Made by a program: the position numbers and the translations under genes
In this document: one piece after another, positions 1 to 64,000 of the stretch
How positions within the stretch are numbered: position 1 is the first letter of the stretch
How the letters are laid out: every line of letters starts with the position of its first letter
Notes under the pieces: generated by a model
Database searches by the model: none
Told to the model about the DNA's origin: nothing
Seen by the model: only the letters and a program-made list of their open reading frames with translations
DNA from: Verrucomicrobiota bacterium
GTDB lineage: Bacteria > Verrucomicrobiota > Verrucomicrobiia > CAIQCK01
Length of the DNA: 64,000 bases
Assembly: GCA_016219905.1 (NCBI GenBank)
Contig: JACRKA010000351.1
Span: forward strand, 2,622-66,621
Direction of reading: 5' to 3'

Positions 1-1633
1 CTGCCACGCGCTCAGCGGCGATTCGCACGTGGCGCAGCATGACGCGGCGGACGATCCGGGTTGGTGGGACGCGGTGGTGGGGCCGGGCAAGGCGATGGAT
101 ACGGACAAGTATTTCGTCGTCTGCCCGAACATGCTCGGCGGCTGCCGTGGCACCACCGGGCCGAACTCGACCAATCCGGCCACCGGCAAGCCGTATGGCG
201 CGGATTTCCCGAACATCACCACCGGCGACATCGTGGACGTGCAGCGGCGGCTGGCGGACCATCTTGGCATTGAGCAATGGCTCGCGATCGCCGGCGGCTC
301 GATGGGCGGCCACCAATCGCTGGTCTGGGCGACGCGTTACCCGGAGCGTGTGCGCGGGGCGATCCCACTGGCGACCTCGCCGCGGCTGACGTCGCAGGCG
401 CTGGCGTTCGACGTGGTCGGGCGCAACGCCATTTTCCGCGACCCGCACTATCACGGCGGGCAGTATTACGACAAGAGCTGCGGCCCGCACGTCGGCCTGG
501 CGCTCGCGCGGATGCTGGGCCACATCACCTATCTTTCGCCGCAGGCGATGCAGGAGAAGTTCGCTGCCACGAAACTTCGTCCGCGCGACGTGGCCACGGA
601 GTTCGAGAAGAAGTTCTCGGTCGGCTCCTATCTCGCCTACCAAGGGGACAAGTTTGTGGAGCGGTTCGACGCGAATAGCTACATCACGCTCTCGATGGCG
701 ATGGACCTGTTCGACCTCGGCGCGACGCCGGGCGAGCTGGCCGACCGGCTCGCCAAGAGCCAGTGCCGCTGGCTGATCATCAGCTTCACGAGCGACTGGT
801 TGTTTCCGCCGGAACACGCGCGCGAGATCGTGGACACACTGATCGCGCTGGGCCGGCCGGTGAGCTACTGCAACGTCCGCAGCGACTGCGGCCACGACGC
901 GTTCCTGCTGGAGGACGAACTGCCGATCTACGGCGGCATGATCAGCGGGTTCCTGGAGAACCTGCGCGGTGAAGGCCCGGCAACACAGGTGCCGGCCGAA
1001 CTGGACGGACTGGACCGTTACCGGCCCCAGAGCATCTTCAGCACGCGCCGGCTCGACCACGACCGCATCGTGGAGCTGATCCCGCCGCAGGCGAGCGTGC
1101 TGGACATCGGATGCGGCGGCGGCCCGGTGTTGAGCCGGCTGCGGCAAACGAGCCGCGCGCGGCTGATGGGTTTGGAACTGGACGAGCAGGCGCTGCTGGC
1201 GTGTGTGCGGCGCGGGCTGGACGTGGTGCAGGTGGACGTGAACAAGGGGCTGCGGATTTTCGCCGACGGCCAGTTCGACGTGGTGGTGCTCTCGCTGACG
1301 TTGCAGAGCATCCGCAACGTCGAGCGCGTCATCGCCGACATGCTGCGCGTGGGCCGCAAGGCCATCGTGAGTTTCCCGAACTTCGGCTACCACAAGCTGC
1401 GCGCGACGCTGGCCAACGAAGGGCGCGCTCCGGAGCCGTTCAACTGGATGGGCTTCCGCTGGTATAACACGCCGGCGATCCGCTTCCTGACCATCGCGGA
1501 CTTCGAGGAGTTCTGCCGGGAGCGGAACTTCATGGTTCACCAGCGCGTGGCGTTGAACACCGAGGAAGGCCGCGAGGTCGCCGACGACGCCAACCGCCAT
1601 GCTGACATGGCGATCTTCGTGCTCAGCCTGTAG
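1..1633 (+). CDS. metX: Homoserine O-acetyltransferase (MetX) fused in one frame to the methionine biosynthesis protein MetW (methyltransferase-like). The 5' end is truncated by the window edge.
   Basis: The frame is open from nt 2. The N-terminal half has the alpha/beta-hydrolase MetX signature (GGSMGGHQSLVWA; DHPGWWD upstream of the annotated Met). The C-terminal roughly 200 aa has the MetW-type SAM-methyltransferase glycine motif (VLDIGCGGGPVLSRL). There is no stop between the two domains. Confidence 0.85.
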   Translation, partial: CHALSGDSHVAQHDAADDPGWWDAVVGPGKAMDTDKYFVVCPNMLGGCRGTTGPNSTNPATGKPYGADFPNITTGDIVDVQRRLADHLGIEQWLAIAGGSMGGHQSLVWATRYPERVRGAIPLATSPRLTSQALAFDVVGRNAIFRDPHYHGGQYYDKSCGPHVGLALARMLGHITYLSPQAMQEKFAATKLRPRDVATEFEKKFSVGSYLAYQGDKFVERFDANSYITLSMAMDLFDLGATPGELADRLAKSQCRWLIISFTSDWLFPPEHAREIVDTLIALGRPVSYCNVRSDCGHDAFLLEDELPIYGGMISGFLENLRGEGPATQVPAELDGLDRYRPQSIFSTRRLDHDRIVELIPPQASVLDIGCGGGPVLSRLRQTSRARLMGLELDEQALLACVRRGLDVVQVDVNKGLRIFADGQFDVVVLSLTLQSIRNVERVIADMLRVGRKAIVSFPNFGYHKLRATLANEGRAPEPFNWMGFRWYNTPAIRFLTIADFEEFCRERNFMVHQRVALNTEEGREVADDANRHADMAIFVLSL

Positions 1634-1696
1634 CGGGAGCCGGGAGGCTGCCGATGGCGCGGCGTTCGATGAATGGCGGAACGCTCACGCGTTCCG

Positions 1697-3754
1697 CTAC
1701 CGTCGCTCGCCCCGCGCCGGTGGCGACGCTTCTTCGGGCCATCGTTTGCGGTCGGCGACCAGCACCATGTTCACGCCTTCGAGGCGCGTGCCTTCCTTGA
1801 GCGGGAAGTCCTTCGGGAAGTTCAGGAACCGGATGATGGGCGACCAGTCCACCCATTCGCCCAGCATGACCTCCGAGAGGAAGCGGCGGTTGAGGGTGAT
1901 CGGCGTGAGCATGAACGCCGAGATGTGCTGGTAAAGGTCGTTGATCTTGTAGAACTCCTCCGGTTTCTCCGTGATCCAGATGCAACGGCGGTCGCCATAC
2001 CACGCCACGGCCCACGGCTGGTCGCTGACCATGAACTCGGTCGGCGTCAGGTAGCCGGCGGCTTGCGCGATCTTCGGCGGGTAGTAGGGCGGATACGCAT
2101 ACTTGTCGGGCGCAGGCCCAAACAGCCGCATCATCAGCGGCAGCGCCGCCAGCAGGACCACCACCACGATCACGCACGTGCGCCAGAGGGCCGCGTGGAG
2201 TTGCAGCCGATCCAGCAGCACGAAGAACATCGCCGTGCCATACATCGTCACCAGCGGGGCGAGCAGCACCAGGAGGTTGCCCGCCTGCGCCAGCGAGCCG
2301 TCGGGCCGCGCGTCCATGCCCGCCACGCACGTCACGATGAACAACACCACGCCGGACCAGAACATGGCCCATTTGAAGCGGTTGACCTGCAGGCGGCGGA
2401 ACTTGTAGAGCAGCGCCGTCACGCACAACGCCGCCGCCAGCGTCGAGCCGAACACCCAGCCGCCGTCGGCGCACAACGATTGGGCGTTGGCAGCGGCCTT
2501 GTGCCAGAGGTGTCTCATGGCCACGGCATTCAGGTTCGGCGACAACTGCCGCTCCAGCGTGTCGCCGCGCAGCGGGCTGGTCTGCAATTGATAAGTGTAT
2601 TGCGCCGTGCCGAGCAGATTGCTGTTGACCCAGACGTTGCGCAGGATCCACGGCGAGACCACCGCCAGGAACACGACGGCCATGCCCAACGCCATCCATC
2701 GGCCGCGCGACCAGCCCCACATCCGCCAGCCGAGGATGCACAGCGGCAACAGCAGCCAACCGGCGGCGTATTTCGTCAGGAACGCCAGCGCCACGAAGAA
2801 AGCCGCCAGCAAGCCCAGCAACACCGCCACGACCGGCCGCCGCTCCTGCACCCGCAAATCCTGCGCCACCACCAGACACTGCCACATCAGCCCCGCCCAC
2901 AACATCAGCAGCATCACGTTGAGGCCGGAGATCGCATACTGGCAGATCGTGTCCGACAACACGAACAAGCACGCCGCCATCACCCCCACGCCGCGGTCGA
3001 ACAACCGCCGCGCGATCAGATACGTCAGCCAGCCGTTGGCCAGCGTCAACGGCACGCCCAGCCCATACACAATCCACATGTCCGGGCCGTAAACCGTGAA
3101 CGCCTCCAACGGCCCGACCTCAAACGCCGTCTTCGGCGTCCACGACAGGCCGAAGAGAACCAGACAGACCGCAATACCCGTCCCGTGCCAGGCCACCTCG
3201 CCGCGTTTGAGCCGCAACCGCCACGCCCGGCTCACCAACCACGAAACCCACGCCAGCACGCCACCGCCCCACACCCACTTCCACAGGCCCCACGATACGA
3301 CCCGCTTCACCACCTGGCTGGTCGTCACCGGCGCGTCCGGTTTCGGCGGCGACGCGTCCGGCGCCGCCATGTCGCCCTTCTGCACCAGATACAACAGTCC
3401 GCCGACCAGCGCCGGATACAACGGCGGATTCGCCAGGTCCGGATGGTTCTTCAACATCGGGTCGCGCCACCGGCTGCGCTCATTGAGCCGCCAGATGCTC
3501 ATCGGCCGGATGAACCGCGTCGTGTAGCCCTCGCCCCGCACCAGGTTGCGCCCCAACTGCGCCTGGTCCATCGCCTCGCGCTGGTTCAGGCCGCGGAACT
3601 GGCTGCCGCCCATGTTCACGCCCATCAATGCCAGGTTGCCCGCATAAAACAACAGCAGCGCCCCGGCACAGACCGTCAACAGCAACGCGCGCAGCCCGCG
3701 CTGCCCGACCCCGATGTCGAAAAAATGCACCGTGTCCTGGATCGTGGCGGTCAC
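1697..3754 (-). CDS. GT-C family membrane glycosyltransferase (ArnT/PMT-like, GT83/GT39 type). The start is uncertain: GTG at about 3754 or 3730, or ATG at 3625.
   Basis: More than 10 predicted TM helices. The N-terminal periplasmic loop resembles the ArnT/PMT DE..Y..R and FEKPPL region (MDQAQLGRNLVRGEGYTT; HPDLANPPLYPAL). The ORF-track N-terminus upstream of about 3808 overlaps the response regulator gene, so the real start must be downstream of the regulator stop. Confidence 0.6.
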   Translation of the reverse strand: MTATIQDTVHFFDIGVGQRGLRALLLTVCAGALLLFYAGNLALMGVNMGGSQFRGLNQREAMDQAQLGRNLVRGEGYTTRFIRPMSIWRLNERSRWRDPMLKNHPDLANPPLYPALVGGLLYLVQKGDMAAPDASPPKPDAPVTTSQVVKRVVSWGLWKWVWGGGVLAWVSWLVSRAWRLRLKRGEVAWHGTGIAVCLVLFGLSWTPKTAFEVGPLEAFTVYGPDMWIVYGLGVPLTLANGWLTYLIARRLFDRGVGVMAACLFVLSDTICQYAISGLNVMLLMLWAGLMWQCLVVAQDLRVQERRPVVAVLLGLLAAFFVALAFLTKYAAGWLLLPLCILGWRMWGWSRGRWMALGMAVVFLAVVSPWILRNVWVNSNLLGTAQYTYQLQTSPLRGDTLERQLSPNLNAVAMRHLWHKAAANAQSLCADGGWVFGSTLAAALCVTALLYKFRRLQVNRFKWAMFWSGVVLFIVTCVAGMDARPDGSLAQAGNLLVLLAPLVTMYGTAMFFVLLDRLQLHAALWRTCVIVVVVLLAALPLMMRLFGPAPDKYAYPPYYPPKIAQAAGYLTPTEFMVSDQPWAVAWYGDRRCIWITEKPEEFYKINDLYQHISAFMLTPITLNRRFLSEVMLGEWVDWSPIIRFLNFPKDFPLKEGTRLEGVNMVLVADRKRWPEEASPPARGERR

Positions 3755-3807
3755 CGACTGCGGCGTCGGGGGTCGCGGTTCCAAAGGAGGAGGTTCAGCG
3801 GGAGTGC

Positions 3808-5205
3808 TCACAGGTCTTCGAGGTTGAATTCGTGGATCTTGCGGTGCAGCGTGCGCCGGCTCACGCCGAGCCGTTTGGCCGCCTCGGTGCGGTTGCCCTC
3901 GCAAGCCCTGAGCGCGTTGATGAACATCTGCCGCTCCACTTCGTGCAAGGGCAGCACGCCCTTTGCGATCTGCTCCGGCGACAGCATGCCTTGCTCGCGC
4001 GCCGCCTCCGTGCCGGCCCGCACCGCCGGCGGCAGGTCCTTCAGCGTGATCTTGTCGCCGCGCGCCAGCACCACCGCGCGCTCGATGGCCGTGCGCAACT
4101 CGCGCACGTTGCCGGGCCACTGGTAAAACAACAGCGCGTTCATCGCCTCCGGCGTGATCTCCGTGATCGGCTTGTTGTTCTCCCGCGCGAACTCCGTCAG
4201 GCACGCCTTCGCCAGCAGCACCACGTCGTCGCCCCGCTCGCGCAGCGGCGGCATCGTCACCGTCACCACCTGCAAACGGTAGAACAAATCGTCGCGGAAC
4301 TTCCCCGCCTTCACCAGCTCGTCGAGGTTCTTGTTCGTCGCGGCCACCAGCCGCACGTCCACGTCGAGGGTCTTGTTCCCGCCGACGCGCTCGAATTGCC
4401 GTTCGCCGAGCACCCGCAGGATCTTCACCTGCACCGACGGGTCAATCTCGCCGATCTCGTCCAAGAAGATCGTGCCGCCGTCGGCCTCCTCGAACCGCCC
4501 GATCCGCCGCTCCAGCGCGCCGGTGAACGCGCCCTTCTCGTGGCCGAACAGCTCGCTCTCCAGCAGGCTCAGCGACAGCGCCGCGCAGTGGACCGCGACG
4601 AAGCGGCTGGCGCGGCGCGGGCTGAGCTGGTGGACGGCGTGCGCCACCAGTTCCTTGCCGGTGCCGCTCTCGCCCTGGATCAACACCGTCGCCCGCGTCG
4701 GCGCCACCTGACGCACCGTGTCGAGCACCTCCACCATCGGCGCCGACTGGCCGATGATGTTCTCCAGGCCGAACCGTTTGTCGAGTTGCTGCCGCAGCGC
4801 GACGTTTTCACTTTCGAGCCGCCGGCTCTTCAGCGCGCGGGCCAGCACCAACTCCAGCCGTTCCAGGTCCACCGGCTTGGTCAGGTAATCGTAAGCGCCG
4901 CGACGCATCGCCTCCACCGCGTTCTCCACCGTGCCGTAGGCCGTCATCATGATGCACAACGGCGGGCGCGGCAGTGCCTGCGCGCGCTGGATCAACTGCA
5001 ACCCGTCCATGCCCGGCATCCGCAGGTCCGCCAGCACGACATCGAAGCTCTCCGTCTCCAGCAGCCGCATCGCCGTCGCGCCGTCCTCCGCCAGCGTCAC
5101 GGCGTAGTCGCCATCGAGCGCGCGGCTCAATCCCTCGCGCGTGTGGCGTTCGTCGTCCACGACCAGCACGGGCGGCAGCGGGGGTTTGGCAACGGGGGCG
5201 CTCAT
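3808..5205 (-). CDS. Sigma-54-dependent response regulator (NtrC family): receiver domain, AAA+ sigma54-interaction domain and Fis-type HTH.
   Basis: Receiver aspartate region (VLADLRMPGMDG). Walker A GESGTGKE. ESELFGHEKGAFTGA (GAFTGA motif). C-terminal HTH (AAKRLGVSRRTLHRK). Confidence 0.93.
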   Translation of the reverse strand: MSAPVAKPPLPPVLVVDDERHTREGLSRALDGDYAVTLAEDGATAMRLLETESFDVVLADLRMPGMDGLQLIQRAQALPRPPLCIMMTAYGTVENAVEAMRRGAYDYLTKPVDLERLELVLARALKSRRLESENVALRQQLDKRFGLENIIGQSAPMVEVLDTVRQVAPTRATVLIQGESGTGKELVAHAVHQLSPRRASRFVAVHCAALSLSLLESELFGHEKGAFTGALERRIGRFEEADGGTIFLDEIGEIDPSVQVKILRVLGERQFERVGGNKTLDVDVRLVAATNKNLDELVKAGKFRDDLFYRLQVVTVTMPPLRERGDDVVLLAKACLTEFARENNKPITEITPEAMNALLFYQWPGNVRELRTAIERAVVLARGDKITLKDLPPAVRAGTEAAREQGMLSPEQIAKGVLPLHEVERQMFINALRACEGNRTEAAKRLGVSRRTLHRKIHEFNLEDL

Positions 5206-5206
5206 G

Positions 5207-6388
5207 TCAATTGCGCGCGGCCAGCTCCAGCCGCCGTGACGGGGCTTGCGCCGCCTCCAGCACGCGCACGCGCTTCTCTCGAACCGGAAGCCGCACGCGG
5301 AAGACGGTCCCCTTGCCCACCGCGCTGTCCACGTCCAACGCGCCGCCGTGTTCCTGCACGATGCGGCGGACGATCATCAGGCCCAGACCGGAACCGTCCG
5401 GCTTGGTGCTGCGATAGGGGTCGAAGATCCGCCCGATCTGGTCCGGCGGAATCCCCGCGCCCGTGTCCGCGACGCTGATGACGACATGGTTGCCGGCCGC
5501 CTCGGTGGCCACGGTGAGCTTGCCGCCGCGCGGCATCGCTTCGAGGGCGTTCTTGATGAGGTTGAAGAACACCTGCTTCATCTGGTCGTGGTCGAGCCAG
5601 ACGCGCGGCAGGCCGCGGGCCAGCTCCGCCTCCACCGCGACGCCGGCGTTGGCGATCTCGCCGCTCATGAACTCCAGCGTCTCCCCGACCACGGCGTTGA
5701 CCGGCTGCAGCTCCATGTGCACCGGCGTCGGCCGGACCGCCTCCAGGAACTGCGTGATGATCTTGTCGAGCCGCGCCACCTCGGCCTTGGCGACGCGGAG
5801 CGACTCCTGCGTCGAGGCGCGCGGGGCCTCCGGCAGCCGGCGCAGTTCGCGCTCCAGCAGTTGGAGGTGGATGTGGAGCGAGTTGAGCGGGTTGCCGATC
5901 TCGTGCGCGACGCCCGCCGCCAGCAGCGTCATCGCCTCGACGCGCTTGCTCTCGAGGGTCTCGGCGGCCTGTTTGCGCGATTCGGTCACGTCGCGCAGGA
6001 TGAGCACCGCGCCCGCCCCGCCGCCGCCGGCCAGCGGCACGGCGTAGAGGTGCAGGTAACGCTGCCGCGGATAGAAGACCTCCAGTTCGCGGCTGAACGC
6101 GCGCGGCCGGCTCGCGCCGTCGGCGTCCCATTTCAGGTCCGGCAGGTAGCGGCCCAGCGGCAGCCCGAGCGCCGTGTCGCGCGGCACGCCGAGCAGCTCC
6201 GTGGCGGCCTGGTTGAGGTAGCTGATGCGGCCTTCGTCGTTGGTGACGATGACGCCCTCGTGGAGCGAGTTGAAGACCGCCTCCAGGAACCCGTGCTCCC
6301 GCGCGAGCTGGCTGAAGTAGCCCTGCACGCTCTCCGCGTCGAGCCAGTTGAGCTTGCCGAGCAGCTTCTGGTGGAACTTCTGCTTCAT
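5207..6388 (-). CDS. PAS-domain sensor histidine kinase.
   Basis: PAS region (EGVIVTNDEGRISYLNQAATELLG). H-box HEIGNPLNSL. HATPase_c G-boxes (DTGAGIPPD, GSGLGL). Its stop is 2 nt from the response-regulator start. Confidence 0.9.
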   Translation of the reverse strand: MKQKFHQKLLGKLNWLDAESVQGYFSQLAREHGFLEAVFNSLHEGVIVTNDEGRISYLNQAATELLGVPRDTALGLPLGRYLPDLKWDADGASRPRAFSRELEVFYPRQRYLHLYAVPLAGGGGAGAVLILRDVTESRKQAAETLESKRVEAMTLLAAGVAHEIGNPLNSLHIHLQLLERELRRLPEAPRASTQESLRVAKAEVARLDKIITQFLEAVRPTPVHMELQPVNAVVGETLEFMSGEIANAGVAVEAELARGLPRVWLDHDQMKQVFFNLIKNALEAMPRGGKLTVATEAAGNHVVISVADTGAGIPPDQIGRIFDPYRSTKPDGSGLGLMIVRRIVQEHGGALDVDSAVGKGTVFRVRLPVREKRVRVLEAAQAPSRRLELAARN

Positions 6389-6389
6389 C

Positions 6390-7373
6390 CTAGAACCAGT
6401 TCTTGCGCTTGAGCCAGATCAGCAAGCCGAACGTCGTGCCCAACATCAGCAGCCACGCCCACAGATAGCCGTAGGCCCACTGGAATTCCGGAATCTTCAG
6501 GTTCATCCCGTAGATGGAAGCGATGACCAGCGGCGGCAACGAGATGGCGTTGAGGATCGTCAGCACCTTGACCACCTCGTTGGTCTGGTTGGCGGAATGG
6601 CTGAGATAGACCTGCAACGTGTTGGTCAGATGATCGGTGTAAGCGTCCGTCGTGTAACCGATGCGGACCAGCGCGTCATGCACGTCGCGGAAATACGGCA
6701 ACAGGTGCGCGCGGATGATCTTGAACTCCCCGCGCGCCAGCCGGCCGATGACCTCGCGTTGCGGGCCGACGGTCTGCCGGAACAGCGTCACCTGCCTCCG
6801 GATCGCCTGGATGTGGTTCAACGTCGCCCGCGTCGGCTGGCTGAACACCTGGTCCTGCAACGCCGCGATCTGCCCCGCCAGCGCGTCCACCGCCGGCTGA
6901 TAGCTCTCCACCAGGAAATCCACGATCGTGTGCAGCAGCCGGTCCGCCCCGCGCGGCCCGGTCTTCACGCAACGATCAAACGCCTGCGCGATCGCCTTCA
7001 TCGGCTGCTCGTGCCACGTCACCAGGAAGTTCTTGCCGATGAACGCATCCAACTCCGGCGTCTGCACCGTCTCGTCCTGCGGCGAATACTCCACGCCATG
7101 CACCACCAGGAACGTGCAGACCCGCCACGGTTCCACGTCCTCATAAGGCTCGATCTTCGGCGTGCTGATCGCCTCATGGCAGTCATTGATCGCCAGCGGA
7201 TGGAAGTTGAACAGGTTTTCGCCGAGGACATTGTGCGCCTCCTCCTCGGTGGCGTTCTCGAGGTCCACCCAGATCAACTTGTGGTTCTCGGCAAGATAAG
7301 TGCGCAACTGGTCCAGCGAGGCATCGCGCCCGATGAACTTTCCCTGATCGTCGAAGATTAAGCTATGGACCAT
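6390..7373 (-). CDS. corA: CorA family magnesium/cobalt transporter.
   Basis: C-terminal two TM helices with the YGMNLK signature (GMN motif), and a typical CorA cytoplasmic domain. The stop lies 2 nt upstream of the histidine kinase start. Confidence 0.9.
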   Translation of the reverse strand: MVHSLIFDDQGKFIGRDASLDQLRTYLAENHKLIWVDLENATEEEAHNVLGENLFNFHPLAINDCHEAISTPKIEPYEDVEPWRVCTFLVVHGVEYSPQDETVQTPELDAFIGKNFLVTWHEQPMKAIAQAFDRCVKTGPRGADRLLHTIVDFLVESYQPAVDALAGQIAALQDQVFSQPTRATLNHIQAIRRQVTLFRQTVGPQREVIGRLARGEFKIIRAHLLPYFRDVHDALVRIGYTTDAYTDHLTNTLQVYLSHSANQTNEVVKVLTILNAISLPPLVIASIYGMNLKIPEFQWAYGYLWAWLLMLGTTFGLLIWLKRKNWF

Positions 7374-7618
7374 AGGAACAACTCGTCACACCGCCCGTCG
7401 CGCACCACCGCCGGCTGCCCTGTGGCAAACCTGCACACACCCAGCCACGCACCACCCGCAACGGAAAAAACGCGGATTTTGCCACGCGCAGATTAGCACA
7501 CTCCACTCGCCGCCAGCAAGCGCGGTTTCAGCGGCTCACAGAATGCAAGTCGTCCGGCAGGCAGGCCCATCACTCGCCCGCCTCACCGCTCCGCCGCTCA
7601 ACCATTCCCTCGTTTCAA

Positions 7619-9259
7619 TCACTCCATCGCCTTCAACAGGTCGTCCTTCGGCATGCGCAGGACGAAGGACTGGAAGCTCTCGCCGGCGTTGCGCCGGGCC
7701 TGATACACATCGAGCAGCTTCGTGATGGCAGCCGGCAGGGCGTTCGCGGGGATTTTTCCTTTCAGCAGCTTGTTGAACGCGCGGTTCCTGCCAAGCTGGT
7801 CGCCGGTGAAGAGGTCGAACGCCTCGACCTGTTTGCCGTCCACGCGCGTCAGCGCGCCGCGCAGGCCGATGTCGGCGATCCAGCTCTGGCCGCAGTTGTT
7901 CGGGCAGCCGCTGAAATGGATGCGGATCTTGTCGCTGTAGCCGGGCCGCGCCTTTTCCAGTTGCTCGACGAGCCACATGGCGCGGTTCTTGGTCTCGGCG
8001 ACGGCGAGTTTGCAGAACTCGATGCCGGTGCACGACACGCAGCCGCGGCGGAAGCTCGACGCCTCCCAGACCAGCCCGCGCGCGGTCAGTTCTTTCAGCA
8101 GCGCATCGAGGCTGGCCTTTGGGATGTTCGGGATGAGGATGTTTTGCTTGTTGGTGTTGCGGATCTCTCCGCTGCCGAACTTTTCCGACAGCTCCGTGAT
8201 GGCCAGCAGATGCCCGGTCGAAATCCGGCCGCCGAGGCACGAGATGCCGACGTAGTAAAGGCCGGCTTGTTTCTGCTCGTGGACGCCGAAGTGGTCGCTC
8301 TCCGGGTCCTCCGGCTCGTCGTAGTCCGCGGCGCTGAACGGCTCCAGCTTGCGGCCCAGGCGCTTCTCCAACTCGGCGGCGAACCGTTCCGCGCCCCAAT
8401 CCGCCACCAGGAACTTCAAGCGCGCCACGCGCCGGCCGGCGTCGCGGTAGCCTTCGTCGCGGTAGAGGGCGGCGATGTGGTGGACGACCTCGATCAATTC
8501 TGATTTCACCGGCGGGATGAAGACCGGCAGCAGTTGGGCCATGTGCGGCGCGGTGGAGAGGCCGCCGCCGACCTTGATGCCGAAGCCGGCCTGGCCGTTG
8601 CTCTTGCGCCGGAGGGCGAAGATGCCGACGCAGTTGATGTCGGGCTGGGCGCAATGGATATGGCAGCCGCTGACGGAGAACTTGAACTTGCGCGGCAGGT
8701 TGGAGAACTCGCGGTTGTGCGTGAGATGGTCGTCAACGGCGCGGGTGAACCCGGTGGCGTCGAGGATTTCGTCGCGGTCCAGGCCGGCCGCGGGGCAGCC
8801 GACGACGTTGCGGGTGATGTCGCCGCATGCGCCGGAGGTGGTCATGCCGACGGAGGCCAGCCGGGCGAAGATGTCCGGGAGCTGCTCCACGCGCAGCCAG
8901 TGCATCTGATAGGTCTGGCGCGTGGTCACATCGAGGAAGCCGCGGCCGTAGTCGTTGGCGATGCCGGCGATGACGCGCGCCTGCGCGGAGGTGACCTGGC
9001 CGGCGGGGACCTTCAGGCGCATCATGAAATAGCCCTCGGACTCGGGCCGCTGGGTGTAAACGCCATACCACTTGAACAGCTTCAGGTCGTCGGGCGTGAT
9101 CGCCTCGAAGCCCATCTTCGCGTAGCGGAAGATGTCGTGGACGATGTCGAGGCCATCCTTGGCGAGCTTGATCTGCTCGAAGGGGTCGGGCTTGACGCCG
9201 CCGACGGCCGCGTTGGCCTTGGCGGCGGCGAAATTGACGTGCGGTTTTGGCTCTGGCAT
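7619..9259 (-). CDS. Ferredoxin-dependent sulfite/nitrite reductase (siroheme plus [4Fe-4S]; NirA/Sir family).
   Basis: Two nitrite/sulfite reductase ferredoxin-like half-domains. Cys cluster CVSCTGIEFCKLAVAETK...SGCPNNCGQ, typical of siroheme-[4Fe-4S] coupling. Confidence 0.85.
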   Translation of the reverse strand: MPEPKPHVNFAAAKANAAVGGVKPDPFEQIKLAKDGLDIVHDIFRYAKMGFEAITPDDLKLFKWYGVYTQRPESEGYFMMRLKVPAGQVTSAQARVIAGIANDYGRGFLDVTTRQTYQMHWLRVEQLPDIFARLASVGMTTSGACGDITRNVVGCPAAGLDRDEILDATGFTRAVDDHLTHNREFSNLPRKFKFSVSGCHIHCAQPDINCVGIFALRRKSNGQAGFGIKVGGGLSTAPHMAQLLPVFIPPVKSELIEVVHHIAALYRDEGYRDAGRRVARLKFLVADWGAERFAAELEKRLGRKLEPFSAADYDEPEDPESDHFGVHEQKQAGLYYVGISCLGGRISTGHLLAITELSEKFGSGEIRNTNKQNILIPNIPKASLDALLKELTARGLVWEASSFRRGCVSCTGIEFCKLAVAETKNRAMWLVEQLEKARPGYSDKIRIHFSGCPNNCGQSWIADIGLRGALTRVDGKQVEAFDLFTGDQLGRNRAFNKLLKGKIPANALPAAITKLLDVYQARRNAGESFQSFVLRMPKDDLLKAME

Positions 9260-9360
9260 AGGGCCGCGAACTATAGCCGGGCCGCGTGGTTTTGCAACCG
9301 CGCGGGCGCGCCATAGTTTTGCTTGCCAGCACCGGCGGCGACATCTACCAGTAAGCAGGC

Positions 9361-10383
9361 ATGAATGAAAAAGTGGCGCACTTGATGGACCGCGCGGTGA
9401 TCCGTTTCGCGACCAACATGATGCGCGACGGTCACAGCGATCACGAGAACCATCCCGAGCAGAAGGAGCTTTGGCAGGCCTACCCGCGCACGCTCGGCTC
9501 GTGGGAGACGCTCTTCGCGCTGCCGGAGCCGCTGACAGATGTGGAGCAATGCCTCAGCCGGCCGCTCTGGCTCGGCCCGGCCACGCACCGGTCGTTTCAT
9601 TTTCCCAGCCCGGTCACGACGCCGTGGGAGATCAACAACCGCGTCGGGGGCGATTACTTCGAGGGTCACGGACCCGACGCGCGCCAGCGGCCCACGGTGC
9701 TGCTGTTGCACGGCTGGAACACAAACATCGCCTACTATCTTAATTACTGCCGCACCGGCCATCGCTTCGCGCGGCGCGGGATCAACTGCGCGTTGATGCA
9801 CCTGCCCTACCACGTGGACCGCAAGCCGAACCGCTGGAAGGAATACTTCCTGACCGAAAACATCGCGCACACTGTGCAGGCCGTGCAGCAGGCGGTCATC
9901 GAGGCGCGCGTCGTGTTGCGCTGGCTGCGCGCGCGGCAGTCCGGCCCCGTCGGCATCTGGGGCATCAGCCTCGGCGGCTGGATCGCGAGCATCGTCGCCT
10001 GTGTGGAGAAGGAGCTGGATTTTGCCGTGCTGATGACGCCCGCGGTCCGGCTCGACCGCCAGGTGTGGGAACTCAAGTTCCTCGCCGCGATGAAGGAGAG
10101 CCTGCTTGCCCAAGGCGCGACGCGCGAGGACATCATCCGCATCGCGGAGCCGCTGCTGCCGAAGTTCCACAAGCCGCTCATCGAACGCGAACGCATCCTG
10201 ATCCTCGAGGCGCTCTACGACCAGTTCCTCGGGCCGGAGACGATTGACGAGCTTTGGCAGGCGTGGGACAAGCCGCCCATCGAACGTTATCGGCACGGCC
10301 ACATCAGCATCCTGATGGATGCCCGCGTCCTGGGCCGCACGGCGGATTTCATCAAGACCATGACGCGCCGCACGGAGCCTTGA
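9361..10383 (+). CDS. Alpha/beta-fold hydrolase of unknown specificity.
   Basis: HGW oxyanion-hole region and nucleophile elbow GISLGG, with a predicted Ser-Asp-His arrangement. First gene of a plus-strand cassette together with the ABC transporter. Confidence 0.7.
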   Translation: MNEKVAHLMDRAVIRFATNMMRDGHSDHENHPEQKELWQAYPRTLGSWETLFALPEPLTDVEQCLSRPLWLGPATHRSFHFPSPVTTPWEINNRVGGDYFEGHGPDARQRPTVLLLHGWNTNIAYYLNYCRTGHRFARRGINCALMHLPYHVDRKPNRWKEYFLTENIAHTVQAVQQAVIEARVVLRWLRARQSGPVGIWGISLGGWIASIVACVEKELDFAVLMTPAVRLDRQVWELKFLAAMKESLLAQGATREDIIRIAEPLLPKFHKPLIERERILILEALYDQFLGPETIDELWQAWDKPPIERYRHGHISILMDARVLGRTADFIKTMTRRTEP

Positions 10384-10391
10384 ACCACCCC

Positions 10392-11140
<749 letters not shown>

Positions 11141-11144
<4 letters not shown>

Positions 11145-11938
11145 ACCTCCGCCGCATCAACGCCCTGTTGCTCCGCTACCTGCTGCTCTACCGCCAGAGC
11201 TGGACGCGGGTGATGGAGATTTTCTTCTGGCCGGTGATGGACCTGCTGGTCTGGGGCTTCCTGACCAACTACCTCATCAACGTCGGCGCGGGCAGCGTGC
11301 CGGCGATGGTGACGTTCCTCATCGGCTCGATGATCTTCTGGGACCTGCTCTACCGCGCGCAACAGGGCGTGACCATCTCGTTCCTCGAAGATGTCTGGGC
11401 GCGCAATCTCCTGAACATCTTCGTTGCGCCCGTGACCATCACCGAGTTCCTCGTCGCCACGTTTGCGCTGGGCATCATCAAGGTGCTCGTCAACGGCCTG
11501 GTGCTGGCGCTGCTCGCATGGGCGCTCTACGCGTTCAACATTTTCCAACTTGGTTTCACGCTGATCCCGTTTGTGTTGAGCCTGATGTTGATGGGCTGGG
11601 CGATGGGCATGGCGACGGTGGCGTTGATCATGCGCTGGGGCCACGCCGCCGAGGCGCTCGCCTGGGGCATCCCGTTCCTGGTCCAGCCACTGTCCGCGGT
11701 GTTCTACCCCGTCAGCGTCCTGCCGCAGTGGTTGCAGCCCGTCGCGTGGGCATTGCCCTGCACCTATGTCTTTGAAGGCATGAGGGAGGTGCTGCGCAGC
11801 GGCCAGGTGCCGTGGGAAATGTTCTGGTGGTCGCTGGGCCTCAACGTGGTCTATCTCGCCGCCTCGGCGCTGTTCTTCCGCTACCTCTTCGGCGTCGTCC
11901 GCGTGCGCGGGCTGCTGGGCAAGTTGGGGGCGGAGTGA
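11141..11938 (+). CDS. ABC-2 family transporter permease.
   Basis: Six TM helices. The start ATG overlaps the ATPase stop (ATGA) at 11141. The ORF-track upstream extension lies in another frame's noise. Confidence 0.85.
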
Positions 11939-12012
11939 AGGCGGCGGCCAGCTTTTGCTTGAAATCGCCGGCGAGAACGGGTTTCCTACGTGGCTATCGA
12001 AAGGATCCTCTT

Positions 12013-12285
12013 ATGAAAAAACTGAGCCGTTATCTCACACTCACCATCGCTGCCGCATTCCTAGCCGTTTCGGCCAGCGTTTATGCCGCCCCGTGCTGCG
12101 ACGAGATCGTCGAAAAGGCCAAGAAGGGCAAGGCGTGCGCCTTCTGCGCCGAAAAGGACTGCTGCAAGGAAGCCGTCAAGAGGCTTGGCGAGGAAGCCAA
12201 GGCCTGCTCCAAGGCCCGCTGCAAGAAAAAGGCGGGTGCGGGCAAGGAAGGCGAGAAGAAGGAAGGCAAAGAGAAGAAGCAATAA
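12013..12285 (+). CDS. Small (91 aa) secreted protein rich in cysteine and lysine, with a Sec signal peptide.
   Basis: N-terminal signal peptide MKKLSRYLTLTIAAAFLAVSASVYA. Eight Cys in CC/CxxC arrangements and a Lys-rich tail (KKEGKEKKQ). An intrinsic terminator follows. Confidence 0.65.
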   Translation: MKKLSRYLTLTIAAAFLAVSASVYAAPCCDEIVEKAKKGKACAFCAEKDCCKEAVKRLGEEAKACSKARCKKKAGAGKEGEKKEGKEKKQ

Positions 12286-12322
12286 CCTCTCGCCGGGACA
12301 AGTTCCGGCACACAAACTCAAC

Positions 12323-12359
12323 GGGCCGCTGGACGTGTCCAGCGGCCCGTTTGTTTTTC
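12323..12359 (+). terminator. Rho-independent terminator.
   Basis: Perfect 11-bp stem gggccgctgga/tccagcggccc with a 4-nt loop, followed by gtttgtttttc. Confidence 0.8.
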
Positions 12360-12401
12360 ACACTTGTTGGACGCTCAGCGCACCACCGCTACCGCCAGAG
12401 C

Positions 12402-14132
12402 TTAACCCGCCGCGGCGCTCACAGCCTCGGCGGCCTCGTTCTTCTCATAGAACGTCGGCGGCTCGTAGGTCCAGCCATTGCGGAGGCGACGGTCTTCACG
12501 ACACAGCATGAAGTAGGCGTATCGGCCACCCAACGCGGCCACCAGTCTCGCCTTCAGTCCGAACTCCCCGCAGATGTCCTTCAAAACGCGTGAGGCCCTG
12601 GCCGATACTCGCGGATTGGAACGGAACCACTTCCGGGGTGCCCACAGCGCGGCGGCGTAGGTGACCGCCAGGTCGCGTGCTTCCCACCGGAAGCGCTCGC
12701 GAATCCGATTGTCCGGGTGGTTCTTGTAGCGGCGCCAGCCCTGGAGGATGGTCCGGGCCATCCGCAGCGCGCTCGGCCCGTTGACCTCGAAGTCGCGATT
12801 GAAGGCGCGCAAGAGGTATTCGGTCTCCTGGCCGTCCTTGATGTGCGGGTGCTTGTAGTTGAACTTGAATTGGCCGTGGAGGTCGGCATCGAGATACTCG
12901 GGGTGCTGCAGGAGAGAGCCGTCGGCCCTCAGTTGCTCGTGCAACGGTGTGCCGGGGCTGGCCGAGTAAAGCATGAACTGGTGAAACTCGGTGTCGTGGC
13001 TGACGGCGTAATCAATCGCCTCGTCAATGTTCGCCGGCGTGTGCTCCTCCAACCCGATGATGGTCGAGCCGAGCACGCGGACTCCGTGGGACTGGAGCGT
13101 GCTGATCAGCGCGTGCGTGTTGGATCCCTTCAGCTTGTCATACTTCGAGTTCTTGCCTTCAAGGCCCATCCACACCCACGAGATGCCCAGCCCGACGATC
13201 TGCTCCATCGTGTAGGTGCGGAGCGTGTTGGCCGAACTGAAGATGTAGAGGGACCACGACTTGTTGTGCTCGATCATCAGGTCGAGCAACCGGAGCGCGC
13301 GTTTCTTGTGCAGCAGGAAGTTCTCGTCCATCACGAAGAACGAGCGGACTTTCATCGCGTCTTCCAGCTCGCACATGACCTTGAACAACGCGTCGCCGGT
13401 CTCGTAGAAGTGGACGAAGTTCCCCTTGCCGCCGAACATCGCCGAGGTCGCGCAGAAGTTGCACCCCATCGGGCAGCCCACCGACGGGATCAACGTGGCC
13501 GCCACGTCACCCGGTTTCTCGCTCAGCGGGACGCCCATCGTCCGCCCGCCGATGCCGGAGATGATGCGCGGATGGCGGATCGGCGCGTCCACGTCCTCGC
13601 CGAGGAACCGGCGCATCCAACGCACGCCCTCGCCCTTGACGATGTAGTCCGCGTCAATGCGCTGCTCCAGTTGGCGAATGTTGGACACATGCCCGCCGAT
13701 CACAATCGCCGCCTTCGGCTGGTGCTGCCGGATCAGTTCGCACATCTTCTGCACCTTCGTCACGTTCGGCATGATCGCGCTGATGCCGATCACGTCGTAG
13801 GTCTTCGTGCGAATCTCCTCGATGAAGCGGTCCAGCGTCGGGAAATCCAGCAGCGTGCAGGGCGCGTGGATGTTGGCATGGATCAGCATCAGCCCCCACG
13901 AGCGATGGAACATCCGCACCGAAAACGCCTCCTGCGTCCGTGTCACCTGGCTGTGGTAAAGCTCCATCGGCTTGATGGCGCGGCTGCCGAACTCGTCGTC
14001 CGTGGCGTAAGGGCCAAAGACGCCCGTCAACAGCACGCGAGCTCGCGATCCCAAGGGATGAACCGGCGTATCCAGAACTTCCGTCGGCCCAGAAACAAAG
14101 GTTGTTGCCATAATATGATCCGGCCTTCGCAC
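12402..14132 (-). CDS. B12-binding-domain radical SAM protein (class B rSAM).
   Basis: N-terminal cobalamin-binding Rossmann region. Radical SAM CxxxCxxC = CPMGCNFC. Long C-terminal extension of the kind seen in class B rSAM enzymes. Confidence 0.85.
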   Translation of the reverse strand: MRRPDHIMATTFVSGPTEVLDTPVHPLGSRARVLLTGVFGPYATDDEFGSRAIKPMELYHSQVTRTQEAFSVRMFHRSWGLMLIHANIHAPCTLLDFPTLDRFIEEIRTKTYDVIGISAIMPNVTKVQKMCELIRQHQPKAAIVIGGHVSNIRQLEQRIDADYIVKGEGVRWMRRFLGEDVDAPIRHPRIISGIGGRTMGVPLSEKPGDVAATLIPSVGCPMGCNFCATSAMFGGKGNFVHFYETGDALFKVMCELEDAMKVRSFFVMDENFLLHKKRALRLLDLMIEHNKSWSLYIFSSANTLRTYTMEQIVGLGISWVWMGLEGKNSKYDKLKGSNTHALISTLQSHGVRVLGSTIIGLEEHTPANIDEAIDYAVSHDTEFHQFMLYSASPGTPLHEQLRADGSLLQHPEYLDADLHGQFKFNYKHPHIKDGQETEYLLRAFNRDFEVNGPSALRMARTILQGWRRYKNHPDNRIRERFRWEARDLAVTYAAALWAPRKWFRSNPRVSARASRVLKDICGEFGLKARLVAALGGRYAYFMLCREDRRLRNGWTYEPPTFYEKNEAAEAVSAAAG

Positions 14133-14285
14133 AGCACGGAATGTGTCAAAACGAAGGACTCACGCCCTGCATACGAGCGGCCAGACGCTGCAACTTAACA
14201 CCACCGGGATGATTTAGAACAGACAAACTTTCTGCCATGTCTGCTATTTTGGGCGGGCGCCGCCTTCCGGCCCGTTCGCCTTTCA

Positions 14286-14981
14286 TCAACCCTCGTTGAA
14301 ACACAGCGTCGCGTGCCACTTCTTGTAAAGCTCCACCGTGGCGCGGCAGTCCCCCAGGCAGTAGCGTGCGATCTCCTTCTGGCGGCCCTCGGCGAAAAGC
14401 TTGTTCATGTCGAGGCCGGTGATGCCGCCCGCCTTCGGACTTTCGATGCCGAACGTCCTGCAATAATAATCGAGATTGAACTTCCGCGTCGCGCCATAGA
14501 ACGAGAGCTGCTCCAGCAGGTCCACCATGTCCTTCGCGTATCGGTTGCCCATGAGATTGCGCGAGGGCCGCACGCCGAGGATCGCGCTGCGCAGCATCAC
14601 AAACGGGCAATCGAACGTGCGCCCGTTGAACGTCACCAGCCGGTCGTAGCGCTTCACCACGTCCCAGAACCCGGCGAGGATGTCTTCCTCCATGCCGGAG
14701 GAAAACTCGACCAGGCCATCCTCGCTCGCCCACTCCTCCGCGTCGTCGGATTGGTAGAGCACCTTCCCCTTCCCCGTGTCCACGTTGAGCATGCCGATGG
14801 CGATCACCTGTGCAGTCGGCGCGGTCAGGTTGAGTTGCTGGATGACCTCGGCGCGTTTGGCCGCCCGCGCCTCCCCGGTCGGCTCGCGCTCGGCATAGCG
14901 CATCAGGTATTCCTTCTGCGCCTCGTCCAGGGAATCAAAGTCACACCCGGCCGTCTCGATGTCGAAGAGGAGAGTAGTCAT
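14286..14981 (-). CDS. RNase H-like 3'-5' exonuclease (PolB-exonuclease-domain-related, DEDD type).
   Basis: Exo I motif LLFDIETAG. Downstream acidic and Tyr residues consistent with the DEDDy family. Confidence 0.7.
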   Translation of the reverse strand: MTTLLFDIETAGCDFDSLDEAQKEYLMRYAEREPTGEARAAKRAEVIQQLNLTAPTAQVIAIGMLNVDTGKGKVLYQSDDAEEWASEDGLVEFSSGMEEDILAGFWDVVKRYDRLVTFNGRTFDCPFVMLRSAILGVRPSRNLMGNRYAKDMVDLLEQLSFYGATRKFNLDYYCRTFGIESPKAGGITGLDMNKLFAEGRQKEIARYCLGDCRATVELYKKWHATLCFNEG

Positions 14982-15057
14982 GGCAGGAGGATTGTAACCG
15001 CGAATCGCCGCAGATAAACGCGGAAATTAGCCGGCCCTGCGTTCGTCCGCGGCCCCA

Positions 15058-15435
15058 TCAAACCCCGAACGACTCGCCGCAAGAGCAACTGCTGGTCGCG
15101 TTCGGGTTCTTGATCTTGAACCCGCCGGCCACCAACGCGTCGGACCAGTCCAGCTCGGAGCCGGTGAGGTAGAGCGCGCTCTTGCCGTCGGTGACCACGC
15201 GCCCGCCACCGCTCTCCACAAGGATGTCGTTTGGCTTGAAAGCGTCCACGATGTCGAGCTTGTAGCTGAGGCCGGAACACCCGCCGCCCACGATGGAGAT
15301 GCGCAACGCCCCCTCCGGCCGGGCCTGTTTGCCGAGCAGGTCGCGGATTTTCGCGCCGGCGCGCTCCGTGGCCTTGATGAGTTTCTCGTTGCCGAGCCGA
15401 TACGGCGGCGCAGTGATCGTGTTCGCATCGTTCAT
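15058..15435 (-). CDS. Iron-sulfur cluster insertion/assembly protein (IscA/ErpA, HesB family).
   Basis: Conserved Cys triad: GGGCSG...CSCGESF at the C-terminus. Confidence 0.9.
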   Translation of the reverse strand: MNDANTITAPPYRLGNEKLIKATERAGAKIRDLLGKQARPEGALRISIVGGGCSGLSYKLDIVDAFKPNDILVESGGGRVVTDGKSALYLTGSELDWSDALVAGGFKIKNPNATSSCSCGESFGV

Positions 15436-15497
15436 GGTCCGCGGAACCTAGGCGAGCAATGCGCCGCGGTCAAGAAACCCGCGGCCGGCAACTCCGG

Positions 15498-15884
15498 CTA
15501 CTTCGCTGCCGCGTGCGGGACTCTTTGGAAAAGCCGCAGCGCGTTCCCCTCCACGTCCTCGAATTCCGCCAGCCAGAAACCGTGCTCCTTGCGCGGCTCG
15601 TAGTGGAACTTCACGCCGCGCTCCTTCAGTTGCGCGGCGAACTTCTGGATGTCATGGACTTCGAAACTGAGCTTAAAGGCCCCAAGGGCGCCGTCGCTCC
15701 TGGGGTGCTTCTCGCTATGATGCAGCGCGAAATGCGTGTCACCATCCGCAAGCTTGAACTCCACCCAGAACTTGCTGTCAATCAGCGGCTGCCCAAGCCC
15801 CAGCGTTTCGCCGTAGAAGTGCTTCGCCTGCGCCATGTCGCGCACATAGACGAAGATCGTGTTGATCCTCCGAATCGGGTGCAT
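15498..15884 (-). CDS. VOC family protein (glyoxalase / bleomycin-resistance fold).
   Basis: About 128 aa with beta-alpha-beta-beta-beta module pattern; FVYVRDMAQAKHFY and HFALH motifs. Confidence 0.7.
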   Translation of the reverse strand: MHPIRRINTIFVYVRDMAQAKHFYGETLGLGQPLIDSKFWVEFKLADGDTHFALHHSEKHPRSDGALGAFKLSFEVHDIQKFAAQLKERGVKFHYEPRKEHGFWLAEFEDVEGNALRLFQRVPHAAAK

Positions 15885-15902
15885 CGTCGTTTCCCTTTCC
15901 CT

Positions 15903-17327
15903 TTACTTCATGAACCGGCCCGCCACGTCGAACGCCCACGCCACGAACGGCCCTTGATACACGCCGATCAGCAACGTCGCGCCCATCACGCACCACAGCG
16001 TGGCTTTCATCGGCAGGCTCACCGCGATCGCGCCTTCGTCCCGCGGCTCCTGCCAATACATCGCCTTGACCACACCTAGATAATAGTAGAGAGACGCCAC
16101 AACGCCAACTGCGCCGACCGCCGCCAGCCACCAAAGCTGCTGCCCGATCACCGCCGACAAAACGAGGAACTTCGCGAAGAACCCCGCCATCGGCGGCACG
16201 CCCGCCAGTGACACCAGCGCCACCGTCATCGCCGCCGCCAGCAACGGCGACCGCCGCGCCAGGCCCGCGTAGCTCGCGATCTCGTCATCGGCCGTCGCGT
16301 GGGCCAGGCACACGATCACCAGGAACGCACCGAGAGTCGTGAACACGTATGCGAACAGGTAGAACAACACCGCGCCCGTGCCGAACGCCGTCGCCGCCGC
16401 CACGCCCAGCAGCAGGAAACCCGCGTGGCTGATGCTGGAGTAGCCGAGCAGCCGTTTGATGTTCTTCTGCGGGATGGCCGCAAGGTTGCCGTAGAGAATC
16501 GTCACCGCGGCCAGCACCGCAATCAGCGCGACCCACGTCGCCTTCATCGGCAGCAGGCCGCCGTAAAGCAGACGCAGCAGCAGCGCGAAGCCCGCCGCCT
16601 TCGAGCCGACCGCCAGAAACGCCGTCACCGGCGACGGCGCGCCCTGATACACGTCCGGCACCCAGATCTGGAACGGCACGCTGGCCACCTTGAATCCAAG
16701 CCCCGCCAGCACCAGCAGCACGCCGAGCAGCACGAGGCCGGTTGCGCCCTTCGCGCTCAGGAACTCCGCCAGCCCCGCGAAACTCGTGGTGTTGGTCGCG
16801 CCATAGATGAACGTGATGCCATAAACCAAAAACGCCGACGAGAGCGCGCCGAGGATCAGATACTTCACGCCCGCCTCCAGCGACGCCACCTGCCGCCGCA
16901 GGAAGCTCGTCAGGATGTAGAAGCTCACCGTCACCAACTCCAGCGCCACGAACAGCATCACAAAATCGCTCACCGACGCCGTCAGCATCATGCCCGTGCA
17001 CGCGAACAGGATCAGCGCGAAGAACTCGCCGACGCCGGACTCAATCTTGCCGGCAAAACCAACCGACATCACTGTCACGAGGATCGTCGCGATCAAGAAC
17101 AGCCGTTTGAAAAACAAGGCCAGCGCGTCGTTGATCCACATGCCGTGGAACCCGGCACCCTCCACCATCCCGCCCCAGAAGCTCCACGCCAGGATTGCCG
17201 TCAAACCGGCGGCGCTGATCGCGCCGAGGAAACGCTTGTCGTCGCGCCGCGTGAACACGTCGAGCATCAGCACCAGCATCGCAAGCCCGGCGGTGGCGAT
17301 CTCCAGTTTGAGAAGCGAAAGGTTCAT
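15903..17327 (-). CDS. nuoN: NADH-quinone oxidoreductase subunit N.
   Basis: 14-TM antiporter-like subunit; last gene of the nuo cluster. Overlaps the nuoM stop. Confidence 0.93.
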   Translation of the reverse strand: MNLSLLKLEIATAGLAMLVLMLDVFTRRDDKRFLGAISAAGLTAILAWSFWGGMVEGAGFHGMWINDALALFFKRLFLIATILVTVMSVGFAGKIESGVGEFFALILFACTGMMLTASVSDFVMLFVALELVTVSFYILTSFLRRQVASLEAGVKYLILGALSSAFLVYGITFIYGATNTTSFAGLAEFLSAKGATGLVLLGVLLVLAGLGFKVASVPFQIWVPDVYQGAPSPVTAFLAVGSKAAGFALLLRLLYGGLLPMKATWVALIAVLAAVTILYGNLAAIPQKNIKRLLGYSSISHAGFLLLGVAAATAFGTGAVLFYLFAYVFTTLGAFLVIVCLAHATADDEIASYAGLARRSPLLAAAMTVALVSLAGVPPMAGFFAKFLVLSAVIGQQLWWLAAVGAVGVVASLYYYLGVVKAMYWQEPRDEGAIAVSLPMKATLWCVMGATLLIGVYQGPFVAWAFDVAGRFMK

Positions 17328-17328
17328 G

Positions 17329-18927
17329 TCACTTGGCTGGCTTCACGGCGCGCTTGGCTTGGACCGGTTTCGGCTTCGGCGGCAGCGGTTCCCTGGCCTT
17401 CGTCTTCTCCATCGCCTCGACCACGGCGATGGCCGCCGGCTTGATCGTGTCCACTAGTTCGCGCGGATAAACGCCCGCCCAGATCAACGCGCCGAGCAGC
17501 ACGACGTAGGGCAGCTTGGCGGGAAAGTTTGCGTCGCTCAACTGCTGCCATTTCGCCGGCAGCACGCCAAAGCAGACATCGCGCACCGCACGCAACATAT
17601 AGACCGCGCCGAGCACCGCCCCGCCCCAGATGGCCACGATCACCGGCCACGACAGCGTCGCCCCGCCCACTTTCACGCCCCAGGCTTTCACCTGCCACGC
17701 GCCGAAGAGCACCATCACTTCGCTGGGGAAGTTGGCGAAGCCCGGCAGGCCGATGGACGCAAACCCCGCCATCACGATCGCCGTGCCGATGAACGGCATC
17801 CGTTTGCACAGGCCACCCAATTCCGACATCTCCCGCGTGCCCGTCTGCGCGAAGAAAAAGCCGCTCAGCGCGAACGCCAGCGCCGCCGAAAGGCCGTGCG
17901 CAAACATCAGCAGCACCGTGCCGGTAATGCCGAGGTAAGTGAAGGTGGCGATGCCAAGAAACGCAAAGCCCATGTGCGCGACGCTGGAATAGCCAAGCAA
18001 GTAGTTGAAGTTCTTCTGCCGCATCGCCACGAGGCCGCCATAAACGATGTTGCCCAGCAGCAGCGCCAGCAGCAGCCAGTTCCAGTCCTCCGCGCCACTG
18101 GGCAGCACCGGCAGCACGATCCGCAGCAGCGCGTAGAGGCCGAACTTCTTCAGCACGCCGGCGTGGAGCATCGCCGTCGCCGTCGGCGCGCAGCCGTAGC
18201 CGATGGGCGCCCACGTGTGCAGCGGCACCAGCGACACCAGCGCGCCCAGCCCGAACAACAGCAGCGGATAGACGAGATGCTGGAAGCCCGCGCTGAACGG
18301 CTGGCCCTTGGCGAACGCGACCAGTTTCACCACGTCGAAGGTGCGCTCGTCCGCCGGCAGGCCGACATAGAGCGCGATGAGGCCGAAGAGCGCCACCAGC
18401 GCGCCCGCGCTCAGGTAGAGCGTCATCTTCATCGCCGCGTATTCGCGCTGGCCGCTGCCCCAGATGCCGATCATCAGGAACGTCGGGATCAGCGCCAGTT
18501 CGTGGAAGAAGTAGATGAAGAAGATGTCCAGCGACGCGAACATGCCCATCGCTCCGCTGAGGATGATCATCAGCAGGACGTAGAACTCCTTCTGCCGCTT
18601 CGTCACGTCCCACGCCACGAGCGTCGCCGCGAAGCCAACCAATCCCGTCAGCAGGATCATCACCACGCTGATGCCATCCACGCCGACGTGCCAGCTCAGG
18701 TCCAGAGGCGCGACCCACGTTATCTTCTGCACCATCTGAAACCCGGCGTCCGACGAGTTGAACCGCGTGTAGATCATCACGCTGAGCACGCCGGTCAACA
18801 GCGAGCCAAGAATCGAGAGCCACCGGATGGCCGCCGCCGATGTCGGCCGCAGACAACATACGATCACCGCAAACGCCAGCGGCGTCAGGATCGCGCAGTT
18901 CAGCAGGCTGTAGGAGTCGAAGATCAT
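17329..18927 (-). CDS. nuoM: NADH-quinone oxidoreductase subunit M.
   Basis: Antiporter-like subunit; order L-M-N conserved. Confidence 0.93.
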   Translation of the reverse strand: MIFDSYSLLNCAILTPLAFAVIVCCLRPTSAAAIRWLSILGSLLTGVLSVMIYTRFNSSDAGFQMVQKITWVAPLDLSWHVGVDGISVVMILLTGLVGFAATLVAWDVTKRQKEFYVLLMIILSGAMGMFASLDIFFIYFFHELALIPTFLMIGIWGSGQREYAAMKMTLYLSAGALVALFGLIALYVGLPADERTFDVVKLVAFAKGQPFSAGFQHLVYPLLLFGLGALVSLVPLHTWAPIGYGCAPTATAMLHAGVLKKFGLYALLRIVLPVLPSGAEDWNWLLLALLLGNIVYGGLVAMRQKNFNYLLGYSSVAHMGFAFLGIATFTYLGITGTVLLMFAHGLSAALAFALSGFFFAQTGTREMSELGGLCKRMPFIGTAIVMAGFASIGLPGFANFPSEVMVLFGAWQVKAWGVKVGGATLSWPVIVAIWGGAVLGAVYMLRAVRDVCFGVLPAKWQQLSDANFPAKLPYVVLLGALIWAGVYPRELVDTIKPAAIAVVEAMEKTKAREPLPPKPKPVQAKRAVKPAK

Positions 18928-20825
18928 TGCATGACCACGTAGTAGAGAATGATGACCAGGCCGGCCGCGAACAGGAACGCGTAGGTCTGCAGGTTGCCGG
19001 TCTGGAAAAGCTGCAACATCTTGCCCAGCGTTTGCGCCACGGCCGCCGTGCCGCGCACGCCCAATCCCGCGATGACCCAGCGGTCCACGAGGTCGCAGAG
19101 CGCGGCCAGCCCGCCTTGCACGTATTTCACCAAGGCGAGGTAGAACTCATCGAAGCCGAACTTGTGCCACAGGATCGTGTGCAGCAGCGGAAACTTGGTC
19201 TTGATCGGGTCCTCCGCCGGCTCGCCATAGTAAAATGCAAACGCCAGCGCCAGGCCCATCACAAACGCCAGCATCGCCAGCGCGAGGACGTTGCCGCCGG
19301 CCGGCACTTCGCTCAGTCCCTTCTCGCCCACCAGCCAGCCGGGAATGCCCATCCACGTGTAGCCGCCGATGACGGAAAGTATCGCCAGCACAATCAGCGG
19401 GCCGAGCACCACCCACGGGCTTTCCTTCACCTTGCCCGCCGCCTCGCTGCGCGGCTGGCCGAGGAACGCGACAAACAACAGGCGGAACATGTAGAAGCTC
19501 GTGAACCCGGCGGTCACCGCCGCCAGCACGAACAGGTCGTCGTTGCGCTCGTGCGCCAAACCGAGAATCGTCTCTTTGCTGAAGAACCCGCTCAGTCCCG
19601 GAAACCCGGTCAGTGCCAGCAAGCCGACGGTGAAGCACGCGGTCGTGATCGGCATCTTTTTCCAAAGCCCGCCCATCTTCCAGATGTCCTGCTCGCCGTG
19701 ATGGAAGCCGATGATCACGCTGCCGGCGCTCAGGAACAGCAGAGCCTTGAAGAACGCGTGTGTCGAGAGATGGAACATCGCCGGCATGTAGCCGTTGACC
19801 TGCGGCACGCTCAGGCCCACCGCCATCACCATGTAACCAAGCTGGCTCAGCGTCGAGTAGGCCAGGATGCGCTTGATGTCGTTCTGCTGGCACGCGATGA
19901 CCGCCGAGAGCAATGCCGTCAGGCCGCCGATCCATGCGATCACATCCATCGCCGCCGGGCTGGCGAACACCAGGAACGACACGCGGCACAGCATATACAC
20001 GCCCGCTGCCACCATCGTCGCCGCGTGGATGAGCGCGCTGACCGGCGTCGGGCCTTCCATCGCGTCCGGCAACCACACGTGCAGCGGCAACTGCGCGCTC
20101 TTGCCGACCGCGCCGCAGAAGATCAACAGCGCCGCGATCGTCAGCACGCCGCCGCCTATTTCGTGCGAATGCACCTTCAGGTAGTTGCGGATGTCGCTGA
20201 AGTCCACGCTCCCGGTCACGTTCCAGACCAGCAGGATGCCGAGCAGGAAACCGAAGTCGCCGATGCGGTTGACGATGAACGCCTTCTTGCCGGCCTCGGC
20301 CGCGGCGGGCCGTTGATACCAGTAGCCGATGAGCAGGTAACTCGACACGCCGACCAGCTCCCAGAACACAAACATCATCACCAGGTTGCCGGAGAAGACG
20401 ATGCCGAGCATCGAGAACACGAAGAACGACAGCTTCGCGAAGAACCGGTTGATGCCCGGATCGCCGTGCATGTAGCCGACGGAATAGACGAAGATGCACA
20501 GCGACACCACGCACACGATCATCGCCATCATCACGCTCAGGCGGTCGAGCGACCAGTTGACGTTCACCTCCAGGTCGCCCACGTCCAGAAAGCGATAGGT
20601 GGGCGAGGTCATCACGTTGCCGGCCTTCACCGCGTCCAGCGCGAGCCATGCAAACACCGTCGAGCCGAGCAGAAACGCAATGGCAATGACAGGCCCGGCT
20701 GTCCGCTCCATCACCGGGCTGAAGTCGGCGTAGAACGGCGACCGCCGGCAGATCAGCACGATGACCACCGCCGCGCAGAGCGGCCCGGCCAGGATGCGCC
20801 AGAGTAGTCCAGTGACGTCGTCCAT
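18924..20825 (-). CDS. nuoL: NADH-quinone oxidoreductase subunit L.
   Basis: 633 aa antiporter-like subunit with a C-terminal long amphipathic helix region. Confidence 0.93.
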   Translation of the reverse strand: MDDVTGLLWRILAGPLCAAVVIVLICRRSPFYADFSPVMERTAGPVIAIAFLLGSTVFAWLALDAVKAGNVMTSPTYRFLDVGDLEVNVNWSLDRLSVMMAMIVCVVSLCIFVYSVGYMHGDPGINRFFAKLSFFVFSMLGIVFSGNLVMMFVFWELVGVSSYLLIGYWYQRPAAAEAGKKAFIVNRIGDFGFLLGILLVWNVTGSVDFSDIRNYLKVHSHEIGGGVLTIAALLIFCGAVGKSAQLPLHVWLPDAMEGPTPVSALIHAATMVAAGVYMLCRVSFLVFASPAAMDVIAWIGGLTALLSAVIACQQNDIKRILAYSTLSQLGYMVMAVGLSVPQVNGYMPAMFHLSTHAFFKALLFLSAGSVIIGFHHGEQDIWKMGGLWKKMPITTACFTVGLLALTGFPGLSGFFSKETILGLAHERNDDLFVLAAVTAGFTSFYMFRLLFVAFLGQPRSEAAGKVKESPWVVLGPLIVLAILSVIGGYTWMGIPGWLVGEKGLSEVPAGGNVLALAMLAFVMGLALAFAFYYGEPAEDPIKTKFPLLHTILWHKFGFDEFYLALVKYVQGGLAALCDLVDRWVIAGLGVRGTAAVAQTLGKMLQLFQTGNLQTYAFLFAAGLVIILYYVVMQ

Positions 20826-20828
20826 GCT

Positions 20829-21137
20829 TCAGAGTCTCATGCTTGTCAGTTCGTCCACGTTGACCGTCTTGCGCCGTCGGAACAACGCCACGATGATCGC
20901 CAGCCCGACCGCGACCTCGGCCGCGGCGACGGTGATGATGAAGAAAACGAAGACCTGCCCGTGCAGGTTGCCGTTGTAGCGGCTGAACGCCACCAGCGCG
21001 AGGTTGGCCGCGTTCAACATCAGTTCCAGCGACATGAAGATGACCAGCGCGTTGCGCCGGATGATCACGCCCGCCAGGCCGAGCGAGAACAGCACCGCGC
21101 TGACCACGAGATAATGTTGGAGGACGACTGGAATCAT
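20829..21137 (-). CDS. nuoK: NADH-quinone oxidoreductase subunit K.
   Basis: 102 aa, three TM helices ([23 protein letters not shown]...). Start ATG at 21137; the longer ORF-track frame upstream is read-through noise. Confidence 0.9.
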
Positions 21138-21619
21138 TTCAGGTCCCGTTTCGACAGCAACACTACGCCGATCATCGCCACCAGCAGCAGCACCGATGTG
21201 ACCTCGAACGGCAGCAGGTAGTGCGTGAACAGCAGCCGGCCCACCGCCTCGGTCGTGCCTACCACGCCTTTGGCCGCCACCAGCGGCATGTCTTCGACCA
21301 CGTCGTGCACCTTCACGAGGAACGCCGCCGCCACGACAATGCCGCCACCGAAACTCAGGATCCTGAACCGCCGCCGCTGTTCCGACTTCAGGTCGAGGAA
21401 CATGATGACGAACAGGAACAGCACCATCACCGCGCCGGCATAGACCAGCACCTGGATGATCGCCAAGAAATAGGCCTCCAGCACGACGAACAGGCCCGCC
21501 ATGAAAAACATGGCGAGCACCAGGAACATCGCGCTGTTGACCGGGTTGCGGCTCAGGATCACCAGCAACCCGCTCAACAGCATCGCTATGCTGAAAAACC
21601 AAAACAGTTGGTCGTGCAT
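21134..21619 (-). CDS. nuoJ: NADH-quinone oxidoreductase subunit J.
   Basis: Start placed at MHDQLFWFF (ATG 21619). The 14 residues upstream in the ORF track are translated from the intergenic repeat. Confidence 0.88.
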
Positions 21620-21626
21620 TTTACAG

Positions 21627-21783
21627 AAAATCCGAAATCCGAAACTCGAAATTCGAAACAAATCCGAAACCCGAATTCACCAAAGACGGAAACCGCGCGT
21701 AGCGCCCTGGTCGGCCGTTTCCAAGATTTTCGTCTTTCCTCATTCGAGTTTGTTTCGGATTTCGAGTTTCGACATTCGGATTT
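21627..21783. repeat. Structured intercistronic palindromic repeat, copy 1 (nuoI-nuoJ gap).
   Basis: About 50-nt arms built from CCGAAAT/TCGAAAC heptads (aaatccgaaatccgaaactcgaaattcgaaac ... gtttcggatttcgagtttcgacattcggattt) around a roughly 60-nt loop. It fills the whole 163-bp gap. Confidence 0.85.
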
Positions 21784-22283
21784 CACTTCTTCTGCCACTT
21801 CTTGATCGGGTCGGGCATCGTGCCGCCCAACTCCAACAGCTTCTCCTTGTTGAACATCATGTCTTTCCGCGAGAGGCCGGTCACCGAATACGGCCCGCGC
21901 AGGAAGATCGCCTGTTCAGGGCAGACCTCCTCGCAGTAACCGCAGAAAATGCAGCGGATCATGTCAATCTCGAACTCGTCCGGCGTCTTCTCGACCTTCT
22001 TATACTTCGCGTTGTCCGGGTAAGCCATCGGCTTGATCCGGATCGCCCGCGGCGGGCACACAAACTCGCAAAGCTGGCACGCGACGCACTTCACGCGGCC
22101 GTCCTCATCCTTCACCAGCACCGGCTGGCCGCGGTAGCCCGGCGGAATCTCCGGCTTCTGCTCCGGATAGCGCAGCGTCACCTTCTTCCGGAACAGATGC
22201 GAGAACGTCAGCATCATGCCGGAGATGATCGCCGGCAGATAGAGCCGTTCCCAGATCGTCAGCGGTTTGCGCTCGATCCTCAT
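21783..22283 (-). CDS. nuoI: NADH-quinone oxidoreductase subunit I (2x[4Fe-4S] ferredoxin).
   Basis: Two CxxCxxCxxxCP motifs (CVACQLCEFVCP; CIFCGYCEEVCP). ATG at 22283 overlaps the nuoH stop (ATGA). Confidence 0.92.
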   Translation of the reverse strand: MRIERKPLTIWERLYLPAIISGMMLTFSHLFRKKVTLRYPEQKPEIPPGYRGQPVLVKDEDGRVKCVACQLCEFVCPPRAIRIKPMAYPDNAKYKKVEKTPDEFEIDMIRCIFCGYCEEVCPEQAIFLRGPYSVTGLSRKDMMFNKEKLLELGGTMPDPIKKWQKK

Positions 22284-23344
22284 GACGGACTCCATCCGGC
22301 CACAATCGCCAGCCCCGCAATCAAAATGCTCACGAGCGCCAACGGCAAAAAAACTTTCCAGCCCAGGCCCATGAGCTGGTCGTAGCGCACGCGCGGCACC
22401 GTCCAGCGCACCCAGATGAACACCAGCGCCAGCGCGCAGACCTTCGCGAGGAAAATGCAGATGTGGGCGATGCCCACCGCGATGCCGCCGCTGACCGGCA
22501 CGAACGGCAAATGCCAGCCGCCGAGGAACAGCACCGCCAACAGGGCCGAAGCGGTGATCATGTTCGCGTATTCGGCGAGGAAGAACATGGCGAACTTCAT
22601 CGAGCTGTATTCGGTGTTGTAGCCGCCCGCCAGTTCCTGCTCGGCCTCCGGCAGGTCGAACGGCGCGCGGTTGGTCTCCGCGAACGACGACGCCACGTAG
22701 ATGATCGCCGGCAGCCAGTTCCACGGATAGCAAATCAGCCAAAGGTGCTCGGTCTGCCAGCGCACAACCTCCGTCAGCCGCAAGCTGCCCACCTGCATGA
22801 ACAGCGGGATCACCGACAGGCCGAGGCAGAGTTCGTAGCTGATGAGCTGCGCGCTGCTGCGCACGCCGCCGAGGAACGGATACTTCGAGTTGCTCGCCCA
22901 GCCGCCGAGCACGATGCCATAGACACCCAGCGACGCGATGGCGAACACGAACAGGATGCCGACGTTGATGTCCGCGACGATCATCGGCACGCCGCAGAGC
23001 GTGCTGCCGAACGGGATCGCCGCCCAGACCATCAGCGCGGGTGCCATCACGAGCATCGGGCCGAGCCAGAAGTAGAACTTGTTCACGTGGCCCGGCACGA
23101 AGTCCTCTTTGAGGATCGCCTTCAGCGCGTCAATGATCGGCTGGCCAAGCGCCCAGCACGCCCCGATCTGGATTGCGCGGCCATCCTTGCGGATCCAGAT
23201 GGGAATGCCGACGCGGTTCGGGCCAAGCCGGTCCTGGATGAACGCACAGATGCGTCGTTCCGCCAGCACGATGTAGGCGCAGATGAACAGCAGCACGCCG
23301 ACCACGCCGACGATCTTGATCAGATGTATGAGAATCGGGTCCAT
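22280..23344 (-). CDS. nuoH: NADH-quinone oxidoreductase subunit H.
   Basis: 8-TM NuoH/ND1 family; conserved DRLGPNRVG...LGQPIIDALK region. Confidence 0.93.
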   Translation of the reverse strand: MDPILIHLIKIVGVVGVLLFICAYIVLAERRICAFIQDRLGPNRVGIPIWIRKDGRAIQIGACWALGQPIIDALKAILKEDFVPGHVNKFYFWLGPMLVMAPALMVWAAIPFGSTLCGVPMIVADINVGILFVFAIASLGVYGIVLGGWASNSKYPFLGGVRSSAQLISYELCLGLSVIPLFMQVGSLRLTEVVRWQTEHLWLICYPWNWLPAIIYVASSFAETNRAPFDLPEAEQELAGGYNTEYSSMKFAMFFLAEYANMITASALLAVLFLGGWHLPFVPVSGGIAVGIAHICIFLAKVCALALVFIWVRWTVPRVRYDQLMGLGWKVFLPLALVSILIAGLAIVAGWSPS

Positions 23345-23353
23345 GGGTTAAAA

Positions 23354-23507
23354 GCCCGAAATCCGAAACTCGAAATCCGAAATAAATCCGAAATCCGAAG
23401 GCGGCAACGGCCAGACCGGCACCAACCGCTCTGGCGTGGACGTTTCGAGATTCGTTGTCTTCGTCATTCGAGTTTGTTTCGACTTTCGAGTTTCGACTTT
23501 CGGATTT
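23354..23507. repeat. Structured intercistronic palindromic repeat, copy 2 (nuoG-nuoH gap).
   Basis: Same architecture and heptad composition as copy 1 (cccgaaatccgaaactcgaaatccgaaataaatccgaaatccgaa ... cattcgagtttgtttcgactttcgagtttcgactttcggattt). It fills the 161-bp gap. Confidence 0.85.
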
Positions 23508-25149
23508 ACCCCAACTGCACGCCGCCGTCGCCGATCTTCTCCAGCGACAGGCCGGCAAACGGCTTCACGTTGGCCGCCATGTCCGCGAACAACGCCACGA
23601 TGTCCGCAAACCGGTCTGGTTGACCGGTCTCGCGCAACAGGTCGCGAAAGATTTCCCAATCGCTGCGCTCTTCGCCGCCGAGCGACACGGCCGGCCAGAC
23701 ACGCTGGACGCGCCCCTTGGCATTGGTGAACGTGCCGCGTTTCTCGGCGTAAGTCACGCCCGGCAGCACGAAATGCGCGGCCTTCGTCGTCTCCGTCGGC
23801 CTGAAATCCACGACCAGCAGCAGCGACAGCTTCGCCAACAGATCGGCGCCGATGCCGCGCCGGGTCACATCCTCCTGATGGACGACGAGCGTCTTGATCT
23901 TGCCAGCCTTGATGCCGTCGGCGATCGCCGCGAACTTCGACCCCATCGGCGCGGCTGCCACGTTGAAAATCTTCGCGCCGGCGCTGTTCGGGTTGCGGTC
24001 GGCGTTGACGAGGAAGCTGTCACCGTCCCACGTCCGCGGCACGCAATCGCTGACGCTGCCTTTCGCCAGCATCGAGAACAGGTAAAGCTCCTCGTTGGTC
24101 GCCCGCGCGCTGCCGACGAACGCCACGCTCGTGCGGTCGGCCAGCGCGGCCTTCAGCTTCGGCGCGAGTTGCTTCAGCGCATCGGCGTAGCTCGTCTCCT
24201 TGCCGCTGACGAACGCCTTCTTCAGCCGGCTCGCTGCGTTGATGTGTTTGTAGTTGTGACGGCCTGCGTCGCACATCCAGCATTCGTTGACGGCGTCGTT
24301 TTCGCGCGGCGTCTGGCGATAGACGACGTTCTCGCGCGACCAGATGACGATGTTGCAGCCCGTGGCGCAGCTCGTGCAGATGCTCTTGGTCTCCTTCAGG
24401 AACCAGACGCGCATCTTGAACCGGAAATCCTTGTCGGTGAGCGCGCCGACCGGGCAGAGGTCCACGGTGTTGAGGGAGTAATTGCCGGCGAGCTTCTTGC
24501 CAGGCCAGCAGGTCAACGTCGTGTGGCTGCCCCGGTTGGTGAAGCCGAGACAGTCGTCCTTTGCCACATCGCGCATGAACCGGATGCAGCGGCTGCACAG
24601 GATGCACCGCTCGTCGTCGAGCATCACGCGCAGGCCGAGGTCCACCTGTTTCGGCTTGTGAACCTTCTCCTCGCGGAACCGGGACGCGTCCTTGCCGAAC
24701 TCGACGGAATATTCCTGCAGCTTGCACTCGCCAGCCTGGTCGCAGATCGGGCAGTCGAGCGGATGGTTGATGAGGAAGAACTCCATCACCGAGTTCTGCG
24801 CCTGTTGCACAGCGGGCGAGTTGGTGACGACGACCATGCCCTCGGTGACCTGCGTGTTGCAGCCGATGGACAGGCGAGGCGCCATCGTGACCTTCGTCGT
24901 GCCGTCGGGGTTGAGGACAGGCTTGCCGTCGGGGCCGCGCATCGGGCCGCCCACCTCGACGAGGCACATGCGGCAGTTGCCGGAGATGGCGAGCTTCTTG
25001 TGATAGCAATAGTGCGGCACGAACACCCCGACCCTCTGGCCCGCTTCGATGAGGTTGGTGCCCTTCGGCACCTGCACCTTGATGCCGTTGATGGTCGCGT
25101 TGACCATCTCGGCGGCTGGCGTTGGAGTTGTCGGGTTGTCCGCCATCAT
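23506..25149 (-). CDS. nuoG: NADH-quinone oxidoreductase subunit G (75 kDa Fe-S subunit, short form).
   Basis: N-terminal 2Fe-2S and His-ligated 4Fe-4S motifs (CYHKKLAISGNCRMC; HPLDCPICDQAGEC). 547 aa. Confidence 0.92.
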   Translation of the reverse strand: MMADNPTTPTPAAEMVNATINGIKVQVPKGTNLIEAGQRVGVFVPHYCYHKKLAISGNCRMCLVEVGGPMRGPDGKPVLNPDGTTKVTMAPRLSIGCNTQVTEGMVVVTNSPAVQQAQNSVMEFFLINHPLDCPICDQAGECKLQEYSVEFGKDASRFREEKVHKPKQVDLGLRVMLDDERCILCSRCIRFMRDVAKDDCLGFTNRGSHTTLTCWPGKKLAGNYSLNTVDLCPVGALTDKDFRFKMRVWFLKETKSICTSCATGCNIVIWSRENVVYRQTPRENDAVNECWMCDAGRHNYKHINAASRLKKAFVSGKETSYADALKQLAPKLKAALADRTSVAFVGSARATNEELYLFSMLAKGSVSDCVPRTWDGDSFLVNADRNPNSAGAKIFNVAAAPMGSKFAAIADGIKAGKIKTLVVHQEDVTRRGIGADLLAKLSLLLVVDFRPTETTKAAHFVLPGVTYAEKRGTFTNAKGRVQRVWPAVSLGGEERSDWEIFRDLLRETGQPDRFADIVALFADMAANVKPFAGLSLEKIGDGGVQLG

Positions 25150-26453
25150 TTCTCCAGTTTCACGAAGTCATCCCGGAACTTCTCGACGAAGCTCTGGACC
25201 GGCCAGGCGCACGCTTCGCCGAACGGGCAGATGGTGCGGCCAGGGATGTTGTCGGCGATGCCCTTGAGGTAATCGGTGTCGCCCTTCTGGCCGTGGCCAT
25301 GGGTCATGCGATGGAGGGCCTTGGCCATCCAAAGCGAGCCTTCGCGGCAGGGCGTGCACTGGCCGCAACTCTCGTGCGCATAAAACTCGGCGATGTTGGC
25401 GATGGCCTTTGGCATGTCGGTCGTCTCGTCCAGGACGATGACGCCGCCGGAGCCGGCCATTGTGCCGACCAGCGGCAGCGAATCGAAATCCACCGGCACG
25501 TCCTGCCAGCCCCAGTCATACGCCGTGCCGTCGCGCTTCTTGCCCTTGAACCGCTCGTCGCAACGAATGATCTTCGCGCTGCTGCCGCCGGGGATGATGG
25601 CCTTGACCTTGCGCCCGCCGGGGACGCCGCCGCAGAGGCCGTTGATCAACTCGCCATAGGTGATCTTGCCCAGTTCAACCTCATAGCAGCCGGGCTTGTT
25701 GACGTGGCCGCTGACGCCGACCATGCGCGTGCCGGTGTTGCCAGGCGTGCCGATGTGGGCGAACTCCGCCCCGCCCATCTGGATGATCACCGGGATGTTG
25801 GCGAGCGTCTCGACGTTGTTGACGATGGTCGGGCACATCCAGAGGCCGAGCACGGCGGGGAAATACGGCGGCTTGAACCGCGGATAGCCGCGCTTGCCTT
25901 CGAGCGACTCGATGAGTCCGGTCTCCTCGCCGCAGATGTAGGCGCCCGCGCCGCGGTGGACGAAGATTTCCAGCGAGTAGGCCGAGCCAAGGATGTTCCT
26001 GCCGACGAAGTTTTTCGCGCGCGCCTCTTCGATGGCCGCGAGCAAAATCTTGTAGCCTTGGGCGAACTCGCCGCGGACGTAGATGTAGGCGGTGCGCACG
26101 TCGTTGGCGTAGCTGGCGCAGACGATGCCCTCGATGAGCGCGTGCGGGTCGCGGTGGATGATCTGCCGGTCCTTGAACGTGCCCGGCTCGGCCTCGTCGG
26201 CGTTGCAGATGAGGTAGATCGGCTTGCTGCTCTTGCGGTCCACGAGCGACCACTTCAGGCCGGTGCCGAACCCCGCGCCGCCACGACCGCGCAAACCGGA
26301 GCGCGTGACCTCGGCGCGGATGTCCTCCGGCTTCATCGCGAGCGCTTTTTTCAGCGCCGCATAGCCGCCGGCGGCCAGGTAGTCCTCGATGCGGACCGAG
26401 TAACCCGGCTGGGTCATTCGCGCGGTCAGGATTTTTCGTTCAGCGGCGGCCAT
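25146..26453 (-). CDS. nuoF: NADH-quinone oxidoreductase subunit F (51 kDa; FMN, NADH and 4Fe-4S binding).
   Basis: GxGxxG-type FMN/NADH region (GRGGAGFGTGLKW); C-terminal Cys cluster ESCGQCTPCREG. Confidence 0.93.
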   Translation of the reverse strand: MAAAERKILTARMTQPGYSVRIEDYLAAGGYAALKKALAMKPEDIRAEVTRSGLRGRGGAGFGTGLKWSLVDRKSSKPIYLICNADEAEPGTFKDRQIIHRDPHALIEGIVCASYANDVRTAYIYVRGEFAQGYKILLAAIEEARAKNFVGRNILGSAYSLEIFVHRGAGAYICGEETGLIESLEGKRGYPRFKPPYFPAVLGLWMCPTIVNNVETLANIPVIIQMGGAEFAHIGTPGNTGTRMVGVSGHVNKPGCYEVELGKITYGELINGLCGGVPGGRKVKAIIPGGSSAKIIRCDERFKGKKRDGTAYDWGWQDVPVDFDSLPLVGTMAGSGGVIVLDETTDMPKAIANIAEFYAHESCGQCTPCREGSLWMAKALHRMTHGHGQKGDTDYLKGIADNIPGRTICPFGEACAWPVQSFVEKFRDDFVKLEK

Positions 26454-26473
26454 GGTTGGTTGCGGTTGCTAAA

Positions 26474-27652
26474 TCAGTGCTTGTGCTCGTGATCAGGTTC
26501 ATGCTGCGGCACGCCGTCCGCAGGGATTGAAGCAAGCGGCAACGATGATGAATGCTCGATCAGCGAAATCACGAACCGGTCCGCCTCGGTCGGGGACGGG
26601 TTTTCCGCCGGGTCGGGCACTGACAGGAGTTTGCCCTCGACTTCGCGCCAGGCCCAGTTGATGAACTCGCCGGCGGCGCAAGTGATCCGGATGATGTAAC
26701 GGGCGCCGGCGATCTCGGCCACGACGTTCCAGACGTTGGCGAGCGTGCCGTAAGCTTCGAGAGCTGCCTTGTGCCCGTCCTCCAACAGGAGACAAACGAG
26801 ATTGCTCGCGTCGCCAAGTGCGTATGTGTCGTCGGCCTTGCCGGCGAGTTCCGCGGGCAACACCGCATCGCGCCCCATCTCTTTAAGGCAACGCTGCCGC
26901 GCGTAAGCCGCCGGCATCTTCAGCCGCTCGATCGCCATGCAAGCCTCGAACACCAGCACCGCCTCCTCAAAATCATCTACACGCCACATCGAGACGCCGA
27001 GGTTGTAGGCCTCGATGGGCGGCAGTTCCAACTCTCTGGGCAGTTGCCCCACGGCGACCCTCGCTTCAGCGGACGGCTTCTGCTGAACCGCAGGCGCTGG
27101 CGCAGCGCGTTTGCGGGCCGGGTGCTGGCGCGTGTCGGGCTTCTGGAGCGTCGCCTTTTGCACGGGAGTCTTCGGCGGAGGCGCAACTATTGCCAGAATC
27201 TCGTCGAGCTTCGCTGGCGTGACGTTTTCGTAGTGGTCGTCGTTGATGGTGACGCACGGCCCTTTGTCGCACGCCGCGAGGCACTCGACCCAGGCGAGGC
27301 TGAACCGCCTGTCCCTGGTGACCTCGTCCATGCCGATGCCGAGTTTCTGTTTCAACGCTTGGGCGAGCTTGTGGCTGCCAGCCAGTTCGCACGACAACGT
27401 GCGGCAGATCTTGATGTGATACTTGCCGACGCGTTTGCGCCGGAACATCGGGTAGAACGTCACGCACTCGGCGACGTGGATCGGCTGGCACTCCAGCTTC
27501 TTCGCCGTCCACTCGATCATCGGGTCGGAGATAAATCCGTAATGCTCCTGCATGGCGTGCAGCGCCATCAACATCGCGCTGCGCTTCTTGTCGGGCGGAT
27601 AGTGCGCCAGCAGCGCGTCCACGGCGGCGTTGAGTTCTGGAGGCGGTTGCAT
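26474..27652 (-). CDS. nuoE: NADH-quinone oxidoreductase subunit E (24 kDa 2Fe-2S) carrying a C-terminal extension of about 230 aa of unknown function.
   Basis: Start ATG at 27652, immediately after the nuoD stop. Thioredoxin-like NuoE core with Cys ligands (CRTLSC...CLAACDKGPC). It is followed by a roughly 230-aa non-NuoE region ending in a His-rich tail (HEPDHEHKH). Confidence 0.85.
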   Translation of the reverse strand: MQPPPELNAAVDALLAHYPPDKKRSAMLMALHAMQEHYGFISDPMIEWTAKKLECQPIHVAECVTFYPMFRRKRVGKYHIKICRTLSCELAGSHKLAQALKQKLGIGMDEVTRDRRFSLAWVECLAACDKGPCVTINDDHYENVTPAKLDEILAIVAPPPKTPVQKATLQKPDTRQHPARKRAAPAPAVQQKPSAEARVAVGQLPRELELPPIEAYNLGVSMWRVDDFEEAVLVFEACMAIERLKMPAAYARQRCLKEMGRDAVLPAELAGKADDTYALGDASNLVCLLLEDGHKAALEAYGTLANVWNVVAEIAGARYIIRITCAAGEFINWAWREVEGKLLSVPDPAENPSPTEADRFVISLIEHSSSLPLASIPADGVPQHEPDHEHKH

Positions 27653-27654
27653 GG

Positions 27655-28962
27655 TCAGCGGTCGCACTCCCCCATCACAAAGTCGAATGAACCAAGGATC
27701 GCCACCACATCGGCGATGAGATGGCCTTTGAGCAGGTGCGGCAACACGCTCAGGTTGCAAAAGCTCGGCCCGCGGATCTTCAACCGCCACGGCACGCCTC
27801 CGCCGCGGCTGACCACGTAGAAGCCCAGCTCGCCCTTCGCGTTCTCGGCGCTGAAGAACGCCTCGCCCGGCGGCACGTTCGGCCCCTCGGTGACCACCAT
27901 GAACTGGTGGATGAGTTCCTCCATCCGCGTCAGCACCTTTTCCTTCGGCGGCAGGATGGTCTTGAAATCCGGCGCGTTGACCGGCCCGCCGGGCAACTTG
28001 TCGCACGCCTGCTTGAGGATGCGCACCGATTGGCGCATCTCCTCCATGCGGACCAAGTAGCGGTCGTAGCAGTCGCCCATCGTGCCGACGGGCACGTCGA
28101 ACTCGAAGTCTTGGTAGCAGAGATACGGATGCGCTTTGCGGAGATCGTATTCGACGCCGCTGGCGCGCAGGTTCGGCCCCGTGACGCCATAGTCAATCGC
28201 CACCTCCGGCGCGAGCACGCCGACGTCGCGGTTGCGGTCCATAAAAATGCGGTTGCCCGTCAACAACCGGTCCACCTCGCCAAGCGTCTTCGGGAACGTG
28301 TCGAGGAAGTGGCGCAGCTCGGCGATCCAGCCTTCCGGAATGTCGCGCGCCACGCCGCCGATGCGCGTGTAGCTGTTGGTGAGGCGGGCGCCGGTCATTT
28401 TCTCCAGCAGCGTGTAGAGCCGTTCACGCTCGGTGAACGTCCAGAGGAATATCGTCAGCGCGCCCAGATCGAGTCCCATCGCGCCGATGCCCATCAGGTG
28501 GGACGCGATACGTGCGATCTCGCAGCAGATGGCGCGGATATACTGGCAGCGCGGCGGCACTACCAAACCCATGAGCTTCTCGACCGCGAGGACAAAGGCA
28601 ACGTTGTTGGCCGGCGATGCGAGGTAGTCGAGCCGGTCGGTGTAGGGCACGAACTGGTTGTAGGTGAAATTCTCGGCGATCTTCTCCTCGCCACGATGCA
28701 GGTAGCCGATCTCCGGCCGCGCGGCGGTGACGATCTCGCCGTCCAGCTCGAGCACCAACCGCAACACGCCGTGCGTGGACGGGTGCGACGGCCCCATGTT
28801 CAGGACCATCTTCTCGCACGGCAGTTCCGGCTCCGGCACGGGTGGCTGGGCCGCCGCAACCTGCGGGGCCGCGACACGCGCTGCCACGGCGCGCGCCACC
28901 GCCGCCCGCGTTGCGGGCGTCTTGACCTTCACTTGAGCGACTTTGGGTTGCGGTGTTGACAC
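27655..28962 (-). CDS. nuoD: NADH-quinone oxidoreductase subunit D (49 kDa), with an Ala/Val-rich N-terminal extension.
   Basis: Conserved MVLNMGPSHPSTHGVLRL core from about residue 52. The low-complexity N-terminus (AAVARAVAARVAAPQVAAAQPP) may or may not be translated. Confidence 0.9.
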   Translation of the reverse strand: MSTPQPKVAQVKVKTPATRAAVARAVAARVAAPQVAAAQPPVPEPELPCEKMVLNMGPSHPSTHGVLRLVLELDGEIVTAARPEIGYLHRGEEKIAENFTYNQFVPYTDRLDYLASPANNVAFVLAVEKLMGLVVPPRCQYIRAICCEIARIASHLMGIGAMGLDLGALTIFLWTFTERERLYTLLEKMTGARLTNSYTRIGGVARDIPEGWIAELRHFLDTFPKTLGEVDRLLTGNRIFMDRNRDVGVLAPEVAIDYGVTGPNLRASGVEYDLRKAHPYLCYQDFEFDVPVGTMGDCYDRYLVRMEEMRQSVRILKQACDKLPGGPVNAPDFKTILPPKEKVLTRMEELIHQFMVVTEGPNVPPGEAFFSAENAKGELGFYVVSRGGGVPWRLKIRGPSFCNLSVLPHLLKGHLIADVVAILGSFDFVMGECDR

Positions 28963-28988
28963 GGAATTGAAAACGAAAGCTCGTTTCG

Positions 28989-29621
28989 CTACGGCCCGCC
29001 CGTCTTGTCGCGCACGTCGTCGGGCAGCGCGTTGGTCCGTATGCGCGGCTCGCGTCCCGCGGCATGTTCGGCCGGCGTCGTCACAAACGGCCCGCCGTCC
29101 AGCGGCGCGGCCTGCGTGAACGCCACGCCCGGCACGTCGCTCGGCTTGCCTTCAAGCGGGAAATCCTTTCGCAGCGGATGGAACGGGTAACCCTCCCACA
29201 TCAGGATGCGGCGCAGGTCGGGATGGCCGGTGAAACGGATGCCGACCATGTCGTAAGCCTCGCGCTCGTGCCAGTCGGCCGTCCGCCAGACGCTGCTGAC
29301 GCTCGGCACGGTCGGGTCGCTCTCCGGCACGCCGACCTTAAGCCGCAGCAGGCCGCCGTTCTTCATCGAGTAGAGCAGGTAATCCACCTCGAACCGCGGC
29401 GCGGCGTCGTAGTTGTCCACGCCGCAGATGTCCACGAGATAATCGAATGCGCAGCCAGCATCCCCTTTGAGGAATGAGCAGATGACGGCGATGTTCTCGC
29501 GCGGCACGGTGATGGTGACCTCGTCGCGCCCGGTGACCTTGTCCGCAAACACAACGGGCGCGCCGATCTTCTCGCCGAATCGGTCGCGAACAGCCTTGGC
29601 AGCGTCGAGTGCGGTGGGCAT
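28989..29621 (-). CDS. nuoC: NADH-quinone oxidoreductase subunit C (30 kDa).
   Basis: NuoC family core (WHEREAYDMVGIRFTGHPDLRRIL). Confidence 0.92.
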   Translation of the reverse strand: MPTALDAAKAVRDRFGEKIGAPVVFADKVTGRDEVTITVPRENIAVICSFLKGDAGCAFDYLVDICGVDNYDAAPRFEVDYLLYSMKNGGLLRLKVGVPESDPTVPSVSSVWRTADWHEREAYDMVGIRFTGHPDLRRILMWEGYPFHPLRKDFPLEGKPSDVPGVAFTQAAPLDGGPFVTTPAEHAAGREPRIRTNALPDDVRDKTGGP

Positions 29622-29627
29622 GGGAGT

Positions 29628-30194
29628 TCAGGAGGCTTTCGGCAAATCCGCGGGCGCGCGTTTGAGGTTCTTGAGGCCCGGCTCGCGCTGGATCTTCTCC
29701 TGCAACTTGATCAACGCATCGAGCAGCGCTTCGGGCCGCGGCGGGCAGCCGCCGACATAGACGTCCACGGGCAGAAGCCGGTCAATGCCTTGGAGCACGG
29801 CGTAGCTGCGATACATGCCGCCGGTGGACGCGCACGCGCCCATCGCGATGCACCATTTCGGGTCGGGCATCTGGTCCCAGATGCGTTTGACCGCGAGCGC
29901 CATCTTGTAGGTGACCGTGCCGGAGACGATCATCACGTCGGACTGACGCGGCGAGAACCGCATCACCTCCGCGCCGAACCGCGCAATGTCGAAACGCGAG
30001 GCGCCCGTGGCCATCAACTCGATCGCGCAGCAGGCGAGGCCCATCGGCATCGGCCAGAGGGAGTTTTTGCGGATCCAGTCAATCGCGGCATCCAGCCGCG
30101 TGATGATGGCGTCGCTCTCAAGCTGCCCGGTGTAACCAATCGTTGTGGTTGTCTGCGTCATGCACCCCTGCGTTCGGTCTTGCTGCACCTTCAC
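29628..30194 (-). CDS. nuoB: NADH-quinone oxidoreductase subunit B (20 kDa, N2 cluster).
   Basis: Conserved [16 protein letters not shown] and GGCPP cysteine motifs. No nuoA is present upstream. Confidence 0.93.
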
Positions 30195-30356
30195 GACGGC
30201 AAACAGCGTGCGAAAAATGCGCCGCCAACGCTAGAAACAATGCCCCAGCATTGCAAGTGAAAGTTGTGATTTCTTTCACAAGCCGGGCGCAAGGATCGGC
30301 GTGCCCCGCGGGCGACTGGCGAGGGCCGGCACGCAGCAGAACGGGCGCGGGACCGG

Positions 30357-31541
30357 CTAGAGGTCGGCTTTCTCGACAAGCTCCTTCAGTCGCGCGAGAA
30401 ACCGCGCGCCTGCAGTCCCCTCGATGATGCGGCGGTCGCACCCCAATGTCAGCCGCACCATGTGCCGCGTCTTCATGACGCTGTTGACGACGCGCGGCTC
30501 CTGTTGGATCGCGCCGACCGCCAGAACGGCGGAAAGCCCCGGCATGATCAGCCCGTTGAAGCTCTCGACGCCAAACATGCCCAGATTGGTCAGGCTGAAA
30601 TTCGCATCCGTGAGGTCATGCTGCGTCAGCGCTCCATCGCGCGCCCGCTGGGCCAGCGTGGCCACATTCAAGACCAACTGATCCAGCGGCCGGTTCTTCA
30701 CATCGTGCAGCACCGGCCACATCATGCCCCGCGGCGTGTCCACCGCCACGGCCATGTTCACTTGCGCGTTCTCGCGCCAACTCCGCCCCAGAAAAGTCCC
30801 GAAGAGCCGCGGGTGCTCCATCAACGCCTCGGCGGCAAGTTTCGCCATGATGGCCGTGATCGAAGGCGCGTCTTTGCGCGCGGCGCGCCATGCCACCAGC
30901 GCCGTGGCGTCCACGGCCATGGTGATGTTGTATTGCGGGATGTCTCGGTGCGCCTGCGCCATGCGCTGCACCCAGACCTGTTCCGCCGGCGTCAACATCA
31001 TCTGCCGCGTCGGCGCGGCGGGTGCCACCGCCTCTGCCGGCTCCGGTTTCGGCGGAAGCTCCTCTGTCTTCTTGCGCGCAATCGCCGCCTCCACATCGCC
31101 CACAATAATCCGCCCGCCGGGACCGCTGCCCCGTAATCCGCTGATGTCCAGGCCGCTCGCCTCGGCCAGCCAGCGGGCGCGCGCGCTGACCTTCGCCGCA
31201 GCCGCCGACAGCCCTGCTTCGGCGGTGGCAGCGGATTCCTCCGCCGGCTCCTCGTCCTCTGTCTCCGCGGCTTCTGTCGCTGGGGCTGCCTGAGGCTCAG
31301 GCGACTCGTCCTCGATGATCCCCAGCACAACGCCGGGTTTCGCCTCCGTGCCGGTTTCCAGAAAAATGTCCGCCAGCATCCCCTCAAACTCGCTCTCGAT
31401 CTCAAGGACCGTCGTGCGGGTCTCGACGGCCAGCACCACTTCGCCCTTCCGGATGGAGTCACCGATCTCTTTGCGCCAACGCCCGACCGTGGCGCGCCCC
31501 TGAACAGGCGCGCTGGGCGGCAATGTGATCTCGTATCTCAT
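30357..31541 (-). CDS. Degenerate homologue of the 2-oxoacid dehydrogenase E2 (dihydrolipoamide acyltransferase). It has lipoyl-like, subunit-binding and catalytic-like domains but lacks the lipoyl lysine and the catalytic histidine.
   Basis: The lipoyl-domain motif reads VETRTTVLEIES in place of ETDKA (no Lys). The peripheral-subunit-binding domain is intact (ISGLRGSGPGGRIIVGDVEAA). The catalytic motif reads GCDRRIIEGTAGARFL in place of DHRxxDG (His to Arg, Asp to Glu). Confidence 0.75.
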   Translation of the reverse strand: MRYEITLPPSAPVQGRATVGRWRKEIGDSIRKGEVVLAVETRTTVLEIESEFEGMLADIFLETGTEAKPGVVLGIIEDESPEPQAAPATEAAETEDEEPAEESAATAEAGLSAAAAKVSARARWLAEASGLDISGLRGSGPGGRIIVGDVEAAIARKKTEELPPKPEPAEAVAPAAPTRQMMLTPAEQVWVQRMAQAHRDIPQYNITMAVDATALVAWRAARKDAPSITAIMAKLAAEALMEHPRLFGTFLGRSWRENAQVNMAVAVDTPRGMMWPVLHDVKNRPLDQLVLNVATLAQRARDGALTQHDLTDANFSLTNLGMFGVESFNGLIMPGLSAVLAVGAIQQEPRVVNSVMKTRHMVRLTLGCDRRIIEGTAGARFLARLKELVEKADL

Positions 31542-31569
31542 CGGCTCTGCTCCGTCTTCCGGCCACCGT

Positions 31570-32016
31570 TCATTCCGACACGCGTTTGATGATCGCCAGC
31601 CATAATGAATCCACCGACCGCACCAGCTTGATCATCTGATTCAAATCAATCGGTTTGCTCAAGTAAGCATCGGCGTTGAGATCGTAAGCTTGCAGGATGT
31701 CCTCTTCCGCCTTCGACCCGGTCAGCACCACCACCGGGATGCGCTTCAGCACGGGGTCTTTCCTCATCTCGATCAACACCTCGCGCCCGTCCTTGCGGGG
31801 CAGGTTCAAATCAAGCATCACCAAGTCCGGCTCCCGCGCTGCCGCATACTTGCCCTCGCGCCGCAGGCAGGCCATCGCCTCGATTCCATCACCCACCACG
31901 GTGAGGCTGTTGTGCAGTTTGGCCTCGCGGAACATCTCTTGCACCAGCCGCGCGTCGCCCGCGCTGTCCTCAACCAATAGAATCTCTATCGGCTTGATCG
32001 CTTTCTTGTCACTCAT
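31570..32016 (-). CDS. Single-domain response regulator receiver protein (CheY-like).
   Basis: Start taken at MSDKKAIKPIEILLVEDS. Phospho-acceptor context VMLDLNLP and conserved LTGSKAEED / K-P region. Confidence 0.8.
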   Translation of the reverse strand: MSDKKAIKPIEILLVEDSAGDARLVQEMFREAKLHNSLTVVGDGIEAMACLRREGKYAAAREPDLVMLDLNLPRKDGREVLIEMRKDPVLKRIPVVVLTGSKAEEDILQAYDLNADAYLSKPIDLNQMIKLVRSVDSLWLAIIKRVSE

Positions 32017-32160
32017 TTGAGCCGCCAGATGATGTTGCACGCACCTGCCGCATTTCCAAATCTTCAATTCATCCTACCGTAATTCAGCCTAAAGACAACT
32101 CTGCAGTTGCGCCGGGTGACCTGCGCCAACCACGCCGCGCACGACTGACGCCGCCACCCT

Positions 32161-33066
32161 CTACTGTGACCCGAACAAACTTACGCCCGCCGGGCTGCGC
32201 CCGCCGCTGGTGTCCACGATCACCTTCCGCGCTTGTGCCAGGCATTGCTCCAGCGTCTCCAGATAAAGCCGGTGCCGCGTCGCCTCCGGCGCGTCCTTGT
32301 ATTTCGCGAACACCTCCCGCACCCGCTGCGCCGCGCCGCTGGCCAGCTCGACCTTCTCCTGCTTGTAGGCCTCCGCGAGCCGCTCCGCGCGATACGCCTC
32401 GCCCTGCGCCCTCGGGATCAAGTCGTTGGCATAACCCTGCGCCTCCTCCACCAGCCGGAAACGGTCGGCCTTCGCGCTGACCACATCGTTGAACGCAGCC
32501 GCCACCTCCGGCGGCGGATACACGCGCTGGATGTTTGCCGAGTTGATGCTGATGCCGCAGCGATACGCATCGGCCAGCTTCGCCAGCCGCTCCTGCACAC
32601 GCTGCTGGATCTCCACGCGCTTCTCGTAGAGCACCTCCTCCACCGGCATCCGCGCCACCACCTCCGTCAGCGCGTTCTTCGCCGCCGCCTTCAGCAAATC
32701 CTCCGGCGCGACGCTGCCGAACAGATAATCATGCGCCGAGGCGATGTTGTATTGCACCACCAGCTCGATGTTCACGATGTTCTTGTCGCCGCTGAGTAAT
32801 TCCACCTCTGCCGGCAACGGCGCCCAGCCCGTCACCTGCCCCGCCAATGCCACGCCCAGCCCCAGCCGTTTCGTCTCGCGCACCTTCAACGGCACCACCA
32901 CATCGCACGGCCACGGCAGCTTCACATGGATGCCGGGCGGCACGCGGTCATCCACGATCCGGCCGAACCGCCCCAGCACGCCCTGCTCGTCGGTCTTGAT
33001 CATATAGACCGACGTGGCCAGCCAGCCGATGACGGCCAGCGCGAATATCCAGCGAACTATTCTCAC
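32161..33066 (-). CDS. SPFH/band-7 domain protein (HflK/HflC family).
   Basis: N-terminal TM anchor followed by an SPFH domain and a coiled-coil tail. Overlaps the upstream SPFH gene by 4 nt. Confidence 0.8.
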   Translation of the reverse strand: MRIVRWIFALAVIGWLATSVYMIKTDEQGVLGRFGRIVDDRVPPGIHVKLPWPCDVVVPLKVRETKRLGLGVALAGQVTGWAPLPAEVELLSGDKNIVNIELVVQYNIASAHDYLFGSVAPEDLLKAAAKNALTEVVARMPVEEVLYEKRVEIQQRVQERLAKLADAYRCGISINSANIQRVYPPPEVAAAFNDVVSAKADRFRLVEEAQGYANDLIPRAQGEAYRAERLAEAYKQEKVELASGAAQRVREVFAKYKDAPEATRHRLYLETLEQCLAQARKVIVDTSGGRSPAGVSLFGSQ

Positions 33067-33953
33067 TTGTTTGCCTTCAACGCCTGCGATCCTTCCGTCA
33101 GCAGCTTCAGGAAATCACTGTCGCTGCCCAGCACCAGCGTCGTGTTCTCCTTCAGCGTCACCCGATACGCATCCAGCGTCCGCAGAAACTTGTAGAACGA
33201 CGGGTCCAGCGCGATGGCCGAGTTGTAAATCTCGATCGCCCTCGCGTCGCCCTCGCCCTTGAGCGTCTCGGCCTTGCGGTTCGCCTCGGCCAGGATCGTC
33301 GTCTTCTGCTTGTCCGCCTCGGCCCGGATCTTCATGCCCTCCTCCTGGCCCTCGGCGCGGAACTGCTTCGCCTCGCGCTGCCGTTCCGCCCGCATCCGCT
33401 CGAACACCGCGTCGCGGTTCTGCGTCGGGAAACCGAGCCGCTTGATCCGCACGTCCACCACCTCGATACCGTAGCGCCCCTTCGCCGTCTCGCTGCACTT
33501 CCCGCGGATCTCCTCCGAAAGCGGGTCGAGCTTCATCTCCTCCGGCTTTATCGAAAGCAACGCCGCCAGCGGCGTCACGCCCAGCTTTGAGCTAAGCTCG
33601 CTCCAGAGCACGTCCCGCAGCCGCATCTCCGCGCCGAGCGGGTCGCGCACCGCCAGCAGGAACTTCTGCGGCTCGGCGATCTTCCACGCCACGAAGCTCT
33701 GCACGACGATGTTCTTCTTGTCCTGCGTCAGGAACTCCGACGGTGTTGCGTCGTAAAGCCGCACGCGCCGGTCGAAGCGCAGCACGCCTTCCCACGGCCA
33801 CTTCAGCCCCAGTCCCGCCGCGTCGAGCGGGCGCACCGGCTTGCCAAACAGCGTCACGATCACGCTCTCGTTCTCGCGCACGGTGAAGAAGCACGTCCAG
33901 ACCGCGGCGACCGCCACGGCCAGCACAAGCAAGGTTTTCGATACAGGTTTCAT
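33063..33953 (-). CDS. SPFH/band-7 domain protein (HflC-like).
   Basis: N-terminal TM anchor, ESVIVTLFGKPV SPFH start, and a coiled-coil C-terminus (ERMRAERQREAKQFRAEGQEEG). Confidence 0.8.
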   Translation of the reverse strand: MKPVSKTLLVLAVAVAAVWTCFFTVRENESVIVTLFGKPVRPLDAAGLGLKWPWEGVLRFDRRVRLYDATPSEFLTQDKKNIVVQSFVAWKIAEPQKFLLAVRDPLGAEMRLRDVLWSELSSKLGVTPLAALLSIKPEEMKLDPLSEEIRGKCSETAKGRYGIEVVDVRIKRLGFPTQNRDAVFERMRAERQREAKQFRAEGQEEGMKIRAEADKQKTTILAEANRKAETLKGEGDARAIEIYNSAIALDPSFYKFLRTLDAYRVTLKENTTLVLGSDSDFLKLLTEGSQALKANK

Positions 33954-33954
33954 G

Positions 33955-36900
33955 TCACTCCTCGGAAATCGTCGGCCGCTGCGCCGTCTGCGCCGGCGCA
34001 GACGGTGCGCTTTGACTCAGCAGCGCCTTCAACCGCTCGTTCAGCAAATAAATCTGGTGCGGCGCCTTTGCGCGGTTGTCCACGACGTAAAGCTGCTGCC
34101 GCGGCAGCAACTCTTCCATCATCTCCAGGTAAAACCGTTCCGCCTGCGCCTCACGCTGTGGGCCGGCCGCCTTGGCCGTCGCTGCGAACCGCGCCGCGCG
34201 GCCATTGCTATCCGCGATTTTCGCGTCCCGTGCCGCCGTCGCCGCCGTCACCGTGTTCGTTGCCGCTCCGCGCGCCAGAGGCACCTGCTCATTGCGGTAG
34301 CCCTCCGCTTCGTTGATGACGCGGCTCTTTTCCTCAATGGCGCTCGCCACGTCGCGATACGCGTCCACCAGCTCGATCGGCGGATGCACGTCCTGCAACC
34401 GCACGGCCTGCACCTCGATCCCTGCCGCGCACGCATCGAGCCGCCGTTGGATGAACTCTCGCACATGCTGCTCGACGAAGGGCCGGCCCGTCGTGAGCAA
34501 TCGCTCCGCTGCCGCGCGTCCCGCCGCCTCGCGCAGCGCCGCCTCGGCCAGCGCCTTCACCAGCGCCGCCGGCTCCGTCGCCGCGAACAGGTAAGCCACC
34601 GGGTCCTTCACCACGAAATGCGTCGTCAGTGTCACCGCCACGAAGTTCTCGTCGCCCGCCACCACCATCGCCTCCTCCGGCACGAACTGGAACCCACCCT
34701 TGTGCTCATAGTTCCATTCGTAGGCCGTCGGTTCAATAAACACATTCGTCTGCGCGGCGGCCGGCTGCGTCCATCGTTTCCAGAACGGCTGCGCCGCGAC
34801 AGCGCGCTCCACCGCGCGCAACCCGACCTGCACACGCTGCACGCGCTCCGGCGTCACGCGGAGCACTTCGTCGCACGGCCACGGCCAGACGTAACTCAGC
34901 CCCGGTTCCAGCACGGCAACCTTTCGGCCAAAATGCAACCGCACGCCGACCTCGTCCGGCTGGATCGCCGTCAAGCCGGTCACAAACCAACTCGCCGTTG
35001 CCGCCACGAGCGCCACGCCCAGCGCTTTCGCCGGTTGGTTGCGACAGAACCCCGCCACCGCATTGCCCTGCCGCCGACATCCCGCCGTCTGCTGCTGCCA
35101 CCACGCCGCGCCGCGCCGCGCCGTCTCGCCGCTCGACAAGAGTCGCAGCGAGTTGCACACCACCAGCAGCGAGGAAATCTGGTGCGTGACCGCCGCGCCG
35201 ATCGGCCCGATCACGCCTTGCGACGCCGCGAACACCGCCGCGCCATTGAAGCCGACGGCGAACCACCAGATGTTGTGCCGGATCGTGCGGATGACCTGCC
35301 GGCAAAACTCGATCGCGAAAGGGATTCTCCTCAAGTCGTCCTGCATCAGCACGACATCAGCCGCCTCGATGGTGATGTCCGTGCCCAACCCGTGCATCGC
35401 CACGCCCGTGTCCGCCGCCGCGAGCGCCGGCGCGTCGTTGATCCCGTCGCCGCACATCAACGTCGCCAGCCCGCGCTGCTGGAGCGCGCGGATGCGCGCG
35501 ACCTTGTCCGCCGGCAGCAAGCCCGCGCCCACCTCGCCGATGCCCACGCGCTCGCCAATGGCGCGCCCGACGCGTTCGTTGTCACCCGTCAGCAGGACAA
35601 TCTGCTCGATGCCACACCCACGCAGCAACGCCACCGTCTCGCGCGCTTCCTCGCGTGGGGGGTCGCTAAGGGCGACCGCGCCGATGACGGTAGCCGCCGA
35701 CGTATGGAGGCGGTCCGCTTTCTTACCAACAGAACTGTTGTCCACCTCCTCACGTCGGTGGCTACCGCGCGCCACCAGCACCACCGTGTGGCCCGCTTCC
35801 TCCAGCCGCTGGATGCGCGCCTCGGCTTCCGCGGAAATCGCCGCGCCCCGCTGCTGCATCAGCTGGCGGTTGCCCACCGCAATGAATGTGGGAGGGGCCT
35901 TAGCGCCCCGACCCGGCGCGTCCCACGCCCCAGGAACGGACTTGGAAGTCCGTTCTACTTCGGAGGCTGTGCTCGAAGTCGTAGAACGGACTTCCAAGTC
36001 CGTTCCATCGTCACGACGAACCTCCGCCACCGTGCCCATGCCCGGCACGGCTTCGAACTTATCCGCCCGCTTCAGCGCAATGCCCCGCCGCTGCGCCTCC
36101 GCCACGATCACCTGCGCCAGCGGATGCTCCGAGTGCGACTCCGCCGTCGCCGCGAGCGCGAGCAACGCGCCCTCATCGCCGCCAAACGCGACCGTCTCGA
36201 CGACGCGCGGTTTGCCGACGGTCAGCGTGCCGGTCTTGTCGAACACAACCGCGCGCGTGTTCGCGAGCTTCTCCAGATAGATGCCGCCCTTGACCAACAC
36301 GCCGGCCCGCGCGAGCCGGCCGATGCCCGCCGCGATGCCCGTCGGCGTCGCCAACACCAGCGCGCACGGACACGCCACGATCAGCACGCTGACGGCCCGG
36401 ATGAGCCGCGCGCTGAAGTCCCCGCCGGAAAAGAAAAACGTCGCAAGGCCCAGCGCGATGACCGTCGGCACGAACCATACCGCCCACTTGTCGGCGCGCT
36501 GATGGACACCCGCCTTTTTCTCCTCCGCCTCCTCGACGAGGTGAATGATCTTGCCGAGCGTGGAATCCTCACCGACGCCAGTGACGCGCACGTCGAGCGA
36601 GCCGACCTGGTTGATGGTGCCTGCGAACACCTTGTCTCCGCCGGCCTTGTTCACCGGGATGCTCTCGCCAGTGATCGCGCTCTGGTCCACCGCCGATGCG
36701 CCCGCGACGACCTCGCCGTCCACCGCAATGCGCTCGCCCGGCCGAACCATAACCACGTCGCCAGCACGGATGTTGTCCAGCGCCACCTCGACGATGTCGC
36801 CGCCGCGCCGGACGCTGGCGGTGCGCGGCACCAGCTTGATGAGCTTCTCGATCGCGCCGCGCGTGCGGTCCACGGCGAGTTCTTCGAGATAGCCGCCGAC

Positions 36901-37176
36901 CAGCATGATAAAGATGACCTCGGCGGCGGCGAAATACTGGCCGATGTAGAGCGCGGCGCACGCGGCGATGGCGATGGCCAAGTCGCTGGAAATCTCGCGG
37001 TGGAGCAGCCCCCATGCGGCCTCGCCGAAGATCTTGTAGCCACCGATCAGCGTGATCAGCACCGCCACATCAAACGGCCCGACATCCTTGATCCAGCCAA
37101 ACCAGTAAAGCGCCAGCAGCCCGCCGACGGCGGCGATGAACAGTGGCTTGCACAGTTTCTTGAGCGACGCTGGCAT
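33955..37176 (-). CDS. Heavy-metal-translocating P1B-type ATPase (CPC type) fused at its C-terminus to an HflK-like SPFH domain. It carries in-frame palindromic insertions.
   Basis: P-type motifs: TGES, CPCAL (metal-binding TM6), DKTGTLT, GDGINDAPAL. The P-type portion ends at NSLRLL. After that the frame continues into a TM segment plus an HflK-like SPFH domain (VRLHFGRKVAVLEPGLSYVWPWP...) of about 370 aa. Total 1073 aa. Confidence 0.8.
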   Translation of the reverse strand: MPASLKKLCKPLFIAAVGGLLALYWFGWIKDVGPFDVAVLITLIGGYKIFGEAAWGLLHREISSDLAIAIAACAALYIGQYFAAAEVIFIMLVGGYLEELAVDRTRGAIEKLIKLVPRTASVRRGGDIVEVALDNIRAGDVVMVRPGERIAVDGEVVAGASAVDQSAITGESIPVNKAGGDKVFAGTINQVGSLDVRVTGVGEDSTLGKIIHLVEEAEEKKAGVHQRADKWAVWFVPTVIALGLATFFFSGGDFSARLIRAVSVLIVACPCALVLATPTGIAAGIGRLARAGVLVKGGIYLEKLANTRAVVFDKTGTLTVGKPRVVETVAFGGDEGALLALAATAESHSEHPLAQVIVAEAQRRGIALKRADKFEAVPGMGTVAEVRRDDGTDLEVRSTTSSTASEVERTSKSVPGAWDAPGRGAKAPPTFIAVGNRQLMQQRGAAISAEAEARIQRLEEAGHTVVLVARGSHRREEVDNSSVGKKADRLHTSAATVIGAVALSDPPREEARETVALLRGCGIEQIVLLTGDNERVGRAIGERVGIGEVGAGLLPADKVARIRALQQRGLATLMCGDGINDAPALAAADTGVAMHGLGTDITIEAADVVLMQDDLRRIPFAIEFCRQVIRTIRHNIWWFAVGFNGAAVFAASQGVIGPIGAAVTHQISSLLVVCNSLRLLSSGETARRGAAWWQQQTAGCRRQGNAVAGFCRNQPAKALGVALVAATASWFVTGLTAIQPDEVGVRLHFGRKVAVLEPGLSYVWPWPCDEVLRVTPERVQRVQVGLRAVERAVAAQPFWKRWTQPAAAQTNVFIEPTAYEWNYEHKGGFQFVPEEAMVVAGDENFVAVTLTTHFVVKDPVAYLFAATEPAALVKALAEAALREAAGRAAAERLLTTGRPFVEQHVREFIQRRLDACAAGIEVQAVRLQDVHPPIELVDAYRDVASAIEEKSRVINEAEGYRNEQVPLARGAATNTVTAATAARDAKIADSNGRAARFAATAKAAGPQREAQAERFYLEMMEELLPRQQLYVVDNRAKAPHQIYLLNERLKALLSQSAPSAPAQTAQRPTISEE
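35689..35766. repeat. In-frame palindromic element (family A) inside the P-type ATPase gene.
   Basis: 78 nt (26 codons). Arms ggtagccgccgacgtatggaggcgg / ccacctcctcacgtcggtggctacc. Encodes SHRREEVDNSSVGKKADRLHTSAATV, placed by eye into the HTVVLVARG...IGAVAL loop of the ATPase; P1B-ATPases are not expected to carry such a segment there. Confidence 0.75.
35893..36007. repeat. In-frame palindromic element (family B) inside the P-type ATPase gene.
   Basis: About 115 nt. It contains two mutually reverse-complementary 22-nt near-palindromes (gaacggacttggaagtccgttc / gaacggacttccaagtccgttc) flanking tacttcgg..cgaagtcgta. Encodes TDLEVRSTTSSTASEVERTSKSVPGAWDAPGRGAKAPP, sitting between VRRDDG and TFIAVGN, which I equate from memory with the VDGRTVLVGN region of other CopA-type pumps. 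Confidence 0.7.
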
Positions 37177-37289
37177 AGTGGACGTGGAGCGCAGTCTATA
37201 TCAGAACGCGGCCCCCGCTGCAAAGTTTCATCCCGCCTTTCCCTGCACGGCGGTTTGACATCGGCGGGGCAGTTCCTATACTCGCGGCC

Positions 37290-38261
37290 ATGAAGATCTT
37301 CGTCGTGGGCGGGGCTGGCTACATCGGCAGCATCTGTGTGGAAGAGGTGCTCAACGCCGGCCATCAGGTCACCGTGTTCGACAATCTCTCCGAAGGCCAC
37401 CGCAGCGCGGTGGACCCGCGCGCGGCGTTCGTGCAGGGCGATCTCGCCAATTACGCCGAGATCAGCGCCGCGCTGAAGGCCGCCGTGCCGGAGGCGGTGA
37501 TGCACTTCGCTGCGGCGTCGGTGGTGCCGGAGAGCATGGTCAACCCGTCGAAATATTTTCACAACAACGTCGCCAACGCCATCCACCTGCTCGACGCCAT
37601 CGTCGAGCACGGCATCAAGAAGTTCGTCTTCAGCGGCACCTGTGCCATCTTCGGCACTCCGGAACGCGTGCCGATGACCGAGGACCTGCCGGTTCGGCCC
37701 CTGTCGCCCTACGGTCAAAGCAAGGCAATGGTCGAGCAGATGCTGCGCTGGTATGACCAGATTCACGGCGTCCAATACGTGAGCCTCCGCTACTTCAACG
37801 CCGCCGGCGCGAGTGAGAAGTTCGGCGAACATCATCGCCGCGAGACGCATCTCATCCCCAACGTGCTGGCCGTCGCGCTCGGCACGAAAGACCACGTCGA
37901 GATCTACGGCACCGACTACCTCACGCCCGACGGCACGTGTGTCCGCGACTACATCCACATCATTGATCTCGCCCAGGCCCACATCCTCGCCCTCCAATGC
38001 CGCCAGAGCGCCTGCTTCAACCTCGGCTGCGGCGACGGCTACACGGTGAAGCAGGTCATTGACACCTGCCGCAAGGTCACCGGCCACCCCATCCACGCCA
38101 TCGAACGTCCGCGCCGGCCCGGCGATCCGCCGAAGCTGGTCGCTTCCTCGAAGAAGATTTCCTCCGAACTGGGATGGAAGCCGCGCTTCAACAAGCTCCA
38201 AGACATCGTCGCCAGCGCATGGGCGTGGCACAAGACGCACCTCAACGGGTATCCGGACTAG
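37290..38261 (+). CDS. galE: UDP-glucose 4-epimerase.
   Basis: N-terminal GGAGYIGS Rossmann motif, YxxxK (YGQSKAM) catalytic pair, 323 aa. Confidence 0.9.
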   Translation: MKIFVVGGAGYIGSICVEEVLNAGHQVTVFDNLSEGHRSAVDPRAAFVQGDLANYAEISAALKAAVPEAVMHFAAASVVPESMVNPSKYFHNNVANAIHLLDAIVEHGIKKFVFSGTCAIFGTPERVPMTEDLPVRPLSPYGQSKAMVEQMLRWYDQIHGVQYVSLRYFNAAGASEKFGEHHRRETHLIPNVLAVALGTKDHVEIYGTDYLTPDGTCVRDYIHIIDLAQAHILALQCRQSACFNLGCGDGYTVKQVIDTCRKVTGHPIHAIERPRRPGDPPKLVASSKKISSELGWKPRFNKLQDIVASAWAWHKTHLNGYPD

Positions 38262-38265
38262 CGGC

Positions 38266-38364
38266 GTTGGAGTGATGGAGTATGGGAGTGTTGGGGGGAT
38301 GGGGAGATAGAACTTTCCGCTTCAACAATCCACTACTCCACAACTCCAATACCCCATCACTCCA
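38266..38364. repeat. GGAGT-rich palindromic intergenic element (family E), copy 1, between the convergent galE and exported-protein genes.
   Basis: ttggagtgatggagtatgggagtgttgggg ... ccacaactccaataccccatcactccatc forms a long imperfect hairpin that abuts both stop codons. Confidence 0.75.
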
Positions 38365-40800
38365 TCATTCGAGCTTCGGCCCCTCGATCCGCTCGCCGCG
38401 CTGCTGGCGGGCCTGGTCGGCGACATCGAACGTGCCGTAGAACAGCGCGTTCGCATCCATCCACGTCACCAGCCGCTCCATATCCTCCGCGGTGAGCGCC
38501 ACGTCGTGGTGACCTTTCATCAGCATCTTCATCAACGGGCTGCCGCGCGCGCCGAAAAAGTCCGGCTGCGACATCGGCTCGCTGTTCACGACGCGGAAGT
38601 CGCCCGGCTTGCCACCCCACGCCGAGAACGACACGCGTCCGGCCAGCGCGTTGTAGGAGGCGCTGTAGCGGCCTTGCGGTTCGCCCGTCAGCGCAAGCTT
38701 GCCCTCCGGCTGCGGCCCGCTGTGGCAGGAGACGCAATGTTTGTTGAGCACGGGCTGGACGAGGATGGGATAACTCAACGGCTTCGAGCCGTCGGGGCCG
38801 GGCGCAATCGTCGAAGGCGGCCGTGACATGGCGATGGCGACGCGGCGTGAAGATGGAGTGTTGGCACGGTGCTCGTGGCAGCCGACACAAGAAACGCGCT
38901 CGCCCGGCTGGAGATAGGTGACGCTGCGCATCGTTTGCACCGCCTGGCCGCGCTCGTCGAGCGCCTGGAACGCGAGCGCGATATTGGCCGGCGCGCGGAA
39001 ATACGCCGAGCCATCCGCCTCGACAGGCACCGTGCCGAGCACTTGCTTGCCGGGCGAGGCATTCGCAACACCAACCGTCGGCGCGTTGATGTGCGGTGTC
39101 GTCTTGGGCAGCACCTGGATGACGCGCAGACGCGTGATGCGAGCATCCGGCAGCCGCGGCCATGAATCGTGAACATTTTCAACAAAGAAGGTGCCGTCGC
39201 GCGATGCGGCATCCTTGATGCGCGATTCGGATTCTTGTGCAAGCAACGGCAACGCCGGCGGCGTCGGACGCGCCCGCAGCGGCATCGGCCAGAGGCTGCA
39301 GATTTCCGAGTCGCGATAAAGCAGTTCCTTGTTGCCGAACGCATCCACGAGGTAGAGGCCGAACATGTTCGCCGGATTGGCGCTCGGCTCGCCGATCAGC
39401 GGGTCGAAACTGTAGGCGGCCAGAAAATACTTCTCCGACAACGGCCACGGCGTGCGATAGCAGTGGCCCGGCCACCGCGCCGCCTCCGGCGGAACAACTG
39501 GCGGGTTCTTCGGGCTGCCCGGCGCGCGCCAGAACGCCGGTTTCGCCGTGCCGTGCGACACGGGCTCCTCGCTCTCGGGAAACAGCGCGTCCGGCGTCAG
39601 CCGCGTGATTGGTTCCAGACCGTCCACCCCGCGCGTCACATCAAGCAGAATGATCGAGCCGGCGGTCATCGCATGGTGCGCCGCAGCGGTGGCCATCACG
39701 CGGCTCGACGCCGGCACGGCGCGGGCTTCCCACACGCCGACCGGGTTCAACGTGTTGTTGCCGTAGAACGCACGCACATCCGTGCCGTCCGGCCGCACCG
39801 TCCAGAGTTGCTGGTAATGCACTGCGTTGCGGTCCACGTAATCCCAACGCGTGTAGATGACACGGCCATCGTTGAGGACCGACGGGTCCCATTCGTGCGT
39901 CTCGTGAAACGAGACCGGATGCGGGTCGGAGCCGTCGCCGTTCGCGACAGCCAGCGTGTAGGTCGCGCACGGCCCGCGCCCGCAGCGATGGAACCCGCCG
40001 CGCCGCGTCGAGATGAAAACAATGCGGCCATCGGGCAAACAGCGTGACGCAAAATCGTCGAACGGCCCGTCTGTGAGCTGGCGCAGCCGCGAACCGTCTG
40101 CCGCCATCTCGTAGAGATGGTAATACCGGTCCAGACACGCCTCGCGATCCTTCGGCGCGGTCGGGGCGTTACAGTAGGCGAACAGGATGCGTTTGCCGTC
40201 GTAGGACACCTCCGGGAACTGGAAACTGCCGGGCGGCAGCGCATCCGGCGCAAGCTGGCGGCACCGCATCGTCCTGCCCGGCTCGTCGAGCGCGAACACC
40301 CCGCCGCCCGGCCGCGCGCAACTGCCGTAGTATTGCGTGAGCTGGTGGCTGAACATGCTCGGCACCTGCTTCACGAAAACCAGCGGCCCCGTTTTCGCGA
40401 GCGGATTGGCAAACACGATCTCGCGCCGCAACTCATGCGCCCGCCGCCAGAGGCTTTCCAAAGCAGGAGAATCCGCCATCGTAGGCGCCGACGTAAGGAG
40501 GCGAACGTCATGTGTTGAGCCGGAACGTTTCGCCTCCTCACGTCGGCGCCTACCGAACTCCCCGCGCAGCTTCTCCCATTGCCGCTGCAAATCTCCCAAC
40601 TCCACGCCCGCCGCCCCCAGATCGCTAATCAGCGCATCACCACGCTTGAAGAGCTTGGCGACCGCGTCCACGTAGGTGCCGGGATTACGCGCCGTGCCGA
40701 TGCCATCCTGTTTGCGCCAGTCGGCTTCAATCATCGCGCGCTCGTCCGCCCCAAGCACGCTCGTGACTGCCATGAAGAATGACAATGCAAATCGCCGCAT
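38365..40800 (-). CDS. Exported protein with a TolB-like beta-propeller region and two C-terminal CxxCH (putative c-type haem) motifs. It carries an in-frame palindromic insertion.
   Basis: Signal peptide MRRFALSFFMAVTSVLGA. Repeated DG.(R/I).F.S propeller-like units. CVGCHEH and CVSCHSG motifs near the C-terminus. Confidence 0.65.
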   Translation of the reverse strand: MRRFALSFFMAVTSVLGADERAMIEADWRKQDGIGTARNPGTYVDAVAKLFKRGDALISDLGAAGVELGDLQRQWEKLRGEFGRRRREEAKRSGSTHDVRLLTSAPTMADSPALESLWRRAHELRREIVFANPLAKTGPLVFVKQVPSMFSHQLTQYYGSCARPGGGVFALDEPGRTMRCRQLAPDALPPGSFQFPEVSYDGKRILFAYCNAPTAPKDREACLDRYYHLYEMAADGSRLRQLTDGPFDDFASRCLPDGRIVFISTRRGGFHRCGRGPCATYTLAVANGDGSDPHPVSFHETHEWDPSVLNDGRVIYTRWDYVDRNAVHYQQLWTVRPDGTDVRAFYGNNTLNPVGVWEARAVPASSRVMATAAAHHAMTAGSIILLDVTRGVDGLEPITRLTPDALFPESEEPVSHGTAKPAFWRAPGSPKNPPVVPPEAARWPGHCYRTPWPLSEKYFLAAYSFDPLIGEPSANPANMFGLYLVDAFGNKELLYRDSEICSLWPMPLRARPTPPALPLLAQESESRIKDAASRDGTFFVENVHDSWPRLPDARITRLRVIQVLPKTTPHINAPTVGVANASPGKQVLGTVPVEADGSAYFRAPANIALAFQALDERGQAVQTMRSVTYLQPGERVSCVGCHEHRANTPSSRRVAIAMSRPPSTIAPGPDGSKPLSYPILVQPVLNKHCVSCHSGPQPEGKLALTGEPQGRYSASYNALAGRVSFSAWGGKPGDFRVVNSEPMSQPDFFGARGSPLMKMLMKGHHDVALTAEDMERLVTWMDANALFYGTFDVADQARQQRGERIEGPKLE
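40481..40553. repeat. In-frame palindromic element (family A), copy 2, inside the exported-protein gene.
   Basis: Arms gtaggcgccgacgtaaggaggcgaacg / cgtttcgcctcctcacgtcggcgcctac share the core CCGACGT..GGAGGCG / CGCCTCCTCACGTCGG with the copy in the ATPase. Encodes about RRRREEAKRSGSTHDVRLLTSAPT. Confidence 0.75.
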
Positions 40801-40848
40801 GACGCCCCGGATACTACCCTGCCGCTCCCCAGATGTTGAGCTTTCTCT

Positions 40849-42966
40849 TCATTCCTCCCACAGTCCGCGGATTTTGCCGCGGGCGTCCGTTTCCTGAGCA
40901 ACCGATTCCGCGCCGCCGGCATCCACTTTTGGCAACTTCAACGTCACTTGCTCGAACTTCGCCCGCACGTCGGTTGGGATGAAGCGGGTCAGTTGCGCGA
41001 ATGTGTGGCGGTCGCCCATCTCGTGCTTCGTGGCGTAGTAGCGCAGCGGGAAACAGACGTAGAGCCAGTTGCGCGCGCGGGTCAACGCAACGTAAAGCAG
41101 CCGCCGCTCCTCTTCGATCTCGTCCGCGTCGCCGGTGCTCAGGTCGCTGGGGATGATGCCGTCGGTGGCGTGGATGAGGAAGACCACGTCCCACTCGCAA
41201 CCTTTCGCCGAGTGGATCGTGCTCAGCGTCATCCAGTCGTCGTCCTTGCGCGGCGGGCCAGCCCAATCGCCGGTCGCGCCCGGCGGGTCGAGCGTCAGCT
41301 CGGAGAGGAACTGCTCGCGGGACTCGAAGCCCGCCGCGATGACGCCCAACTGCTCCAAGTCGCGCACGCGGACCTCGGCGTGGTCATAGACCTCGTGGAA
41401 GATCGGGTCGTAGAATTGTCGGATGCGCTCAATCTGCGTGCCCAAACTGATGATGGTGGGGCGAGGCTCTGCCGAGCCTTCGCCACTGTCTTCATGGGCA
41501 TGGCTCGGCGGAGCCTCGCCCCACCCCTTTGGCGACAGCTTAATCTCACCCAAATCGCGCAGCAGGCCGCACAATGCGATGAACCGCTCCCGCGCCGCAG
41601 GCGGCACGGGACAGTGCGACAGCGCGCGCAGGTCATGGCCGTTGGCGGCAAGGAAGCGCCAGATGCGCTTCGCGCCAGCCGGGCCGACACCCTCCAGCAG
41701 GTGGAGGACGCGGAACCAGCTCATCTCGTCGCGCGGGTTCTCCAGGATGCGCAGCAGGGCGAGCAAGTCCTTCACGTGGGCGGCTTCGAGGAACTTCAGG
41801 CCGCCGAATTTCACGAACGGGATGTTGCGCCGCGTCAACTCCACCTCCAACGCGTCGCTCCAGTGGGCGGTGCGCACGAGCACAGCCATCCGGCGCAACG
41901 GCACGCCGGCCTCGTAGTGCTCGAGGATTTTCTTGCAGACGAACCGCGACTGCTGCGCCTCGTCGAGGCAGTTGACCAGCATCGGCCGCTGTTCGCTGCG
42001 GCGGTCGCTCCAGAGGTCCTTGGTGAACCGCTCCGGCGCGCGGGCGATGACGGCGTTGGTGGCGGCGAGGATCGGCTGCACGCTGCGGTAGTTCTGCTCG
42101 AGCGTGATGATGGCCGCGCCGGGGAACTGTTTCGGGAAATCGAGGATGTTGCGGACCGTCGCGGCGCGGAAGCTGTAGATGCTCTGCGCGTCGTCGCCGA
42201 CGACGCTGAGGTTGCGGTGCGGCCCAGCCATCTTCAGCAAGATGTCAGCTTGCAGCCTGTTCGTGTCTTGGTATTCGTCCACGAGGATGTGGCTAAAGCG
42301 GGCGGCGACGCGCGGACCGGCCTCGGCCGTGTCCATCAGGTGCCGCCAGACCAGCAGCAGGTCGTCGTAGTCGAGCACGTGCCGGTCGTGCTTGCGGTCG
42401 GTGTAGGCCGCGAACAGTTGCTTCAATTCCGCCTCATGCTCCGCGCACCACGGGAAATGGCGCTTGAGCACACGACCGAGCGGCTGCCGGGCGTTGGCGC
42501 AGCGTGAGTAGATGTCGAGCAGCGTGCCTTTCTTCGGGAACCGCTTCTCCTTCGAGTGCAAGCCGAGGTCATGACGGACGAGGTTGAGCAGGTCCTCGGC
42601 GTCGGATTGGTCGAGCACGGTGAAATCGGGCGCGAGGCCGACGGCGCGGCCGTGGATGCGGAGGAGACGGTTGGCGATGGCGTGGAAGGTGCCGCCCCAG
42701 ACGCGTGAAACGTGAAACGTGAAACGTGAAACGTGACAGGAATGTTCGGCGCGGCGGATCATCTCGTGGGCCGCGCGGCGGGTGAAGGTGAGCAGGAGGA
42801 TGCGCCCGGCTGGCACGCCGCGCTGGAGCAGGCAGGCGACACGGGCGGCGAGGGTCTTGGTCTTGCCGGTGCCCGCGCCGGCGATGATCAGGAGCGGGCC
42901 GTCGCCATGCGTGGCCGCGGCGCGCTGCTGCGGGTTGAGTTCATCCAGCCAGGCAGAGTCGGGCAT
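40849..42966 (-). CDS. UvrD/PcrA/Rep family ATP-dependent DNA helicase.
   Basis: Motif I GAGTGKT, Ia LLLTFTRRAA, II VDEYQDTN, GTFH, and downstream motifs. 705 aa. Confidence 0.9.
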   Translation of the reverse strand: MPDSAWLDELNPQQRAAATHGDGPLLIIAGAGTGKTKTLAARVACLLQRGVPAGRILLLTFTRRAAHEMIRRAEHSCHVSRFTFHVSRVWGGTFHAIANRLLRIHGRAVGLAPDFTVLDQSDAEDLLNLVRHDLGLHSKEKRFPKKGTLLDIYSRCANARQPLGRVLKRHFPWCAEHEAELKQLFAAYTDRKHDRHVLDYDDLLLVWRHLMDTAEAGPRVAARFSHILVDEYQDTNRLQADILLKMAGPHRNLSVVGDDAQSIYSFRAATVRNILDFPKQFPGAAIITLEQNYRSVQPILAATNAVIARAPERFTKDLWSDRRSEQRPMLVNCLDEAQQSRFVCKKILEHYEAGVPLRRMAVLVRTAHWSDALEVELTRRNIPFVKFGGLKFLEAAHVKDLLALLRILENPRDEMSWFRVLHLLEGVGPAGAKRIWRFLAANGHDLRALSHCPVPPAARERFIALCGLLRDLGEIKLSPKGWGEAPPSHAHEDSGEGSAEPRPTIISLGTQIERIRQFYDPIFHEVYDHAEVRVRDLEQLGVIAAGFESREQFLSELTLDPPGATGDWAGPPRKDDDWMTLSTIHSAKGCEWDVVFLIHATDGIIPSDLSTGDADEIEEERRLLYVALTRARNWLYVCFPLRYYATKHEMGDRHTFAQLTRFIPTDVRAKFEQVTLKLPKVDAGGAESVAQETDARGKIRGLWEE
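42703..42735. repeat. Tandem GTGAAAC heptad repeat (4.5 units) embedded in-frame in the helicase gene.
   Basis: cgtgaaacgtgaaacgtgaaacgtgaaacgtga. Translated on the minus strand as HVSRFTFHVSRV between helicase motifs Ia and GTFH. Confidence 0.8.
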
Positions 42967-42975
42967 GGCGCGCGT

Positions 42976-43368
42976 TCAGGGCCGGCCGCGGACGATGACG
43001 ACATCGTGGGGCCAGCACCAATACCAGTGCGGGCCGAAGGCATACCAGTCGTAGTAACGGCGCGAATACTCGCGCTCCTGCCAGCGGACGGCTTCGAGGT
43101 AGTCCTGGAGCATGAAGTCAATGACGCCGTTATTGACGCCGCTGTCGTGGAGGTGGAGGATTTCGGCGGCCGTGAGCCGATAGACCGTGCCGGAGGCGCG
43201 GATCTTCTGGATGATGTCGGTGTCGAGCGCGCCCGACTTCGCCATCTGGATGATCTCTTCCTGCGTCAGCGGCTTTGGCGGCGGGCCTTTGGGGCCAGTG
43301 CTCGCGCAGCCCGCAACCGCAAGCGCAAGTGCACCAGCGAGAATCAGACTGCTTGTCTTCACAGCCAA
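42976..43368 (-). CDS. Hypothetical lipoprotein.
   Basis: Signal peptide with lipobox LAVAGC. 130 aa, Trp/Tyr-rich C-terminus. Confidence 0.6.
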   Translation of the reverse strand: MAVKTSSLILAGALALAVAGCASTGPKGPPPKPLTQEEIIQMAKSGALDTDIIQKIRASGTVYRLTAAEILHLHDSGVNNGVIDFMLQDYLEAVRWQEREYSRRYYDWYAFGPHWYWCWPHDVVIVRGRP

Positions 43369-43416
43369 TTGATAGTCCTGCCGCCGCGCCGGCGCAAGCC
43401 CGCGCGCGGCCCGCGC

Positions 43417-45234
43417 TCACTGTTCCGCCGGCTGGGACGGCGACTTGCGGGAAAGCTCGAGCAACTTGTCCAGCGGGACGACCACCTCGGCCGTCGCGGC
43501 GGCTCGCGTGAGGGTGAAGAAGCCGGCGATGTCGGCCTGCAAACGGTCCAGCAGTTCGTAGAGCCGTCCACCCTCGGCAGCCACTGCCGATGGCATCGCG
43601 CCGGTCGCGATCTTGAAGTAGTCCTCGACCTGCATGAAGAAGACGCCGTTGAGCCGTTTGGGGAAGCCGGCGACGGCGGCGTCGAAGCGCGGCCGCGCGA
43701 TCGGCGTGGCGGGCGGCTTCTTCGCGAGGCCAATCAACTGCCGGATGTTCTCCGCTGCGCGCGGGCCGGTGGCTCCGAGGCCGAACTGTCCCGCGAACGC
43801 GGTGCGCGAGACGAGGTTCGTGCCGAAAGGATTCCGGGAGGCGCCTTGCGAGGCGGGTGACCCGCTCCCGGCGAGGTCGAAGGTCATCTGGTCAATCTCA
43901 ACGCCCGCGTGGCGCGCGACGTTGGGCTGGAATTTCGTCCGACCGGATTCGGCCTCGGACAAGAACCCGCTGAGCGCCTGGACTCCGGCGGTGGCGGCCT
44001 TGCGCTGCGCCGCCCGCGCGCGGGCTGCGTCCTTGACGCGATAGGCTTGGATCATGTCGAAGCCGGTCTGTCCGGCAGGCTGGGACTTCAATGCCACACC
44101 CGCTGCGCCGGCGCGAACCTCCATGTTCTCGCGCATGATGTCCGCCAGAGAGGCCGACGCGGTGGCGGTGTTTGTCGGCGCGGCGGCTTGCAGGATCGGC
44201 TGCAGGTATTGCGTGCAAAACTCAATCGTCTCCGGTGTCTGCGCCGTCTGCCAGCAGCCCAGCATGGCCGCGTCCGCGGGCATCAACGACATCACGCCGG
44301 CATCGAGCGCCGCGGGCGATTGCGCGGCGAGAACTCCCGCAAGCGGCGTCTTCGCCAGGGGACGCAGGCCGAGGCGCACCTTGAGCTGCCCCTCGATCAG
44401 TTCAGCCCCGACTTCAAGCGACTCGATCTGTTTCGTCACGGACAACAGGCTGTCCATGGCCGCGGCATGGATCCTGCCGCGCCTGACAGCCACCTCGCCG
44501 CCTGTCGGGCTGCCAGAGCGCGTAACAGCGGCTTGCTGTCGGAGTTCCTTCTCGTAGATGCCCAAGAGCGCCGGCACGTTACAGGCCGCGGTGATGTCGC
44601 CTGCAACGGCGCGCGTCAAACGAAGCCCGCCCCCTTTCCCCGGCTCCAACAAGCCGCGGTCGCCGACGATCAACCCCTCGTTCCCGCGCACGGTGACGAA
44701 GTAGTGTCGGGTGACCTGTTTCTTGAACTTCGCCGGGTCAGCCTGTTCGCCGGCCTGCAACGCCGCCATGAAACCGCGCCGGTCAAATTCCTCGACCGGC
44801 TCGGTGAAGTGCCGCACCGCCGCGCCGGCCGTCGCCGGGTCCGCCTCGACGCGATTGACGCCGCCTTTTCCGAAGCTGTCGCAGAACAACGCCGCGTCGC
44901 TCACACCTATAATAATGGCAAGGTCATTGGTGAACTTCGCCGGGTTGAGGAACACCACGGTGCAGGGGCGCTGGAGGTCCACGCCGGCCAGCATCGGGTT
45001 CTTCATGAACCGCTGCGCCACCAACGGCAGGAGATCGCCGACGCGGCCGCCGAGCTTGCGGGTGATGCCGTCCATTTTGCCGAGCGCGACTTCGGGCCGC
45101 TCGATGCGCAGGTAGCCGAGACCCTCGGCGCCGGCGCGGGCCAGGACGGATTCGGCTGAGGGGTCGGCTGCGGCTGAAGCCAGCGAGAGGACGGCCGCGG
45201 CCAGCAGGCTCGCGAGGCGAGCGAATGTTTTCAT
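43417..45234 (-). CDS. Secreted hypothetical protein (605 aa).
   Basis: Cleavable signal peptide MKTFARLASLLAAAVLSLASAAA. Long ORF with codon-usage-consistent composition; no recognisable motif. Confidence 0.65.
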   Translation of the reverse strand: MKTFARLASLLAAAVLSLASAAADPSAESVLARAGAEGLGYLRIERPEVALGKMDGITRKLGGRVGDLLPLVAQRFMKNPMLAGVDLQRPCTVVFLNPAKFTNDLAIIIGVSDAALFCDSFGKGGVNRVEADPATAGAAVRHFTEPVEEFDRRGFMAALQAGEQADPAKFKKQVTRHYFVTVRGNEGLIVGDRGLLEPGKGGGLRLTRAVAGDITAACNVPALLGIYEKELRQQAAVTRSGSPTGGEVAVRRGRIHAAAMDSLLSVTKQIESLEVGAELIEGQLKVRLGLRPLAKTPLAGVLAAQSPAALDAGVMSLMPADAAMLGCWQTAQTPETIEFCTQYLQPILQAAAPTNTATASASLADIMRENMEVRAGAAGVALKSQPAGQTGFDMIQAYRVKDAARARAAQRKAATAGVQALSGFLSEAESGRTKFQPNVARHAGVEIDQMTFDLAGSGSPASQGASRNPFGTNLVSRTAFAGQFGLGATGPRAAENIRQLIGLAKKPPATPIARPRFDAAVAGFPKRLNGVFFMQVEDYFKIATGAMPSAVAAEGGRLYELLDRLQADIAGFFTLTRAAATAEVVVPLDKLLELSRKSPSQPAEQ

Positions 45235-45247
45235 GAAGCCGGCAAGA

Positions 45248-45436
45248 CTAGCGGGTATAGGCGCCGGGGCCGGTTCCCATCGGCATGCTCTTCTCCCACG
45301 TGGCGGGGCGGTTCCACGGCAGCGAGGTGCCGCCTTCGGGCGTTCCGCAACCAGCGAGGAGGCCCAGGAGAGCGGAGGCGATCAGAAGACAAATCAAGCG
45401 CACAGAAGGAAACGACTGGAACAGGCGCGGGATCAT
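45248..45436 (-). CDS. Possible small lipoprotein (62 aa).
   Basis: Signal peptide plus lipobox LLAGC. Short, so it could be spurious. Confidence 0.35.
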   Translation of the reverse strand: MIPRLFQSFPSVRLICLLIASALLGLLAGCGTPEGGTSLPWNRPATWEKSMPMGTGPGAYTR

Positions 45437-45460
45437 GCGGCCGGCTGGCGACGACAGGGT

Positions 45461-46237
45461 TTATTTCTTTGGGATGCCAGTGTCACCGGCTTGGGGCGGG
45501 TTCTTCTTGAAGTCGCCCATGAAGTCGCCGATGCACGCGTCGTCATCCACGGTGCTGATGCGAACCGGGCCGATGACGTCGGTGCCGCGATGCAGGAGAA
45601 GGACGCCATTTTTCCTGGCTCCCTTCTTGTTGCCCGCGTCAAGCACGGCGAAGTTCCACGTCTTGTCGTAGAAAAGCACTTTCGCGGTCAGGTCTTTCGG
45701 CAACTCCATTTCCCAGCCCGGCTGCCCGCGCGCCAACTTGAGATCGGACTCCAGCGCCTTGCTGGTTTCAGCGAGAGACGTGTTCGCGCCCTTGAGCGCC
45801 GTGACTTGCTCGTTCAGCTTCACGGCCTCTTCGGACTTGGTCTTCACCTGCGTGTCCAAATCCTTGCACTTCTGCTCCGCCTCAGCCAGCTTGGCCCGGA
45901 CGTTCTCCACTTCCTTGATGGCGGCCTGCCCGGCATCCGCCAACTTTTTGGTCTCATCAAGCTGGGTCTTCAGCGTGGTGACATTCGCCGTGGCCTCGGT
46001 CAGTTGCTGCTCGGTCTTCTTCTTCTCCTCCTCGGTCTTGGCCAGCTCCTCCTGCTTGGCCTTGAGGTTGCCCTCGGTGGTGGCCAAGGTCTTCTTGGTG
46101 GTGGAAAGCTCCGCCTTCGTGTCGGTCAGGTTCGACCGCAGTGTGGCGGCCTGGGCGTCAACCTTCTTGCTCAGAAAGATTGAGGCCCCTCCGAGAATCA
46201 ACGCAACGACCAAGCAAATTCTGGCAATGATGGACAT
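45461..46237 (-). CDS. Membrane-anchored coiled-coil protein.
   Basis: Start taken at MSIIARICLVVALILGG (TM anchor). About 150 aa of heptad-rich Lys/Glu coiled coil (TKKTLATTEGNLKAKQEELAKTEEEKKKTEQQL), then a C-terminal globular region. Confidence 0.65.
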   Translation of the reverse strand: MSIIARICLVVALILGGASIFLSKKVDAQAATLRSNLTDTKAELSTTKKTLATTEGNLKAKQEELAKTEEEKKKTEQQLTEATANVTTLKTQLDETKKLADAGQAAIKEVENVRAKLAEAEQKCKDLDTQVKTKSEEAVKLNEQVTALKGANTSLAETSKALESDLKLARGQPGWEMELPKDLTAKVLFYDKTWNFAVLDAGNKKGARKNGVLLLHRGTDVIGPVRISTVDDDACIGDFMGDFKKNPPQAGDTGIPKK

Positions 46238-46340
46238 TAATTTGTCTCCTTCAGCCGGCAACCAGCCACTTCTTCTGACAGACCGCGCACGCAGCCGAGG
46301 TTGTAATTGGCGCGCATCCTATCGAAACACCTCGGCGGTG

Positions 46341-46817
46341 TCAACCACCAGACGGGCGAAATTTTCCACCGCCCTCCCGCCGCGTCCGGGCACTCTCCCG
46401 GCGCATCGCCACGCCCTCGCACTCCAGCCAATCCCGCAACTCCTCCGCCGTGATCACCCGCGCGCCGAAACCCAGCGCCGTGCGCGTCTCCGCGCCGTCG
46501 TTGGTGGCCACCACCAACTGCCCCGGCGACCGCGATCGCGCCACCATCCGCTCGATCAAGCTATCCGCCGTCAGGCCTTTGCCGGTGAAGAGCACCTCCA
46601 CCGCCGCCGGCGCCTCGCCGCGCGAGACGCGCCGGCCGCCGCGCCCGTCGAACACCACCACCACCCGCGCGCCGCTCAGGTCCTGCAACTGCGTCATCGC
46701 CGCCACCAGTTCATCCCGCGCCTGCTCCAGCCCGCGGCGGAGCGCGGCCCGCAGCGGCGGCCAAGCGTGAATCACGCTATAGCCGTCCACGAGGATGAGT
46801 TCTGCATCGCCGGTCAT
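46341..46817 (-). CDS. NYN-domain (YacP-like, PIN-related) putative RNA-binding nuclease.
   Basis: Start at MTGDAELILVDGYSVIHAWP, typical of the YacP/NYN N-terminus. The ORF-track N-terminal extension runs into the tRNA gene. Confidence 0.7.
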   Translation of the reverse strand: MTGDAELILVDGYSVIHAWPPLRAALRRGLEQARDELVAAMTQLQDLSGARVVVVFDGRGGRRVSRGEAPAAVEVLFTGKGLTADSLIERMVARSRSPGQLVVATNDGAETRTALGFGARVITAEELRDWLECEGVAMRRESARTRREGGGKFRPSGG

Positions 46818-46847
46818 GATTGCACCGCACGCCGCGGGGAAGAAAAA

Positions 46848-46923
46848 TGGTGGAGCCGAGGGGAATTGAACCCCTGACCTCCTCAATGCCATTGAGGCGC
46901 TCTCCCAACTGAGCTACGACCCC
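46848..46923 (-). tRNA. tRNA-Ala (anticodon GGC).
   Basis: 76-nt cloverleaf read from the minus strand: GGGGTCGTAGCTCAGTTGGGAGAGCGCCTCAATGGCATTGAGGAGGTCAGGGGTTCAATTCCCCTCGGCTCCACCA. Anticodon loop AT-GGC-AT. G3:U70 Ala identity pair. Encoded CCA. Confidence 0.9.
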
Positions 46924-47002
46924 ACCGGGGGTGACGGCCGCGTAAACTAGAGACCGCCTGCTGCGAAGTCAACGGAAAAGGCCCGCCCGGGCCGCGCTCT
47001 TG

Positions 47003-47443
47003 TCAGCGCCGGGAGGCGCAGTGGCCGCAGTCGCGCGGGCACTCGACGAGCATCTCGACCTTGTAGGCGACCGGACGGAACCGCGAGCCGGTCGCCCGCG
47101 GCTGGATGTCGAGCGATTGCTCCTCCAGGTCCCAGACCTGGCCGCACGCAATGCAGCGGGCGTGATGGTGCGGGTCAAGCCGGTGGCTGTAACGGGCCGG
47201 GCCGTCGTCGCTGCGCGGCACCTTGGCGACCTGGCCGCACTCCACCAGTGCCTCCAGTGAGTTATAGACGGTCGCGAGGCTGACATCGGGCAGCTTGCGG
47301 CGGACGCGCTGAAAAACCTCCTCGGCGCTCGGATGGTCGCGCGAAGCCAGCACCGCGTCGTAAACAGCCTGCCGCTGCCGCGTCATGCGCCAGCCGCGCT
47401 CGCGCAGCGTCTGCTGCAAATCGTTGGCTGTCTTCTGGATCAT
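47003..47443 (-). CDS. Fur-family metalloregulator (Fur/Zur/PerR type).
   Basis: Winged-helix N-terminus (RQRQAVYDAVL...HPSAEEVF). HHH metal site (HRLDPHHHARCIACG). C-terminal CxxC pairs. Confidence 0.85.
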   Translation of the reverse strand: MIQKTANDLQQTLRERGWRMTRQRQAVYDAVLASRDHPSAEEVFQRVRRKLPDVSLATVYNSLEALVECGQVAKVPRSDDGPARYSHRLDPHHHARCIACGQVWDLEEQSLDIQPRATGSRFRPVAYKVEMLVECPRDCGHCASRR

Positions 47444-47444
47444 C

Positions 47445-47921
47445 TTACTTCTCGTCTTCGGTTGAGACCATCGCCCCGGCGCCGTCGCGCCCGGCCTTGA
47501 ACTCGGCCATCGCCAGCTCGAAGGTCGTCCACGAGAGCATGGCGCACTTGATGCGGACGGGGAACTTCGAGACGCCCTTGAGCGCGATCAACTCGCCCAT
47601 TGCCTCCTCGTCCACCTCGCCGCCCCTCATCATCGTGCGCACGGATTCGCAGACTTGTTTGCCCTCGTCGAACGTGCGGCCCTTGACCAGCTCCGTCATG
47701 ATCGAGATGCTGGCCTGGCTGATGGAACAGCCGTGGCCGCTGGACTTGATGTCCTCGATCCGGCCGTTCTCATCGAGGCGCAACTCCAGGTGAACCTCAT
47801 CGCCACAGAGCGGGTTCTTGCCGTCCACGCGCACGCTCGCATCCGGCACGGTGCCGCGGTTCCGTGGCTTGCGGTAGTGGTCCAAGATGATGGCCTGGTA
47901 TAGGTCGTCGAATTCGCTCAT
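47445..47921 (-). CDS. sufU: SUF-system Fe-S cluster scaffold / sulfur acceptor (SufU/NifU-like).
   Basis: Start at MSEFDDLYQ. Conserved Cys in NPLCGDE, SGHGCSIS and C..AMLSW. Confidence 0.85.
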   Translation of the reverse strand: MSEFDDLYQAIILDHYRKPRNRGTVPDASVRVDGKNPLCGDEVHLELRLDENGRIEDIKSSGHGCSISQASISIMTELVKGRTFDEGKQVCESVRTMMRGGEVDEEAMGELIALKGVSKFPVRIKCAMLSWTTFELAMAEFKAGRDGAGAMVSTEDEK

Positions 47922-48232
47922 GAGAATCGAATCTTCACATCGTCGCCCTCGATGACCACCGGCCATGCGCCCACCTTGCCAAACGCCGGCAGCGTCAGCG
48001 CCTTGCCGGTCTTGAGATCGAACTTCGCGCCGTGCCGCGGGCAGTAGATGCAGCCGTCCTCGACCTCGCCCTCGGCCAGCGGCCCGCCGTCGTGCGTGCA
48101 CACGTCCTCGATGGCGAACCAGTTGCCGGCCGCGTCGCGGACGATGCCCACCTTCGTGTCGCGCAACGTGACGATCTTGTGTTCGCCCGGCGCGATGTCC
48201 CTGACGGTTGCGACTTTGATCAGTTCAGGCAT
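47918..48232 (-). CDS. Rieske [2Fe-2S] domain ferredoxin (SUF-associated).
   Basis: CTHDGGPL ... CPRHGAKF Rieske ligand boxes. 104 aa. Overlaps the sufU start (ATGA). Confidence 0.85.
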   Translation of the reverse strand: MPELIKVATVRDIAPGEHKIVTLRDTKVGIVRDAAGNWFAIEDVCTHDGGPLAEGEVEDGCIYCPRHGAKFDLKTGKALTLPAFGKVGAWPVVIEGDDVKIRFS

Positions 48233-48244
48233 GGAGTCCCTTGG

Positions 48245-49495
48245 CTACACGGTGACGACGGTCTTGGTTTCGATGCCGAAAAACTTCAGCGCCTTCCGCA
48301 GCGCCGCCACGAGCGCGTCCACCTCGGCGGTGGTGTTGTAGAGGTAGAAGCTCGCGCGCGCCGTCGCGGCCACGCCGAGTTTCTTGTGGAGCGGCATAGC
48401 GCAATGATGGCCGGCGCGGATGGCGACGCCTTGCTGGTCGAGGAACTGCGCGATGTCGTGCGCGTGCAGGTCGTCGAGCGTGAACGCAACCAGCCCGCCG
48501 CGCTCGTCCGGCGGCGGGCCGTAGGGATGAAAGCCGGGCAGGTCGTGGAGTTGTTCCCAAGCGTAACGCACCAGCGCGTCCTCGTGCGCGTGGATCGCGT
48601 CGAGGCCGATCTTTTCCAGATACTCGACGGCCGCGCCAAGGCCGATGGCCTGCGCGATGGCCGGCGTGCCGGCCTCGAACTTCCACGGCGTGTGGTTCCA
48701 TGTGGATTCCCGCCAATCCACGACGGAGATCATCTCGCCGCCGCCGAGGAACGGCGGCATCGCCTCCAGCAGCCATTTGCGGCCGTAGAGGACGCCGATG
48801 CCGGTCGGCCCGCACATCTTGTGGCCGCTGAACGCGAGGAAGTCGCAGTCCATCCGTTGCACGTCGGTGGCGATGTGCGCGCACCCTTGCGCGCCGTCCA
48901 CCAGCACGAGCGCGCTGACGGCGTGCGCGTGGCGGATGATGCTGGCGACGGGGTTGATCGTGCCGAGGACGTTGGACATCTGGGTGACGGCGACGAGCTT
49001 GAGGCGGTCGTTGAAGAACTTCTCCGCCGCCGCGAGGTCGAGCCGGCCCTGGCCGTCGAGCGGAATGAACTCCAGCCGCGCGCCCGTCCTCTGCGCGAGC
49101 AACTGCCACGGCACGAGGTTGGAGTGGTGCTCCATCTCCGTAAGCAGGATGACGTCGCCGGCCTTGACGTTCGCGTCGCCCCACGCGCGGGCCACAAGGT
49201 TGATCGCCTCGGTGGCGTTGCGCGTGAACACGATCTCCGCCGGCTCGGCGGCGTGGATGAACCGCGCGACGGTGGCGCGGGCCGCCTCGTAGTGCTGGGT
49301 GGCAAGATCGCTGATCTCGTAGATGCCGCGGTGGACGTTGGCGTTCCAGCGTTCGTAATAGGCTTGCAGCGTGTCGAGGACCGGGCGCGGTTTCTGGGAA
49401 GTGGCGGCGCTGTCGAGATAGACCAGCGGCTTGCCGCGCATCGTCTGCCGCAGCAGCGGGAAATCCTGTCGGAGTTTTTCGACCTCGTAGCTCAT
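48245..49495 (-). CDS. sufS: Cysteine desulfurase SufS (class II aminotransferase).
   Basis: PLP lysine region (SGHKMCGPTGIGVLYG) and active-site Cys (RAGHHCAMPL). Confidence 0.92.
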   Translation of the reverse strand: MSYEVEKLRQDFPLLRQTMRGKPLVYLDSAATSQKPRPVLDTLQAYYERWNANVHRGIYEISDLATQHYEAARATVARFIHAAEPAEIVFTRNATEAINLVARAWGDANVKAGDVILLTEMEHHSNLVPWQLLAQRTGARLEFIPLDGQGRLDLAAAEKFFNDRLKLVAVTQMSNVLGTINPVASIIRHAHAVSALVLVDGAQGCAHIATDVQRMDCDFLAFSGHKMCGPTGIGVLYGRKWLLEAMPPFLGGGEMISVVDWRESTWNHTPWKFEAGTPAIAQAIGLGAAVEYLEKIGLDAIHAHEDALVRYAWEQLHDLPGFHPYGPPPDERGGLVAFTLDDLHAHDIAQFLDQQGVAIRAGHHCAMPLHKKLGVAATARASFYLYNTTAEVDALVAALRKALKFFGIETKTVVTV

Positions 49496-49524
49496 CGTGG
49501 CGTGTGGGTGAAAGACCGGTCTTT

Positions 49525-50772
49525 CTAGCTGTTCCCCATCGCCTGGTCAACCGCCTGCCAAAGCTGCTCGCGCAGGATCTCGTCCGGGATGTAACGCATC
49601 ACCTGGTCGAAGAACCCGCGCATCATCAGCCGCGTCGCGTCCTCCACGGAAAGGCAGCGCGAACGGAGATAGAAAAGCTGCTCCGGGTCCACCGGGCCGA
49701 CGGTCGCGCCGTGGGTGCAGCGCACGTCGTTGGCCTCGATCTCCAGGATCGGCGTGGCATCGGCGCGCGCGTGCTCGCCGAGCAGGAGGTTACGGCTGGC
49801 CTGGTAGGCGTCGGTTTTCTGCGCGGCCTTGTGGACGCGGATGGTGCCCTCGTAGGCCGTGCGCGCGCCGGCCTTCACCGCCGCCTTGAACAGCAGGTCG
49901 CTCTTCGTGTAGGGCACACGATGGTCTTGCAACGTGTCGTAGCAGACCGTCTGGCCCGGCTGCGCGACGGTCACACCGAGCAACTCGGCCGATGCGCCAG
50001 CGCCGTCAAGGACCGCATCGAGCCGCATCTTGCTCGCCGCGCTGCCAAGGCCGAGATTGAGCCACGTCAGGTTCGCGTCGCGCGCCAGCACCGCCCGGCG
50101 CGTGCTCACGTCCCAGACGTGGCGGCCCCATTGCTGCTCGGCGACATACACGACGTTGGCCCCCTCGCCCAGGATGATCTCCGTCACGCCATCAAACAAC
50201 CCCTGCCCTTCCTCCGTGGCGGACTTGTAATGGTCAAGATAGGTCAGCTTCGCGTGGCGCTCGACGACGATGAGCGTGTGCGCGAAGTGGGCGGCGTTCT
50301 TCCCAGCCGCGCGAAATTCCGTCCGCAATGGCATCTTCAACTCGACGCCCGCCGGCACATACAGGAACGTGCCGTGCGTCCAGAAAGCCGCGTGCATCGC
50401 GGCGAACTTGCTGCTGCGCGCAGGCACGACGCTGGTCATGAAATACTTCTCGATGAGTTGCGGATGCTGCCGCAGCGCCGTCGCAAAATCGCAGAAGATG
50501 ACGCCGCTCTTGGCGAGGTCCGGCACGGCGAACGGCGGGGAGAAATCCGCGCCGACCTGGTGGCGCAACGCCACGAACCGGCTGGGGGCCATTTCGCCAA
50601 GCTTCAGCTTCGTCCAGTCGAGCTTGCCCTCGGGCAGCGGCAACTCGTCGCTGACCACCAGCCCCTCGAAGCGCCGCTGGCGCATCCAGTCCGGCTCATG
50701 TTGTTCGCGTGAGTAGCGGTCAACAAATTCGCGTGTGAACGCAGATTCTTCCGTGATCGTTGGCATCAGCAA
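49525..50772 (-). CDS. sufD: Fe-S cluster assembly protein SufD.
   Basis: SufB/SufD beta-helix family, 415 aa, positioned between sufB and sufS. Confidence 0.88.
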   Translation of the reverse strand: MLMPTITEESAFTREFVDRYSREQHEPDWMRQRRFEGLVVSDELPLPEGKLDWTKLKLGEMAPSRFVALRHQVGADFSPPFAVPDLAKSGVIFCDFATALRQHPQLIEKYFMTSVVPARSSKFAAMHAAFWTHGTFLYVPAGVELKMPLRTEFRAAGKNAAHFAHTLIVVERHAKLTYLDHYKSATEEGQGLFDGVTEIILGEGANVVYVAEQQWGRHVWDVSTRRAVLARDANLTWLNLGLGSAASKMRLDAVLDGAGASAELLGVTVAQPGQTVCYDTLQDHRVPYTKSDLLFKAAVKAGARTAYEGTIRVHKAAQKTDAYQASRNLLLGEHARADATPILEIEANDVRCTHGATVGPVDPEQLFYLRSRCLSVEDATRLMMRGFFDQVMRYIPDEILREQLWQAVDQAMGNS

Positions 50773-50809
50773 ACTCCTCTGAAATCAGGTTTCGCAAGTC
50801 CGCCGCGGC

Positions 50810-52243
50810 TCAACCAACGGAGCCTTCCATCTCAAGCTCAATGAGGCGGTTCAGTTCGACGGCGTATTCCATCGGCAATTCCTTCACCAGCGGCTCGATG
50901 AAGCCGCAGACGATCATGTTCATGGCCTGGTCCTGTGTGAGACCGCGGCTCATAAGATAGAAGATCTGCTCGTCGTTCACCTTCGAGACGCGGGCCTCGT
51001 GGCCGATGGACACGTCGCGCTCGTCCACCTCGATCTTCGGGTAGGTGTCGGTGCGCGACTCCTCGTTGATCAACAGCGCGTCGCACTCGACGTTGGACTT
51101 CACACCGTGGCAGCCGGGATAGACCTTCAACAGGCCGCGGTAGCTGGAGCGCCCGAAGCCTTTGCTGATGGACTTGGAGATGATCCGCGAGGTGGTGTTC
51201 GGCGCCATGTGGACCACCTTGCCGCCCGCGTCCTGGTGCTGGCCGGTGTTGGCGAACGCGATGGAGAGAATCTCGCCGTGCGCGCCAGGCTCCATCATAT
51301 AGACGGCCGGGTATTTCATCGTGAGCTTGGAGCCGATGTTGCCGTCCACCCACTCCATCGTCGCGTCCCGGTAGGCCGCGTCGCGCTTGGTGACGAGGTT
51401 ATAAACGTTGGTGCTCCAGTTCTGGATGGTCGAGTAGCGGACGCGGGCGCCCTTCTTGACGACAATCTCGACGACGGCGCTGTGCAGCGAGTCGCTCGAA
51501 TACACCGGCGCGGTGCAGCCCTCGACGTAATGAACAAAGCTGCCCTCGTCGGCGATGATCAGCGTGCGCTCGAACTGGCCCATGTTCTCCGCGTTGATGC
51601 GGAAGTAGGCCTGCAACGGCAGGTCCACCTTCACACCCTTCGGGATGTAGATGAACGAGCCGCCCGACCAGACGGCGGAGTTGAGCGCGGCGAACTTGTT
51701 GTCCGCCGGCGGGATGACGGTTGCGAAATACTCGCGGAACAAGTCCGGGTGCTGCTTCATCGCCGTGTCGGTGTCGAGGAAGATGACGCCCAGTTTGGCG
51801 AGCTTCTCGTTGAGGCTGTGATAGATGACCTCGCTCTCGTATTGCGCGCCGACGCCGGCGAGGAACTTCTTCTCGGCCTCGGGAATGCCAAGGCGGTCGA
51901 AGGTGTTCTTGATCTTCTCCGGCACGTCGTCCCAACTCTTACTCTGGCTCTCGGCCGGCTTCAGGTAGTAGTAGATGTTCTCAAAATCCAACGGATGGTT
52001 CTGGATGTTGCCGCCCCAAAAGCCGGTCGGCATGGGCTTCTGGCGGAAGAGTTCGAGCGACTTCAGCCGGAACTTCAGCATCCACTCCGGCTCGTTCTTG
52101 TAGTGCGAGATCGCCTTGACGACGTCCGGGTTCAAGCCTTTCTGCGGCTTGATGATCGGCGTGACGTCGTCGTGGAAGCCGTATTTCGATTTGTAGTCCT
52201 CGTTGAGCGTCAACGACGCCTGGACTTTGGGTTCATCAGCCAT
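50810..52243 (-). CDS. sufB: Fe-S cluster assembly protein SufB.
   Basis: 477 aa SufB family with the conserved C-terminal region ([32 protein letters not shown]). Confidence 0.92.
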
Positions 52244-52285
52244 GGTGTTTGTGTCCCCTTTGAGCGTTGTTCAACACTCCCCTGC

Positions 52286-53098
52286 TCAGACCGCCACCGG
52301 CTCCGGTTTTTCCTCGGACTCGCGCGGGAAGCCGAGTTCCTCGCGAATCTTGTCGTAGCCTTCCTGCTCGACCCGCAACGCCAGGTCCGGTCCGCCGCTC
52401 TTGACGACGCGGCCGCGCATCATGATGTGGACGAAGTCAGGCTTGATGTAGTTGAGGATGCGCTGGTAGTGCGTGATCACCAGCGCGCTGAAATCCGGGC
52501 GCTCCTTCTTCATCGCGTTGACGCCTTGCGCGACGATCCTCAGCGCGTCTATGTCCAGGCCCGAATCCGGTTCGTCGAGCATGGCAAGCTGAGGCTCAAT
52601 CATGAGCATCTGGAGGATCTCGTTCCTCTTTTTTTCGCCGCCGCTGAATCCCTCGTTCAGGTATCGCAGGGCGTAGGTCATGTTCCATTCCAACACCTTC
52701 ATCTTTTTCTTGAGGAGGTTCTGGAACTTGATGACGTCCAGTTCGGGTTCGCCGCGGGATTTGCGGCTGGAGTTGTAGGCCATCCGCAGGAACTCCGGCA
52801 ACTTCACGCCGGGCACCTCCATCGGATACTGGAACGCCATGAAGATGCCGCGGTGCGCGCGTTGTTCGACTTCGACGTCGAGCAGGTTCTCGCCTTTCCA
52901 GAGAACCTCGCCGCGCATGACCTGGTAATCGGGGTGGCCCATCAACGCCTTGGCCAGCGTGCTCTTGCCGGAGCCGTTCGGCCCCATCAGCGCGTGGATC
53001 TCGCCCGGGCCGATCTCCAAATTGACCCCGTGCAGGATTTGGTTGCCGGACACGGCGACCTCGAGGTGGTGAACCACAAATTTTCCAAAGTTGCTCAT
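52286..53098 (-). CDS. sufC: Fe-S cluster assembly ATPase SufC.
   Basis: Walker A GPNGSGKST, signature FSGGEKKR, Walker B LAMLDEPDSGLD, H-loop ITHY. Confidence 0.93.
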   Translation of the reverse strand: MSNFGKFVVHHLEVAVSGNQILHGVNLEIGPGEIHALMGPNGSGKSTLAKALMGHPDYQVMRGEVLWKGENLLDVEVEQRAHRGIFMAFQYPMEVPGVKLPEFLRMAYNSSRKSRGEPELDVIKFQNLLKKKMKVLEWNMTYALRYLNEGFSGGEKKRNEILQMLMIEPQLAMLDEPDSGLDIDALRIVAQGVNAMKKERPDFSALVITHYQRILNYIKPDFVHIMMRGRVVKSGGPDLALRVEQEGYDKIREELGFPRESEEKPEPVAV

Positions 53099-53239
53099 CT
53101 TCGCGTTCCAGACTCAGATGGTTTGTTTAGAACAGTTATTGACTGCGGAATATAGCTGCAAGACCTAGGCGGTCAACAAAAAATAAGAGTCAGTTCATCC
53201 TGATTGCCGAGCCGCCCGAACACCAACAACCAGTGAACG

Positions 53240-54244
53240 TTACGAAGACAGTTCAGGCTTGGCTTCCCTCAACATCAAGTCATTCAGCGCCCGCTTCGGC
53301 TCTTTGCCATCGTAGATCACACTACACACCTCATTCGTAATGGGAGCTTCCACCCCCAATTTCTGCGCGAGACGCTGGGCCGCTTTCGCAGTCCGCACGC
53401 CCTCGGCGACCATCACCATCGAGTCAAGAATCTGCTTCAGGTTCTCGCCGCGACCAAGCCGCTCGCCCACGCCGCGGTTACGGCTCCACTTGCTGAAACA
53501 CGTCACGATGAGATCACCGATACCGCTCAAGCCGAAGAACGTCTCCCGTCGCGCGCCCAGCGCCACGCCCATGCGCGCCATTTCCGCCTGGCCGCGTGTG
53601 ACCAGCGCGGCTTTCGCGTTGTCGCCGAGACCGAGGCCGTCGCCGATGCCGGCGGCGATGGCGATGACGTTCTTGAGCGCGCCGCCGAGTTCGACGCCGA
53701 TGACGTCGTCATTGGTATAGACACGAAACCGCTCGGTCATGAACGTCCGCTGCACCAGCGCGGCCAGCGCGCTGTCACGCGAAGCCGCTACGACCGCCGT
53801 CGGCACGCCACGGGCAACCTCTTCCGCATGGCTCGGCCCGCTCAGCGCGGCGATTGGCGCGTCAGGCTGCTGCTCGGCAATGATCTGGGTCATCCGCTCG
53901 TGCGTTTCGTTCTCGATGCCTTTGGCCACGCTGACCACTGGCACCTTCAACCGCGGCAGCTTGCCGCAGACCGAGCGCATCACATGGGATGGCGAAGCCA
54001 GCACGACCAAATCCGCGCCTTCGACCGCCCACGCCAGGTCACAACCCAACTCGATCTCCGGCGGCACGGTCACGCCCGGCAGGAACCGGACGTTCTGCCC
54101 CTGCGCGCGGATTTCGTCCACGGATTGCTGCTCGTAGCTCCACAGCCGGATGCGCCACGGCGGCGACTCGCGCCGGCCCTTGCCGTGCAGCAGCACACTC
54201 AACGCCGTTCCCCATCCGCCCGCCCCGATGATCGCGATGTTCAT
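53240..54244 (-). CDS. gpsA: NAD(P)H-dependent glycerol-3-phosphate dehydrogenase.
   Basis: Start MNIAIIGAGGWGTAL (ATG 54244, overlapping the plsY stop). Conserved GALKNVIAIAAG. Confidence 0.92.
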   Translation of the reverse strand: MNIAIIGAGGWGTALSVLLHGKGRRESPPWRIRLWSYEQQSVDEIRAQGQNVRFLPGVTVPPEIELGCDLAWAVEGADLVVLASPSHVMRSVCGKLPRLKVPVVSVAKGIENETHERMTQIIAEQQPDAPIAALSGPSHAEEVARGVPTAVVAASRDSALAALVQRTFMTERFRVYTNDDVIGVELGGALKNVIAIAAGIGDGLGLGDNAKAALVTRGQAEMARMGVALGARRETFFGLSGIGDLIVTCFSKWSRNRGVGERLGRGENLKQILDSMVMVAEGVRTAKAAQRLAQKLGVEAPITNEVCSVIYDGKEPKRALNDLMLREAKPELSS

Positions 54245-54849
54245 GCGTCTTTCTTTTCGAACTTGTGTTCCGCGCCCGCCAGCAACCGTCGAATGTTCGA
54301 CGCGTGCCGGATGATTGTCACGACGGCGACGAACGCCGCAAAGCCTGTCAGCGTGGCGTTCCGAGAAAACGCGAACACGAGCGCAGGCAGCGCGGCCACC
54401 GAGACAATGGACGCCAGCGACACGTAGCGCCAGACCAGAAAGACGATCAGCCAGATGACCGCCGCAATCAGTTGCGCCGGCCAGCAGATGGCCAGGAAGC
54501 CGCCGATGGCCGCCGCGACGCCCTTGCCGCCCTTGAAGCCGAGCCACGGCGTGTAGTTGTGGCCGAGGATGACGCAAAGGCACGTGACGATTTGGAGCGC
54601 CGAGACATCGAGCGACGGCAGGAGCCGCGGCGCGAGCAACGCCGGCAGGAATCCCTTCAGCGCGTCCACGACAAACACGCCGCGGCCGGCCCAGCGGTTG
54701 ACGCTGCGCAGGACGTTGGTCGCGCCGATGTTACCGCTGCCAACTTCGCGGATGTCCACGCCGTAGGCGCGCGCCACGAGGAAGCCGGTGGGGAAACTGC
54801 CGATCAGGAAGGCGGCGAGGGCGAGGGCGAAGTAGGCCAGTAGGTCCAT
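54241..54849 (-). CDS. plsY: Glycerol-3-phosphate acyltransferase PlsY (acyl-phosphate dependent).
   Basis: 5-TM protein with SGNIGATN and HNYTPWLGFKGGKGVA motifs. Confidence 0.92.
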   Translation of the reverse strand: MDLLAYFALALAAFLIGSFPTGFLVARAYGVDIREVGSGNIGATNVLRSVNRWAGRGVFVVDALKGFLPALLAPRLLPSLDVSALQIVTCLCVILGHNYTPWLGFKGGKGVAAAIGGFLAICWPAQLIAAVIWLIVFLVWRYVSLASIVSVAALPALVFAFSRNATLTGFAAFVAVVTIIRHASNIRRLLAGAEHKFEKKDA

Positions 54850-54851
54850 GA

Positions 54852-54907
54852 GGCGTGAAACGTGAAACGTGAACGTGAAACTCTTACGTTTTACGTTTTA
54901 CGTTTCA
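54852..54907. repeat. GTGAAAC heptad-repeat hairpin (family C) exactly filling the gap between plsY and the upstream gene.
   Basis: gcgtgaaacgtgaaacgtgaacgtgaaac tcttac gttttacgttttacgtttcac: about 25-bp inverted arms of GTGAAAC/GTTTTAC units. Confidence 0.8.
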
Positions 54908-56383
54908 CTACTTGAACGTCGGCAGGAAGCGGTAATAAACCTCCAGCATCATGCACAGCAGCGTGGTGTGATACACCGGCTGGTCTTTCGGATCGGTGAC
55001 CTGCCTCCAGCCCGTCGCGGGCGGGCCGCCAGCAGGGCCAGGCACCGGCCATGAACCGTCCGCCTTTTGGTAGCGGATGATCTCCTCGCGGAACATGCGG
55101 TTCCATGCCGTCCAGTAGCTGCCGCCTGCCTGGAAAAGCGCCTGCGTCATGTAATACCATCCGTAGCTGCTCCCCTCGCCGCCTTTTTCCCACTCGCACT
55201 TGTAGGTGCTCAAGGTCCGCTGTCCACCCTTGGCCTCCTTCGAGTCACCCGCATTGATGAATTGCATGCAAAGCACACCCACACCGACCAGCGCGGGAGA
55301 GCCGCCGCCCCTGACCGCGTAACCGAACTGGTGCTTCTTGTCATCATAGACGCCCCGCAGGAACTCCAGCGCCTTCTGCAAGCATGCATCAATGCCCGCC
55401 ACCTTCACGCCCGCCATCTTCGCCGCCTTGAGCGCCTGCACGTTCCAACCGACGATGGACGTGTCGCCGCCGGGCCGCTTCGGATCCTCGCGCCCCACCT
55501 TGTTGTAACCGTAATCCCACGATCCATTTGGCGCCTGGTTGCTCACGATGAGTTGAACCGCGCCCTCCAGCACCGTCAACAGGTCGCTGATCTGCGTCAG
55601 CGCATAATCCTCCGCCAGCGCATACGTCGCGATCGCGTGCTGATACTCCACGTGCTCGGTGGCCAGTTTGTTCCTGTTCTTCTTGCCGACCTCCATCAAC
55701 CACTGCACGCCCTTCTGCACCGTCTCGCCATAATGCTGGCTGTCCTGCCGTTCGCCGTGCGCCAGGAACGTCAGCAGCGCCAGGCCCGTCATGGAGGATC
55801 GGTAGTGCCCGCCCCACGAACCGTCCGGGTTCTGGTTCGCCTTCAGCCAGTCCAGCGCCCGCAACACCGCGCCCTCCCCCTGCCGCGTGCCGCCAAACTT
55901 CCCCATCGCATTACCCCTCTCGGAGCCGAACCGGTTCTGGTAAAGGCTGGACACCTTCACGTTCGCGAGATTCTTGATGAGGCTCTTTGACAAATCCCCC
56001 GACGTCACCGGCGCAGCCACCGTCGGCGTCACAATGCTCACCGCCGTCGGCGATGGCAACGGCGTCGCCACCGTGATCGGCCGGGCCGCAGTCGCTGAGG
56101 TCGTCGGTTGCTTGGTCGTCGCCAGATTCTGCTCCTTCCGCTGCTCTGGCGGGGGCGGGGGCGGCACACTGTCATTCGCCTTCTGGGCCGAGGGCGCTAC
56201 GAAGACGGATACCATCCCGCTCTGCGTGCGAGTCACTTCGTAGGTGCCGAACAGGAGGATGAACAGCAGGTGCAACAGCAACGCGACCAGATAGAACGGC
56301 ACGCTGCGGAAACGCGTCAGAATCAGGTCAGTCCACGCCTGCGGATTCAACCACGATGATACGGATCCAGTTGGCGCTTGCAC
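54908..56383 (-). CDS. Membrane-anchored protein with prenyltransferase / squalene-oxidase-like (terpenoid cyclase) repeats.
   Basis: N-terminal TM anchor, a Pro-rich linker (PPPPPPEQ) and repeated DGSWG / NGSWDYG / DGSWPVPG alpha-alpha toroid repeat signatures. Confidence 0.7.
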   Translation of the reverse strand: MQAPTGSVSSWLNPQAWTDLILTRFRSVPFYLVALLLHLLFILLFGTYEVTRTQSGMVSVFVAPSAQKANDSVPPPPPPEQRKEQNLATTKQPTTSATAARPITVATPLPSPTAVSIVTPTVAAPVTSGDLSKSLIKNLANVKVSSLYQNRFGSERGNAMGKFGGTRQGEGAVLRALDWLKANQNPDGSWGGHYRSSMTGLALLTFLAHGERQDSQHYGETVQKGVQWLMEVGKKNRNKLATEHVEYQHAIATYALAEDYALTQISDLLTVLEGAVQLIVSNQAPNGSWDYGYNKVGREDPKRPGGDTSIVGWNVQALKAAKMAGVKVAGIDACLQKALEFLRGVYDDKKHQFGYAVRGGGSPALVGVGVLCMQFINAGDSKEAKGGQRTLSTYKCEWEKGGEGSSYGWYYMTQALFQAGGSYWTAWNRMFREEIIRYQKADGSWPVPGPAGGPPATGWRQVTDPKDQPVYHTTLLCMMLEVYYRFLPTFK

Positions 56384-56455
56384 GACATGGGAACCTACCC
56401 ATCCCCCGCGGGGCCAGCAAGCATTTTTCCGCCTGCTCGAAGTCCCCGCAAGCGG

Positions 56456-57493
56456 TCAGGGCTTGATGGCGATCTTGCAGACATCCGTCGGGCCGGAGAG
56501 TTCCCGCAGCACATCGGGCAGACGGACGAGCGGTTCGGTGCGGCTGATGAACTTGGCCGCGGGCACGACGCCGGTGGCCAGCAATTCCAGCGCGCGACGC
56601 ATGTGCGCCGGTGTGTGGTGAAAGCTCGACAGCAGCGTGAGCTGATCGTAGTGCAGCCGCTGCGTGTCCAGCGGCACCTGCGTCCCAGCCGGCGGGCCGC
56701 CGAAAAGTTGCAGCCGCCCGCCCTTGCGGACCAACGCGAGCGCCTGCTCCCACGTGGCGGGCAGGCCGACCGATTCGATCACCACGTCGGGGCCTCGGCC
56801 GCCGTTGGACGCCTGCCGCGCCTGCGCGATGGCGTCGCCGGCGGCATTGAACACCTCATGCGCGCCGAGGTCCTTCGCCAGCGCCAACCGCGCGGGGCGC
56901 GCGTCCAACGCGATGACGTGCGCGCCGGCCTGCCGCGCCAGAGCGACGAACATCAGGCCGATCGGGCCGACGCCGATGACCACCGCCGTCTCCGTGGGCG
57001 CCAGTTGAATCATGTCGAAACCTTTCACCACGCAAGCCAGCGGCTCGGCCAGCGAGGCGTGCTCGAAGGGCAGGCCGTCCGGAACGACCTGGAGGTTCAA
57101 CTCCACGATCCGCGCCGGCACGCACACATACTCCGCGTAAGCGCCGTTGAGCCACGTGAAGTCGTCGCACAGTTCCGGCTGCTGATGCGCGCAATAGAAA
57201 CACTTGCCGCACGGCGCCGAGTTGGCCGGCGTCACGCGCTGGCCGATTATCCACCGGGTCACGCCCGGCCCGACGGCCTCGATGACGCCCGCCATTTCGT
57301 GGCCGAAGACCGCCGGGGGCCGGATCATCTTGGCGTGATAGCCGCGCTTGAACACCTTCACGTCGGTGCCGCAGGTGGTGGCCGCGCCGATGCGCAACAG
57401 CACCTCGCCGGGTTGCGGCTTCGGCACGGGGCGTTGTTCGATCCGGACATCTTCTTTGCCGTAGAGGACGGCGGCGGTCATTGTCTTGCTCAT
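56456..57493 (-). CDS. Zinc-dependent alcohol dehydrogenase (MDR family; sorbitol/threonine dehydrogenase-like).
   Basis: Start MSKTMTAAVLYG (ATG 57493, overlapping the upstream ADH stop). Zn ligands GHEMAG and structural-Zn Cys cluster (CGKCFYCAHQQPELC). Rossmann GVGPIG. Confidence 0.88.
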   Translation of the reverse strand: MSKTMTAAVLYGKEDVRIEQRPVPKPQPGEVLLRIGAATTCGTDVKVFKRGYHAKMIRPPAVFGHEMAGVIEAVGPGVTRWIIGQRVTPANSAPCGKCFYCAHQQPELCDDFTWLNGAYAEYVCVPARIVELNLQVVPDGLPFEHASLAEPLACVVKGFDMIQLAPTETAVVIGVGPIGLMFVALARQAGAHVIALDARPARLALAKDLGAHEVFNAAGDAIAQARQASNGGRGPDVVIESVGLPATWEQALALVRKGGRLQLFGGPPAGTQVPLDTQRLHYDQLTLLSSFHHTPAHMRRALELLATGVVPAAKFISRTEPLVRLPDVLRELSGPTDVCKIAIKP

Positions 57494-58494
57494 AGTTGCA
57501 CCATGACTTTCAACGACTTCGGCCCCGGGTTGGAGGCGACGGCGATGGCTTCGTTGATGCGCTCCATCGGGAACCGGTGGGTGATCAGCGCGCGGACGTT
57601 GATCCGGCGGTTGAACACGATGTCGGCGACGCGGCCGTTCAACTCGATGTCGGAGCTGTAGCTGCCGACGAGGTCCTTCTCGCTCATGCAGACCGCGCCG
57701 ACGTCCACCGGCACGTGCTGGCCGGCCTGCGTCTGCGCGAAGAGCATCACGCGCCCCGCGGGGCGGGTCGCTTCGAGGGCGGCAGAGATGGCGTCGGCGT
57801 TCGCGGCGGCGACGAACGACACGTCCGCGTCGCGCACGTCCTTCGCCACGCCGTCCGCGCCGAGTTCGAGGGCGATGGCGACGCGCTCCGGAATCGGGTC
57901 GAAGACGGACACGTGCGCGCCAGCCAGTTTTGAAAGTTGCATCAACATCAAGCCGATGGGGCCGCAACCGAAAACCACGACGCGGTCGTCGGGGCGGACG
58001 CCGGCCTTGAGGACGGCTTTCAAGATGGTGTTCAACGGCTCCAGCATGGCGGCTTCTTCAAACGTCGCGCCGTCGGGGATGCGGGTGATGCCGCCGCCGG
58101 CCACGATCCAGTCCATGACGCGGACGTATTCGGCGTAGCCGCCGCCGGCCGGCTCGAAGCCCGCGGTGGTGCCGGTCTTCTTGTAGGTCGGGCATTGGGC
58201 GAACGCCTTGCGCTCGCAGAGTCGGCAGCGCCGGCAGGGGACGTGATGATAGACCGCGATGCGCTCGCCGACGCGCCAGTCGTTCACGCCCGCGCCGACC
58301 TCGACGATGGTGCCGGCGGTTTCGTGGCCGAAGACGCGCGGCGGCGGCACGAGGCCGTGGTGGATTTTCTTAAGGTCGGTGCCGCAGACGCCGCAAACGG
58401 CGACGCGGATGAGGAGTTCGCCGGGGCCGATGGAGGGCTTGGGGAGTTCCTCGACGCGGAGGTCGTTCGGGCCGCGATAGACGACGGCTTTCAT
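57490..58494 (-). CDS. Zinc-dependent alcohol dehydrogenase (MDR family), paralogue of the adjacent gene.
   Basis: CGVCGTD, GHETAG, CRRCRLCERKAFAQC structural Zn site, GCGPIG Rossmann. Confidence 0.88.
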   Translation of the reverse strand: MKAVVYRGPNDLRVEELPKPSIGPGELLIRVAVCGVCGTDLKKIHHGLVPPPRVFGHETAGTIVEVGAGVNDWRVGERIAVYHHVPCRRCRLCERKAFAQCPTYKKTGTTAGFEPAGGGYAEYVRVMDWIVAGGGITRIPDGATFEEAAMLEPLNTILKAVLKAGVRPDDRVVVFGCGPIGLMLMQLSKLAGAHVSVFDPIPERVAIALELGADGVAKDVRDADVSFVAAANADAISAALEATRPAGRVMLFAQTQAGQHVPVDVGAVCMSEKDLVGSYSSDIELNGRVADIVFNRRINVRALITHRFPMERINEAIAVASNPGPKSLKVMVQL

Positions 58495-58498
58495 AAGA

Positions 58499-58580
58499 TT
58501 GGAGTGGTGGGGTGATGGAGTATTGGAGTGTTGGGTTGTCTGTGGAAGTTACCCATTACTCCAATACTCCAACACTCCAT
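58499..58580. repeat. GGAGT-rich palindromic intergenic element (family E), copy 2, between the glucan phosphorylase stop and the ADH start.
   Basis: ttggagtggtggggtgatggagtattggagtgttggg ... cccattactccaatactccaacactccat: the same GGAGT(A/G)TTGG-unit hairpin as at 38266-38364. Its right arm overlaps the TAA stop. Confidence 0.75.
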
Positions 58581-61135
58581 TACCCCCATAGGATCAGCCC
58601 CGTGTCGAGCGGGTCGCCGAGGTCGGGATGAGCGGGGACGACGCGGACGGCGAAGCCGTGGCGGCCGGTGGCCTGGCAGGGGATCGCTCCGATGAAGCGG
58701 TGCGTGCCGTCGGAATTGGACCGGACGAGTTTCATCGGGACCGATCTGGCACGCGCGAGGCGTCCGTCGGCTTCCAGCGGGCCGTAGAAAAGTTGAAGGG
58801 CGATGTTCTCCGGCTTCAGGTCGCCGACGTGGACGGTGGCGGCGACGGGCAGTTCGGCGCCGACGGCCTGCTCGCCTTCGGCGCACTGCTGGACGCTGGA
58901 AAGCCGGACTTTGCCCCAGTTCTGCGCGATGTAATGCTTCCAGCCGGTGAACTGGCGGCAGGCGCCCATGTTGTCGCTGGCCAGGCGCTGGTGGCGTTGC
59001 GCGCAGGGCACGTAGGATTGCTCGACGTATTCCTGCACCATGCGATGGCTGTTGAAGATCGGCCCGATGGTGCTCATGGAGTTCTTCATCATGGCGATCC
59101 ATCGCCGCGGCAACCCGTCGGCGCCGCGCTCGTAGAACAGCGGGACGATCTCCTTCTCCAGCAGGTCGTAGAGCGCGCGGCTCTCGACTTCGTCCTGATA
59201 GTTCGGGTCGGTGTAGTCCTCGCCGTGGCCGATGCTCCAGCCGTTGTCGGCCTGCTCGACTTCGCACCACCAGCCGTCGAGCGTGCTGACGTTGAGCGCG
59301 CCGTTGACGGTGGCCTTCATGCCGCTGGTGCCGCTGGCCTCCAGCGGCCGGCGCGGCGTGTTGAGCCACACGTCGCAACCCTGCACGAGGTAGTGGGCCG
59401 TGTTGACGTCGTAGTCTTCGAGGAAGACGACCCGGTTGCGGATGTCGGATTCGCGGGCAAACTGGACGATCTGGCGGATGAGTTCCTTGCCGGGGCCGTC
59501 ATTGGGATGCGCCTTGCCGGCAAAGATGATCTGGACGGGCAGGTCGCTGTTGGTCAGGAGCCGCTTGAACCGTTCCGCATCGCGCAGCAGCAGGTTGCCC
59601 CGCTTGTAGGTGGCGAACCGCCGCGCGAAGCCGATGGTCAGGACTTTCGGATCGAGCACCTCGTCGGCGTGGGCGGTCTCGCTGATCATCGCGCCCCGGC
59701 GGCGAAGCTGCTCGCGCAACCGGCGGCGGGCATAGGCCACGAGCCGTTCGCGCCGCCGCTCGTGGGTGCGCCAGAGTTCCGCGTCGGGGATTTCCTTGAT
59801 GCCCTGCCAGACGCTCTGGTCGGTCGGCTCCTCCTGCAGGCGCAGGCCGAGGTAGGTCTCAAACAAAGCGGCCATCTCGCGCGACAGCCACGAATGGGAG
59901 TGCACGCCATTGGTGATGGCCGTGATGGGCACCTCCTGCTCCGGCACCTCCGGCCACATCCGCTGCCACATGCGGCGGGAGACTTCGCCGTGGAGTTTGC
60001 TGACGCCGTTGCGCTTCGCGGAGAACCTCAGCGCCAGCACGGCCATGTTGAAGTTTTCGGTGTTGTCGGCGGGGTTCTGGCGCCCCAAGCCGAGGAAGTC
60101 GTTGCGATCCAGGCCGAGTTCCTGCCGGAAGCCGTGGAAGTAATGCTCCATCAGGTCCGCATGGAACACGTCAATGCCCGCCGGCACCGGCGTGTGCGTC
60201 GTGAACACACCGCCCGCCGACACGATCTCGCGCGCTTCCGCGAAACTCAGGTGGTTCTCCTTCATCTTGCGGCGCACGCGCTCCAGGCCGAGGAACGCGG
60301 CGTGGCCCTCGTTCATGTGGCAGACGTGCGAGTTCAACCCCAGCGCCTGCAGCGCGCGGCAACCGCCGATGCCGAGCATGATCTCCTGCCGGATGCGCAT
60401 GTCGCTGTCGCCGCCGTAGAGCGAGGCGGTGATGTCGCGGTCGGCGGGCGAGTTCGACTCGATGTTCGTGTCGAGCAGGTAAAGGGGGACGCGGCCGACC
60501 TGCGCCCGCCAGATCTGCGCCCGCACCGTGCGGCCCGGATAGTCGAGGCTGATGATCAGCGGCAGGCCCTCCGGGTTGCGGACCAGCGTGATCGGCATGT
60601 TGTAGAAATCGTTGTCGGGATACACCTCGAGCTGCCAGCCGTTGGCGTCGAGGCGCTGATGGAAATAGCCGCGCCGGTAGAGCAGGCCGACGCCCACCAA
60701 CGGCACGCCGAGGTCGCTCGCGCTCTTGAGATGGTCGCCCGCGAGCACGCCGAGGCCGCCCGAATAGATCGGCAGGCACTCGTGGATGCCGAACTCCAGC
60801 GAGAAGTAGGCGATCGCAGCCGGGTTGTTGCCGTCGTGGACCTTGTGATACCACGTCGTGTCGTTCATGTAGCGTTCGAGCCGGGCCATCACGCGCTTCA
60901 TGTGCGCCAGGAACCCGCCATCGTTCTTGAGCACGCCCAGCCGTTCCTGGCTGATCCGGCCCAGCATCAGGATCGGGCTGTGATACGTCTCCCGCCACAG
61001 GTCGCGATCCATGCGCAGAAACAGCTCGATCGCCTCGGCGTTCCACGACCACCACAAATTGTAGGCCAGCGTCCGGAGCGGACTCAGTTCCTCCGGCAGC
61101 GACGCAACCACTTCAAACGTGCGTATGTTCTTCAT
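58580..61135 (-). CDS. Alpha-glucan phosphorylase (GT35 family, maltodextrin/glycogen phosphorylase-like).
   Basis: 851 aa. PLP-Lys region (TSGMKATVNGALNVSTLDGWW) and conserved GT35 core (GFTTHTPVPAG, EASGTSGMK). Confidence 0.88.
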   Translation of the reverse strand: MKNIRTFEVVASLPEELSPLRTLAYNLWWSWNAEAIELFLRMDRDLWRETYHSPILMLGRISQERLGVLKNDGGFLAHMKRVMARLERYMNDTTWYHKVHDGNNPAAIAYFSLEFGIHECLPIYSGGLGVLAGDHLKSASDLGVPLVGVGLLYRRGYFHQRLDANGWQLEVYPDNDFYNMPITLVRNPEGLPLIISLDYPGRTVRAQIWRAQVGRVPLYLLDTNIESNSPADRDITASLYGGDSDMRIRQEIMLGIGGCRALQALGLNSHVCHMNEGHAAFLGLERVRRKMKENHLSFAEAREIVSAGGVFTTHTPVPAGIDVFHADLMEHYFHGFRQELGLDRNDFLGLGRQNPADNTENFNMAVLALRFSAKRNGVSKLHGEVSRRMWQRMWPEVPEQEVPITAITNGVHSHSWLSREMAALFETYLGLRLQEEPTDQSVWQGIKEIPDAELWRTHERRRERLVAYARRRLREQLRRRGAMISETAHADEVLDPKVLTIGFARRFATYKRGNLLLRDAERFKRLLTNSDLPVQIIFAGKAHPNDGPGKELIRQIVQFARESDIRNRVVFLEDYDVNTAHYLVQGCDVWLNTPRRPLEASGTSGMKATVNGALNVSTLDGWWCEVEQADNGWSIGHGEDYTDPNYQDEVESRALYDLLEKEIVPLFYERGADGLPRRWIAMMKNSMSTIGPIFNSHRMVQEYVEQSYVPCAQRHQRLASDNMGACRQFTGWKHYIAQNWGKVRLSSVQQCAEGEQAVGAELPVAATVHVGDLKPENIALQLFYGPLEADGRLARARSVPMKLVRSNSDGTHRFIGAIPCQATGRHGFAVRVVPAHPDLGDPLDTGLILWG

Positions 61136-61234
61136 TGTCGGTTATGGGCAGCTACTAAGCCGGCATGTATAGCCGATGGGCCGGCAAGTTGCCAGCACTG
61201 TCTGCCGCCCGGGGAAAAAGGCGTCGTTGTTGGC

Positions 61235-63355
61235 TCAGAACCTCGCCCGGAAGGTGGCGACGATGTTGCGGCCGGGTTCGTTCAGGCCGGAGCCGTGGAT
61301 GCGGTAGTCCTCGTCGCTCAGGTTCTCGACGGCGGCGGTGACGGAGATGTCGCGGGTGATGTTCCAGCCCGCGCGGAGGGTGCCGACGGCGTAGCCCGGC
61401 GTGCCATCGGGCGGGATGCGCTGTGTGTCGCGCGTGTCCTCGGTGCTGAGGTTGTCCTGCCGGTCGGCGACCGTGGCGACGCCCTCGATCCAGAATCTCC
61501 GGCTCGGATGCTCCCAGCGCAGGCTGAACTGGCCGGTGACAGGCATGAGCCGACTGATCGGCTCGCGGCGCTTGACGGCGGCCGAGGTGGGATACTGGTC
61601 CACTTCGCCTTCCATCCACGTGAACCATCCGGAGGCGGTCCATTGCGGATGGAACTGGTAGCTGGCACTCAATTCGATGCCGTGAAGGTAGCCGTTGCCG
61701 GCGTTCTTCTTGGTGACTTCGCGGTTCGCGCCGATCATGTTGCCGGTCGGTGCGCGGACGATCATGTCGGCGATGTCGGTGTAGAAATAAGCAGCCTGCG
61801 CCGACACGTGGCGATACTGGGCCTTCACGCCGAACTCATAGGAGATGAACTCCTCCGGCTTGAGACCCGGCGCGGCGGTCTCGATCTCGCCGCTGCGGGC
61901 GATGTCGAAGCGGGTGAGGTCGGAGAGGTTTGGCGCGCGGAAGCTCTGCGAGGCGCTGGTGAACAAGTGCCAATGATCCTCATCATCAGCACGGAAGAGC
62001 AGCCGGCCACTGCCGACGCCGGAGTCCCAGGAATTGGAGATGGAGGTGCGCAATCCGGTGCGCGGGTCGCGGACGGCATCGGCGTCGGCTGCGGCGTGGG
62101 TGTAACGCGCGGCGAGGATGAGGTTGAAGCGGTCGCCGAGCGGGATGTCGTCCTGCACGAAAAATCCGACGAGGTCGTAGGTGGCGTTGTCGGCAACGGG
62201 GCCTTGGATGGCGGTCGAGGTGAGGACGCCGGCGGCGTTGTAGGTGCGGCCGTAGGAGTCCACGTCGTCGTGGTAGTAGTCGGCGCCGTAGATCCAGCGG
62301 CCGAACGGGCTGGGGCTTTCGAGTTGGAACGATGCGCCGAACGTGCCCACCTCGAAGCCCTGGTTTTCCCGCGCGCCGCTGCTGCGGACGCGGAGCAGGT
62401 CTTCGGTTTGTTCCTGGAATGAGACGCTGGCGTGGATGGCCTCGACGGCGCAGTCCTGATGGGTGGAATGAAACTGGAGATAAGTCAGCTCGCGGTCCTG
62501 GTCATAGATGAGCTTGCGGTCGTCGCCGACGGTGGTGCCGTGGAAGCTGTCGCCGTAGAGGGTGCGGTGGGTGCGCCAGATGTTGTCCTGGCTGACGCGC
62601 TGGTGGGCGAGGACGAGTCTGGTTTCCGGCGCGAAGAAATACTCGGCCTTGAAGTCGCCGTCCCACTCGTCGTAGCCGGTCTTGCGCTGCACGTCGGTCT
62701 CGTGGCCGGCGCGCAGGTCGCCGAAGCTTTTCAGCGATACGCCGAGGATGAAACCGAACTCGCGGTCGAGGCTGCCGCTGATTTGCGCGCGGCCGATGTG
62801 CGAGTCCTCGGCGCTGGAGATGCGGTAATAGGCCTCGCGGTCCCAGAGGAAGCCTTCGCCGTATCGGTCGCGGGAGCGGGTGATGGCGTTGACGGTGCCG
62901 CCGACGGCGTCGCTGCCGTAGAGGACCGCGCCGCCGCCCTTGACGACCTCCAGCCGCTCGATGCCGAGCGGGTCCACGGTGTTCCAGTATTGGTTGGGGC
63001 CGTCGCGGAAGGCGGAGTTGTTCACGCGGATGCCGTCCACCATCAGCAGCGTGCGAAAGCCGGTGAAGCCGCGGATGAACGGCGATCCCTGGCCGTGGGC
63101 GGTTTTCTGGACCATGATGCCGGGCGTTTCGCTCAGCGCCTCGGGCAGCGTGCGGGCCTGCTCGCGCAACTGGATGTCGGCGGCGGTGACAGTCTGGACC
63201 GTGGCCGGTGTGTCAAAGGCGGTCTTCTCGGAGCGCGTGGCCGTGACGACGCGCTCGCCGAGCCGCAGTGAAGTGGACGCGGTATGGGTTGCGGCCTGTG
63301 CAAAGGCAAGGGGCAGCAGGGCGAGCAGGTGCGCGCCAAAGGTCTTATAGGTCAT
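61235..63355 (-). CDS. TonB-dependent outer-membrane receptor.
   Basis: Signal peptide. Plug domain with TonB-box-like region (ERVVVTATR) and FIRGF motif. 22-strand barrel ending in the aromatic C-terminal residue (...ATFRARF). Confidence 0.88.
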   Translation of the reverse strand: MTYKTFGAHLLALLPLAFAQAATHTASTSLRLGERVVTATRSEKTAFDTPATVQTVTAADIQLREQARTLPEALSETPGIMVQKTAHGQGSPFIRGFTGFRTLLMVDGIRVNNSAFRDGPNQYWNTVDPLGIERLEVVKGGGAVLYGSDAVGGTVNAITRSRDRYGEGFLWDREAYYRISSAEDSHIGRAQISGSLDREFGFILGVSLKSFGDLRAGHETDVQRKTGYDEWDGDFKAEYFFAPETRLVLAHQRVSQDNIWRTHRTLYGDSFHGTTVGDDRKLIYDQDRELTYLQFHSTHQDCAVEAIHASVSFQEQTEDLLRVRSSGARENQGFEVGTFGASFQLESPSPFGRWIYGADYYHDDVDSYGRTYNAAGVLTSTAIQGPVADNATYDLVGFFVQDDIPLGDRFNLILAARYTHAAADADAVRDPRTGLRTSISNSWDSGVGSGRLLFRADDEDHWHLFTSASQSFRAPNLSDLTRFDIARSGEIETAAPGLKPEEFISYEFGVKAQYRHVSAQAAYFYTDIADMIVRAPTGNMIGANREVTKKNAGNGYLHGIELSASYQFHPQWTASGWFTWMEGEVDQYPTSAAVKRREPISRLMPVTGQFSLRWEHPSRRFWIEGVATVADRQDNLSTEDTRDTQRIPPDGTPGYAVGTLRAGWNITRDISVTAAVENLSDEDYRIHGSGLNEPGRNIVATFRARF

Positions 63356-63442
63356 CGTGGCGTCGGTTCCGGAAGGAATGGATTCCGATCCGTCACCTGA
63401 TTAGTTGCAGGCGACGCCAGAAAGTTGCCCGGCGGCGGGAAA

Positions 63443-64000
63443 CTATTTTTCTTTTTCGACCGTGGTCCGGGCGGACACGGTCCCGTGGGAGGTCACGAGG
63501 GTGATCTCGTAGGTGCCCGGGACCAGGTGGGCGCTTTCCGGCACCTTGCGGCCGAGGATGTGGACAGCGGTCTTGCCGCCAGAGATCTGCAGGGGCGGAT
63601 GGAGGTCTTTCAATTCCCCGCCGAGCGGGTCGCGCGTGATGGCGCGCGTGATGGTGACCGGTCTCCCGGACGGGTTGGCGATGCCGATGTCGTAATCGAG
63701 GGAGGGAGGTTCCACGAAATAGCGGCTGATGAGGACGCGGTTGATCACCACCGCGGGCGCTTCGCCGGGGGACAGGGCGAGGTTCCAGGCGTAGATGACC
63801 AGGCCGATGGCGATGACCGCGGCGAACAGGCGGCCGATGGAGCTTTGCCAGCGCAACCGCGTGTGTTCCTCGGCCATGGCTCCTTTGCCGGTGGTGAGCA
63901 CGCGCTCCCGCAACTCCGGGCGCGGCGGTTCCGCGTGGCGCAAGAGATCCTCGGCGCCTTGCTGCAGTTCCTTGTAACTGCGCATCAGCCCCGCGCAGTC
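63443..64000 (-). CDS. Hypothetical single-pass membrane protein (possibly anti-sigma/FecR-like) upstream of the TonB-dependent receptor. Its 5' end may run off the window.
   Basis: Cytoplasmic N-terminus, one TM (LFAAVIAIGLVIYAWNLAL) and a periplasmic domain of about 110 aa. The frame is open to the window edge upstream of the annotated ATG at 63985. Confidence 0.45.
   Translation of the reverse strand, partial: DCAGLMRSYKELQQGAEDLLRHAEPPRPELRERVLTTGKGAMAEEHTRLRWQSSIGRLFAAVIAIGLVIYAWNLALSPGEAPAVVINRVLISRYFVEPPSLDYDIGIANPSGRPVTITRAITRDPLGGELKDLHPPLQISGGKTAVHILGRKVPESAHLVPGTYEITLVTSHGTVSARTTVEKEK

Follow-up and report, generated by a model that had tools for sequence, protein, structure and literature searches.

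A widespread kinase–activator–glycosyltransferase gene cluster in Verrucomicrobiota, Kiritimatiellia and Lentisphaerota with a conserved putative operator

What would bring a divalent-cation channel, a soluble histidine kinase, a sigma-54 activator and a membrane glycosyltransferase together? The Verrucomicrobiota DNA analyzed here (64,000 nucleotides, hereafter the window) contains such a set: in the ORF listing, four minus-strand ORFs, in the order corA, kinase, regulator and glycosyltransferase (GT), exactly fill positions 1697–7373. The original prediction took them for one tight unit and read that unit as a different set of parts serving the Mg2+-responsive PhoPQ/PmrAB-to-ArnT logic of enterobacteria, in which the kinase and regulator would respond to divalent cations and activate a sigma-54 promoter of an ArnT-like envelope (lipid A) glycosyltransferase.

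The gene identities given in that prediction agree with the Pfam and NCBIfam domains and with sequence motifs. The first gene (6390..7373, minus strand, as are all features below) encodes a 327-residue CorA-family Mg2+/Co2+ channel: it has a CorA domain (PF01544, 211 bits, E 2.5e-62) and, as expected for the family, a GMN motif (YGMN at residue 288) after the first of two C-terminal transmembrane segments (266–288 and 303–321). Its score against the TIGR00383 equivalog, 200.5 vs a cutoff of 200.75, is marginally low. The kinase gene (5207..6388) encodes 393 residues with PAS (starting at residue 34), HisKA and HATPase_c domains in Pfam and NCBIfam and the H-box HEIGNP at residue 162. The protein has no hydrophobic segment (maximum KD19 1.43) and no periplasmic sensor flanked by transmembrane helices of the PhoQ/PmrB type; because it lacks any membrane or periplasmic part, it could not read external Mg2+ as PhoQ does. 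The regulator (3808..5205, 465 residues) combines the Pfam domains Response_reg, Sigma54_activat (235.7 bits), AAA_lid_14 and HTH_8, with the Walker A motif GESGTGKE at residue 178 and GAFTGA at residue 225. This set of a receiver, a GAFTGA-bearing AAA+ domain and a C-terminal Fis-type HTH marks it as an NtrC-type activator, not an OmpR-type one. The last gene (1697..3811) encodes a membrane glycosyltransferase of the GT-C fold, PMT_2 or "GT39-like" by annotation.

The packing is slightly tighter than was claimed: the corA stop and the kinase ATG are 1 nt apart rather than 2, as are the kinase stop and the regulator ATG, and the earliest possible GT start, GTG 3811, runs into the regulator stop in a GTGA overlap. 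That overlap, correctly anticipated, is kept in five related loci (L001, L002, L006, L009 and L013). From GTG 3811 the GT would be 704 residues long; the NCBI annotation (P0001) starts it 27 nt further in, at TTG 3784, giving 695. Directly readable in the sequence at 1676..1697 is a perfect 9-bp hairpin, GCGGAACGC-GTGA-GCGTTCCGC, that begins inside the GT stop codon and has a sub-threshold Rfam match; it probably serves two convergent genes as a bidirectional terminator. The surroundings of the cluster are metabolic in the window (sulfite reductase, MetX–MetW), and in L002 glnE lies a few kb away.

Is this arrangement more than an accident of one genome? Among 77 loci whose flanks are long enough, 53 have the regulator upstream of the GT, and kinase and regulator are both found there in 44 of 67; the regulator–GT pairing spans Verrucomicrobiota, Kiritimatiellia and Lentisphaerota. 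The junction is also maintained, with a median of 154 nt between the regulator stop and the GT's conserved F72 codon (56 loci) and regulator–GT gaps of −4 to +12 nt within Verrucomicrobiota. Independent gene calls combined with Pfam gave the same arrangement in L001, L002, L006 and L088. That order and tight junctions recur in dozens of distant genomes argues for more than chance, and the four genes are a real gene cluster, a single tight unit. In the GT tree, unlinked GTs form lineage-specific clades that are sister to the linked ones, implying that they are paralogues, and one MAG carries both linked and unlinked forms.

The same conservation bears on a mundane explanation, that the kinase and regulator form a general metabolic pair (NtrBC- or AtoSC-like, concerned with nitrogen or short-chain acids) that shares a transcript with the GT and corA for historical reasons, the genes being functionally unrelated. 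The best NCBIfam models of the pair (AtoS/AtoC, ZraR and NtrC) and the metabolic neighbors described above are compatible with this, but every equivalog cutoff was missed, by the regulator (AtoC 503.6 vs 714, ZraR 440 vs 760, NtrC 438.5 vs 558.6) as well as by the kinase (NtrB, 105 vs 240 bits). Moreover, regulator and GT stay adjacent in three phyla, even where GT identity is 30%, while the flanks vary; neutral hitch-hiking is inadequate to explain an adjacency that outlasts such changes, and we regard this explanation as very doubtful.

The channel gene behaves differently from the other three. It precedes the kinase in 12 of 63 loci with enough flank, and additionally in the window, L006/L007 and L088, and it is missing from ~80% of the loci that retain the kinase–regulator–GT triad, including those of the sister lineage of the window's own clade. 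A place for corA in the core is thus not supported. It opens the cluster in at least two clades, however, and is a recurrent lead gene rather than a chance neighbor; it may have been gained twice or lost repeatedly. The view that corA is merely a recent neighbor, drawn from six loci, was overturned by the genome scan.

The assignment of the GT to the GT-C/PMT_2 superfamily is borne out by profile and by structure. The protein passes the Pfam PMT_2 model (PF13231) over residues 241–392 with 34.6 bits against a cutoff of 26.1 (E 2.7e-8), and most of its homologues have a precomputed match to the same model. PMT_2 is the only such domain found in the window protein, which lacks the PMT (PF02366) N-terminal domain and the MIR and 4TMC modules; one homologue, P0027, does have a precomputed PF02366 match, and the "GT39" label is an automated annotation. 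An AF2 model (pLDDT 91.8, pTM 0.91) fits the polytopic GT-C(A) fold, with a long first extracytoplasmic loop and a soluble C-terminal alpha/beta domain of ~130 residues. The top ~30 Foldseek matches in the PDB are all GT-C enzymes (ArnT, AglB, STT3, PglB, ALG9, AftA/B, Pmt4, PimE), of which ArnT is the best full-length match (target-normalized TM 0.57–0.59, TMq 0.45–0.47, 12% identity); the oligosaccharyltransferases AglB, STT3 and PglB match with E values of 5e-5 to 4e-3. At the level of sequence, the family HMM finds no match among PDB sequences at E <= 10, ArnT included, and no NCBIfam model matches the GT at E <= 0.01. Since it has no sequence match to any solved protein, we treat it as a separate family, which comprises at least 1,111 clusters at 50% identity (representatives at E <= 1e-30).

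Residues conserved throughout this family include D82, R88, R102, D125, D272, R391/N392 and D597-P599-W604, with D82 and D125 each present in at least 90% of the sequences. The classical GT-C "DE" position appears to fall on a variable residue, E79 (E/Q/D/A/R/T/V), in a by-eye register against the E. coli ArnT loop-1 motif; D82 lies three residues further along the first loop. Catalysis may thus rest on a shifted conserved aspartate, D82, in place of the variable "DE" position.

If the cluster is one operon, what controls it? The conservation of aligned upstream regions points to a putative sigma-70-type promoter at 7490..7519, with the -35 element TTGCTG (7519..7514), an 18-nt spacer and the extended -10 element TGcTAATCT (7498..7490). 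The -35 TTG and TGnTAnnnT are invariant across six aligned regions despite differing upstream genes, from which we infer a sigma-70-like promoter ~120 nt upstream of corA. The candidate at 7490..7519 escaped a generic sigma-70 consensus scan, because its -35 matches at only 3 of 6 positions. Following it, at the predicted 5' end of the leader, is a terminator-like hairpin, GCGTGG-CAAAAT-CCGCGT and a T-run (7460..7487), that is common to L006 and absent from loci without corA. Three blocks of the leader are conserved regardless of which gene, corA or that of the kinase, comes first; one, the palindrome-like TGTGCAGGTTTGCCACA at 7421..7437, is conserved as GTGnGCAGnnnTGCCnCAG in six loci.

The last conserved element appears to be an operator. 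A 15-mer, GTGACGAGTTGTTCC (7375..7389), ends 2 nt before the corA ATG within a block that is invariant across the six loci, and it is an instance of a 15-bp palindrome, GnGACAAnTTGTCnC, that de novo EM recovered with an LLR of 140 vs ~56 for shuffled sequences. (EM on GT coding sequence gave a higher LLR, which is invalid as a control since homologous coding DNA is itself conserved; shuffles were used instead.) The spacing between the palindrome and the first start codon is fixed, with the de novo motif at -35 to -38 in 14 loci, and 23 of the 33 PWM hits of at least 13 bits in 1.12 Mb map to the 150 nt that precede the first gene of the cluster. In the window itself the half-site nearest the ATG is degenerate (GTTCC) and the single site scores at chance level; scanned with the PWM, the window yields no additional operator sites or regulon members above shuffle level. 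As far as the sequence can tell, the palindrome is probably the operator of the operon's own activator, and another factor could use it. A hand-made pattern, TGTGNC-N5-GNCACA, was modestly enriched, had fewer window hits than expected by chance, and was replaced by the EM motif. A site of the CRP/FNR/NtcA type was ruled out because the palindrome is of odd length, 15 bp centered on a base.

The leader could instead work as RNA, a riboswitch or attenuator, possibly metal-sensing, with its conserved blocks acting in cis rather than binding protein. Blocks conserved right to the start codon, an alifold pairing between block 4 and the block next to the start codon, and the hairpin with its U-run at the 5' end would all suit such an element. 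Against it, an Rfam scan of the leader at E <= 1 found no match, it folds with the same energy as shuffled sequence (z = 0.01), and alifold lends it weak support, with a covariation term of just -0.53 kcal/mol; shuffle-like folding and weak alifold support favor a DNA site. Relatives at phylum level also carry the same primary-sequence palindrome in leaders that have nothing else in common, which fits a DNA-binding protein. We therefore rejected the riboswitch and consider a cis-acting RNA highly improbable.

A sigma-54 promoter is what the predicted circuit needed, and we looked for one in several ways. Allowing up to one mismatch, TGGCAC-N5-TTGC occurs three times in the window vs 6.4 expected, never upstream of a cluster gene; across ~55 loci no -24/-12 element within one mismatch precedes the first gene or lies between regulator and GT; and the exact motif has no match in 1.2 Mb of loci plus the window. 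These scans used the canonical consensus and could miss deviating sigma-54 promoters of PVC bacteria. A TGG-N9-TGC element before corA (TGGCTGGGTGTGTGC), picked out by eye, was rejected because L006, L001 and L002 do not conserve it. We saw no rpoN in the window or related loci, and sigma-54 is assumed to be present in this genome.

The claim that sigma-54 drives the GT is thus not supported, the conserved elements being sigma-70-like and palindromic, nor does the sequence show magnesium sensing, and the Mg2+ circuit built on these claims is decidedly unlikely. It draws some support from corA, which comes first in at least two clades behind the same operator-bearing leader, from the restriction of the hairpin and U-run to corA-first loci, and from ArnT as the GT's best full-length structural match. 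These points, on which the ArnT-like fold and the place of corA were rightly seen, have to be set against the absent -24/-12 elements, the wholly cytoplasmic kinase, the many triads without corA, and a GT without sequence match to ArnT or any other solved GT-C enzyme. In addition, neither the window flanks nor the annotated related loci contain arnA/B/C/D-like genes for synthesis of an Und-P-sugar donor.

The best explanation overall, to which we give a probability of about one half, is a single operon with a kinase–activator–GT-C core, a sigma-70-type promoter and a palindrome for its own activator, in which the GT works beside the regulon. The core would be ancestral to Verrucomicrobiota, Kiritimatiellia and Lentisphaerota, with the CorA channel gene leading it in some Verrucomicrobiota, this genome included. 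Transcription would begin ~120 nt upstream of corA, and the activator, bound to the palindrome beside the first start codon, would regulate its own synthesis, as NtrC does at glnLp. From the established functions of such domains, the PAS domain would read a cytoplasmic cue and the kinase would phosphorylate the regulator, which would then switch on sigma-54 promoters elsewhere in the genome. Translational coupling would yield GT in fixed proportion to the regulator. To judge from its fold and conserved loop residues, the GT most likely moves a sugar from a polyprenyl-phosphate-linked donor onto a periplasmic envelope acceptor, presumably alongside the regulon and not as its sigma-54 target. 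Where present, corA would be co-controlled, hinting at a link to Mg2+/Co2+ supply, and the module can do without it.

The GT might alternatively be the input of the system. Transporter-like proteins act as co-sensors of kinases in BceAB–BceS, DctA–DcuS and UhpC–UhpB, and the GT-C protein could similarly report envelope or lipid-linked-sugar status to the soluble kinase of a three-component system. Such a role would suit a kinase with no sensor outside the cytoplasm, and superphylum-wide translational coupling of regulator and GT is a pattern more typical of proteins sharing a pathway than of a regulator and its target; the residue at the canonical catalytic DE position appears to vary, and the linked copy may be specialized, since paralogues exist outside the operon. 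Yet conservation is strong, as in an enzyme, at residues of loop 1 and others that face the periplasm (D82, R88, R102, D125, R391, N392) and in the motif of the C-terminal domain, and the conserved C-terminal domain is periplasmic by fold homology, away from the kinase. A co-sensor therefore seems unlikely to us, and we prefer an enzyme that works beside the regulon.

Two-component systems, sigma-54 activators and ArnT-like GT-C enzymes are familiar one by one; a translationally coupled kinase–activator–GT-C operon has not been described in the literature searched. The module is widespread, from Verrucomicrobiota to Kiritimatiellia and Lentisphaerota, and has its own conserved putative operator. 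It defines a large uncharacterized GT-C family and offers a testable handle on envelope regulation in a superphylum with almost no signaling pathway worked out, and cultured carriers exist among Limisphaera isolates (L043 and L061). It may also bear on the input of the related chlamydial CtcBC–sigma-54 system, and it corrects an attractive but unsupported analogy with PhoPQ/PmrAB–ArnT.

How, then, does the cluster compare with known systems? It resembles enterobacterial PhoPQ/PmrAB–ArnT (arnBCADTEF) in tying a two-component system to a GT-C membrane glycosyltransferase of the polyprenyl-phosphate-sugar type, and in its Mg2+ theme, here via corA. It differs in that the kinase is soluble, with a PAS domain in place of a periplasmic sensor, the regulator is a sigma-54 activator rather than OmpR-type, no arn donor-synthesis genes lie nearby, and corA is optional. 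The GT, which has no sequence-level relation to ArnT (GT83), would share a transcript with its regulators rather than being controlled separately as their target.

Chlamydiae belong to the PVC superphylum, and chlamydial CtcB–CtcC and spirochaetal Hk2–Rrp2/Hpk2–Rrp2 share the two-gene architecture of soluble PAS kinase and sigma-54 activator; neither system is known to have a GT-C partner. CtcC is closest to E. coli AtoC and has a sigma-54 regulon concerned with membrane remodeling (PMC7482065); it lacks a DNA-binding domain (PMC7482065, PMC3162934), whereas our regulator has HTH_8. A PAS domain is present in Hpk2, and Rrp2 is predicted to be a sigma-54 activator (PMC12070737). It is conceivable, if distinctly improbable, that the GT-C protein is the membrane sensory partner in an ancient PVC-wide three-component system linking the state of envelope glycolipids or glycans to an envelope regulon under sigma-54, with the chlamydial developmental switch CtcB/CtcC as its reduced, GT-less descendant.

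In the group IV pilin loci of Pseudomonas aeruginosa, PilS–PilR–PilA and the GT-C pilin arabinosyltransferase TfpW likewise place a sigma-54 two-component system and a GT-C enzyme at one locus. There TfpW modifies a surface protein, PilS is a membrane kinase, and pilA, a sigma-54 target, lies between regulator and GT; our cluster has no pilin gene, no -24/-12 promoter and a soluble kinase.

NtrB–NtrC (glnALG) differs from our pair in the half-site (GTGAC/GGGAC here), in its glnA/PII context, which is missing here, and in the GT-C gene downstream, and both of its equivalog models are missed. The two nevertheless share a soluble PAS–HisKA–HATPase kinase and a REC–AAA+ activator with a Fis-type HTH. 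The NtrC site, TGCACCA-N3-TGGTGCA, has a similar odd-length palindromic geometry of 15–17 bp with an inner CA...TG, and NtrC likewise acts at glnLp, where its own operon has a sigma-70 promoter near the site.

Four genes lie tightly packed on the minus strand of the window at 1697-7373, as the ORF list, the profile matches and the gene junctions agree, and we could therefore confirm the arrangement on which the original prediction was built. The first, corA (7373..6390, 327 aa), matches the CorA profile with an E-value of 2.5e-62, and direct inspection found both its YGMN motif and two C-terminal hydrophobic segments. One base separates it from a kinase gene (6388..5207) whose 393-aa product has a PAS-HisKA-HATPase_c profile architecture and, on direct inspection, no hydrophobic segments. 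After another single base follows the gene for a 465-aa sigma-54 activator, here the regulator (5205..3808; Response_reg-Sigma54_activat-AAA_lid-HTH_8 by profile search), in which GAFTGA and a Walker A motif were seen directly. The last gene, a long ORF at 3811-1697 with its stop end at 1697, encodes a glycosyltransferase (GT) whose PMT_2 match, at 34.6 bits, exceeds the gathering score of 26.1. Its first usable start codon, GTG at 3811, and the TGA of the regulator gene overlap in the sequence GTGA, an overlap that is conserved in relatives; the start annotated in the database is a TTG 27 nt downstream. The window GT is 100% identical to an NCBI protein, and the contig, part of a Verrucomicrobia MAG, has a GC content of 66%.

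Both flanking genes belong to sulfur or methionine metabolism: a MetX (alpha/beta hydrolase)-MetW fusion on the plus strand (29-1633), convergent with the GT gene, and a nitrite/sulfite reductase (NIR_SIR; 7619-9259, minus) on the same strand as corA and 245 nt upstream of it. MetX-MetW also adjoins the cluster in L006, one of the loci in other genomes that carry relatives of the GT (given L numbers here). Between the two convergent genes, a perfect 9-bp stem capped by a GTGA loop (1676-1707) begins inside the GT stop codon. Rfam matches the Acido-Lenti-1 RNA at this spot below threshold (21.3 bits, where the gathering score is 37; E 0.31). Elsewhere in the window, the product of 31606-32016 (minus) has weak similarity to the regulator's receiver domain (29% over 140 aa, E 5e-5) and is probably another response regulator.

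The core of this cluster is far more widespread than the window alone could reveal. Using the GT alignment to scan one genome per GTDB species, we found a relative encoded in at least 581 genomes, and the 80 best loci were compared. Nearly all 80 come from Verrucomicrobiota, Kiritimatiellia/Pontiellaceae, Lentisphaerota, Chthoniobacter and Limisphaera, where our taxon statements follow the bulk of the record titles rather than single ones; the labels of several MAGs look doubtful for these contigs ('Methylacidiphilum sp.', 'Candidatus Methylomirabilota' and lake-derived 'Akkermansia muciniphila', at L007/L011, L032, L045 and L080). When the four window proteins were placed by tblastn on those loci with enough flank, the regulator immediately preceded the GT in 53 of 77, and kinase plus regulator did so in 44 of 67. 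Both the regulator-GT pair and the kinase-regulator-GT triad are deeply conserved. Regulator identity stays at 54-66% even where that of the GT falls to about 30%, and the stop of the regulator gene lies a median of 154 nt from the codon for the conserved GT residue F72 (56 loci). The regulator-GT gap runs from -4 to +12 nt in Verrucomicrobiota and from about 55 to 120 nt in Kiritimatiellia and Lentisphaerota. In L088, a locus fetched separately (GT identity 32%), an independent gene call gives CorA-PAS kinase-activator-PMT_2 with junctions of +3, -4 and +6.

corA is a recurrent yet optional member, found by tblastn directly before the kinase gene in 12 of 63 loci, plus the window and L006/L007. 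A first view from six GT-homologue loci had cast it as a mere recent neighbour, and the species-wide genome scan overturned this. In the regulator tree one large clade unites corA-linked loci; the window groups with L007 in another clade, apart from the first, and the lineage sister to this pair (the L001 type) has no corA. This topology suggests either that corA is ancestral and has been lost repeatedly or that it was gained twice at the same position. Where present, it may tie the module to Mg2+/Co2+ supply. The corA-less L001 has a divergent gene for a lone receiver domain (4779-5183, 134 aa) upstream of the kinase gene.

Not all GT genes are linked to a regulator. In the GT tree the lone copies form clades sister to linked clades from the same taxa (the window's group and Pontiellaceae), and one MAG (DYDC01) has both a linked (L007) and an unlinked (L011) GT; this marks the unlinked copies as paralogues and linkage as the earlier condition. 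Such a paralogue, with 45-48% identity and the insertion described below, sits beside a divergent rhomboid-MFS pair in L003-L005, L010-L012 and L024. In the distant relative L087 (3823-6071, on a 926-kb contig), two tandem GT4 genes are followed after about 0.9 kb by a lone GT-C gene (28% identity), a hint at a glycan-assembly setting for that paralogue.

A structural model of the GT, built with a 65-sequence alignment, has a GT-C fold predicted with high scores (pLDDT 91.8, pTM 0.91), and its top Foldseek matches in the PDB are GT-C enzymes only. ArnT gives the best coverage (TM 0.57-0.59 normalised to ArnT, 0.45-0.47 normalised to the query, 12% identity), with similar E-values for archaeal, bacterial and eukaryotic oligosaccharyltransferases, followed by ALG9, AftA/B, Pmt4 and PimE. 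The family is large: clustering at 50% identity leaves at least 1,111 representatives with E <= 1e-30. In sequence it stands apart, as we found no NCBIfam model for the GT, and no PDB sequence matched the family HMM even at E <= 10. The label 'ArnT/PMT-like GT-C' thus holds at the superfamily level (PMT_2, GT-C fold), with no support for membership of ArnT (GT83) or the true PMTs (GT39).

Residues conserved throughout the family include D82, R88 and R102 in a first-loop helix (QFRGLxxPEAMDQAQLARNL), D125 in the motif HPDLxNPPxYP, and D272, W388, R391 and N392; a C-terminal domain motif, YPPY...SDQPWAVAWYGDR, is also very strongly conserved. E79, which a by-eye register against the loop-1 motif of E. 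coli ArnT leads us to assume is the classical GT-C 'DE' position, varies within the family, but an acid is conserved one helical turn later, at D82, making catalytic competence likely. GTs of the window clade have an insertion of about 85 residues after the first loop (residues ~145-235), which adds two largely hydrophobic helices and is missing from family members of 570-600 aa. GT-C enzymes take their sugars from lipid-phosphate-linked donors on the outer side of the membrane. A role for the GT-C protein as membrane sensor in a three-component system from which chlamydial CtcBC would descend appears improbable to us; we favour an active enzyme that would modify an envelope acceptor and be made in step with the signalling proteins.

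Transcription of the cluster by sigma-54, as first proposed, finds no support in the promoter search. In the window, 6.4 matches to TGGCAC-N5-TTGC with at most one mismatch are expected by chance; there are three, and none is upstream of a cluster gene. Across about 55 regulator-GT loci, neither the 500 nt ahead of the first gene nor the regulator-GT interval contained such a canonical -24/-12 element, and the 1.2 Mb of loci plus window had no exact match. No rpoN was seen within the 64-kb window.

The six closest upstream regions, in two of which corA leads (window, L006) and in four the kinase gene (L001, L002, L009, L013), instead share an invariant TTG and, 18 nt past the hexamer that it opens, an invariant TGnTAnnnT. 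At about 118 nt ahead of the start codon, these look like a -35 and an extended -10, although a generic sigma-70 scan did not call this putative promoter. Three leader blocks are also conserved in the six, the last of which, GTGTGACGAGTTG, abuts the start codon whichever gene leads. The leader matched no known RNA, folded no better than shuffled sequence (z = 0.01) and had almost no covariation. Right after the putative -10, at the 5′ end of the predicted leader, is a hairpin (GCGTGG-CAAAAT-CCGCGT, then TTTTTT; 7460-7487, minus); L006 has an equivalent with CUUUCUU, and corA-less relatives have a different 5′ stem. This hairpin may serve as a corA-linked attenuator or may have no role at all.

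When 38 non-redundant upstream regions of 200 nt were searched for motifs by unbiased EM, a 15-bp palindrome emerged, GnGACAAnTTGTCnC, with an LLR of 140 against about 56 in shuffled sets. Its position is conserved: 14 loci of Kiritimatiellia, Lentisphaerota and Verrucomicrobiota have it at -35 to -38 from the first start codon; in the window, L001, L050 and L043 it is at -15 to -20, and in L026, L045 and L058 at -43 to -45. At >=13 bits, 23 of 33 PWM matches in 1.12 Mb are no more than 150 nt ahead of the first gene of the cluster, a partly circular count because 19 of them are training sites. The 64-kb window holds no further sites above chance. The sole DNA-binding protein that co-occurs with the palindrome is the operon's own activator, with its Fis-type HTH, and the geometry (an odd-length, 15-17-bp palindrome with inner CA...TG) resembles that of the NtrC site, TGCACCA-N3-TGGTGCA.

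Kinases of this family phosphorylate the receiver domain of their partner, and the phosphorylated activators oligomerise and spend ATP to open sigma-54 promoters; NtrC also autoregulates, at glnLp. The best reading is that the operon would form a single sigma-70-type transcript, with the palindrome as the regulator's candidate operator for autoregulation at that promoter, as for NtrC, and that the sigma-54 targets would lie elsewhere in the genome. The operon is real; what the sequence evidence does not bear out is its first-proposed role as a Mg2+-responsive, sigma-54-driven module for envelope glycosylation.

We found no account of this cluster in the literature searched. Of the proposed likeness to PhoPQ/PmrAB-ArnT, only the pairing of a two-component system with an ArnT-like fold stands: sensor topology, regulator class and promoter type all differ, the window module has no arn-type donor genes nearby, and its GT lies inside the regulators' own predicted transcript. 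The kinase-activator architecture is that of NtrB/NtrC, of spirochaetal Hpk2-Rrp2 (PMC12070737) and of chlamydial CtcB-CtcC. CtcC, like the window regulator, has AtoC as its closest match, and the CtcC regulon has to do with membrane remodelling (PMC7482065); CtcC lacks an HTH (PMC3162934, PMC7482065), whereas the window regulator has HTH_8.

Follow-up and report, generated by a model that had tools for sequence, protein, structure and literature searches.

What are the sequences that lie between nuoI and nuoJ, and between nuoG and nuoH, in the complex I operon of this Verrucomicrobiota contig, and do they belong to the operon at all? The minus strand of the window (the whole stretch of DNA analysed, 64,000 nucleotides) carries the nuo operon, in which nuoF, nuoG, nuoH, nuoI and nuoK were confirmed by Pfam; a homology search found the nuoH product to be 100% identical to a database protein named 'MAG: Verrucomicrobia bacterium' NuoH. 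According to the original prediction, the nuo junctions are tight apart from these two, where gaps of 163 bp (nuoI-nuoJ) and 161 bp (nuoG-nuoH) hold copies of one element. Both sizes were borne out by the stop and start coordinates, the first gap (21620-21782) lying between the nuoI TGA at 21783-21785 and the nuoJ ATG at 21617-21619, and the second (23345-23505) between the nuoG TAA at 23506-23508 and the nuoH ATG at 23342-23344. The tightness of the remaining junctions holds only approximately: ATGA overlaps join H/I, J/K, F/G and L/M, and the K/L and M/N genes are spaced by 1-3 nt, but nuoE bears an additional C-terminal stretch of ~235 aa ahead of nuoF.

Two heptad-armed hairpins in the nuo operon

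The two gaps do contain copies of one element, here named E1 and E2 (Table 1), which consist of inverted repeats with arms of 7-nt periodicity. On the mRNA strand, E1 runs from an A-rich 5' arm (21784->21716) to a U-rich 3' arm (21698->21627), and E2 from a 5' arm at 23508->23438 to a 3' arm at 23416->23355. The inverted-repeat arms of E1 (21628-21668/21743-21783) display 85% complementarity, and those of E2 (23356-23400/23459-23503) display 78%. The arms are AT-rich, begin with AAATCCG and measure 65-85 nt; their period was determined by Tandem Repeats Finder, and the heptad register was seen in 4/4 arms, with a CGAAAY core and the units CGAAAYY / RRTTTCG. The 22-mer given with the original prediction had four matches at <=3 mismatches in the window, against 0.00 expected from shuffles, and all four correspond to the arms of E1 and E2. 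Both elements reach into the preceding stop codon, the TGA of nuoI overlapping the first bases of E1 (TGAAATCCG) and the TAA of nuoG overlapping the start of E2 (TAAATCCG).

Folded as mRNA-strand RNA, E1 and E2 displayed dG values of -69.9 kcal/mol (z -5.18) and -71.9 kcal/mol (z -5.27), respectively, with 0/200 shuffles as stable in either case; the predicted stems exceed 40 bp and are interrupted by small internal loops. Both elements point the same way within the operon, and each is the closest relative of the other, yet they are only 71% identical; with 29% of positions differing, neither is a recent copy of the other.

Table 1. Coordinates in the window of the two hairpins, their small ORFs and the adjoining nuo genes.
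Feature	Position	Strand	Evidence and remarks
E1, gene-less heptad-arm hairpin	21627..21784	-	Occupies the nuoI-nuoJ gap; inverted repeat, RNA fold, arm HMM
E2, second hairpin copy	23351..23508	-	Occupies the nuoG-nuoH gap; inverted repeat, RNA fold, arm HMM
40-codon ORF in E1	21621..21743	-	Starts at the conserved 'CGAATGA' and runs through the U-rich arm; ends in a TAA 1 nt short of the nuoJ ATG; significance uncertain
39-codon ORF in E2	23348..23467	-	Same start motif and frame through the arm as the E1 ORF; ends in a TAA 3 nt short of the nuoH ATG
nuoJ	21134..21619	-	Downstream of E1; translation; assigned by position and by the N-terminus MHDQLFWFF, common to the relatives' PF00499 genes
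nuoI	21783..22283	-	Upstream of E1; Pfam Fer4 families
nuoH	22280..23344	-	Downstream of E2; PF00146, E 2e-114
nuoG	23506..25149	-	Upstream of E2; Pfam NuoG domains

The small ORF of E1 may be incidental, since the T-rich arm reads without stops in every frame. At its gathering threshold, Rfam yielded no family at E1 or E2, a tRNA being the sole match in the window, and in E-value mode it yielded just chance matches to models of miRNA hairpins from plants and animals. A promoter and terminator consensus scan flagged nothing at E1 or E2, neither of which has the short GC-rich stem and U-tract of an intrinsic terminator. Nor are they 23S rRNA intervening sequences (IVS) in the strict sense, which occupy helix 25 or 45, as they lie in the nuo operon and the window holds no rRNA. 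A retron, a diversity-generating retroelement (DGR), an integron attC site and a CRISPR array were rejected, with no reverse transcriptase, integrase or repeat-spacer structure nearby.

Elsewhere within the 64-kb window, three further hairpins of the E1/E2 style were observed, as well as a GTAG-tagged REP-like palindrome (35933-36006) whose sequence is unlike E1 and E2.

A cross-phylum hairpin family and associated PF05635 genes

A genome scan with the pattern common to all four E1/E2 arms recovered at least 116 loci from many phyla. About half of these share unforced positions (AAAT...CAAAT..CGAATGA..GAAACG) and are designated Class A, while plain (CGAAACY)n arrays, also found in many phyla, are designated Class B. 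The Class-A arm HMM scored 54.7 and 53.9 bits on the arms of E1, and 48.9 and 45.7 bits on those of E2. With an nhmmer arm model, the family hairpins were uniform in length (median 152 nt), and this palindromic family of ~150 nt was found in Planctomycetota, Verrucomicrobiota, Desulfobacterota and other phyla; the number of heptads differs between copies, and the non-periodic segments and overall length are conserved across phyla. Near-identical copies at separate loci of one Desulfobacterales MAG (L016, L089 and L077) point to recent proliferation. A scan of viral contigs gave only 7 matches, so that phages do not stand out as carriers, and BLAST of E1 against plasmids gave no match, low-complexity masking being the probable cause. 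Among 50 hairpins examined for their neighbours, 42 lay between two called genes (34 co-directional, 6 convergent and 2 divergent pairs), usually with the upstream stop codon 0-30 nt away.

The full-length form of the family encloses between its arms a PF05635/TIGR02436 gene of ~121 aa ('23S rRNA intervening-sequence protein', a four-helix bundle). Full-length and miniature forms alike are placed between co-directional cistrons, beginning at or just past the upstream stop and ending shortly before the next start, and E1 and E2 likewise abut the upstream stop and the downstream start of co-directional cistrons. Flanking inverted tandem-heptad arrays were present in 12/12 independent PF05635 loci examined (L088, L129, L133, L137, L146, L149, L048, L072, L026, L021, and a Riemerella and a Nostoc plasmid, these last two from cultured organisms). 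In the reciprocal test, PF05635 genes picked regardless of repeats (L129, L133, L137, L146 and L149) all had Class-A arms, the arm HMM giving E values of 1e-6 to 4e-12 at the flanks of L129, L137, L146 and L149, and also of L088, and 8e-4, for one arm only, at L133. The PF05635 genes of Bacteroidales (L048, L072), Acidobacteriota (L026, L021) and the Riemerella and Nostoc plasmids are accompanied by inverted tandem heptads with lineage-specific units.

Judged from their sequences, the arms of E1 and E2 are homologous to those flanking PF05635 genes, and the two elements share with the gene-bearing cassettes long terminal inverted repeats in one stem, heptamer arms, and arm homology to PF05635 flanks. 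For this Verrucomicrobial lineage, such arm homology is the sole link to PF05635. The family HMM detected no PF05635-like ORF anywhere in the 64-kb window, so E1 and E2 would be gene-less derivatives instead of full members; the reading of their small ORFs as remnants of the PF05635 N-terminus was rejected, only 'MT.T' being in common, which is not significant. In metagenomes, the arm subtype specific to E1 and E2 was represented by only 4 copies, miniature or solo, none with a PF05635 gene.

The explanation that we favour, and hold to be probable with moderate confidence, is that E1 and E2 are gene-less, miniature, non-autonomous members of a hairpin family whose full form encloses a PF05635/TIGR02436 gene. 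Miniatures would have arisen through loss of the gene from the loop, and one intermediate keeping both gene ends was found: at L088, where the PF05635 gene (E 3e-13) adjoins elements holding the gene's 5' end in their loops, one element, a single hairpin, holds an internally deleted gene copy with both ends kept. The converse order of events, in which the hairpins constitute the primary, independent entity (a structured repeat or landing pad) and are joined later by PF05635 genes that insert within or next to them, would make E1 and E2 'empty' hairpins, not deletion derivatives. It would accommodate the gene of L146 and of the full L088 copy, which lies between two complete hairpins and not inside one, and the fact that miniature or solo arms are far commoner than gene-bearing copies (5 PF05635 genes among 116 heptad-selected loci). 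We nevertheless regard it as unlikely, given the single L088 hairpin with the deleted gene, the match of the miniatures' innermost arm motif to the gene's start-codon region (CAAATGAC.GAAAC), and the direct bracketing of the ORF by the arms in 10/12 PF05635 loci.

Related nuo operons, RNA folding and insertion

The comparison of related nuo operons for presence or absence of the elements, which the original prediction had proposed, was run, and the arms were missing at the corresponding junctions in six relatives. The G-H gap measures 0 nt in six related operons (L117, L121 and L142-L145; NuoH identity 77-79%), the I-J gap measures 2-29 nt in three of the relatives (L121, L142 and L144), and TAG-ATG abutment occurs at the junctions that are filled by E1 and E2 here. 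An arm HMM scan of five relatives (L117, L118, L121, L142 and L144) found no arm. By this sequence comparison, E1 and E2 were inserted in this lineage specifically, at junctions that the relatives keep tight, and are not conserved parts of the nuo operon.

In an adaptive role specific to nuo, the hairpins would govern processing or stability, or insulate translation, under selection for particular ratios of complex I subunits. Long stable hairpins do fill two junctions exactly while leaving the start codons free, the two copies divide the operon into B-G, H-I and J-N, and the small ORFs end 1-3 nt ahead of the next ATG; however, the elements are missing from six related operons, L118 has unrelated palindromes at the corresponding junctions, and the same element is found between unrelated genes in many phyla, which makes this role highly improbable. 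In particular, the suggestion that the hairpins are a built-in stoichiometry device for complex I was not supported, as relatives function with TAG-ATG abutment at these junctions.

Regarding the folded RNA, the sense strand was more stable than the antisense in 21/30 copies (p 0.017), with 160 vs 112 G-U pairs, an asymmetry that could stem from base-composition skew. Covariation analysis revealed a double change in 1/34 pairs, paired cells amounting to 88.6% vs 89.6% in shuffles; the CGAA/TTCG cores do not vary, and at the heptad positions that do, pairing is no better than in shuffled controls. With no covariation, selection for RNA pairing as such is not demonstrated. As gene-less members of the PF05635-associated family, E1 and E2 would be co-transcribed with nuo and fold into imperfect stems of 45-50 bp; like rRNA intervening sequences, they would be tolerated since the stem does not occlude the start and stop codons on either side. 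By analogy with those sequences, the nuo mRNA could plausibly be processed by RNase III, which would probably cut the stem and leave the transcript in segments B-G, H-I and J-N. Propagation, if any, would rely on factors supplied in trans, the obvious candidate being the encoded pentameric protein binding heptad arrays.

The proposal of a dispersed, apparently insertional, MITE-like repeat is in agreement with the presence of the same arms at the loci of the genome scan in many phyla and their absence from six related nuo operons. REP/REPIN sequences and bacterial MITEs (Chunjie, ERIC, Correia) are short, palindromic, multi-copy intergenic repeats, often found within operons after stops; they are co-transcribed and can be mRNA stabilisers or RNase III substrates. 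REPs are 20-40 nt long, GC-rich, GTAG/CGTC-tagged and lineage-specific, and MITEs have IS-type ends and target-site duplications. The E1/E2 family is similarly short, palindromic, multi-copy and intergenic, but its arms consist of AT-rich tandem heptads that are conserved between phyla, and its associated gene is no transposase. Conventional non-autonomous transposons, that is, an IS-derived MITE or a REP/REPIN moved by a RAYT transposase, are very improbable here: the terminal inverted repeats, intergenic site, dispersed multi-copy spread and presence/absence polymorphism would fit, but heptad-array arms of 65-85 nt are unlike IS ends and carry no GTAG/CGTC tag, the true GTAG-tagged REP-like palindrome of the window (35933-36006) has another sequence, and full-length relatives encode only the four-helix-bundle protein, with no transposase. 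No target-site duplication is visible, with no direct repeat seen at the ends of E1, E2 or 30 other copies; the nearest relatives are ~21% diverged, so that no exact empty site is definable.

We give as little credence to simple-sequence repeats made in place by polymerase slippage, comparable to cyanobacterial STRR and Xanthomonas GGGAATC, with incidental palindromy and no relation to PF05635. Passages of PMC4692102 present heptamers as an over-represented class of long SSR in bacteria, often in inverted intergenic pairs, and the Class B arrays and variable heptad number would agree with such an origin; against it, non-periodic segments and the ~150-nt length are conserved across phyla, and PF05635 genes are armed with heptad arrays in 12/12 loci.

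Known systems and the wider class

In the 23S IVS of Coxiella, RNase III cuts the stem that the terminal inverted repeats form, the loop holds an S23p ORF, and tandem heptamers precede the ATG in a copy number that differs from strain to strain; ORF-bearing 23S IVS are considered selfish elements by the authors (PMC4990558). The full-length relatives of E1 and E2 share their architecture with this ORF-bearing IVS: as in Leptospira and Coxiella burnetii, there is a terminal-repeat stem, a PF05635/S23p ORF in the loop and variable heptamers next to the ATG, and the element lies within a transcribed unit whose function survives. Conversely, those IVS are found in helix 25 or 45 of 23S rRNA, whereas the E1/E2 family lies between protein-coding cistrons; the Coxiella IVS has a 28-bp stem, the heptamer GACAGAT and demonstrated RNase III cleavage, whereas E1 and E2 lack an ORF and their stems are predicted.

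Intergenic heptamers constitute another point of comparison. Passages of PMC4692102 report GGGAATC in Xanthomonas, with 70-75 convergent pairs able to form stem-loops, and GGGGAYT in Nostoc, and passages of PMC4679880 report TAACTGA in Beggiatoaceae, Cyanobacteria and Bacteroidetes, a cross-phylum spread left unexplained; the searched passages of both sources make no mention of four-helix-bundle genes. As far as described there, these heptamers and STRR resemble the present family in their tandem 7-nt units, placement mostly in co-directional gene pairs and proximity to an ORF, but differ in unit sequence, and Class A is set apart by long conserved segments that lack periodicity and by a constant unit length. 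In the open-access literature, no paper tying heptad hairpins to PF05635 genes was found, except for the heptamers within the Coxiella IVS, and heptad strings returned unrelated primers only. As to the protein, a review equates the PF05635 family with Avd, the accessory protein of DGRs (PMC10053308). The protein of the full-length elements belongs to the Avd family, with 2GSC as solved homologue; unlike DGR Avd, the cassettes at the loci examined have no reverse transcriptase or template/variable repeat pair beside them.

For complex I the finding is modest, as the hairpins are recent passengers rather than conserved design. For annotation, it accounts for recurrent odd gaps and spurious small ORFs inside operons whose genes are otherwise closely coupled, in Planctomycetota, Verrucomicrobiota, Acidobacteriota, Bacteroidota and others. 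On a wider scale, we propose tentatively, as a possibility short of the probable, that tandem-heptad hairpins with or without a PF05635 gene constitute a single class of selfish 'intervening elements' that spans phyla and has so far gone unrecognised, and which would colonise transcript sites that can bear a long stem without harm (intercistronic junctions, 23S rRNA helices); their pentameric Avd-like protein would recognise its own lineage-specific heptads, and the intergenic heptamer excess (STRR, GGGAATC, TAACTGA, etc.) would largely be their footprint. This raises testable questions on the binding of the protein to its flanking heptads, on RNase III excision from mRNAs as from rRNA, and on heptad-protein co-evolution. 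It also touches three loose ends, namely the decades-old matter of the origin of 23S IVS, the role of the very abundant 'four helix bundle / S23p' proteins, and the over-representation of heptamers among long simple repeats in bacterial intergenic DNA. The loci studied suggest that IVS, S23p proteins and intergenic heptamers are three aspects of a single kind of element.

Hairpins in two gaps of the nuo operon

The nuo operon lies on the minus strand, with nuoF, nuoG, nuoH, nuoI and nuoK assigned by Pfam and nuoJ by its position and an N-terminus common to relatives; its NuoH is 100% identical to a deposited protein named 'MAG: Verrucomicrobia bacterium'. ATGA overlaps join the H/I, J/K, F/G and L/M genes, and the nuoI-nuoJ and nuoG-nuoH gaps are each occupied by an inverted repeat with a 7-nt arm period, the hairpin elements E1 and E2 (Table). 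Both are on the operon transcript, where the A-rich arm (AAAUCCGAAnnnCGAAACUCGAAAnnCGAAACAAACUCGAAUGA...) starts inside the upstream stop codon and the next ATG lies 4-11 nt past the U-rich arm; the stem includes neither of the flanking start codons. Predicted RNA folds reach -69.9 (E1) and -71.9 kcal/mol (E2), with z about -5.2, and the 22-mer of the original prediction matched only the four E1/E2 arms (0.00 expected from shuffles). Inverted repeats, fold energies and 22-mer count bear out, in every material respect, the observation of two gaps both filled by heptad-arm hairpins.

Since the window contains no ORF of the PF05635 family (23S rRNA-intervening-sequence or four-helix-bundle proteins), E1 and E2 are gene-less. 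Each holds an ORF of ~40 codons, which begins at a CGAATGA motif and has its stop 1-3 nt ahead of the following ATG; translational coupling might be conceivable, and was given little weight because every frame of the T-rich arm is open.

Among related operons with NuoH 77-79% identical, the two hairpins have no counterpart: the arm HMM found no match in the five relatives scanned (L117, L118, L121, L142 and L144), nuoG and nuoH abut (TAG-ATG) in six (L117, L121, L142, L143, L144 and L145), and the nuoI-nuoJ spacer spans 2-29 nt in L121, L142 and L144. These junctions do not support the proposal that the hairpins are an operon-specific device for subunit stoichiometry. In L118, the G-H junction carries a GTAG-tagged palindrome unrelated to E1/E2 and of the same family as a doublet in the window, another palindrome, rich in GC (CCTGGGAGCGCGGGCATCCTGCCCGC...), takes up the nuoJ-nuoK gap, and small ORFs are inserted at the I-J junction, as in L117. 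Different inserts have thus colonised the nuo junctions of this clade, and repeatedly. As judged from the sampled relatives, E1 and E2 are shown to be lineage-specific arrivals, inserted after the split from them.

Two further traits of these operons were observed. The nuoE ORF of the window runs about 235 codons beyond the 2Fe-2S thioredoxin-like domain, and a segment could have been inserted or fused in frame at the E/F junction; NuoE of relatives has 158-162 aa and ends 3 nt ahead of nuoF. In the clade, the nuoC-nuoD 'gap' apparently codes for a low-complexity, Pro/Ala/Lys-rich stretch that lengthens NuoD at its N-terminus.

Table. Positions of hairpins, heptad arrays and related features in the window and in loci from other organisms (L numbers)
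Sequence	Position (strand)	Feature	Context
Window	21627..21784 (-)	E1	nuoI stop 21783-21785, nuoJ start 21617-21619; gap 163 nt
Window	23351..23508 (-)	E2	nuoG stop 23506-23508, nuoH start 23342-23344; gap 161 nt
Window	~26474-27180 (-)	nuoE ORF	before nuoF
Window	~28810-28962	NuoD extension, about 50 codons	nuoC-nuoD
L117; L118; L121	4896-5230; 4730-5235; 4881-5401	NuoD extension, 330-520 nt	nuoC-nuoD
Window	35933-36006	perfect 26-nt inverted repeat GGAACGGACTTGGAAGTCCGTTCTAC / GTAGAACGGACTTCCAAGTCCGTTCC, GTAG-tagged REP/REPIN-like doublet	
L118	9877-10000	GTAG-tagged palindrome	G-H junction
L118	12401-12627	GC-rich palindrome	J-K junction
L003	145-332	Class-A hairpin	Gemmataceae
Window	54852-54908	57-nt hairpin, CGTGAAA / TTTACGT heptads	between two co-directional (-) genes
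Window	58499-58589; 38266-38368	two hairpins, ~8-nt-unit arms (TGGAGTGA / TCACTCCA type)	
Window	42700-42737	five tandem CGTGAAA heptads, no inverted partner	inside long (-) ORF
Window	41455-41525	31-nt inverted repeat, 87% complementary, 9-nt loop (GGTGGGGCGAGGCTCTGCCGAGCC...)	
L055; L086	72-145; 1758-1830	solo A-arms	immediately before genes
L027	~1440-1700	(GTGAACA)n, (CTCGAAA)n, (CCCTCGT)n	intergenic, near nuo genes
L088	4326-4900	four- to five-fold tandem duplication, 132-nt period	unit: one A-arm and first 15 PF05635 codons
L048, L026		arms GTTTCGR/YCGAAAC	PF05635 gene
L021		arms GTTTTCA/TGAAAAC	PF05635 gene
L072		arms GTTGCGR/YCGCAAC	PF05635 gene
Riemerella anatipestifer plasmid		arms GGTTYAA/TTRAACC	four helix bundle protein gene
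Nostoc sp. ATCC 53789 plasmid		arms GGGAAAA/TTTTCCC	four helix bundle protein gene

A hairpin family across phyla

The search for further copies used the pattern CCGAANNNCGAAACTCGAAANNCGAAA, common to all four E1/E2 arms, which matched at least 116 genome loci, with about 0.07 matches expected by chance according to our own arithmetic (22 fixed bases, about 1.2e12 positions). Together with the silence of the arm HMM in the five relatives, this upholds the idea of a dispersed, MITE-like element. No Rfam family matches E1/E2, and the viral collection yielded 7 matches only. Among the matches listed, two classes were distinguished: Class A, the arm type of E1/E2, makes up about half, agrees at unforced positions inside the pattern and on either side of it, and is present in Gemmataceae, Phycisphaerae, Sedimentisphaerales, Pirellulales, Verrucomicrobiota, Lentisphaerae, Desulfobacterota, Hydrogenedentota and a few others; Class B comprises plain (YCGAAAC)n arrays of Bacteroidota, Acidobacteriota, Chloroflexota and others. 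The Class-A arm runs on into an inner arm without periodicity (..CAAAT.CGAATGAC..GAAACG..).

An nhmmer model of this arm yielded 52 paired hairpins, whose median length is 152 nt, and several loci carry 2-3 copies inside 8 kb. In a context sample of 50 hairpins, 42 could be classified as lying between two called genes, which were co-directional in 34, convergent in 6 and divergent in 2, the upstream stop codon usually being 0-30 nt away. One Desulfobacterales MAG harbors nearly identical copies with different flanks at three loci, which indicates recent proliferation.

Other structures were observed as well. A Class-A hairpin from Gemmataceae (L003) holds in its loop a sequence near-identical to the J-K palindrome of L118, a second palindrome present in more than one phylum. 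Solo A-arms precede genes in L055 and L086, and the apparent start codon of the glyS-like gene of L055 comes from the AATGACC of the arm (MTKISKDILFEIGTEELP). The Bacteroidota locus L027 has three heptad arrays in series. Within the window, a 57-nt hairpin resembles E1/E2 in style with a different heptad; it fills its gap exactly (stop at 54908, following ATG 54848-54850), with RNA folds of -31.5 (plus) versus -21.3 kcal/mol (minus). Two hairpins with ~8-nt units, flanked in one case by co-directional and in the other by convergent genes, may belong to the same superfamily as additional gene-less members. A UvrD/Rep-like motif ('GTFHAIANRLLR') follows closely downstream of the unpaired CGTGAAA array, which seems to be a heptad array taken up into coding sequence; L024 and L094 show similar arms within ORFs.

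Heptad arms around PF05635 genes

The Planctomycetota locus L088 bears a tandem array of half-elements whose loops hold 15 codons from the start of an adjacent gene, a duplication which suggests unequal recombination between elements, as well as a 217-nt element surrounding a copy of the gene with an internal deletion. The gene matches PF05635 '23S rRNA-intervening sequence protein' (E 3e-13) and TIGR02436 'four helix bundle protein'; it has >8000 close homologues, mostly on short contigs, as expected for a repeated sequence, and the solved homologue is 2GSC (Xanthomonas).

A reciprocal test started from PF05635 homologues picked solely because their contigs were long. The gene of L129, L133, L137 and L149 is flanked by co-directional operon genes (VWA|MoxR, PALP|DapB, RND adaptor|ABC ATPase) in the order upstream stop, few nt, A-arm, ORF starting ATGAC.GAAAC..., stop, T-arm, few nt and ATG; in L146 and in L088's full copy, the gene has complete miniature (gene-less) hairpins on either side. 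The arm HMM matched the flanks of L129, L137, L146 and L149 (E 1e-6 to 4e-12), and a single arm of L133 (E 8e-4). Loci selected by heptads gave four further PF05635 genes, each between inverted arrays of its own type, and plasmid genes of cultured bacteria that are annotated as 'four helix bundle protein' are arranged in the same way. Overall, flanking inverted heptad arms accompany the PF05635 gene at 12/12 independent loci, and E1/E2 are shown to be homologous in both arms to gene-bearing elements.

Coxiella burnetii's 23S rRNA intervening sequence (IVS) is flanked by inverted repeats that pair into a 28-bp, RNase III-cleaved stem, has an S23p (PF05635) ORF in its loop and carries tandem GACAGAT heptamers, strain-variable in number, directly upstream of the ATG; its authors consider it a selfish element of unknown origin (PMC4990558). 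The cassettes described here share this architecture, but lie in mRNAs instead of 23S rRNA. PF05635 is also regarded as a homologue of Avd, the DGR accessory protein (PMC10053308). Passages of other articles describe, without explanation, intergenic GGGAATC heptamers in Xanthomonas, including 70-75 convergent pairs with the potential to fold as stem-loops, and GGGGAYT heptamers in Nostoc, for example in the pecE/pecF interval (PMC4692102), and TAACTGA arrays in Beggiatoaceae, Cyanobacteria and Bacteroidetes (PMC4679880); the searched passages of both make no mention of four-helix-bundle genes, and searches of open-access literature combining these genes with heptad repeats found no report of a link.

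Proposed origin and action of E1 and E2

E1 and E2 would derive from gene-bearing cassettes through loss of the loop gene, a view supported by the intermediate in L088 and by the start-codon motif they retain, and factors in trans would be needed for their further spread. Their RNA is predicted to fold co-transcriptionally into stems that measure >40 bp and have small internal loops. RNase III would act on stems of this kind, and may therefore divide the nuo mRNA into B-G, H-I and J-N parts. In an alignment of 24 copies, the CGAA/TTCG cores are invariant and compensatory changes are absent; therefore, sequence has been preserved and not merely pairing, which is a better fit to protein recognition or to recent shared ancestry than to a generic structural RNA. 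Among 30 copies, the sense strand folds better than the antisense in 21 (p 0.017), with 160 versus 112 G-U pairs, a modest asymmetry that hints at constraint on the transcribed strand, although base-composition skew could give an equal signal. The more interesting result lies beyond the two gaps originally noted, in the link between hairpins and PF05635: heptad-armed hairpins and PF05635 genes appear to be one widespread kind of intervening element.

Follow-up and report, generated by a model that had tools for sequence, protein, structure and literature searches.

The closest described systems are the complex I operons of E. coli (nuoA-N) and Thermus thermophilus (nqo1-14). Both have the 13 core subunits of the operon described here, B to N, arranged identically, and likewise encode a NuoEFG N-module with the N1a cysteines; NuoD and NuoH match their Thermus counterparts at 5e-128 and 4.5e-76, respectively. 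The present operon differs from these in lacking nuoA, in its short NuoG (547 aa) and in the 16-aa insert of NuoH. In addition, NuoE is 392 aa long, compared with 166 aa in E. coli (PMC8357420 Table 2). [quoted passage not shown] Like the NuoE tail, all of these are non-core polypeptides that one lineage has added to its peripheral arm, with a presumed stabilising or regulatory role, but they are short extended tails or separate subunits, whereas here a whole folded domain of ~175 aa is predicted on a ~50-aa linker. The Rhodobacter capsulatus NUOE, studied by Dupuis and co-workers in the 1990s, is reportedly ~389 aa with a long C-terminal extension, and so is also about twice the normal length. 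The two extensions appear unrelated, because P0004 was the only NuoE-type protein seen among the matches to a tail-domain profile, 44 of which were put through Pfam.

The operon lies in a 64-kb stretch of DNA (the window) and consists of 13 genes from nuoB to nuoN, all on the minus strand (15903-30194; Table 1). Each of nuoB, C, D, E, F, G, H, I, J, K, L, M and N is matched by Pfam with its family signatures intact, bearing out the gene assignments of an earlier sequence-only reading. The NADH-oxidising N-module is complete, with NuoE (PF01257), NuoF (PF01512 and PF10589) and NuoG (Fe-S domains), and core subunits NuoB, C, D, H, I, J, K, L, M and N each have a Pfam match. The nuoI ATG overlaps the nuoH stop codon, and nuoB probably starts with the ATG at 30161, giving a product of 177 aa (175-177 aa in relatives). 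Its gene content marks the cluster as a canonical operon for proton-pumping NADH:quinone oxidoreductase (complex I), from an uncultured member of the Verrucomicrobiia. Related operons have two layouts: 'type 2', with nuoB first and a separate short NuoE, and 'type 1', with nuoA first and a fused NuoE-NuoF; the present operon is of type 2.

Table 1. Features of the complex I operon and its upstream flank, in window coordinates.
Feature	Coordinates	Strand	Evidence
E2 acyltransferase homologue, upstream of nuoB	30357-31541		Pfam
Noncoding gap 5' of nuoB, without nuoA	30162..30356	-	direct reading of sequence; NuoA HMM and tblastn negative
nuoB	29628..30194 (ORF maximum)	-	PF01058 at 2.5e-28
nuoC	28989..29621	-	PF00329 at 6.9e-46
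nuoD, 435 aa	27655..28962	-	PF00346 at 6.4e-119; 5e-128 to Thermus Nqo4
NuoD N-terminal Ala/Val/Pro/Lys-rich low-complexity extension, residues 1-50	28813..28962	-	conserved in L001
nuoE core, residues 1-156 (thioredoxin-like [2Fe-2S], cluster N1a)	27185..27652	-	PF01257 at 5e-47
NuoE linker, residues 157-206, Pro/Ala/Lys/Gln-rich	27035..27184	-	alignments, dN/dS
NuoE C-terminal domain, residues 207-392, stop codon included	26474..27034	-	alignments, profile search, AlphaFold2, dN/dS
nuoF	25146..26453	-	PF01512, PF10589
nuoG, short form, 547 aa	23506..25149	-	Pfam domains
nuoH, 354 aa	22280..23344	-	PF00146 at 2e-114
NuoH 16-aa insert I47-A62 (IPIWIRKDGRAIQIGA), after GPNRVG and before amphipathic helix	23159..23206	-	alignment to solved ND1/Nqo8/NuoH structures
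nuoI, 166 aa (also 166 aa in relatives)	21783..22283	-	4Fe-4S dicluster Pfam matches
nuoJ	21134..21619	-	PF00499 at 1.7e-39
nuoK	20829..21137	-	PF00420 at 1.5e-31
nuoL	18924..20825	-	PF00361, PF00662, PF06455
nuoM	17329..18927	-	PF00361 at 6.9e-50
nuoN	15903..17327	-	PF00361 at 3.8e-72

The C-terminal tail of NuoE is, by comparison with related proteins and loci, the one real oddity of the operon; the nuoA-less layout and the longer NuoH and NuoD are common to many relatives. The protein starts with the ATG at 27652 and has 392 residues, one fewer than first read, as does a database protein (P0001). PF01257 spans only residues ~12-155 (profile positions 2-142 of 145), in agreement with the earlier observation that the C-terminal region has no similarity to NuoE, and the N1a cysteines (Cys84, 89, 125 and 129) are invariant among homologues. 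NuoE is thus divisible into three parts: a core (1-156), a 50-aa Pro/Ala/Lys-rich linker that varies in length and sequence among homologues, and a domain of ~175 aa. The dN/dS values are 0.13-0.17 for the tail domain, 0.20 for the core and 0.27-0.40 for the linker, and by this measure the tail is under purifying selection at least as strong as that on the core, with the linker more loosely constrained. The His-rich C-terminus (...HEPDHEHKH) is present as previously described but is not kept among homologues, which have PEPKPKS, EPKAEH or an acidic run at this position; the last ~10 aa are not conserved.

Comparison with relatives places the tailed NuoE in only four protein clusters (361-404 aa, from independent NCBI, ENA and JGI assemblies), so the tail is not lineage-wide. 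It is absent from all 34 of the other type-2 loci and from the sister group, whose NuoE proteins have only 158-159 residues, and no neighbouring genes other than the nuo genes are common to the tail-bearing loci. From this distribution, the tail is a derived fusion in one narrow sublineage. The idea that faulty assembly or annotation created the long form, for instance through a missed stop codon or contigs wrongly joined, has only the rarity of that form in its favour, and since the same continuous ORF is found in at least six independent assemblies (NCBI, ENA, JGI) and the tail carries a signature of purifying selection, this explanation has virtually no chance of being correct and is effectively refuted.

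The tail domain has a TPR motif at ~211-241, then helices, a sheet of five strands at ~295-344 and a further helix, and it contains the conserved segment SSLPLxxIPxxGVP. Its AlphaFold2 model is confident (pLDDT 95.8, pTM 0.91); in it, one TPR motif with capping helices leads into a long helix, which is followed by an antiparallel sheet of five strands, another helix and a conserved Pro-rich C-terminal strap. The NuoE extension picked out by the earlier reading is real, rare and a folded domain, and the interest taken in it there was justified. TPR motifs are 34-residue helix-turn-helix units and usually occur in arrays of three or more. The tail has one clear motif and a TPR-like helical cap with no array: positions 4-34 of the tail profile match the consensus TPR in a comparison with PDB sequences, and the single sequence scores nothing in Pfam. 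Foldseek searches with the model return TPR proteins only, with every match above E=0.08, and none to the strand-rich half. The first ~85 tail residues superpose on TPR folds, including those of TPR adaptors (SycD/PcrH-class chaperones and MamA), but the tail has only one recognisable TPR motif and TM-scores are ~0.27-0.30 over half of the domain. A Frataxin/Nqo15-like alpha-beta sandwich was considered for the tail solely from the order of helix, five strands and helix.

Apart from the TPR motif, the tail domain has no counterpart in Pfam, NCBIfam or the PDB. A profile search with the domain gives 165 matches in many architectures, ~50 of which cover its full length, and tail-like domains recur in multidomain proteins of Planctomycetes and cyanobacteria together with TPR, HEAT, ankyrin, kinase and PsbP-like domains. 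As defined by these matches, the tail belongs to a previously undescribed domain family of Planctomycetes, Verrucomicrobia and cyanobacteria for which neither Pfam nor NCBIfam has a model. A PsbP/DcrB/Mog1-like identity (PF18933, PF08786, PF01789) was rejected; these matches fall in the domain preceding the tail-like domain of other proteins, and hhalign of the tail family against that preceding domain gives a probability of 0.2%.

The account that we regard as probable is that of a canonical operon with nuoA located elsewhere, a NuoE fused to an interaction module, clade-wide features in NuoH, NuoD and NuoG, and an incidental hairpin in nuoH. nuoE would have gained the ~175-aa domain by gene fusion, by way of the ~50-aa flexible Pro/Ala/Lys-rich linker, and its TPR content, fusion partners and tethered position are best read as marking a module for docking or stabilisation at the NADH-oxidising tip of the peripheral arm, presumably non-catalytic and acting through protein-protein interaction. 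It could dock back on the arm as a built-in accessory subunit, or recruit a partner protein. Should the tethered domain prove to belong to the assembled enzyme, bacterial complex I would have a new type of built-in accessory module at this tip, the domain family, which has no Pfam or NCBIfam model, would have its first functional context, and structural biologists would gain a natural handle on what docks at the N-module; the understanding of how complex I works is unchanged by these results.

One candidate partnership is suggested by the genes upstream of nuoB, where both the window and loci L001-L004 have a receiver-only response regulator, an E2-like gene and nuoB side by side in conserved synteny. 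In the E2-like protein the E3-binding and core domains are retained but the lipoyl Lys and the catalytic His are missing, and a response regulator is a subunit of the M. smegmatis complex I (PMC10068793); the tail could act with this dead E2-like scaffold and the response regulator, for example by anchoring at the NADH site either a regulatory subunit or a dehydrogenase assembly that produces NADH. We consider this rather unlikely, as locus L012 has a tailed NuoE (404 aa) but a glycosyltransferase and a DUF2304 gene 5' of nuoB and neither the E2-like gene nor the response regulator there, and a 195-nt gap separates the E2-like gene from nuoB in the window. A role of the tail in metal binding or redox chemistry, by which the N-module would acquire an additional cofactor, is very unlikely: although NuoE ends in HEPDHEHKH, and tail positions 31, 48 and 80 are Cys columns and position 87 a His column in the family alignment, the His-rich end is the part that homologues do not share, only Cys48 is near-invariant (36/38, with the other Cys/His columns in 26/38), and there is no match to an Fe-S or zinc-binding family.

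The absence of nuoA from between nuoB and the next gene is borne out on close inspection. With the nuoB start most likely at 30161, the upstream gap is 30162-30356, and these 195 nt contain no ORF. Searches of the 64-kb window for nuoA were negative by tblastn with E. coli NuoA, Thermus Nqo7, a mitochondrial ND3 sequence and the verrucomicrobial NuoA of L011, a transmembrane-helix screen over all ORFs gave no candidate, and the best window match to a NuoA profile HMM (--max, six-frame translation) was E=7.6, compared with 1e-71 to 1e-74 for positive controls. Where nuoA is present in other loci it is easily detected (1e-18 to 1e-77). It was not found in any type-2 locus examined (10 kb on each side; up to 34 kb in the window), including 13 type-2 loci of relatives, several on contigs of 270-500 kb, and no PF00507 (NuoA/ND3) gene was found in the window or within 10 kb of the relatives' operons. 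Nonetheless, the suggestion that nuoA is encoded elsewhere or replaced, while compatible with the data, describes nothing special to this operon, since nuoA-less, nuoB-first operons are found in 36 of 39 related metagenomic loci with enough upstream sequence and in all close relatives examined; the layout is widespread and an ordinary lineage trait. In this part of the tree it alternates with the type-1 layout, and nuoA is present in L011, L016, L059, L071 and the short L030, with a NuoE-NuoF fusion in each of these whose contig includes the nuoE region. The verrucomicrobial type-1 operons (L011, L016, L059, L071) come from the same neighbourhood at phylum level and have NuoH ~61% and NuoC ~57% identical to those described here. 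NuoE again takes part in a fusion, but with NuoF as its partner, and these operons have nuoA and lack a TPR-type tail. This survey of layouts bears on automated calls of complete or incomplete complex I in metagenome-assembled genomes.

In the account given above, NuoA would be supplied in trans from another part of the genome, its gene being either an orphan or a member of a second operon. The failure to find nuoA in the window or within 10 kb of the operon in the 13 type-2 loci could also be taken to mean that a large group of type-2 bacteria, this Verrucomicrobiia clade included, assembles a working 13-subunit complex I with no NuoA/ND3, in which the NuoH insert, the NuoD N-terminus or nothing takes its place; the NuoH insert presumably falls within the loop that follows TMH1, close to the ND3 loop and to where quinone enters, a position that would favour such a replacement. 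To our knowledge, a NuoA homologue is present in every characterised complex I, NDH-1 and Fpo, and assembly of E. coli complex I requires NuoA. Split nuo clusters are moreover common in the phylum, with L013 beginning at nuoH and L014 at nuoD and both locally lacking several other core genes; the insert is missing from the nuoA-less L026, L051, L078 and L080 and therefore does not track nuoA loss; and three transmembrane helices are not replaceable by a 16-aa loop. An enzyme with no NuoA is thus very improbable indeed.

The extra NuoH segment is real and coincides with a hairpin, as the sequence-only reading had it, but is 16 rather than ~17 aa. The hairpin (23166-23200) has an 8-bp perfect stem (11 bp at 91%) and a 19-nt loop, and such an inverted repeat within a 48-nt insert, in a genome with large palindromic repeat elements in two nuo intergenic gaps, might be thought to mark an in-frame palindromic mobile or repeat element. 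Stems of this kind number 62 in the window against a shuffle mean of 46 (range 27-65), so the hairpin is not above chance and is an incidental consequence of the codons. Across the Verrucomicrobiia clade the insert is conserved as protein (IPxWxRxDG...W), including in NuoH proteins as little as 63% identical, and the I-Q-I residues encoded by the second hairpin arm are replaced in most of these proteins. The insert has no similarity to the heptad-repeat elements. An origin as a palindromic element is therefore extremely improbable, and a REP/MITE-like in-frame element was likewise rejected, the stem being at chance level and the insert fixed as protein across the clade. Nor is the length of NuoH unusual, as 353-354 aa is common to relatives; under the refuting condition set by the sequence-only reading, that relatives have the feature too, it counts as an ordinary lineage trait, as do the nuoA-less layout and the NuoD extension.

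Like the NuoH insert, the shortness of NuoG and the low-complexity N-terminus of NuoD are, from alignments with relatives, clade-wide protein features. The NuoD extension of ~50 aa precedes the conserved MVLNMGP motif and is present as first described, but it is only ~26 aa longer than in Thermus Nqo4 and ranges from 50 to ~165 aa among relatives (the longest in L010), and so is an ordinary lineage trait. TIGR01973 matches NuoG over only its first 328 of 606 positions, and the score of 442 bits is just under the cut-off of 470 because NuoG is short; in relatives NuoG is 542-567 aa.

The sequence-only observation at this locus is confirmed, although most of what it described belongs to the general background of the lineage. 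What is new is a NuoE fused to an undescribed, TPR-capped domain. The window (~64% G+C) contains 13 head-to-tail genes, nuoB through nuoN, on the minus strand as had been described, and the expected Pfam family was found for each. Against complex I subunits of solved structure, NuoD gives a match at 5e-128 and NuoH one at 4e-79.

Coordinates of the nuo genes and flanking features in the window.
Feature	Position	Strand	Basis or remark
PolB-exonuclease-like gene	14286-14981	-	3' of nuoN
IscA/HesB-type Fe-S assembly gene	15058-15435	-	3' of nuoN
Glyoxalase-family gene	15498-15884	-	directly 3' of nuoN
nuoN	15903-17327	-	Pfam
nuoM	17329-18927	-	Pfam
nuoL	18924-20825	-	Pfam
nuoK	20829-21137	-	Pfam
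nuoJ	21134-21619	-	Pfam
Heptad-repeat element	21620-21782		nuoI/nuoJ gap
nuoI	21783-22283	-	Pfam
nuoH	22280-23344	-	Pfam
Heptad-repeat element	23345-23505		nuoG/nuoH gap
nuoG	23506-25149	-	Pfam
nuoF	25146-26453	-	Pfam
nuoE	26474-27652	-	Pfam
nuoD	27655-28962	-	Pfam
nuoC	28989-29621	-	Pfam
nuoB	29628-30194	-	Pfam; likely ATG at 30161
E2 acyltransferase homologue	30357-31541	-	next gene upstream of the nuoB gap
Receiver-only response regulator	31570-32067	-	beyond the E2 homologue

NuoE is 392 aa long, not 393 as previously given. Residues 1–156 correspond to an ordinary NuoE in which the four N1a cysteines are all present, residues 157–206 form a Pro/Ala/Lys/Gln-rich linker that differs in length and sequence among homologues, and residues 207 to ~382 constitute a conserved domain. 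The C-terminal extension originally noted is real. The 'His-rich tail' noted with it is not a feature, because unrelated charged residues replace the terminal HEPDHEHKH in homologues. The tailed architecture occurs in four protein clusters (392, 398, 404 and 361 aa) from independent NCBI, ENA and JGI assemblies, the other three having tails 82%, 78% and 47% identical to that of the window. In the sister group NuoE is 158–159 aa, and the complete nuoE genes of nuoB-first operons in the metagenome sample, 34 in number, all end 3–6 residues past the core. This distribution marks the tail as a fusion that is both rare and derived. Relative to 80%-identity relatives, dN/dS is 0.13–0.17 in the tail, 0.20 in the NuoE core and 0.27–0.40 in the linker, values that argue that the fusion is functional.

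A scan of representative genome contigs located a tailed NuoE in one GTDB species representative only, locus L006 (DYDC01000009.1), whose record carries the title 'Methylacidiphilum sp. isolate IMS_BF'. Its G+C content is 63.6%, and it is nearly identical to locus L003 of a Verrucomicrobia MAG; the label looks wrong, since Methylacidiphilum genomes have a far lower G+C.

The tail domain has no Pfam or NCBIfam match. When a profile built from the four tails was run on a set of 1.84 billion representative proteins, 165 matched, ~50 of them across the whole domain, with E-values down to 1e-52. The matching proteins are either stand-alone (175–230 aa) or joined to TPR, HEAT, ankyrin, protein kinase or DnaK substrate-binding fragment sequences, and those with named sources are from Planctomycetes, Phycisphaerales and Microcystis, annotated as hypothetical or repeat proteins. 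Among 44 profile matches run through Pfam, a NuoE domain was seen elsewhere only in P0004, another tailed NuoE, and the genomic neighborhood of P0019, a stand-alone homologue, was uninformative. At least 14 of 28 proteins checked have a PsbP/DcrB-like domain (~175 aa) directly preceding the tail-like domain, a recurrent two-domain module without a family description (database proteins P0020, P0021, P0025, P0028 and others); homology between the two domains was rejected (hhalign probability 0.2%).

Structure prediction, which had been proposed for the tail, gave a confident AlphaFold2 model of a folded domain (38-sequence alignment; pLDDT 95.8, pTM 0.91). Three helices are followed by a long helix (positions 60–84), five antiparallel strands (88–137), a further helix (149–159) and the conserved SSLPxxPxPxxGLP segment, which is ordered in the model. 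Conservation speaks against a metal site, which was rejected as unlikely: a single cysteine is near-invariant across the family. The tail architectures, the model and the conservation taken together suggest that the tail would serve in protein-protein interaction, as a module tethered at the peripheral-arm tip. The module might fold back onto the arm, or alternatively it might recruit a partner protein. Ordered subunit tails in E. coli complex I, and extra subunits in Thermus and Mycobacterium, lie against the arm in the former way (PMC8357420, PMC10068793). The tail-bearing loci have no conserved neighbor in common besides the nuo genes, and we found nothing in the literature on the NuoE tail described here.

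The gap upstream of nuoB, said at the outset to lack nuoA, does lack it, and is ORF-free over 195 nt. No nuoA was detected anywhere in the window by tblastn with NuoA of E. coli, Nqo7 of Thermus and a mitochondrial ND3, by tblastn with a verrucomicrobial NuoA taken from locus L011, by a hydropathy and transmembrane-helix screen of every ORF, or by an unfiltered NuoA profile HMM against six-frame translations (best match E=7.6). The method is sensitive: where comparison loci have nuoA, all three queries detect it (1e-18 to 1e-77), as does the HMM (1e-71 to 1e-74). Weak tblastn matches at ~14950–15210 span the IscA-type and exonuclease genes, and the only small three-helix candidate, an ORF at 54244–54897, looks like a PlsY-type acyltransferase, judging from the motifs in its sequence; both were rejected.

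The absence of nuoA is not peculiar to the window contig. All close relatives with a tailed NuoE (L001–L004, L006 and L012) begin with nuoB, as do sister-group loci L009 and L010, whose NuoH is 77% identical and whose contigs are 328 kb and 274 kb. A NuoC scan of metagenomes gave at least 80 more distant operons (50–61% identity; the window's own clade is not among the matches listed), and among the matches listed nuoA is absent in 36 of the 39 operons with at least 700 nt upstream of nuoB. It was found nowhere in eight loci having 9–10 kb of flank on each side. It does lie directly upstream of nuoB in L011, L016, L059, L071 and the short L030, and these loci carry a NuoE-NuoF fusion wherever the contig reaches the nuoE region. 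We therefore recognize two layouts, type 1 (nuoA–nuoN with a NuoE-NuoF fusion) and type 2 (nuoB–nuoN with a free, short NuoE); L011, L016, L059 and L071 represent the former, whereas 34 other loci in the range L017–L094 lack nuoA and encode NuoE as a free protein of ~158 aa.

That nuoA is located elsewhere in type-2 genomes is a sensible inference, and splits at other positions occur in verrucomicrobial clusters too, L013 starting at nuoH and L014 at nuoD. A NuoA replacement hidden among conserved ORFs upstream of nuoB was considered in 40 metagenomic loci and rejected: most of these ORFs are spurious reading frames, and they have no family in common. The alternative reading, a complex I without any NuoA, we regard as very improbable; our literature search found nothing on nuoA-less verrucomicrobial operons.

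Inserted genes, unannotated or unrelated to complex I, are frequent within verrucomicrobial nuo clusters. Examples are a 282-aa ORF between nuoJ and nuoK in L013 (12194–13042), 97-aa and 124-aa ORFs in L014 (6146–6439 and 12550–12924), and ORF6N, PLD-like and GIY-YIG genes in L011 (7163–8297 and 14518–15897).

The extra NuoH segment, first put at ~17 aa, is present with 16 residues (I47–A62) directly after the conserved GPNRVG, and alignment with relatives shows it to be a clade-wide insert. Its consensus, G-[IL]-P-x-W-x-R-[KR]-D-G...W, is found in all NuoH proteins of 352–361 aa down to 63% identity, and a 386-aa NuoH has a related insert. The insert is missing in type-1 operons and in several type-2 operons; because of the latter, a link to nuoA loss was rejected and the insert has no bearing on where nuoA is or whether it exists. 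The nuoH hairpin (8-bp stem, 19-nt loop) did not hold up as an in-frame palindrome: the window has 62 such stems vs ~46 in shuffles, and of its arms, the I-W-I and I-Q-I codons, most more distant relatives replace I-Q-I. The hairpin is incidental. The N-terminal extension described for NuoD survives as a low-complexity N-terminus conserved in close relatives; it is only ~26 aa longer than that of Thermus Nqo4, and reaches ~165 aa in L010.

NuoG is short, at 547 aa, whereas the E. coli protein has 908 aa; a large part of the molybdopterin-like C-terminal region is absent, and this form (542–567 aa) is common to all Verrucomicrobiia loci inspected. Two intergenic gaps each contain one ~160-nt TTTCGRR heptad-repeat element, predicted to fold into a long, imperfect hairpin (energies of -70 and -67 kcal/mol, with z-scores of -4.4 and -5.2), with no further copies within the 64 kb. 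L001 is without these elements, and its nuoI and nuoJ are instead separated by 0.5 kb of inserted sequence that includes a 168-aa ORF. In scans for promoters and terminators, no signal rose above background.

The E2-like protein retains lipoyl-like, E3-binding and catalytic-core domains; its lipoyl lysine is replaced by Thr (VETRTTV) and the catalytic DHRxxDG by DRRIIEG, both changes being kept in L001, and the protein resembles a scaffold that has lost catalytic activity. The response regulator beside the nuo operon and its E2-like neighbor has an intact acidic pocket and intact Asp, Thr and Lys residues, and its synteny is kept across L001–L004; the response regulator MSMEG_2064 is a bound subunit of M. 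smegmatis complex I (PMC10068793). At the other end of the operon, a glyoxalase gene also follows nuoN in L009 and L010.
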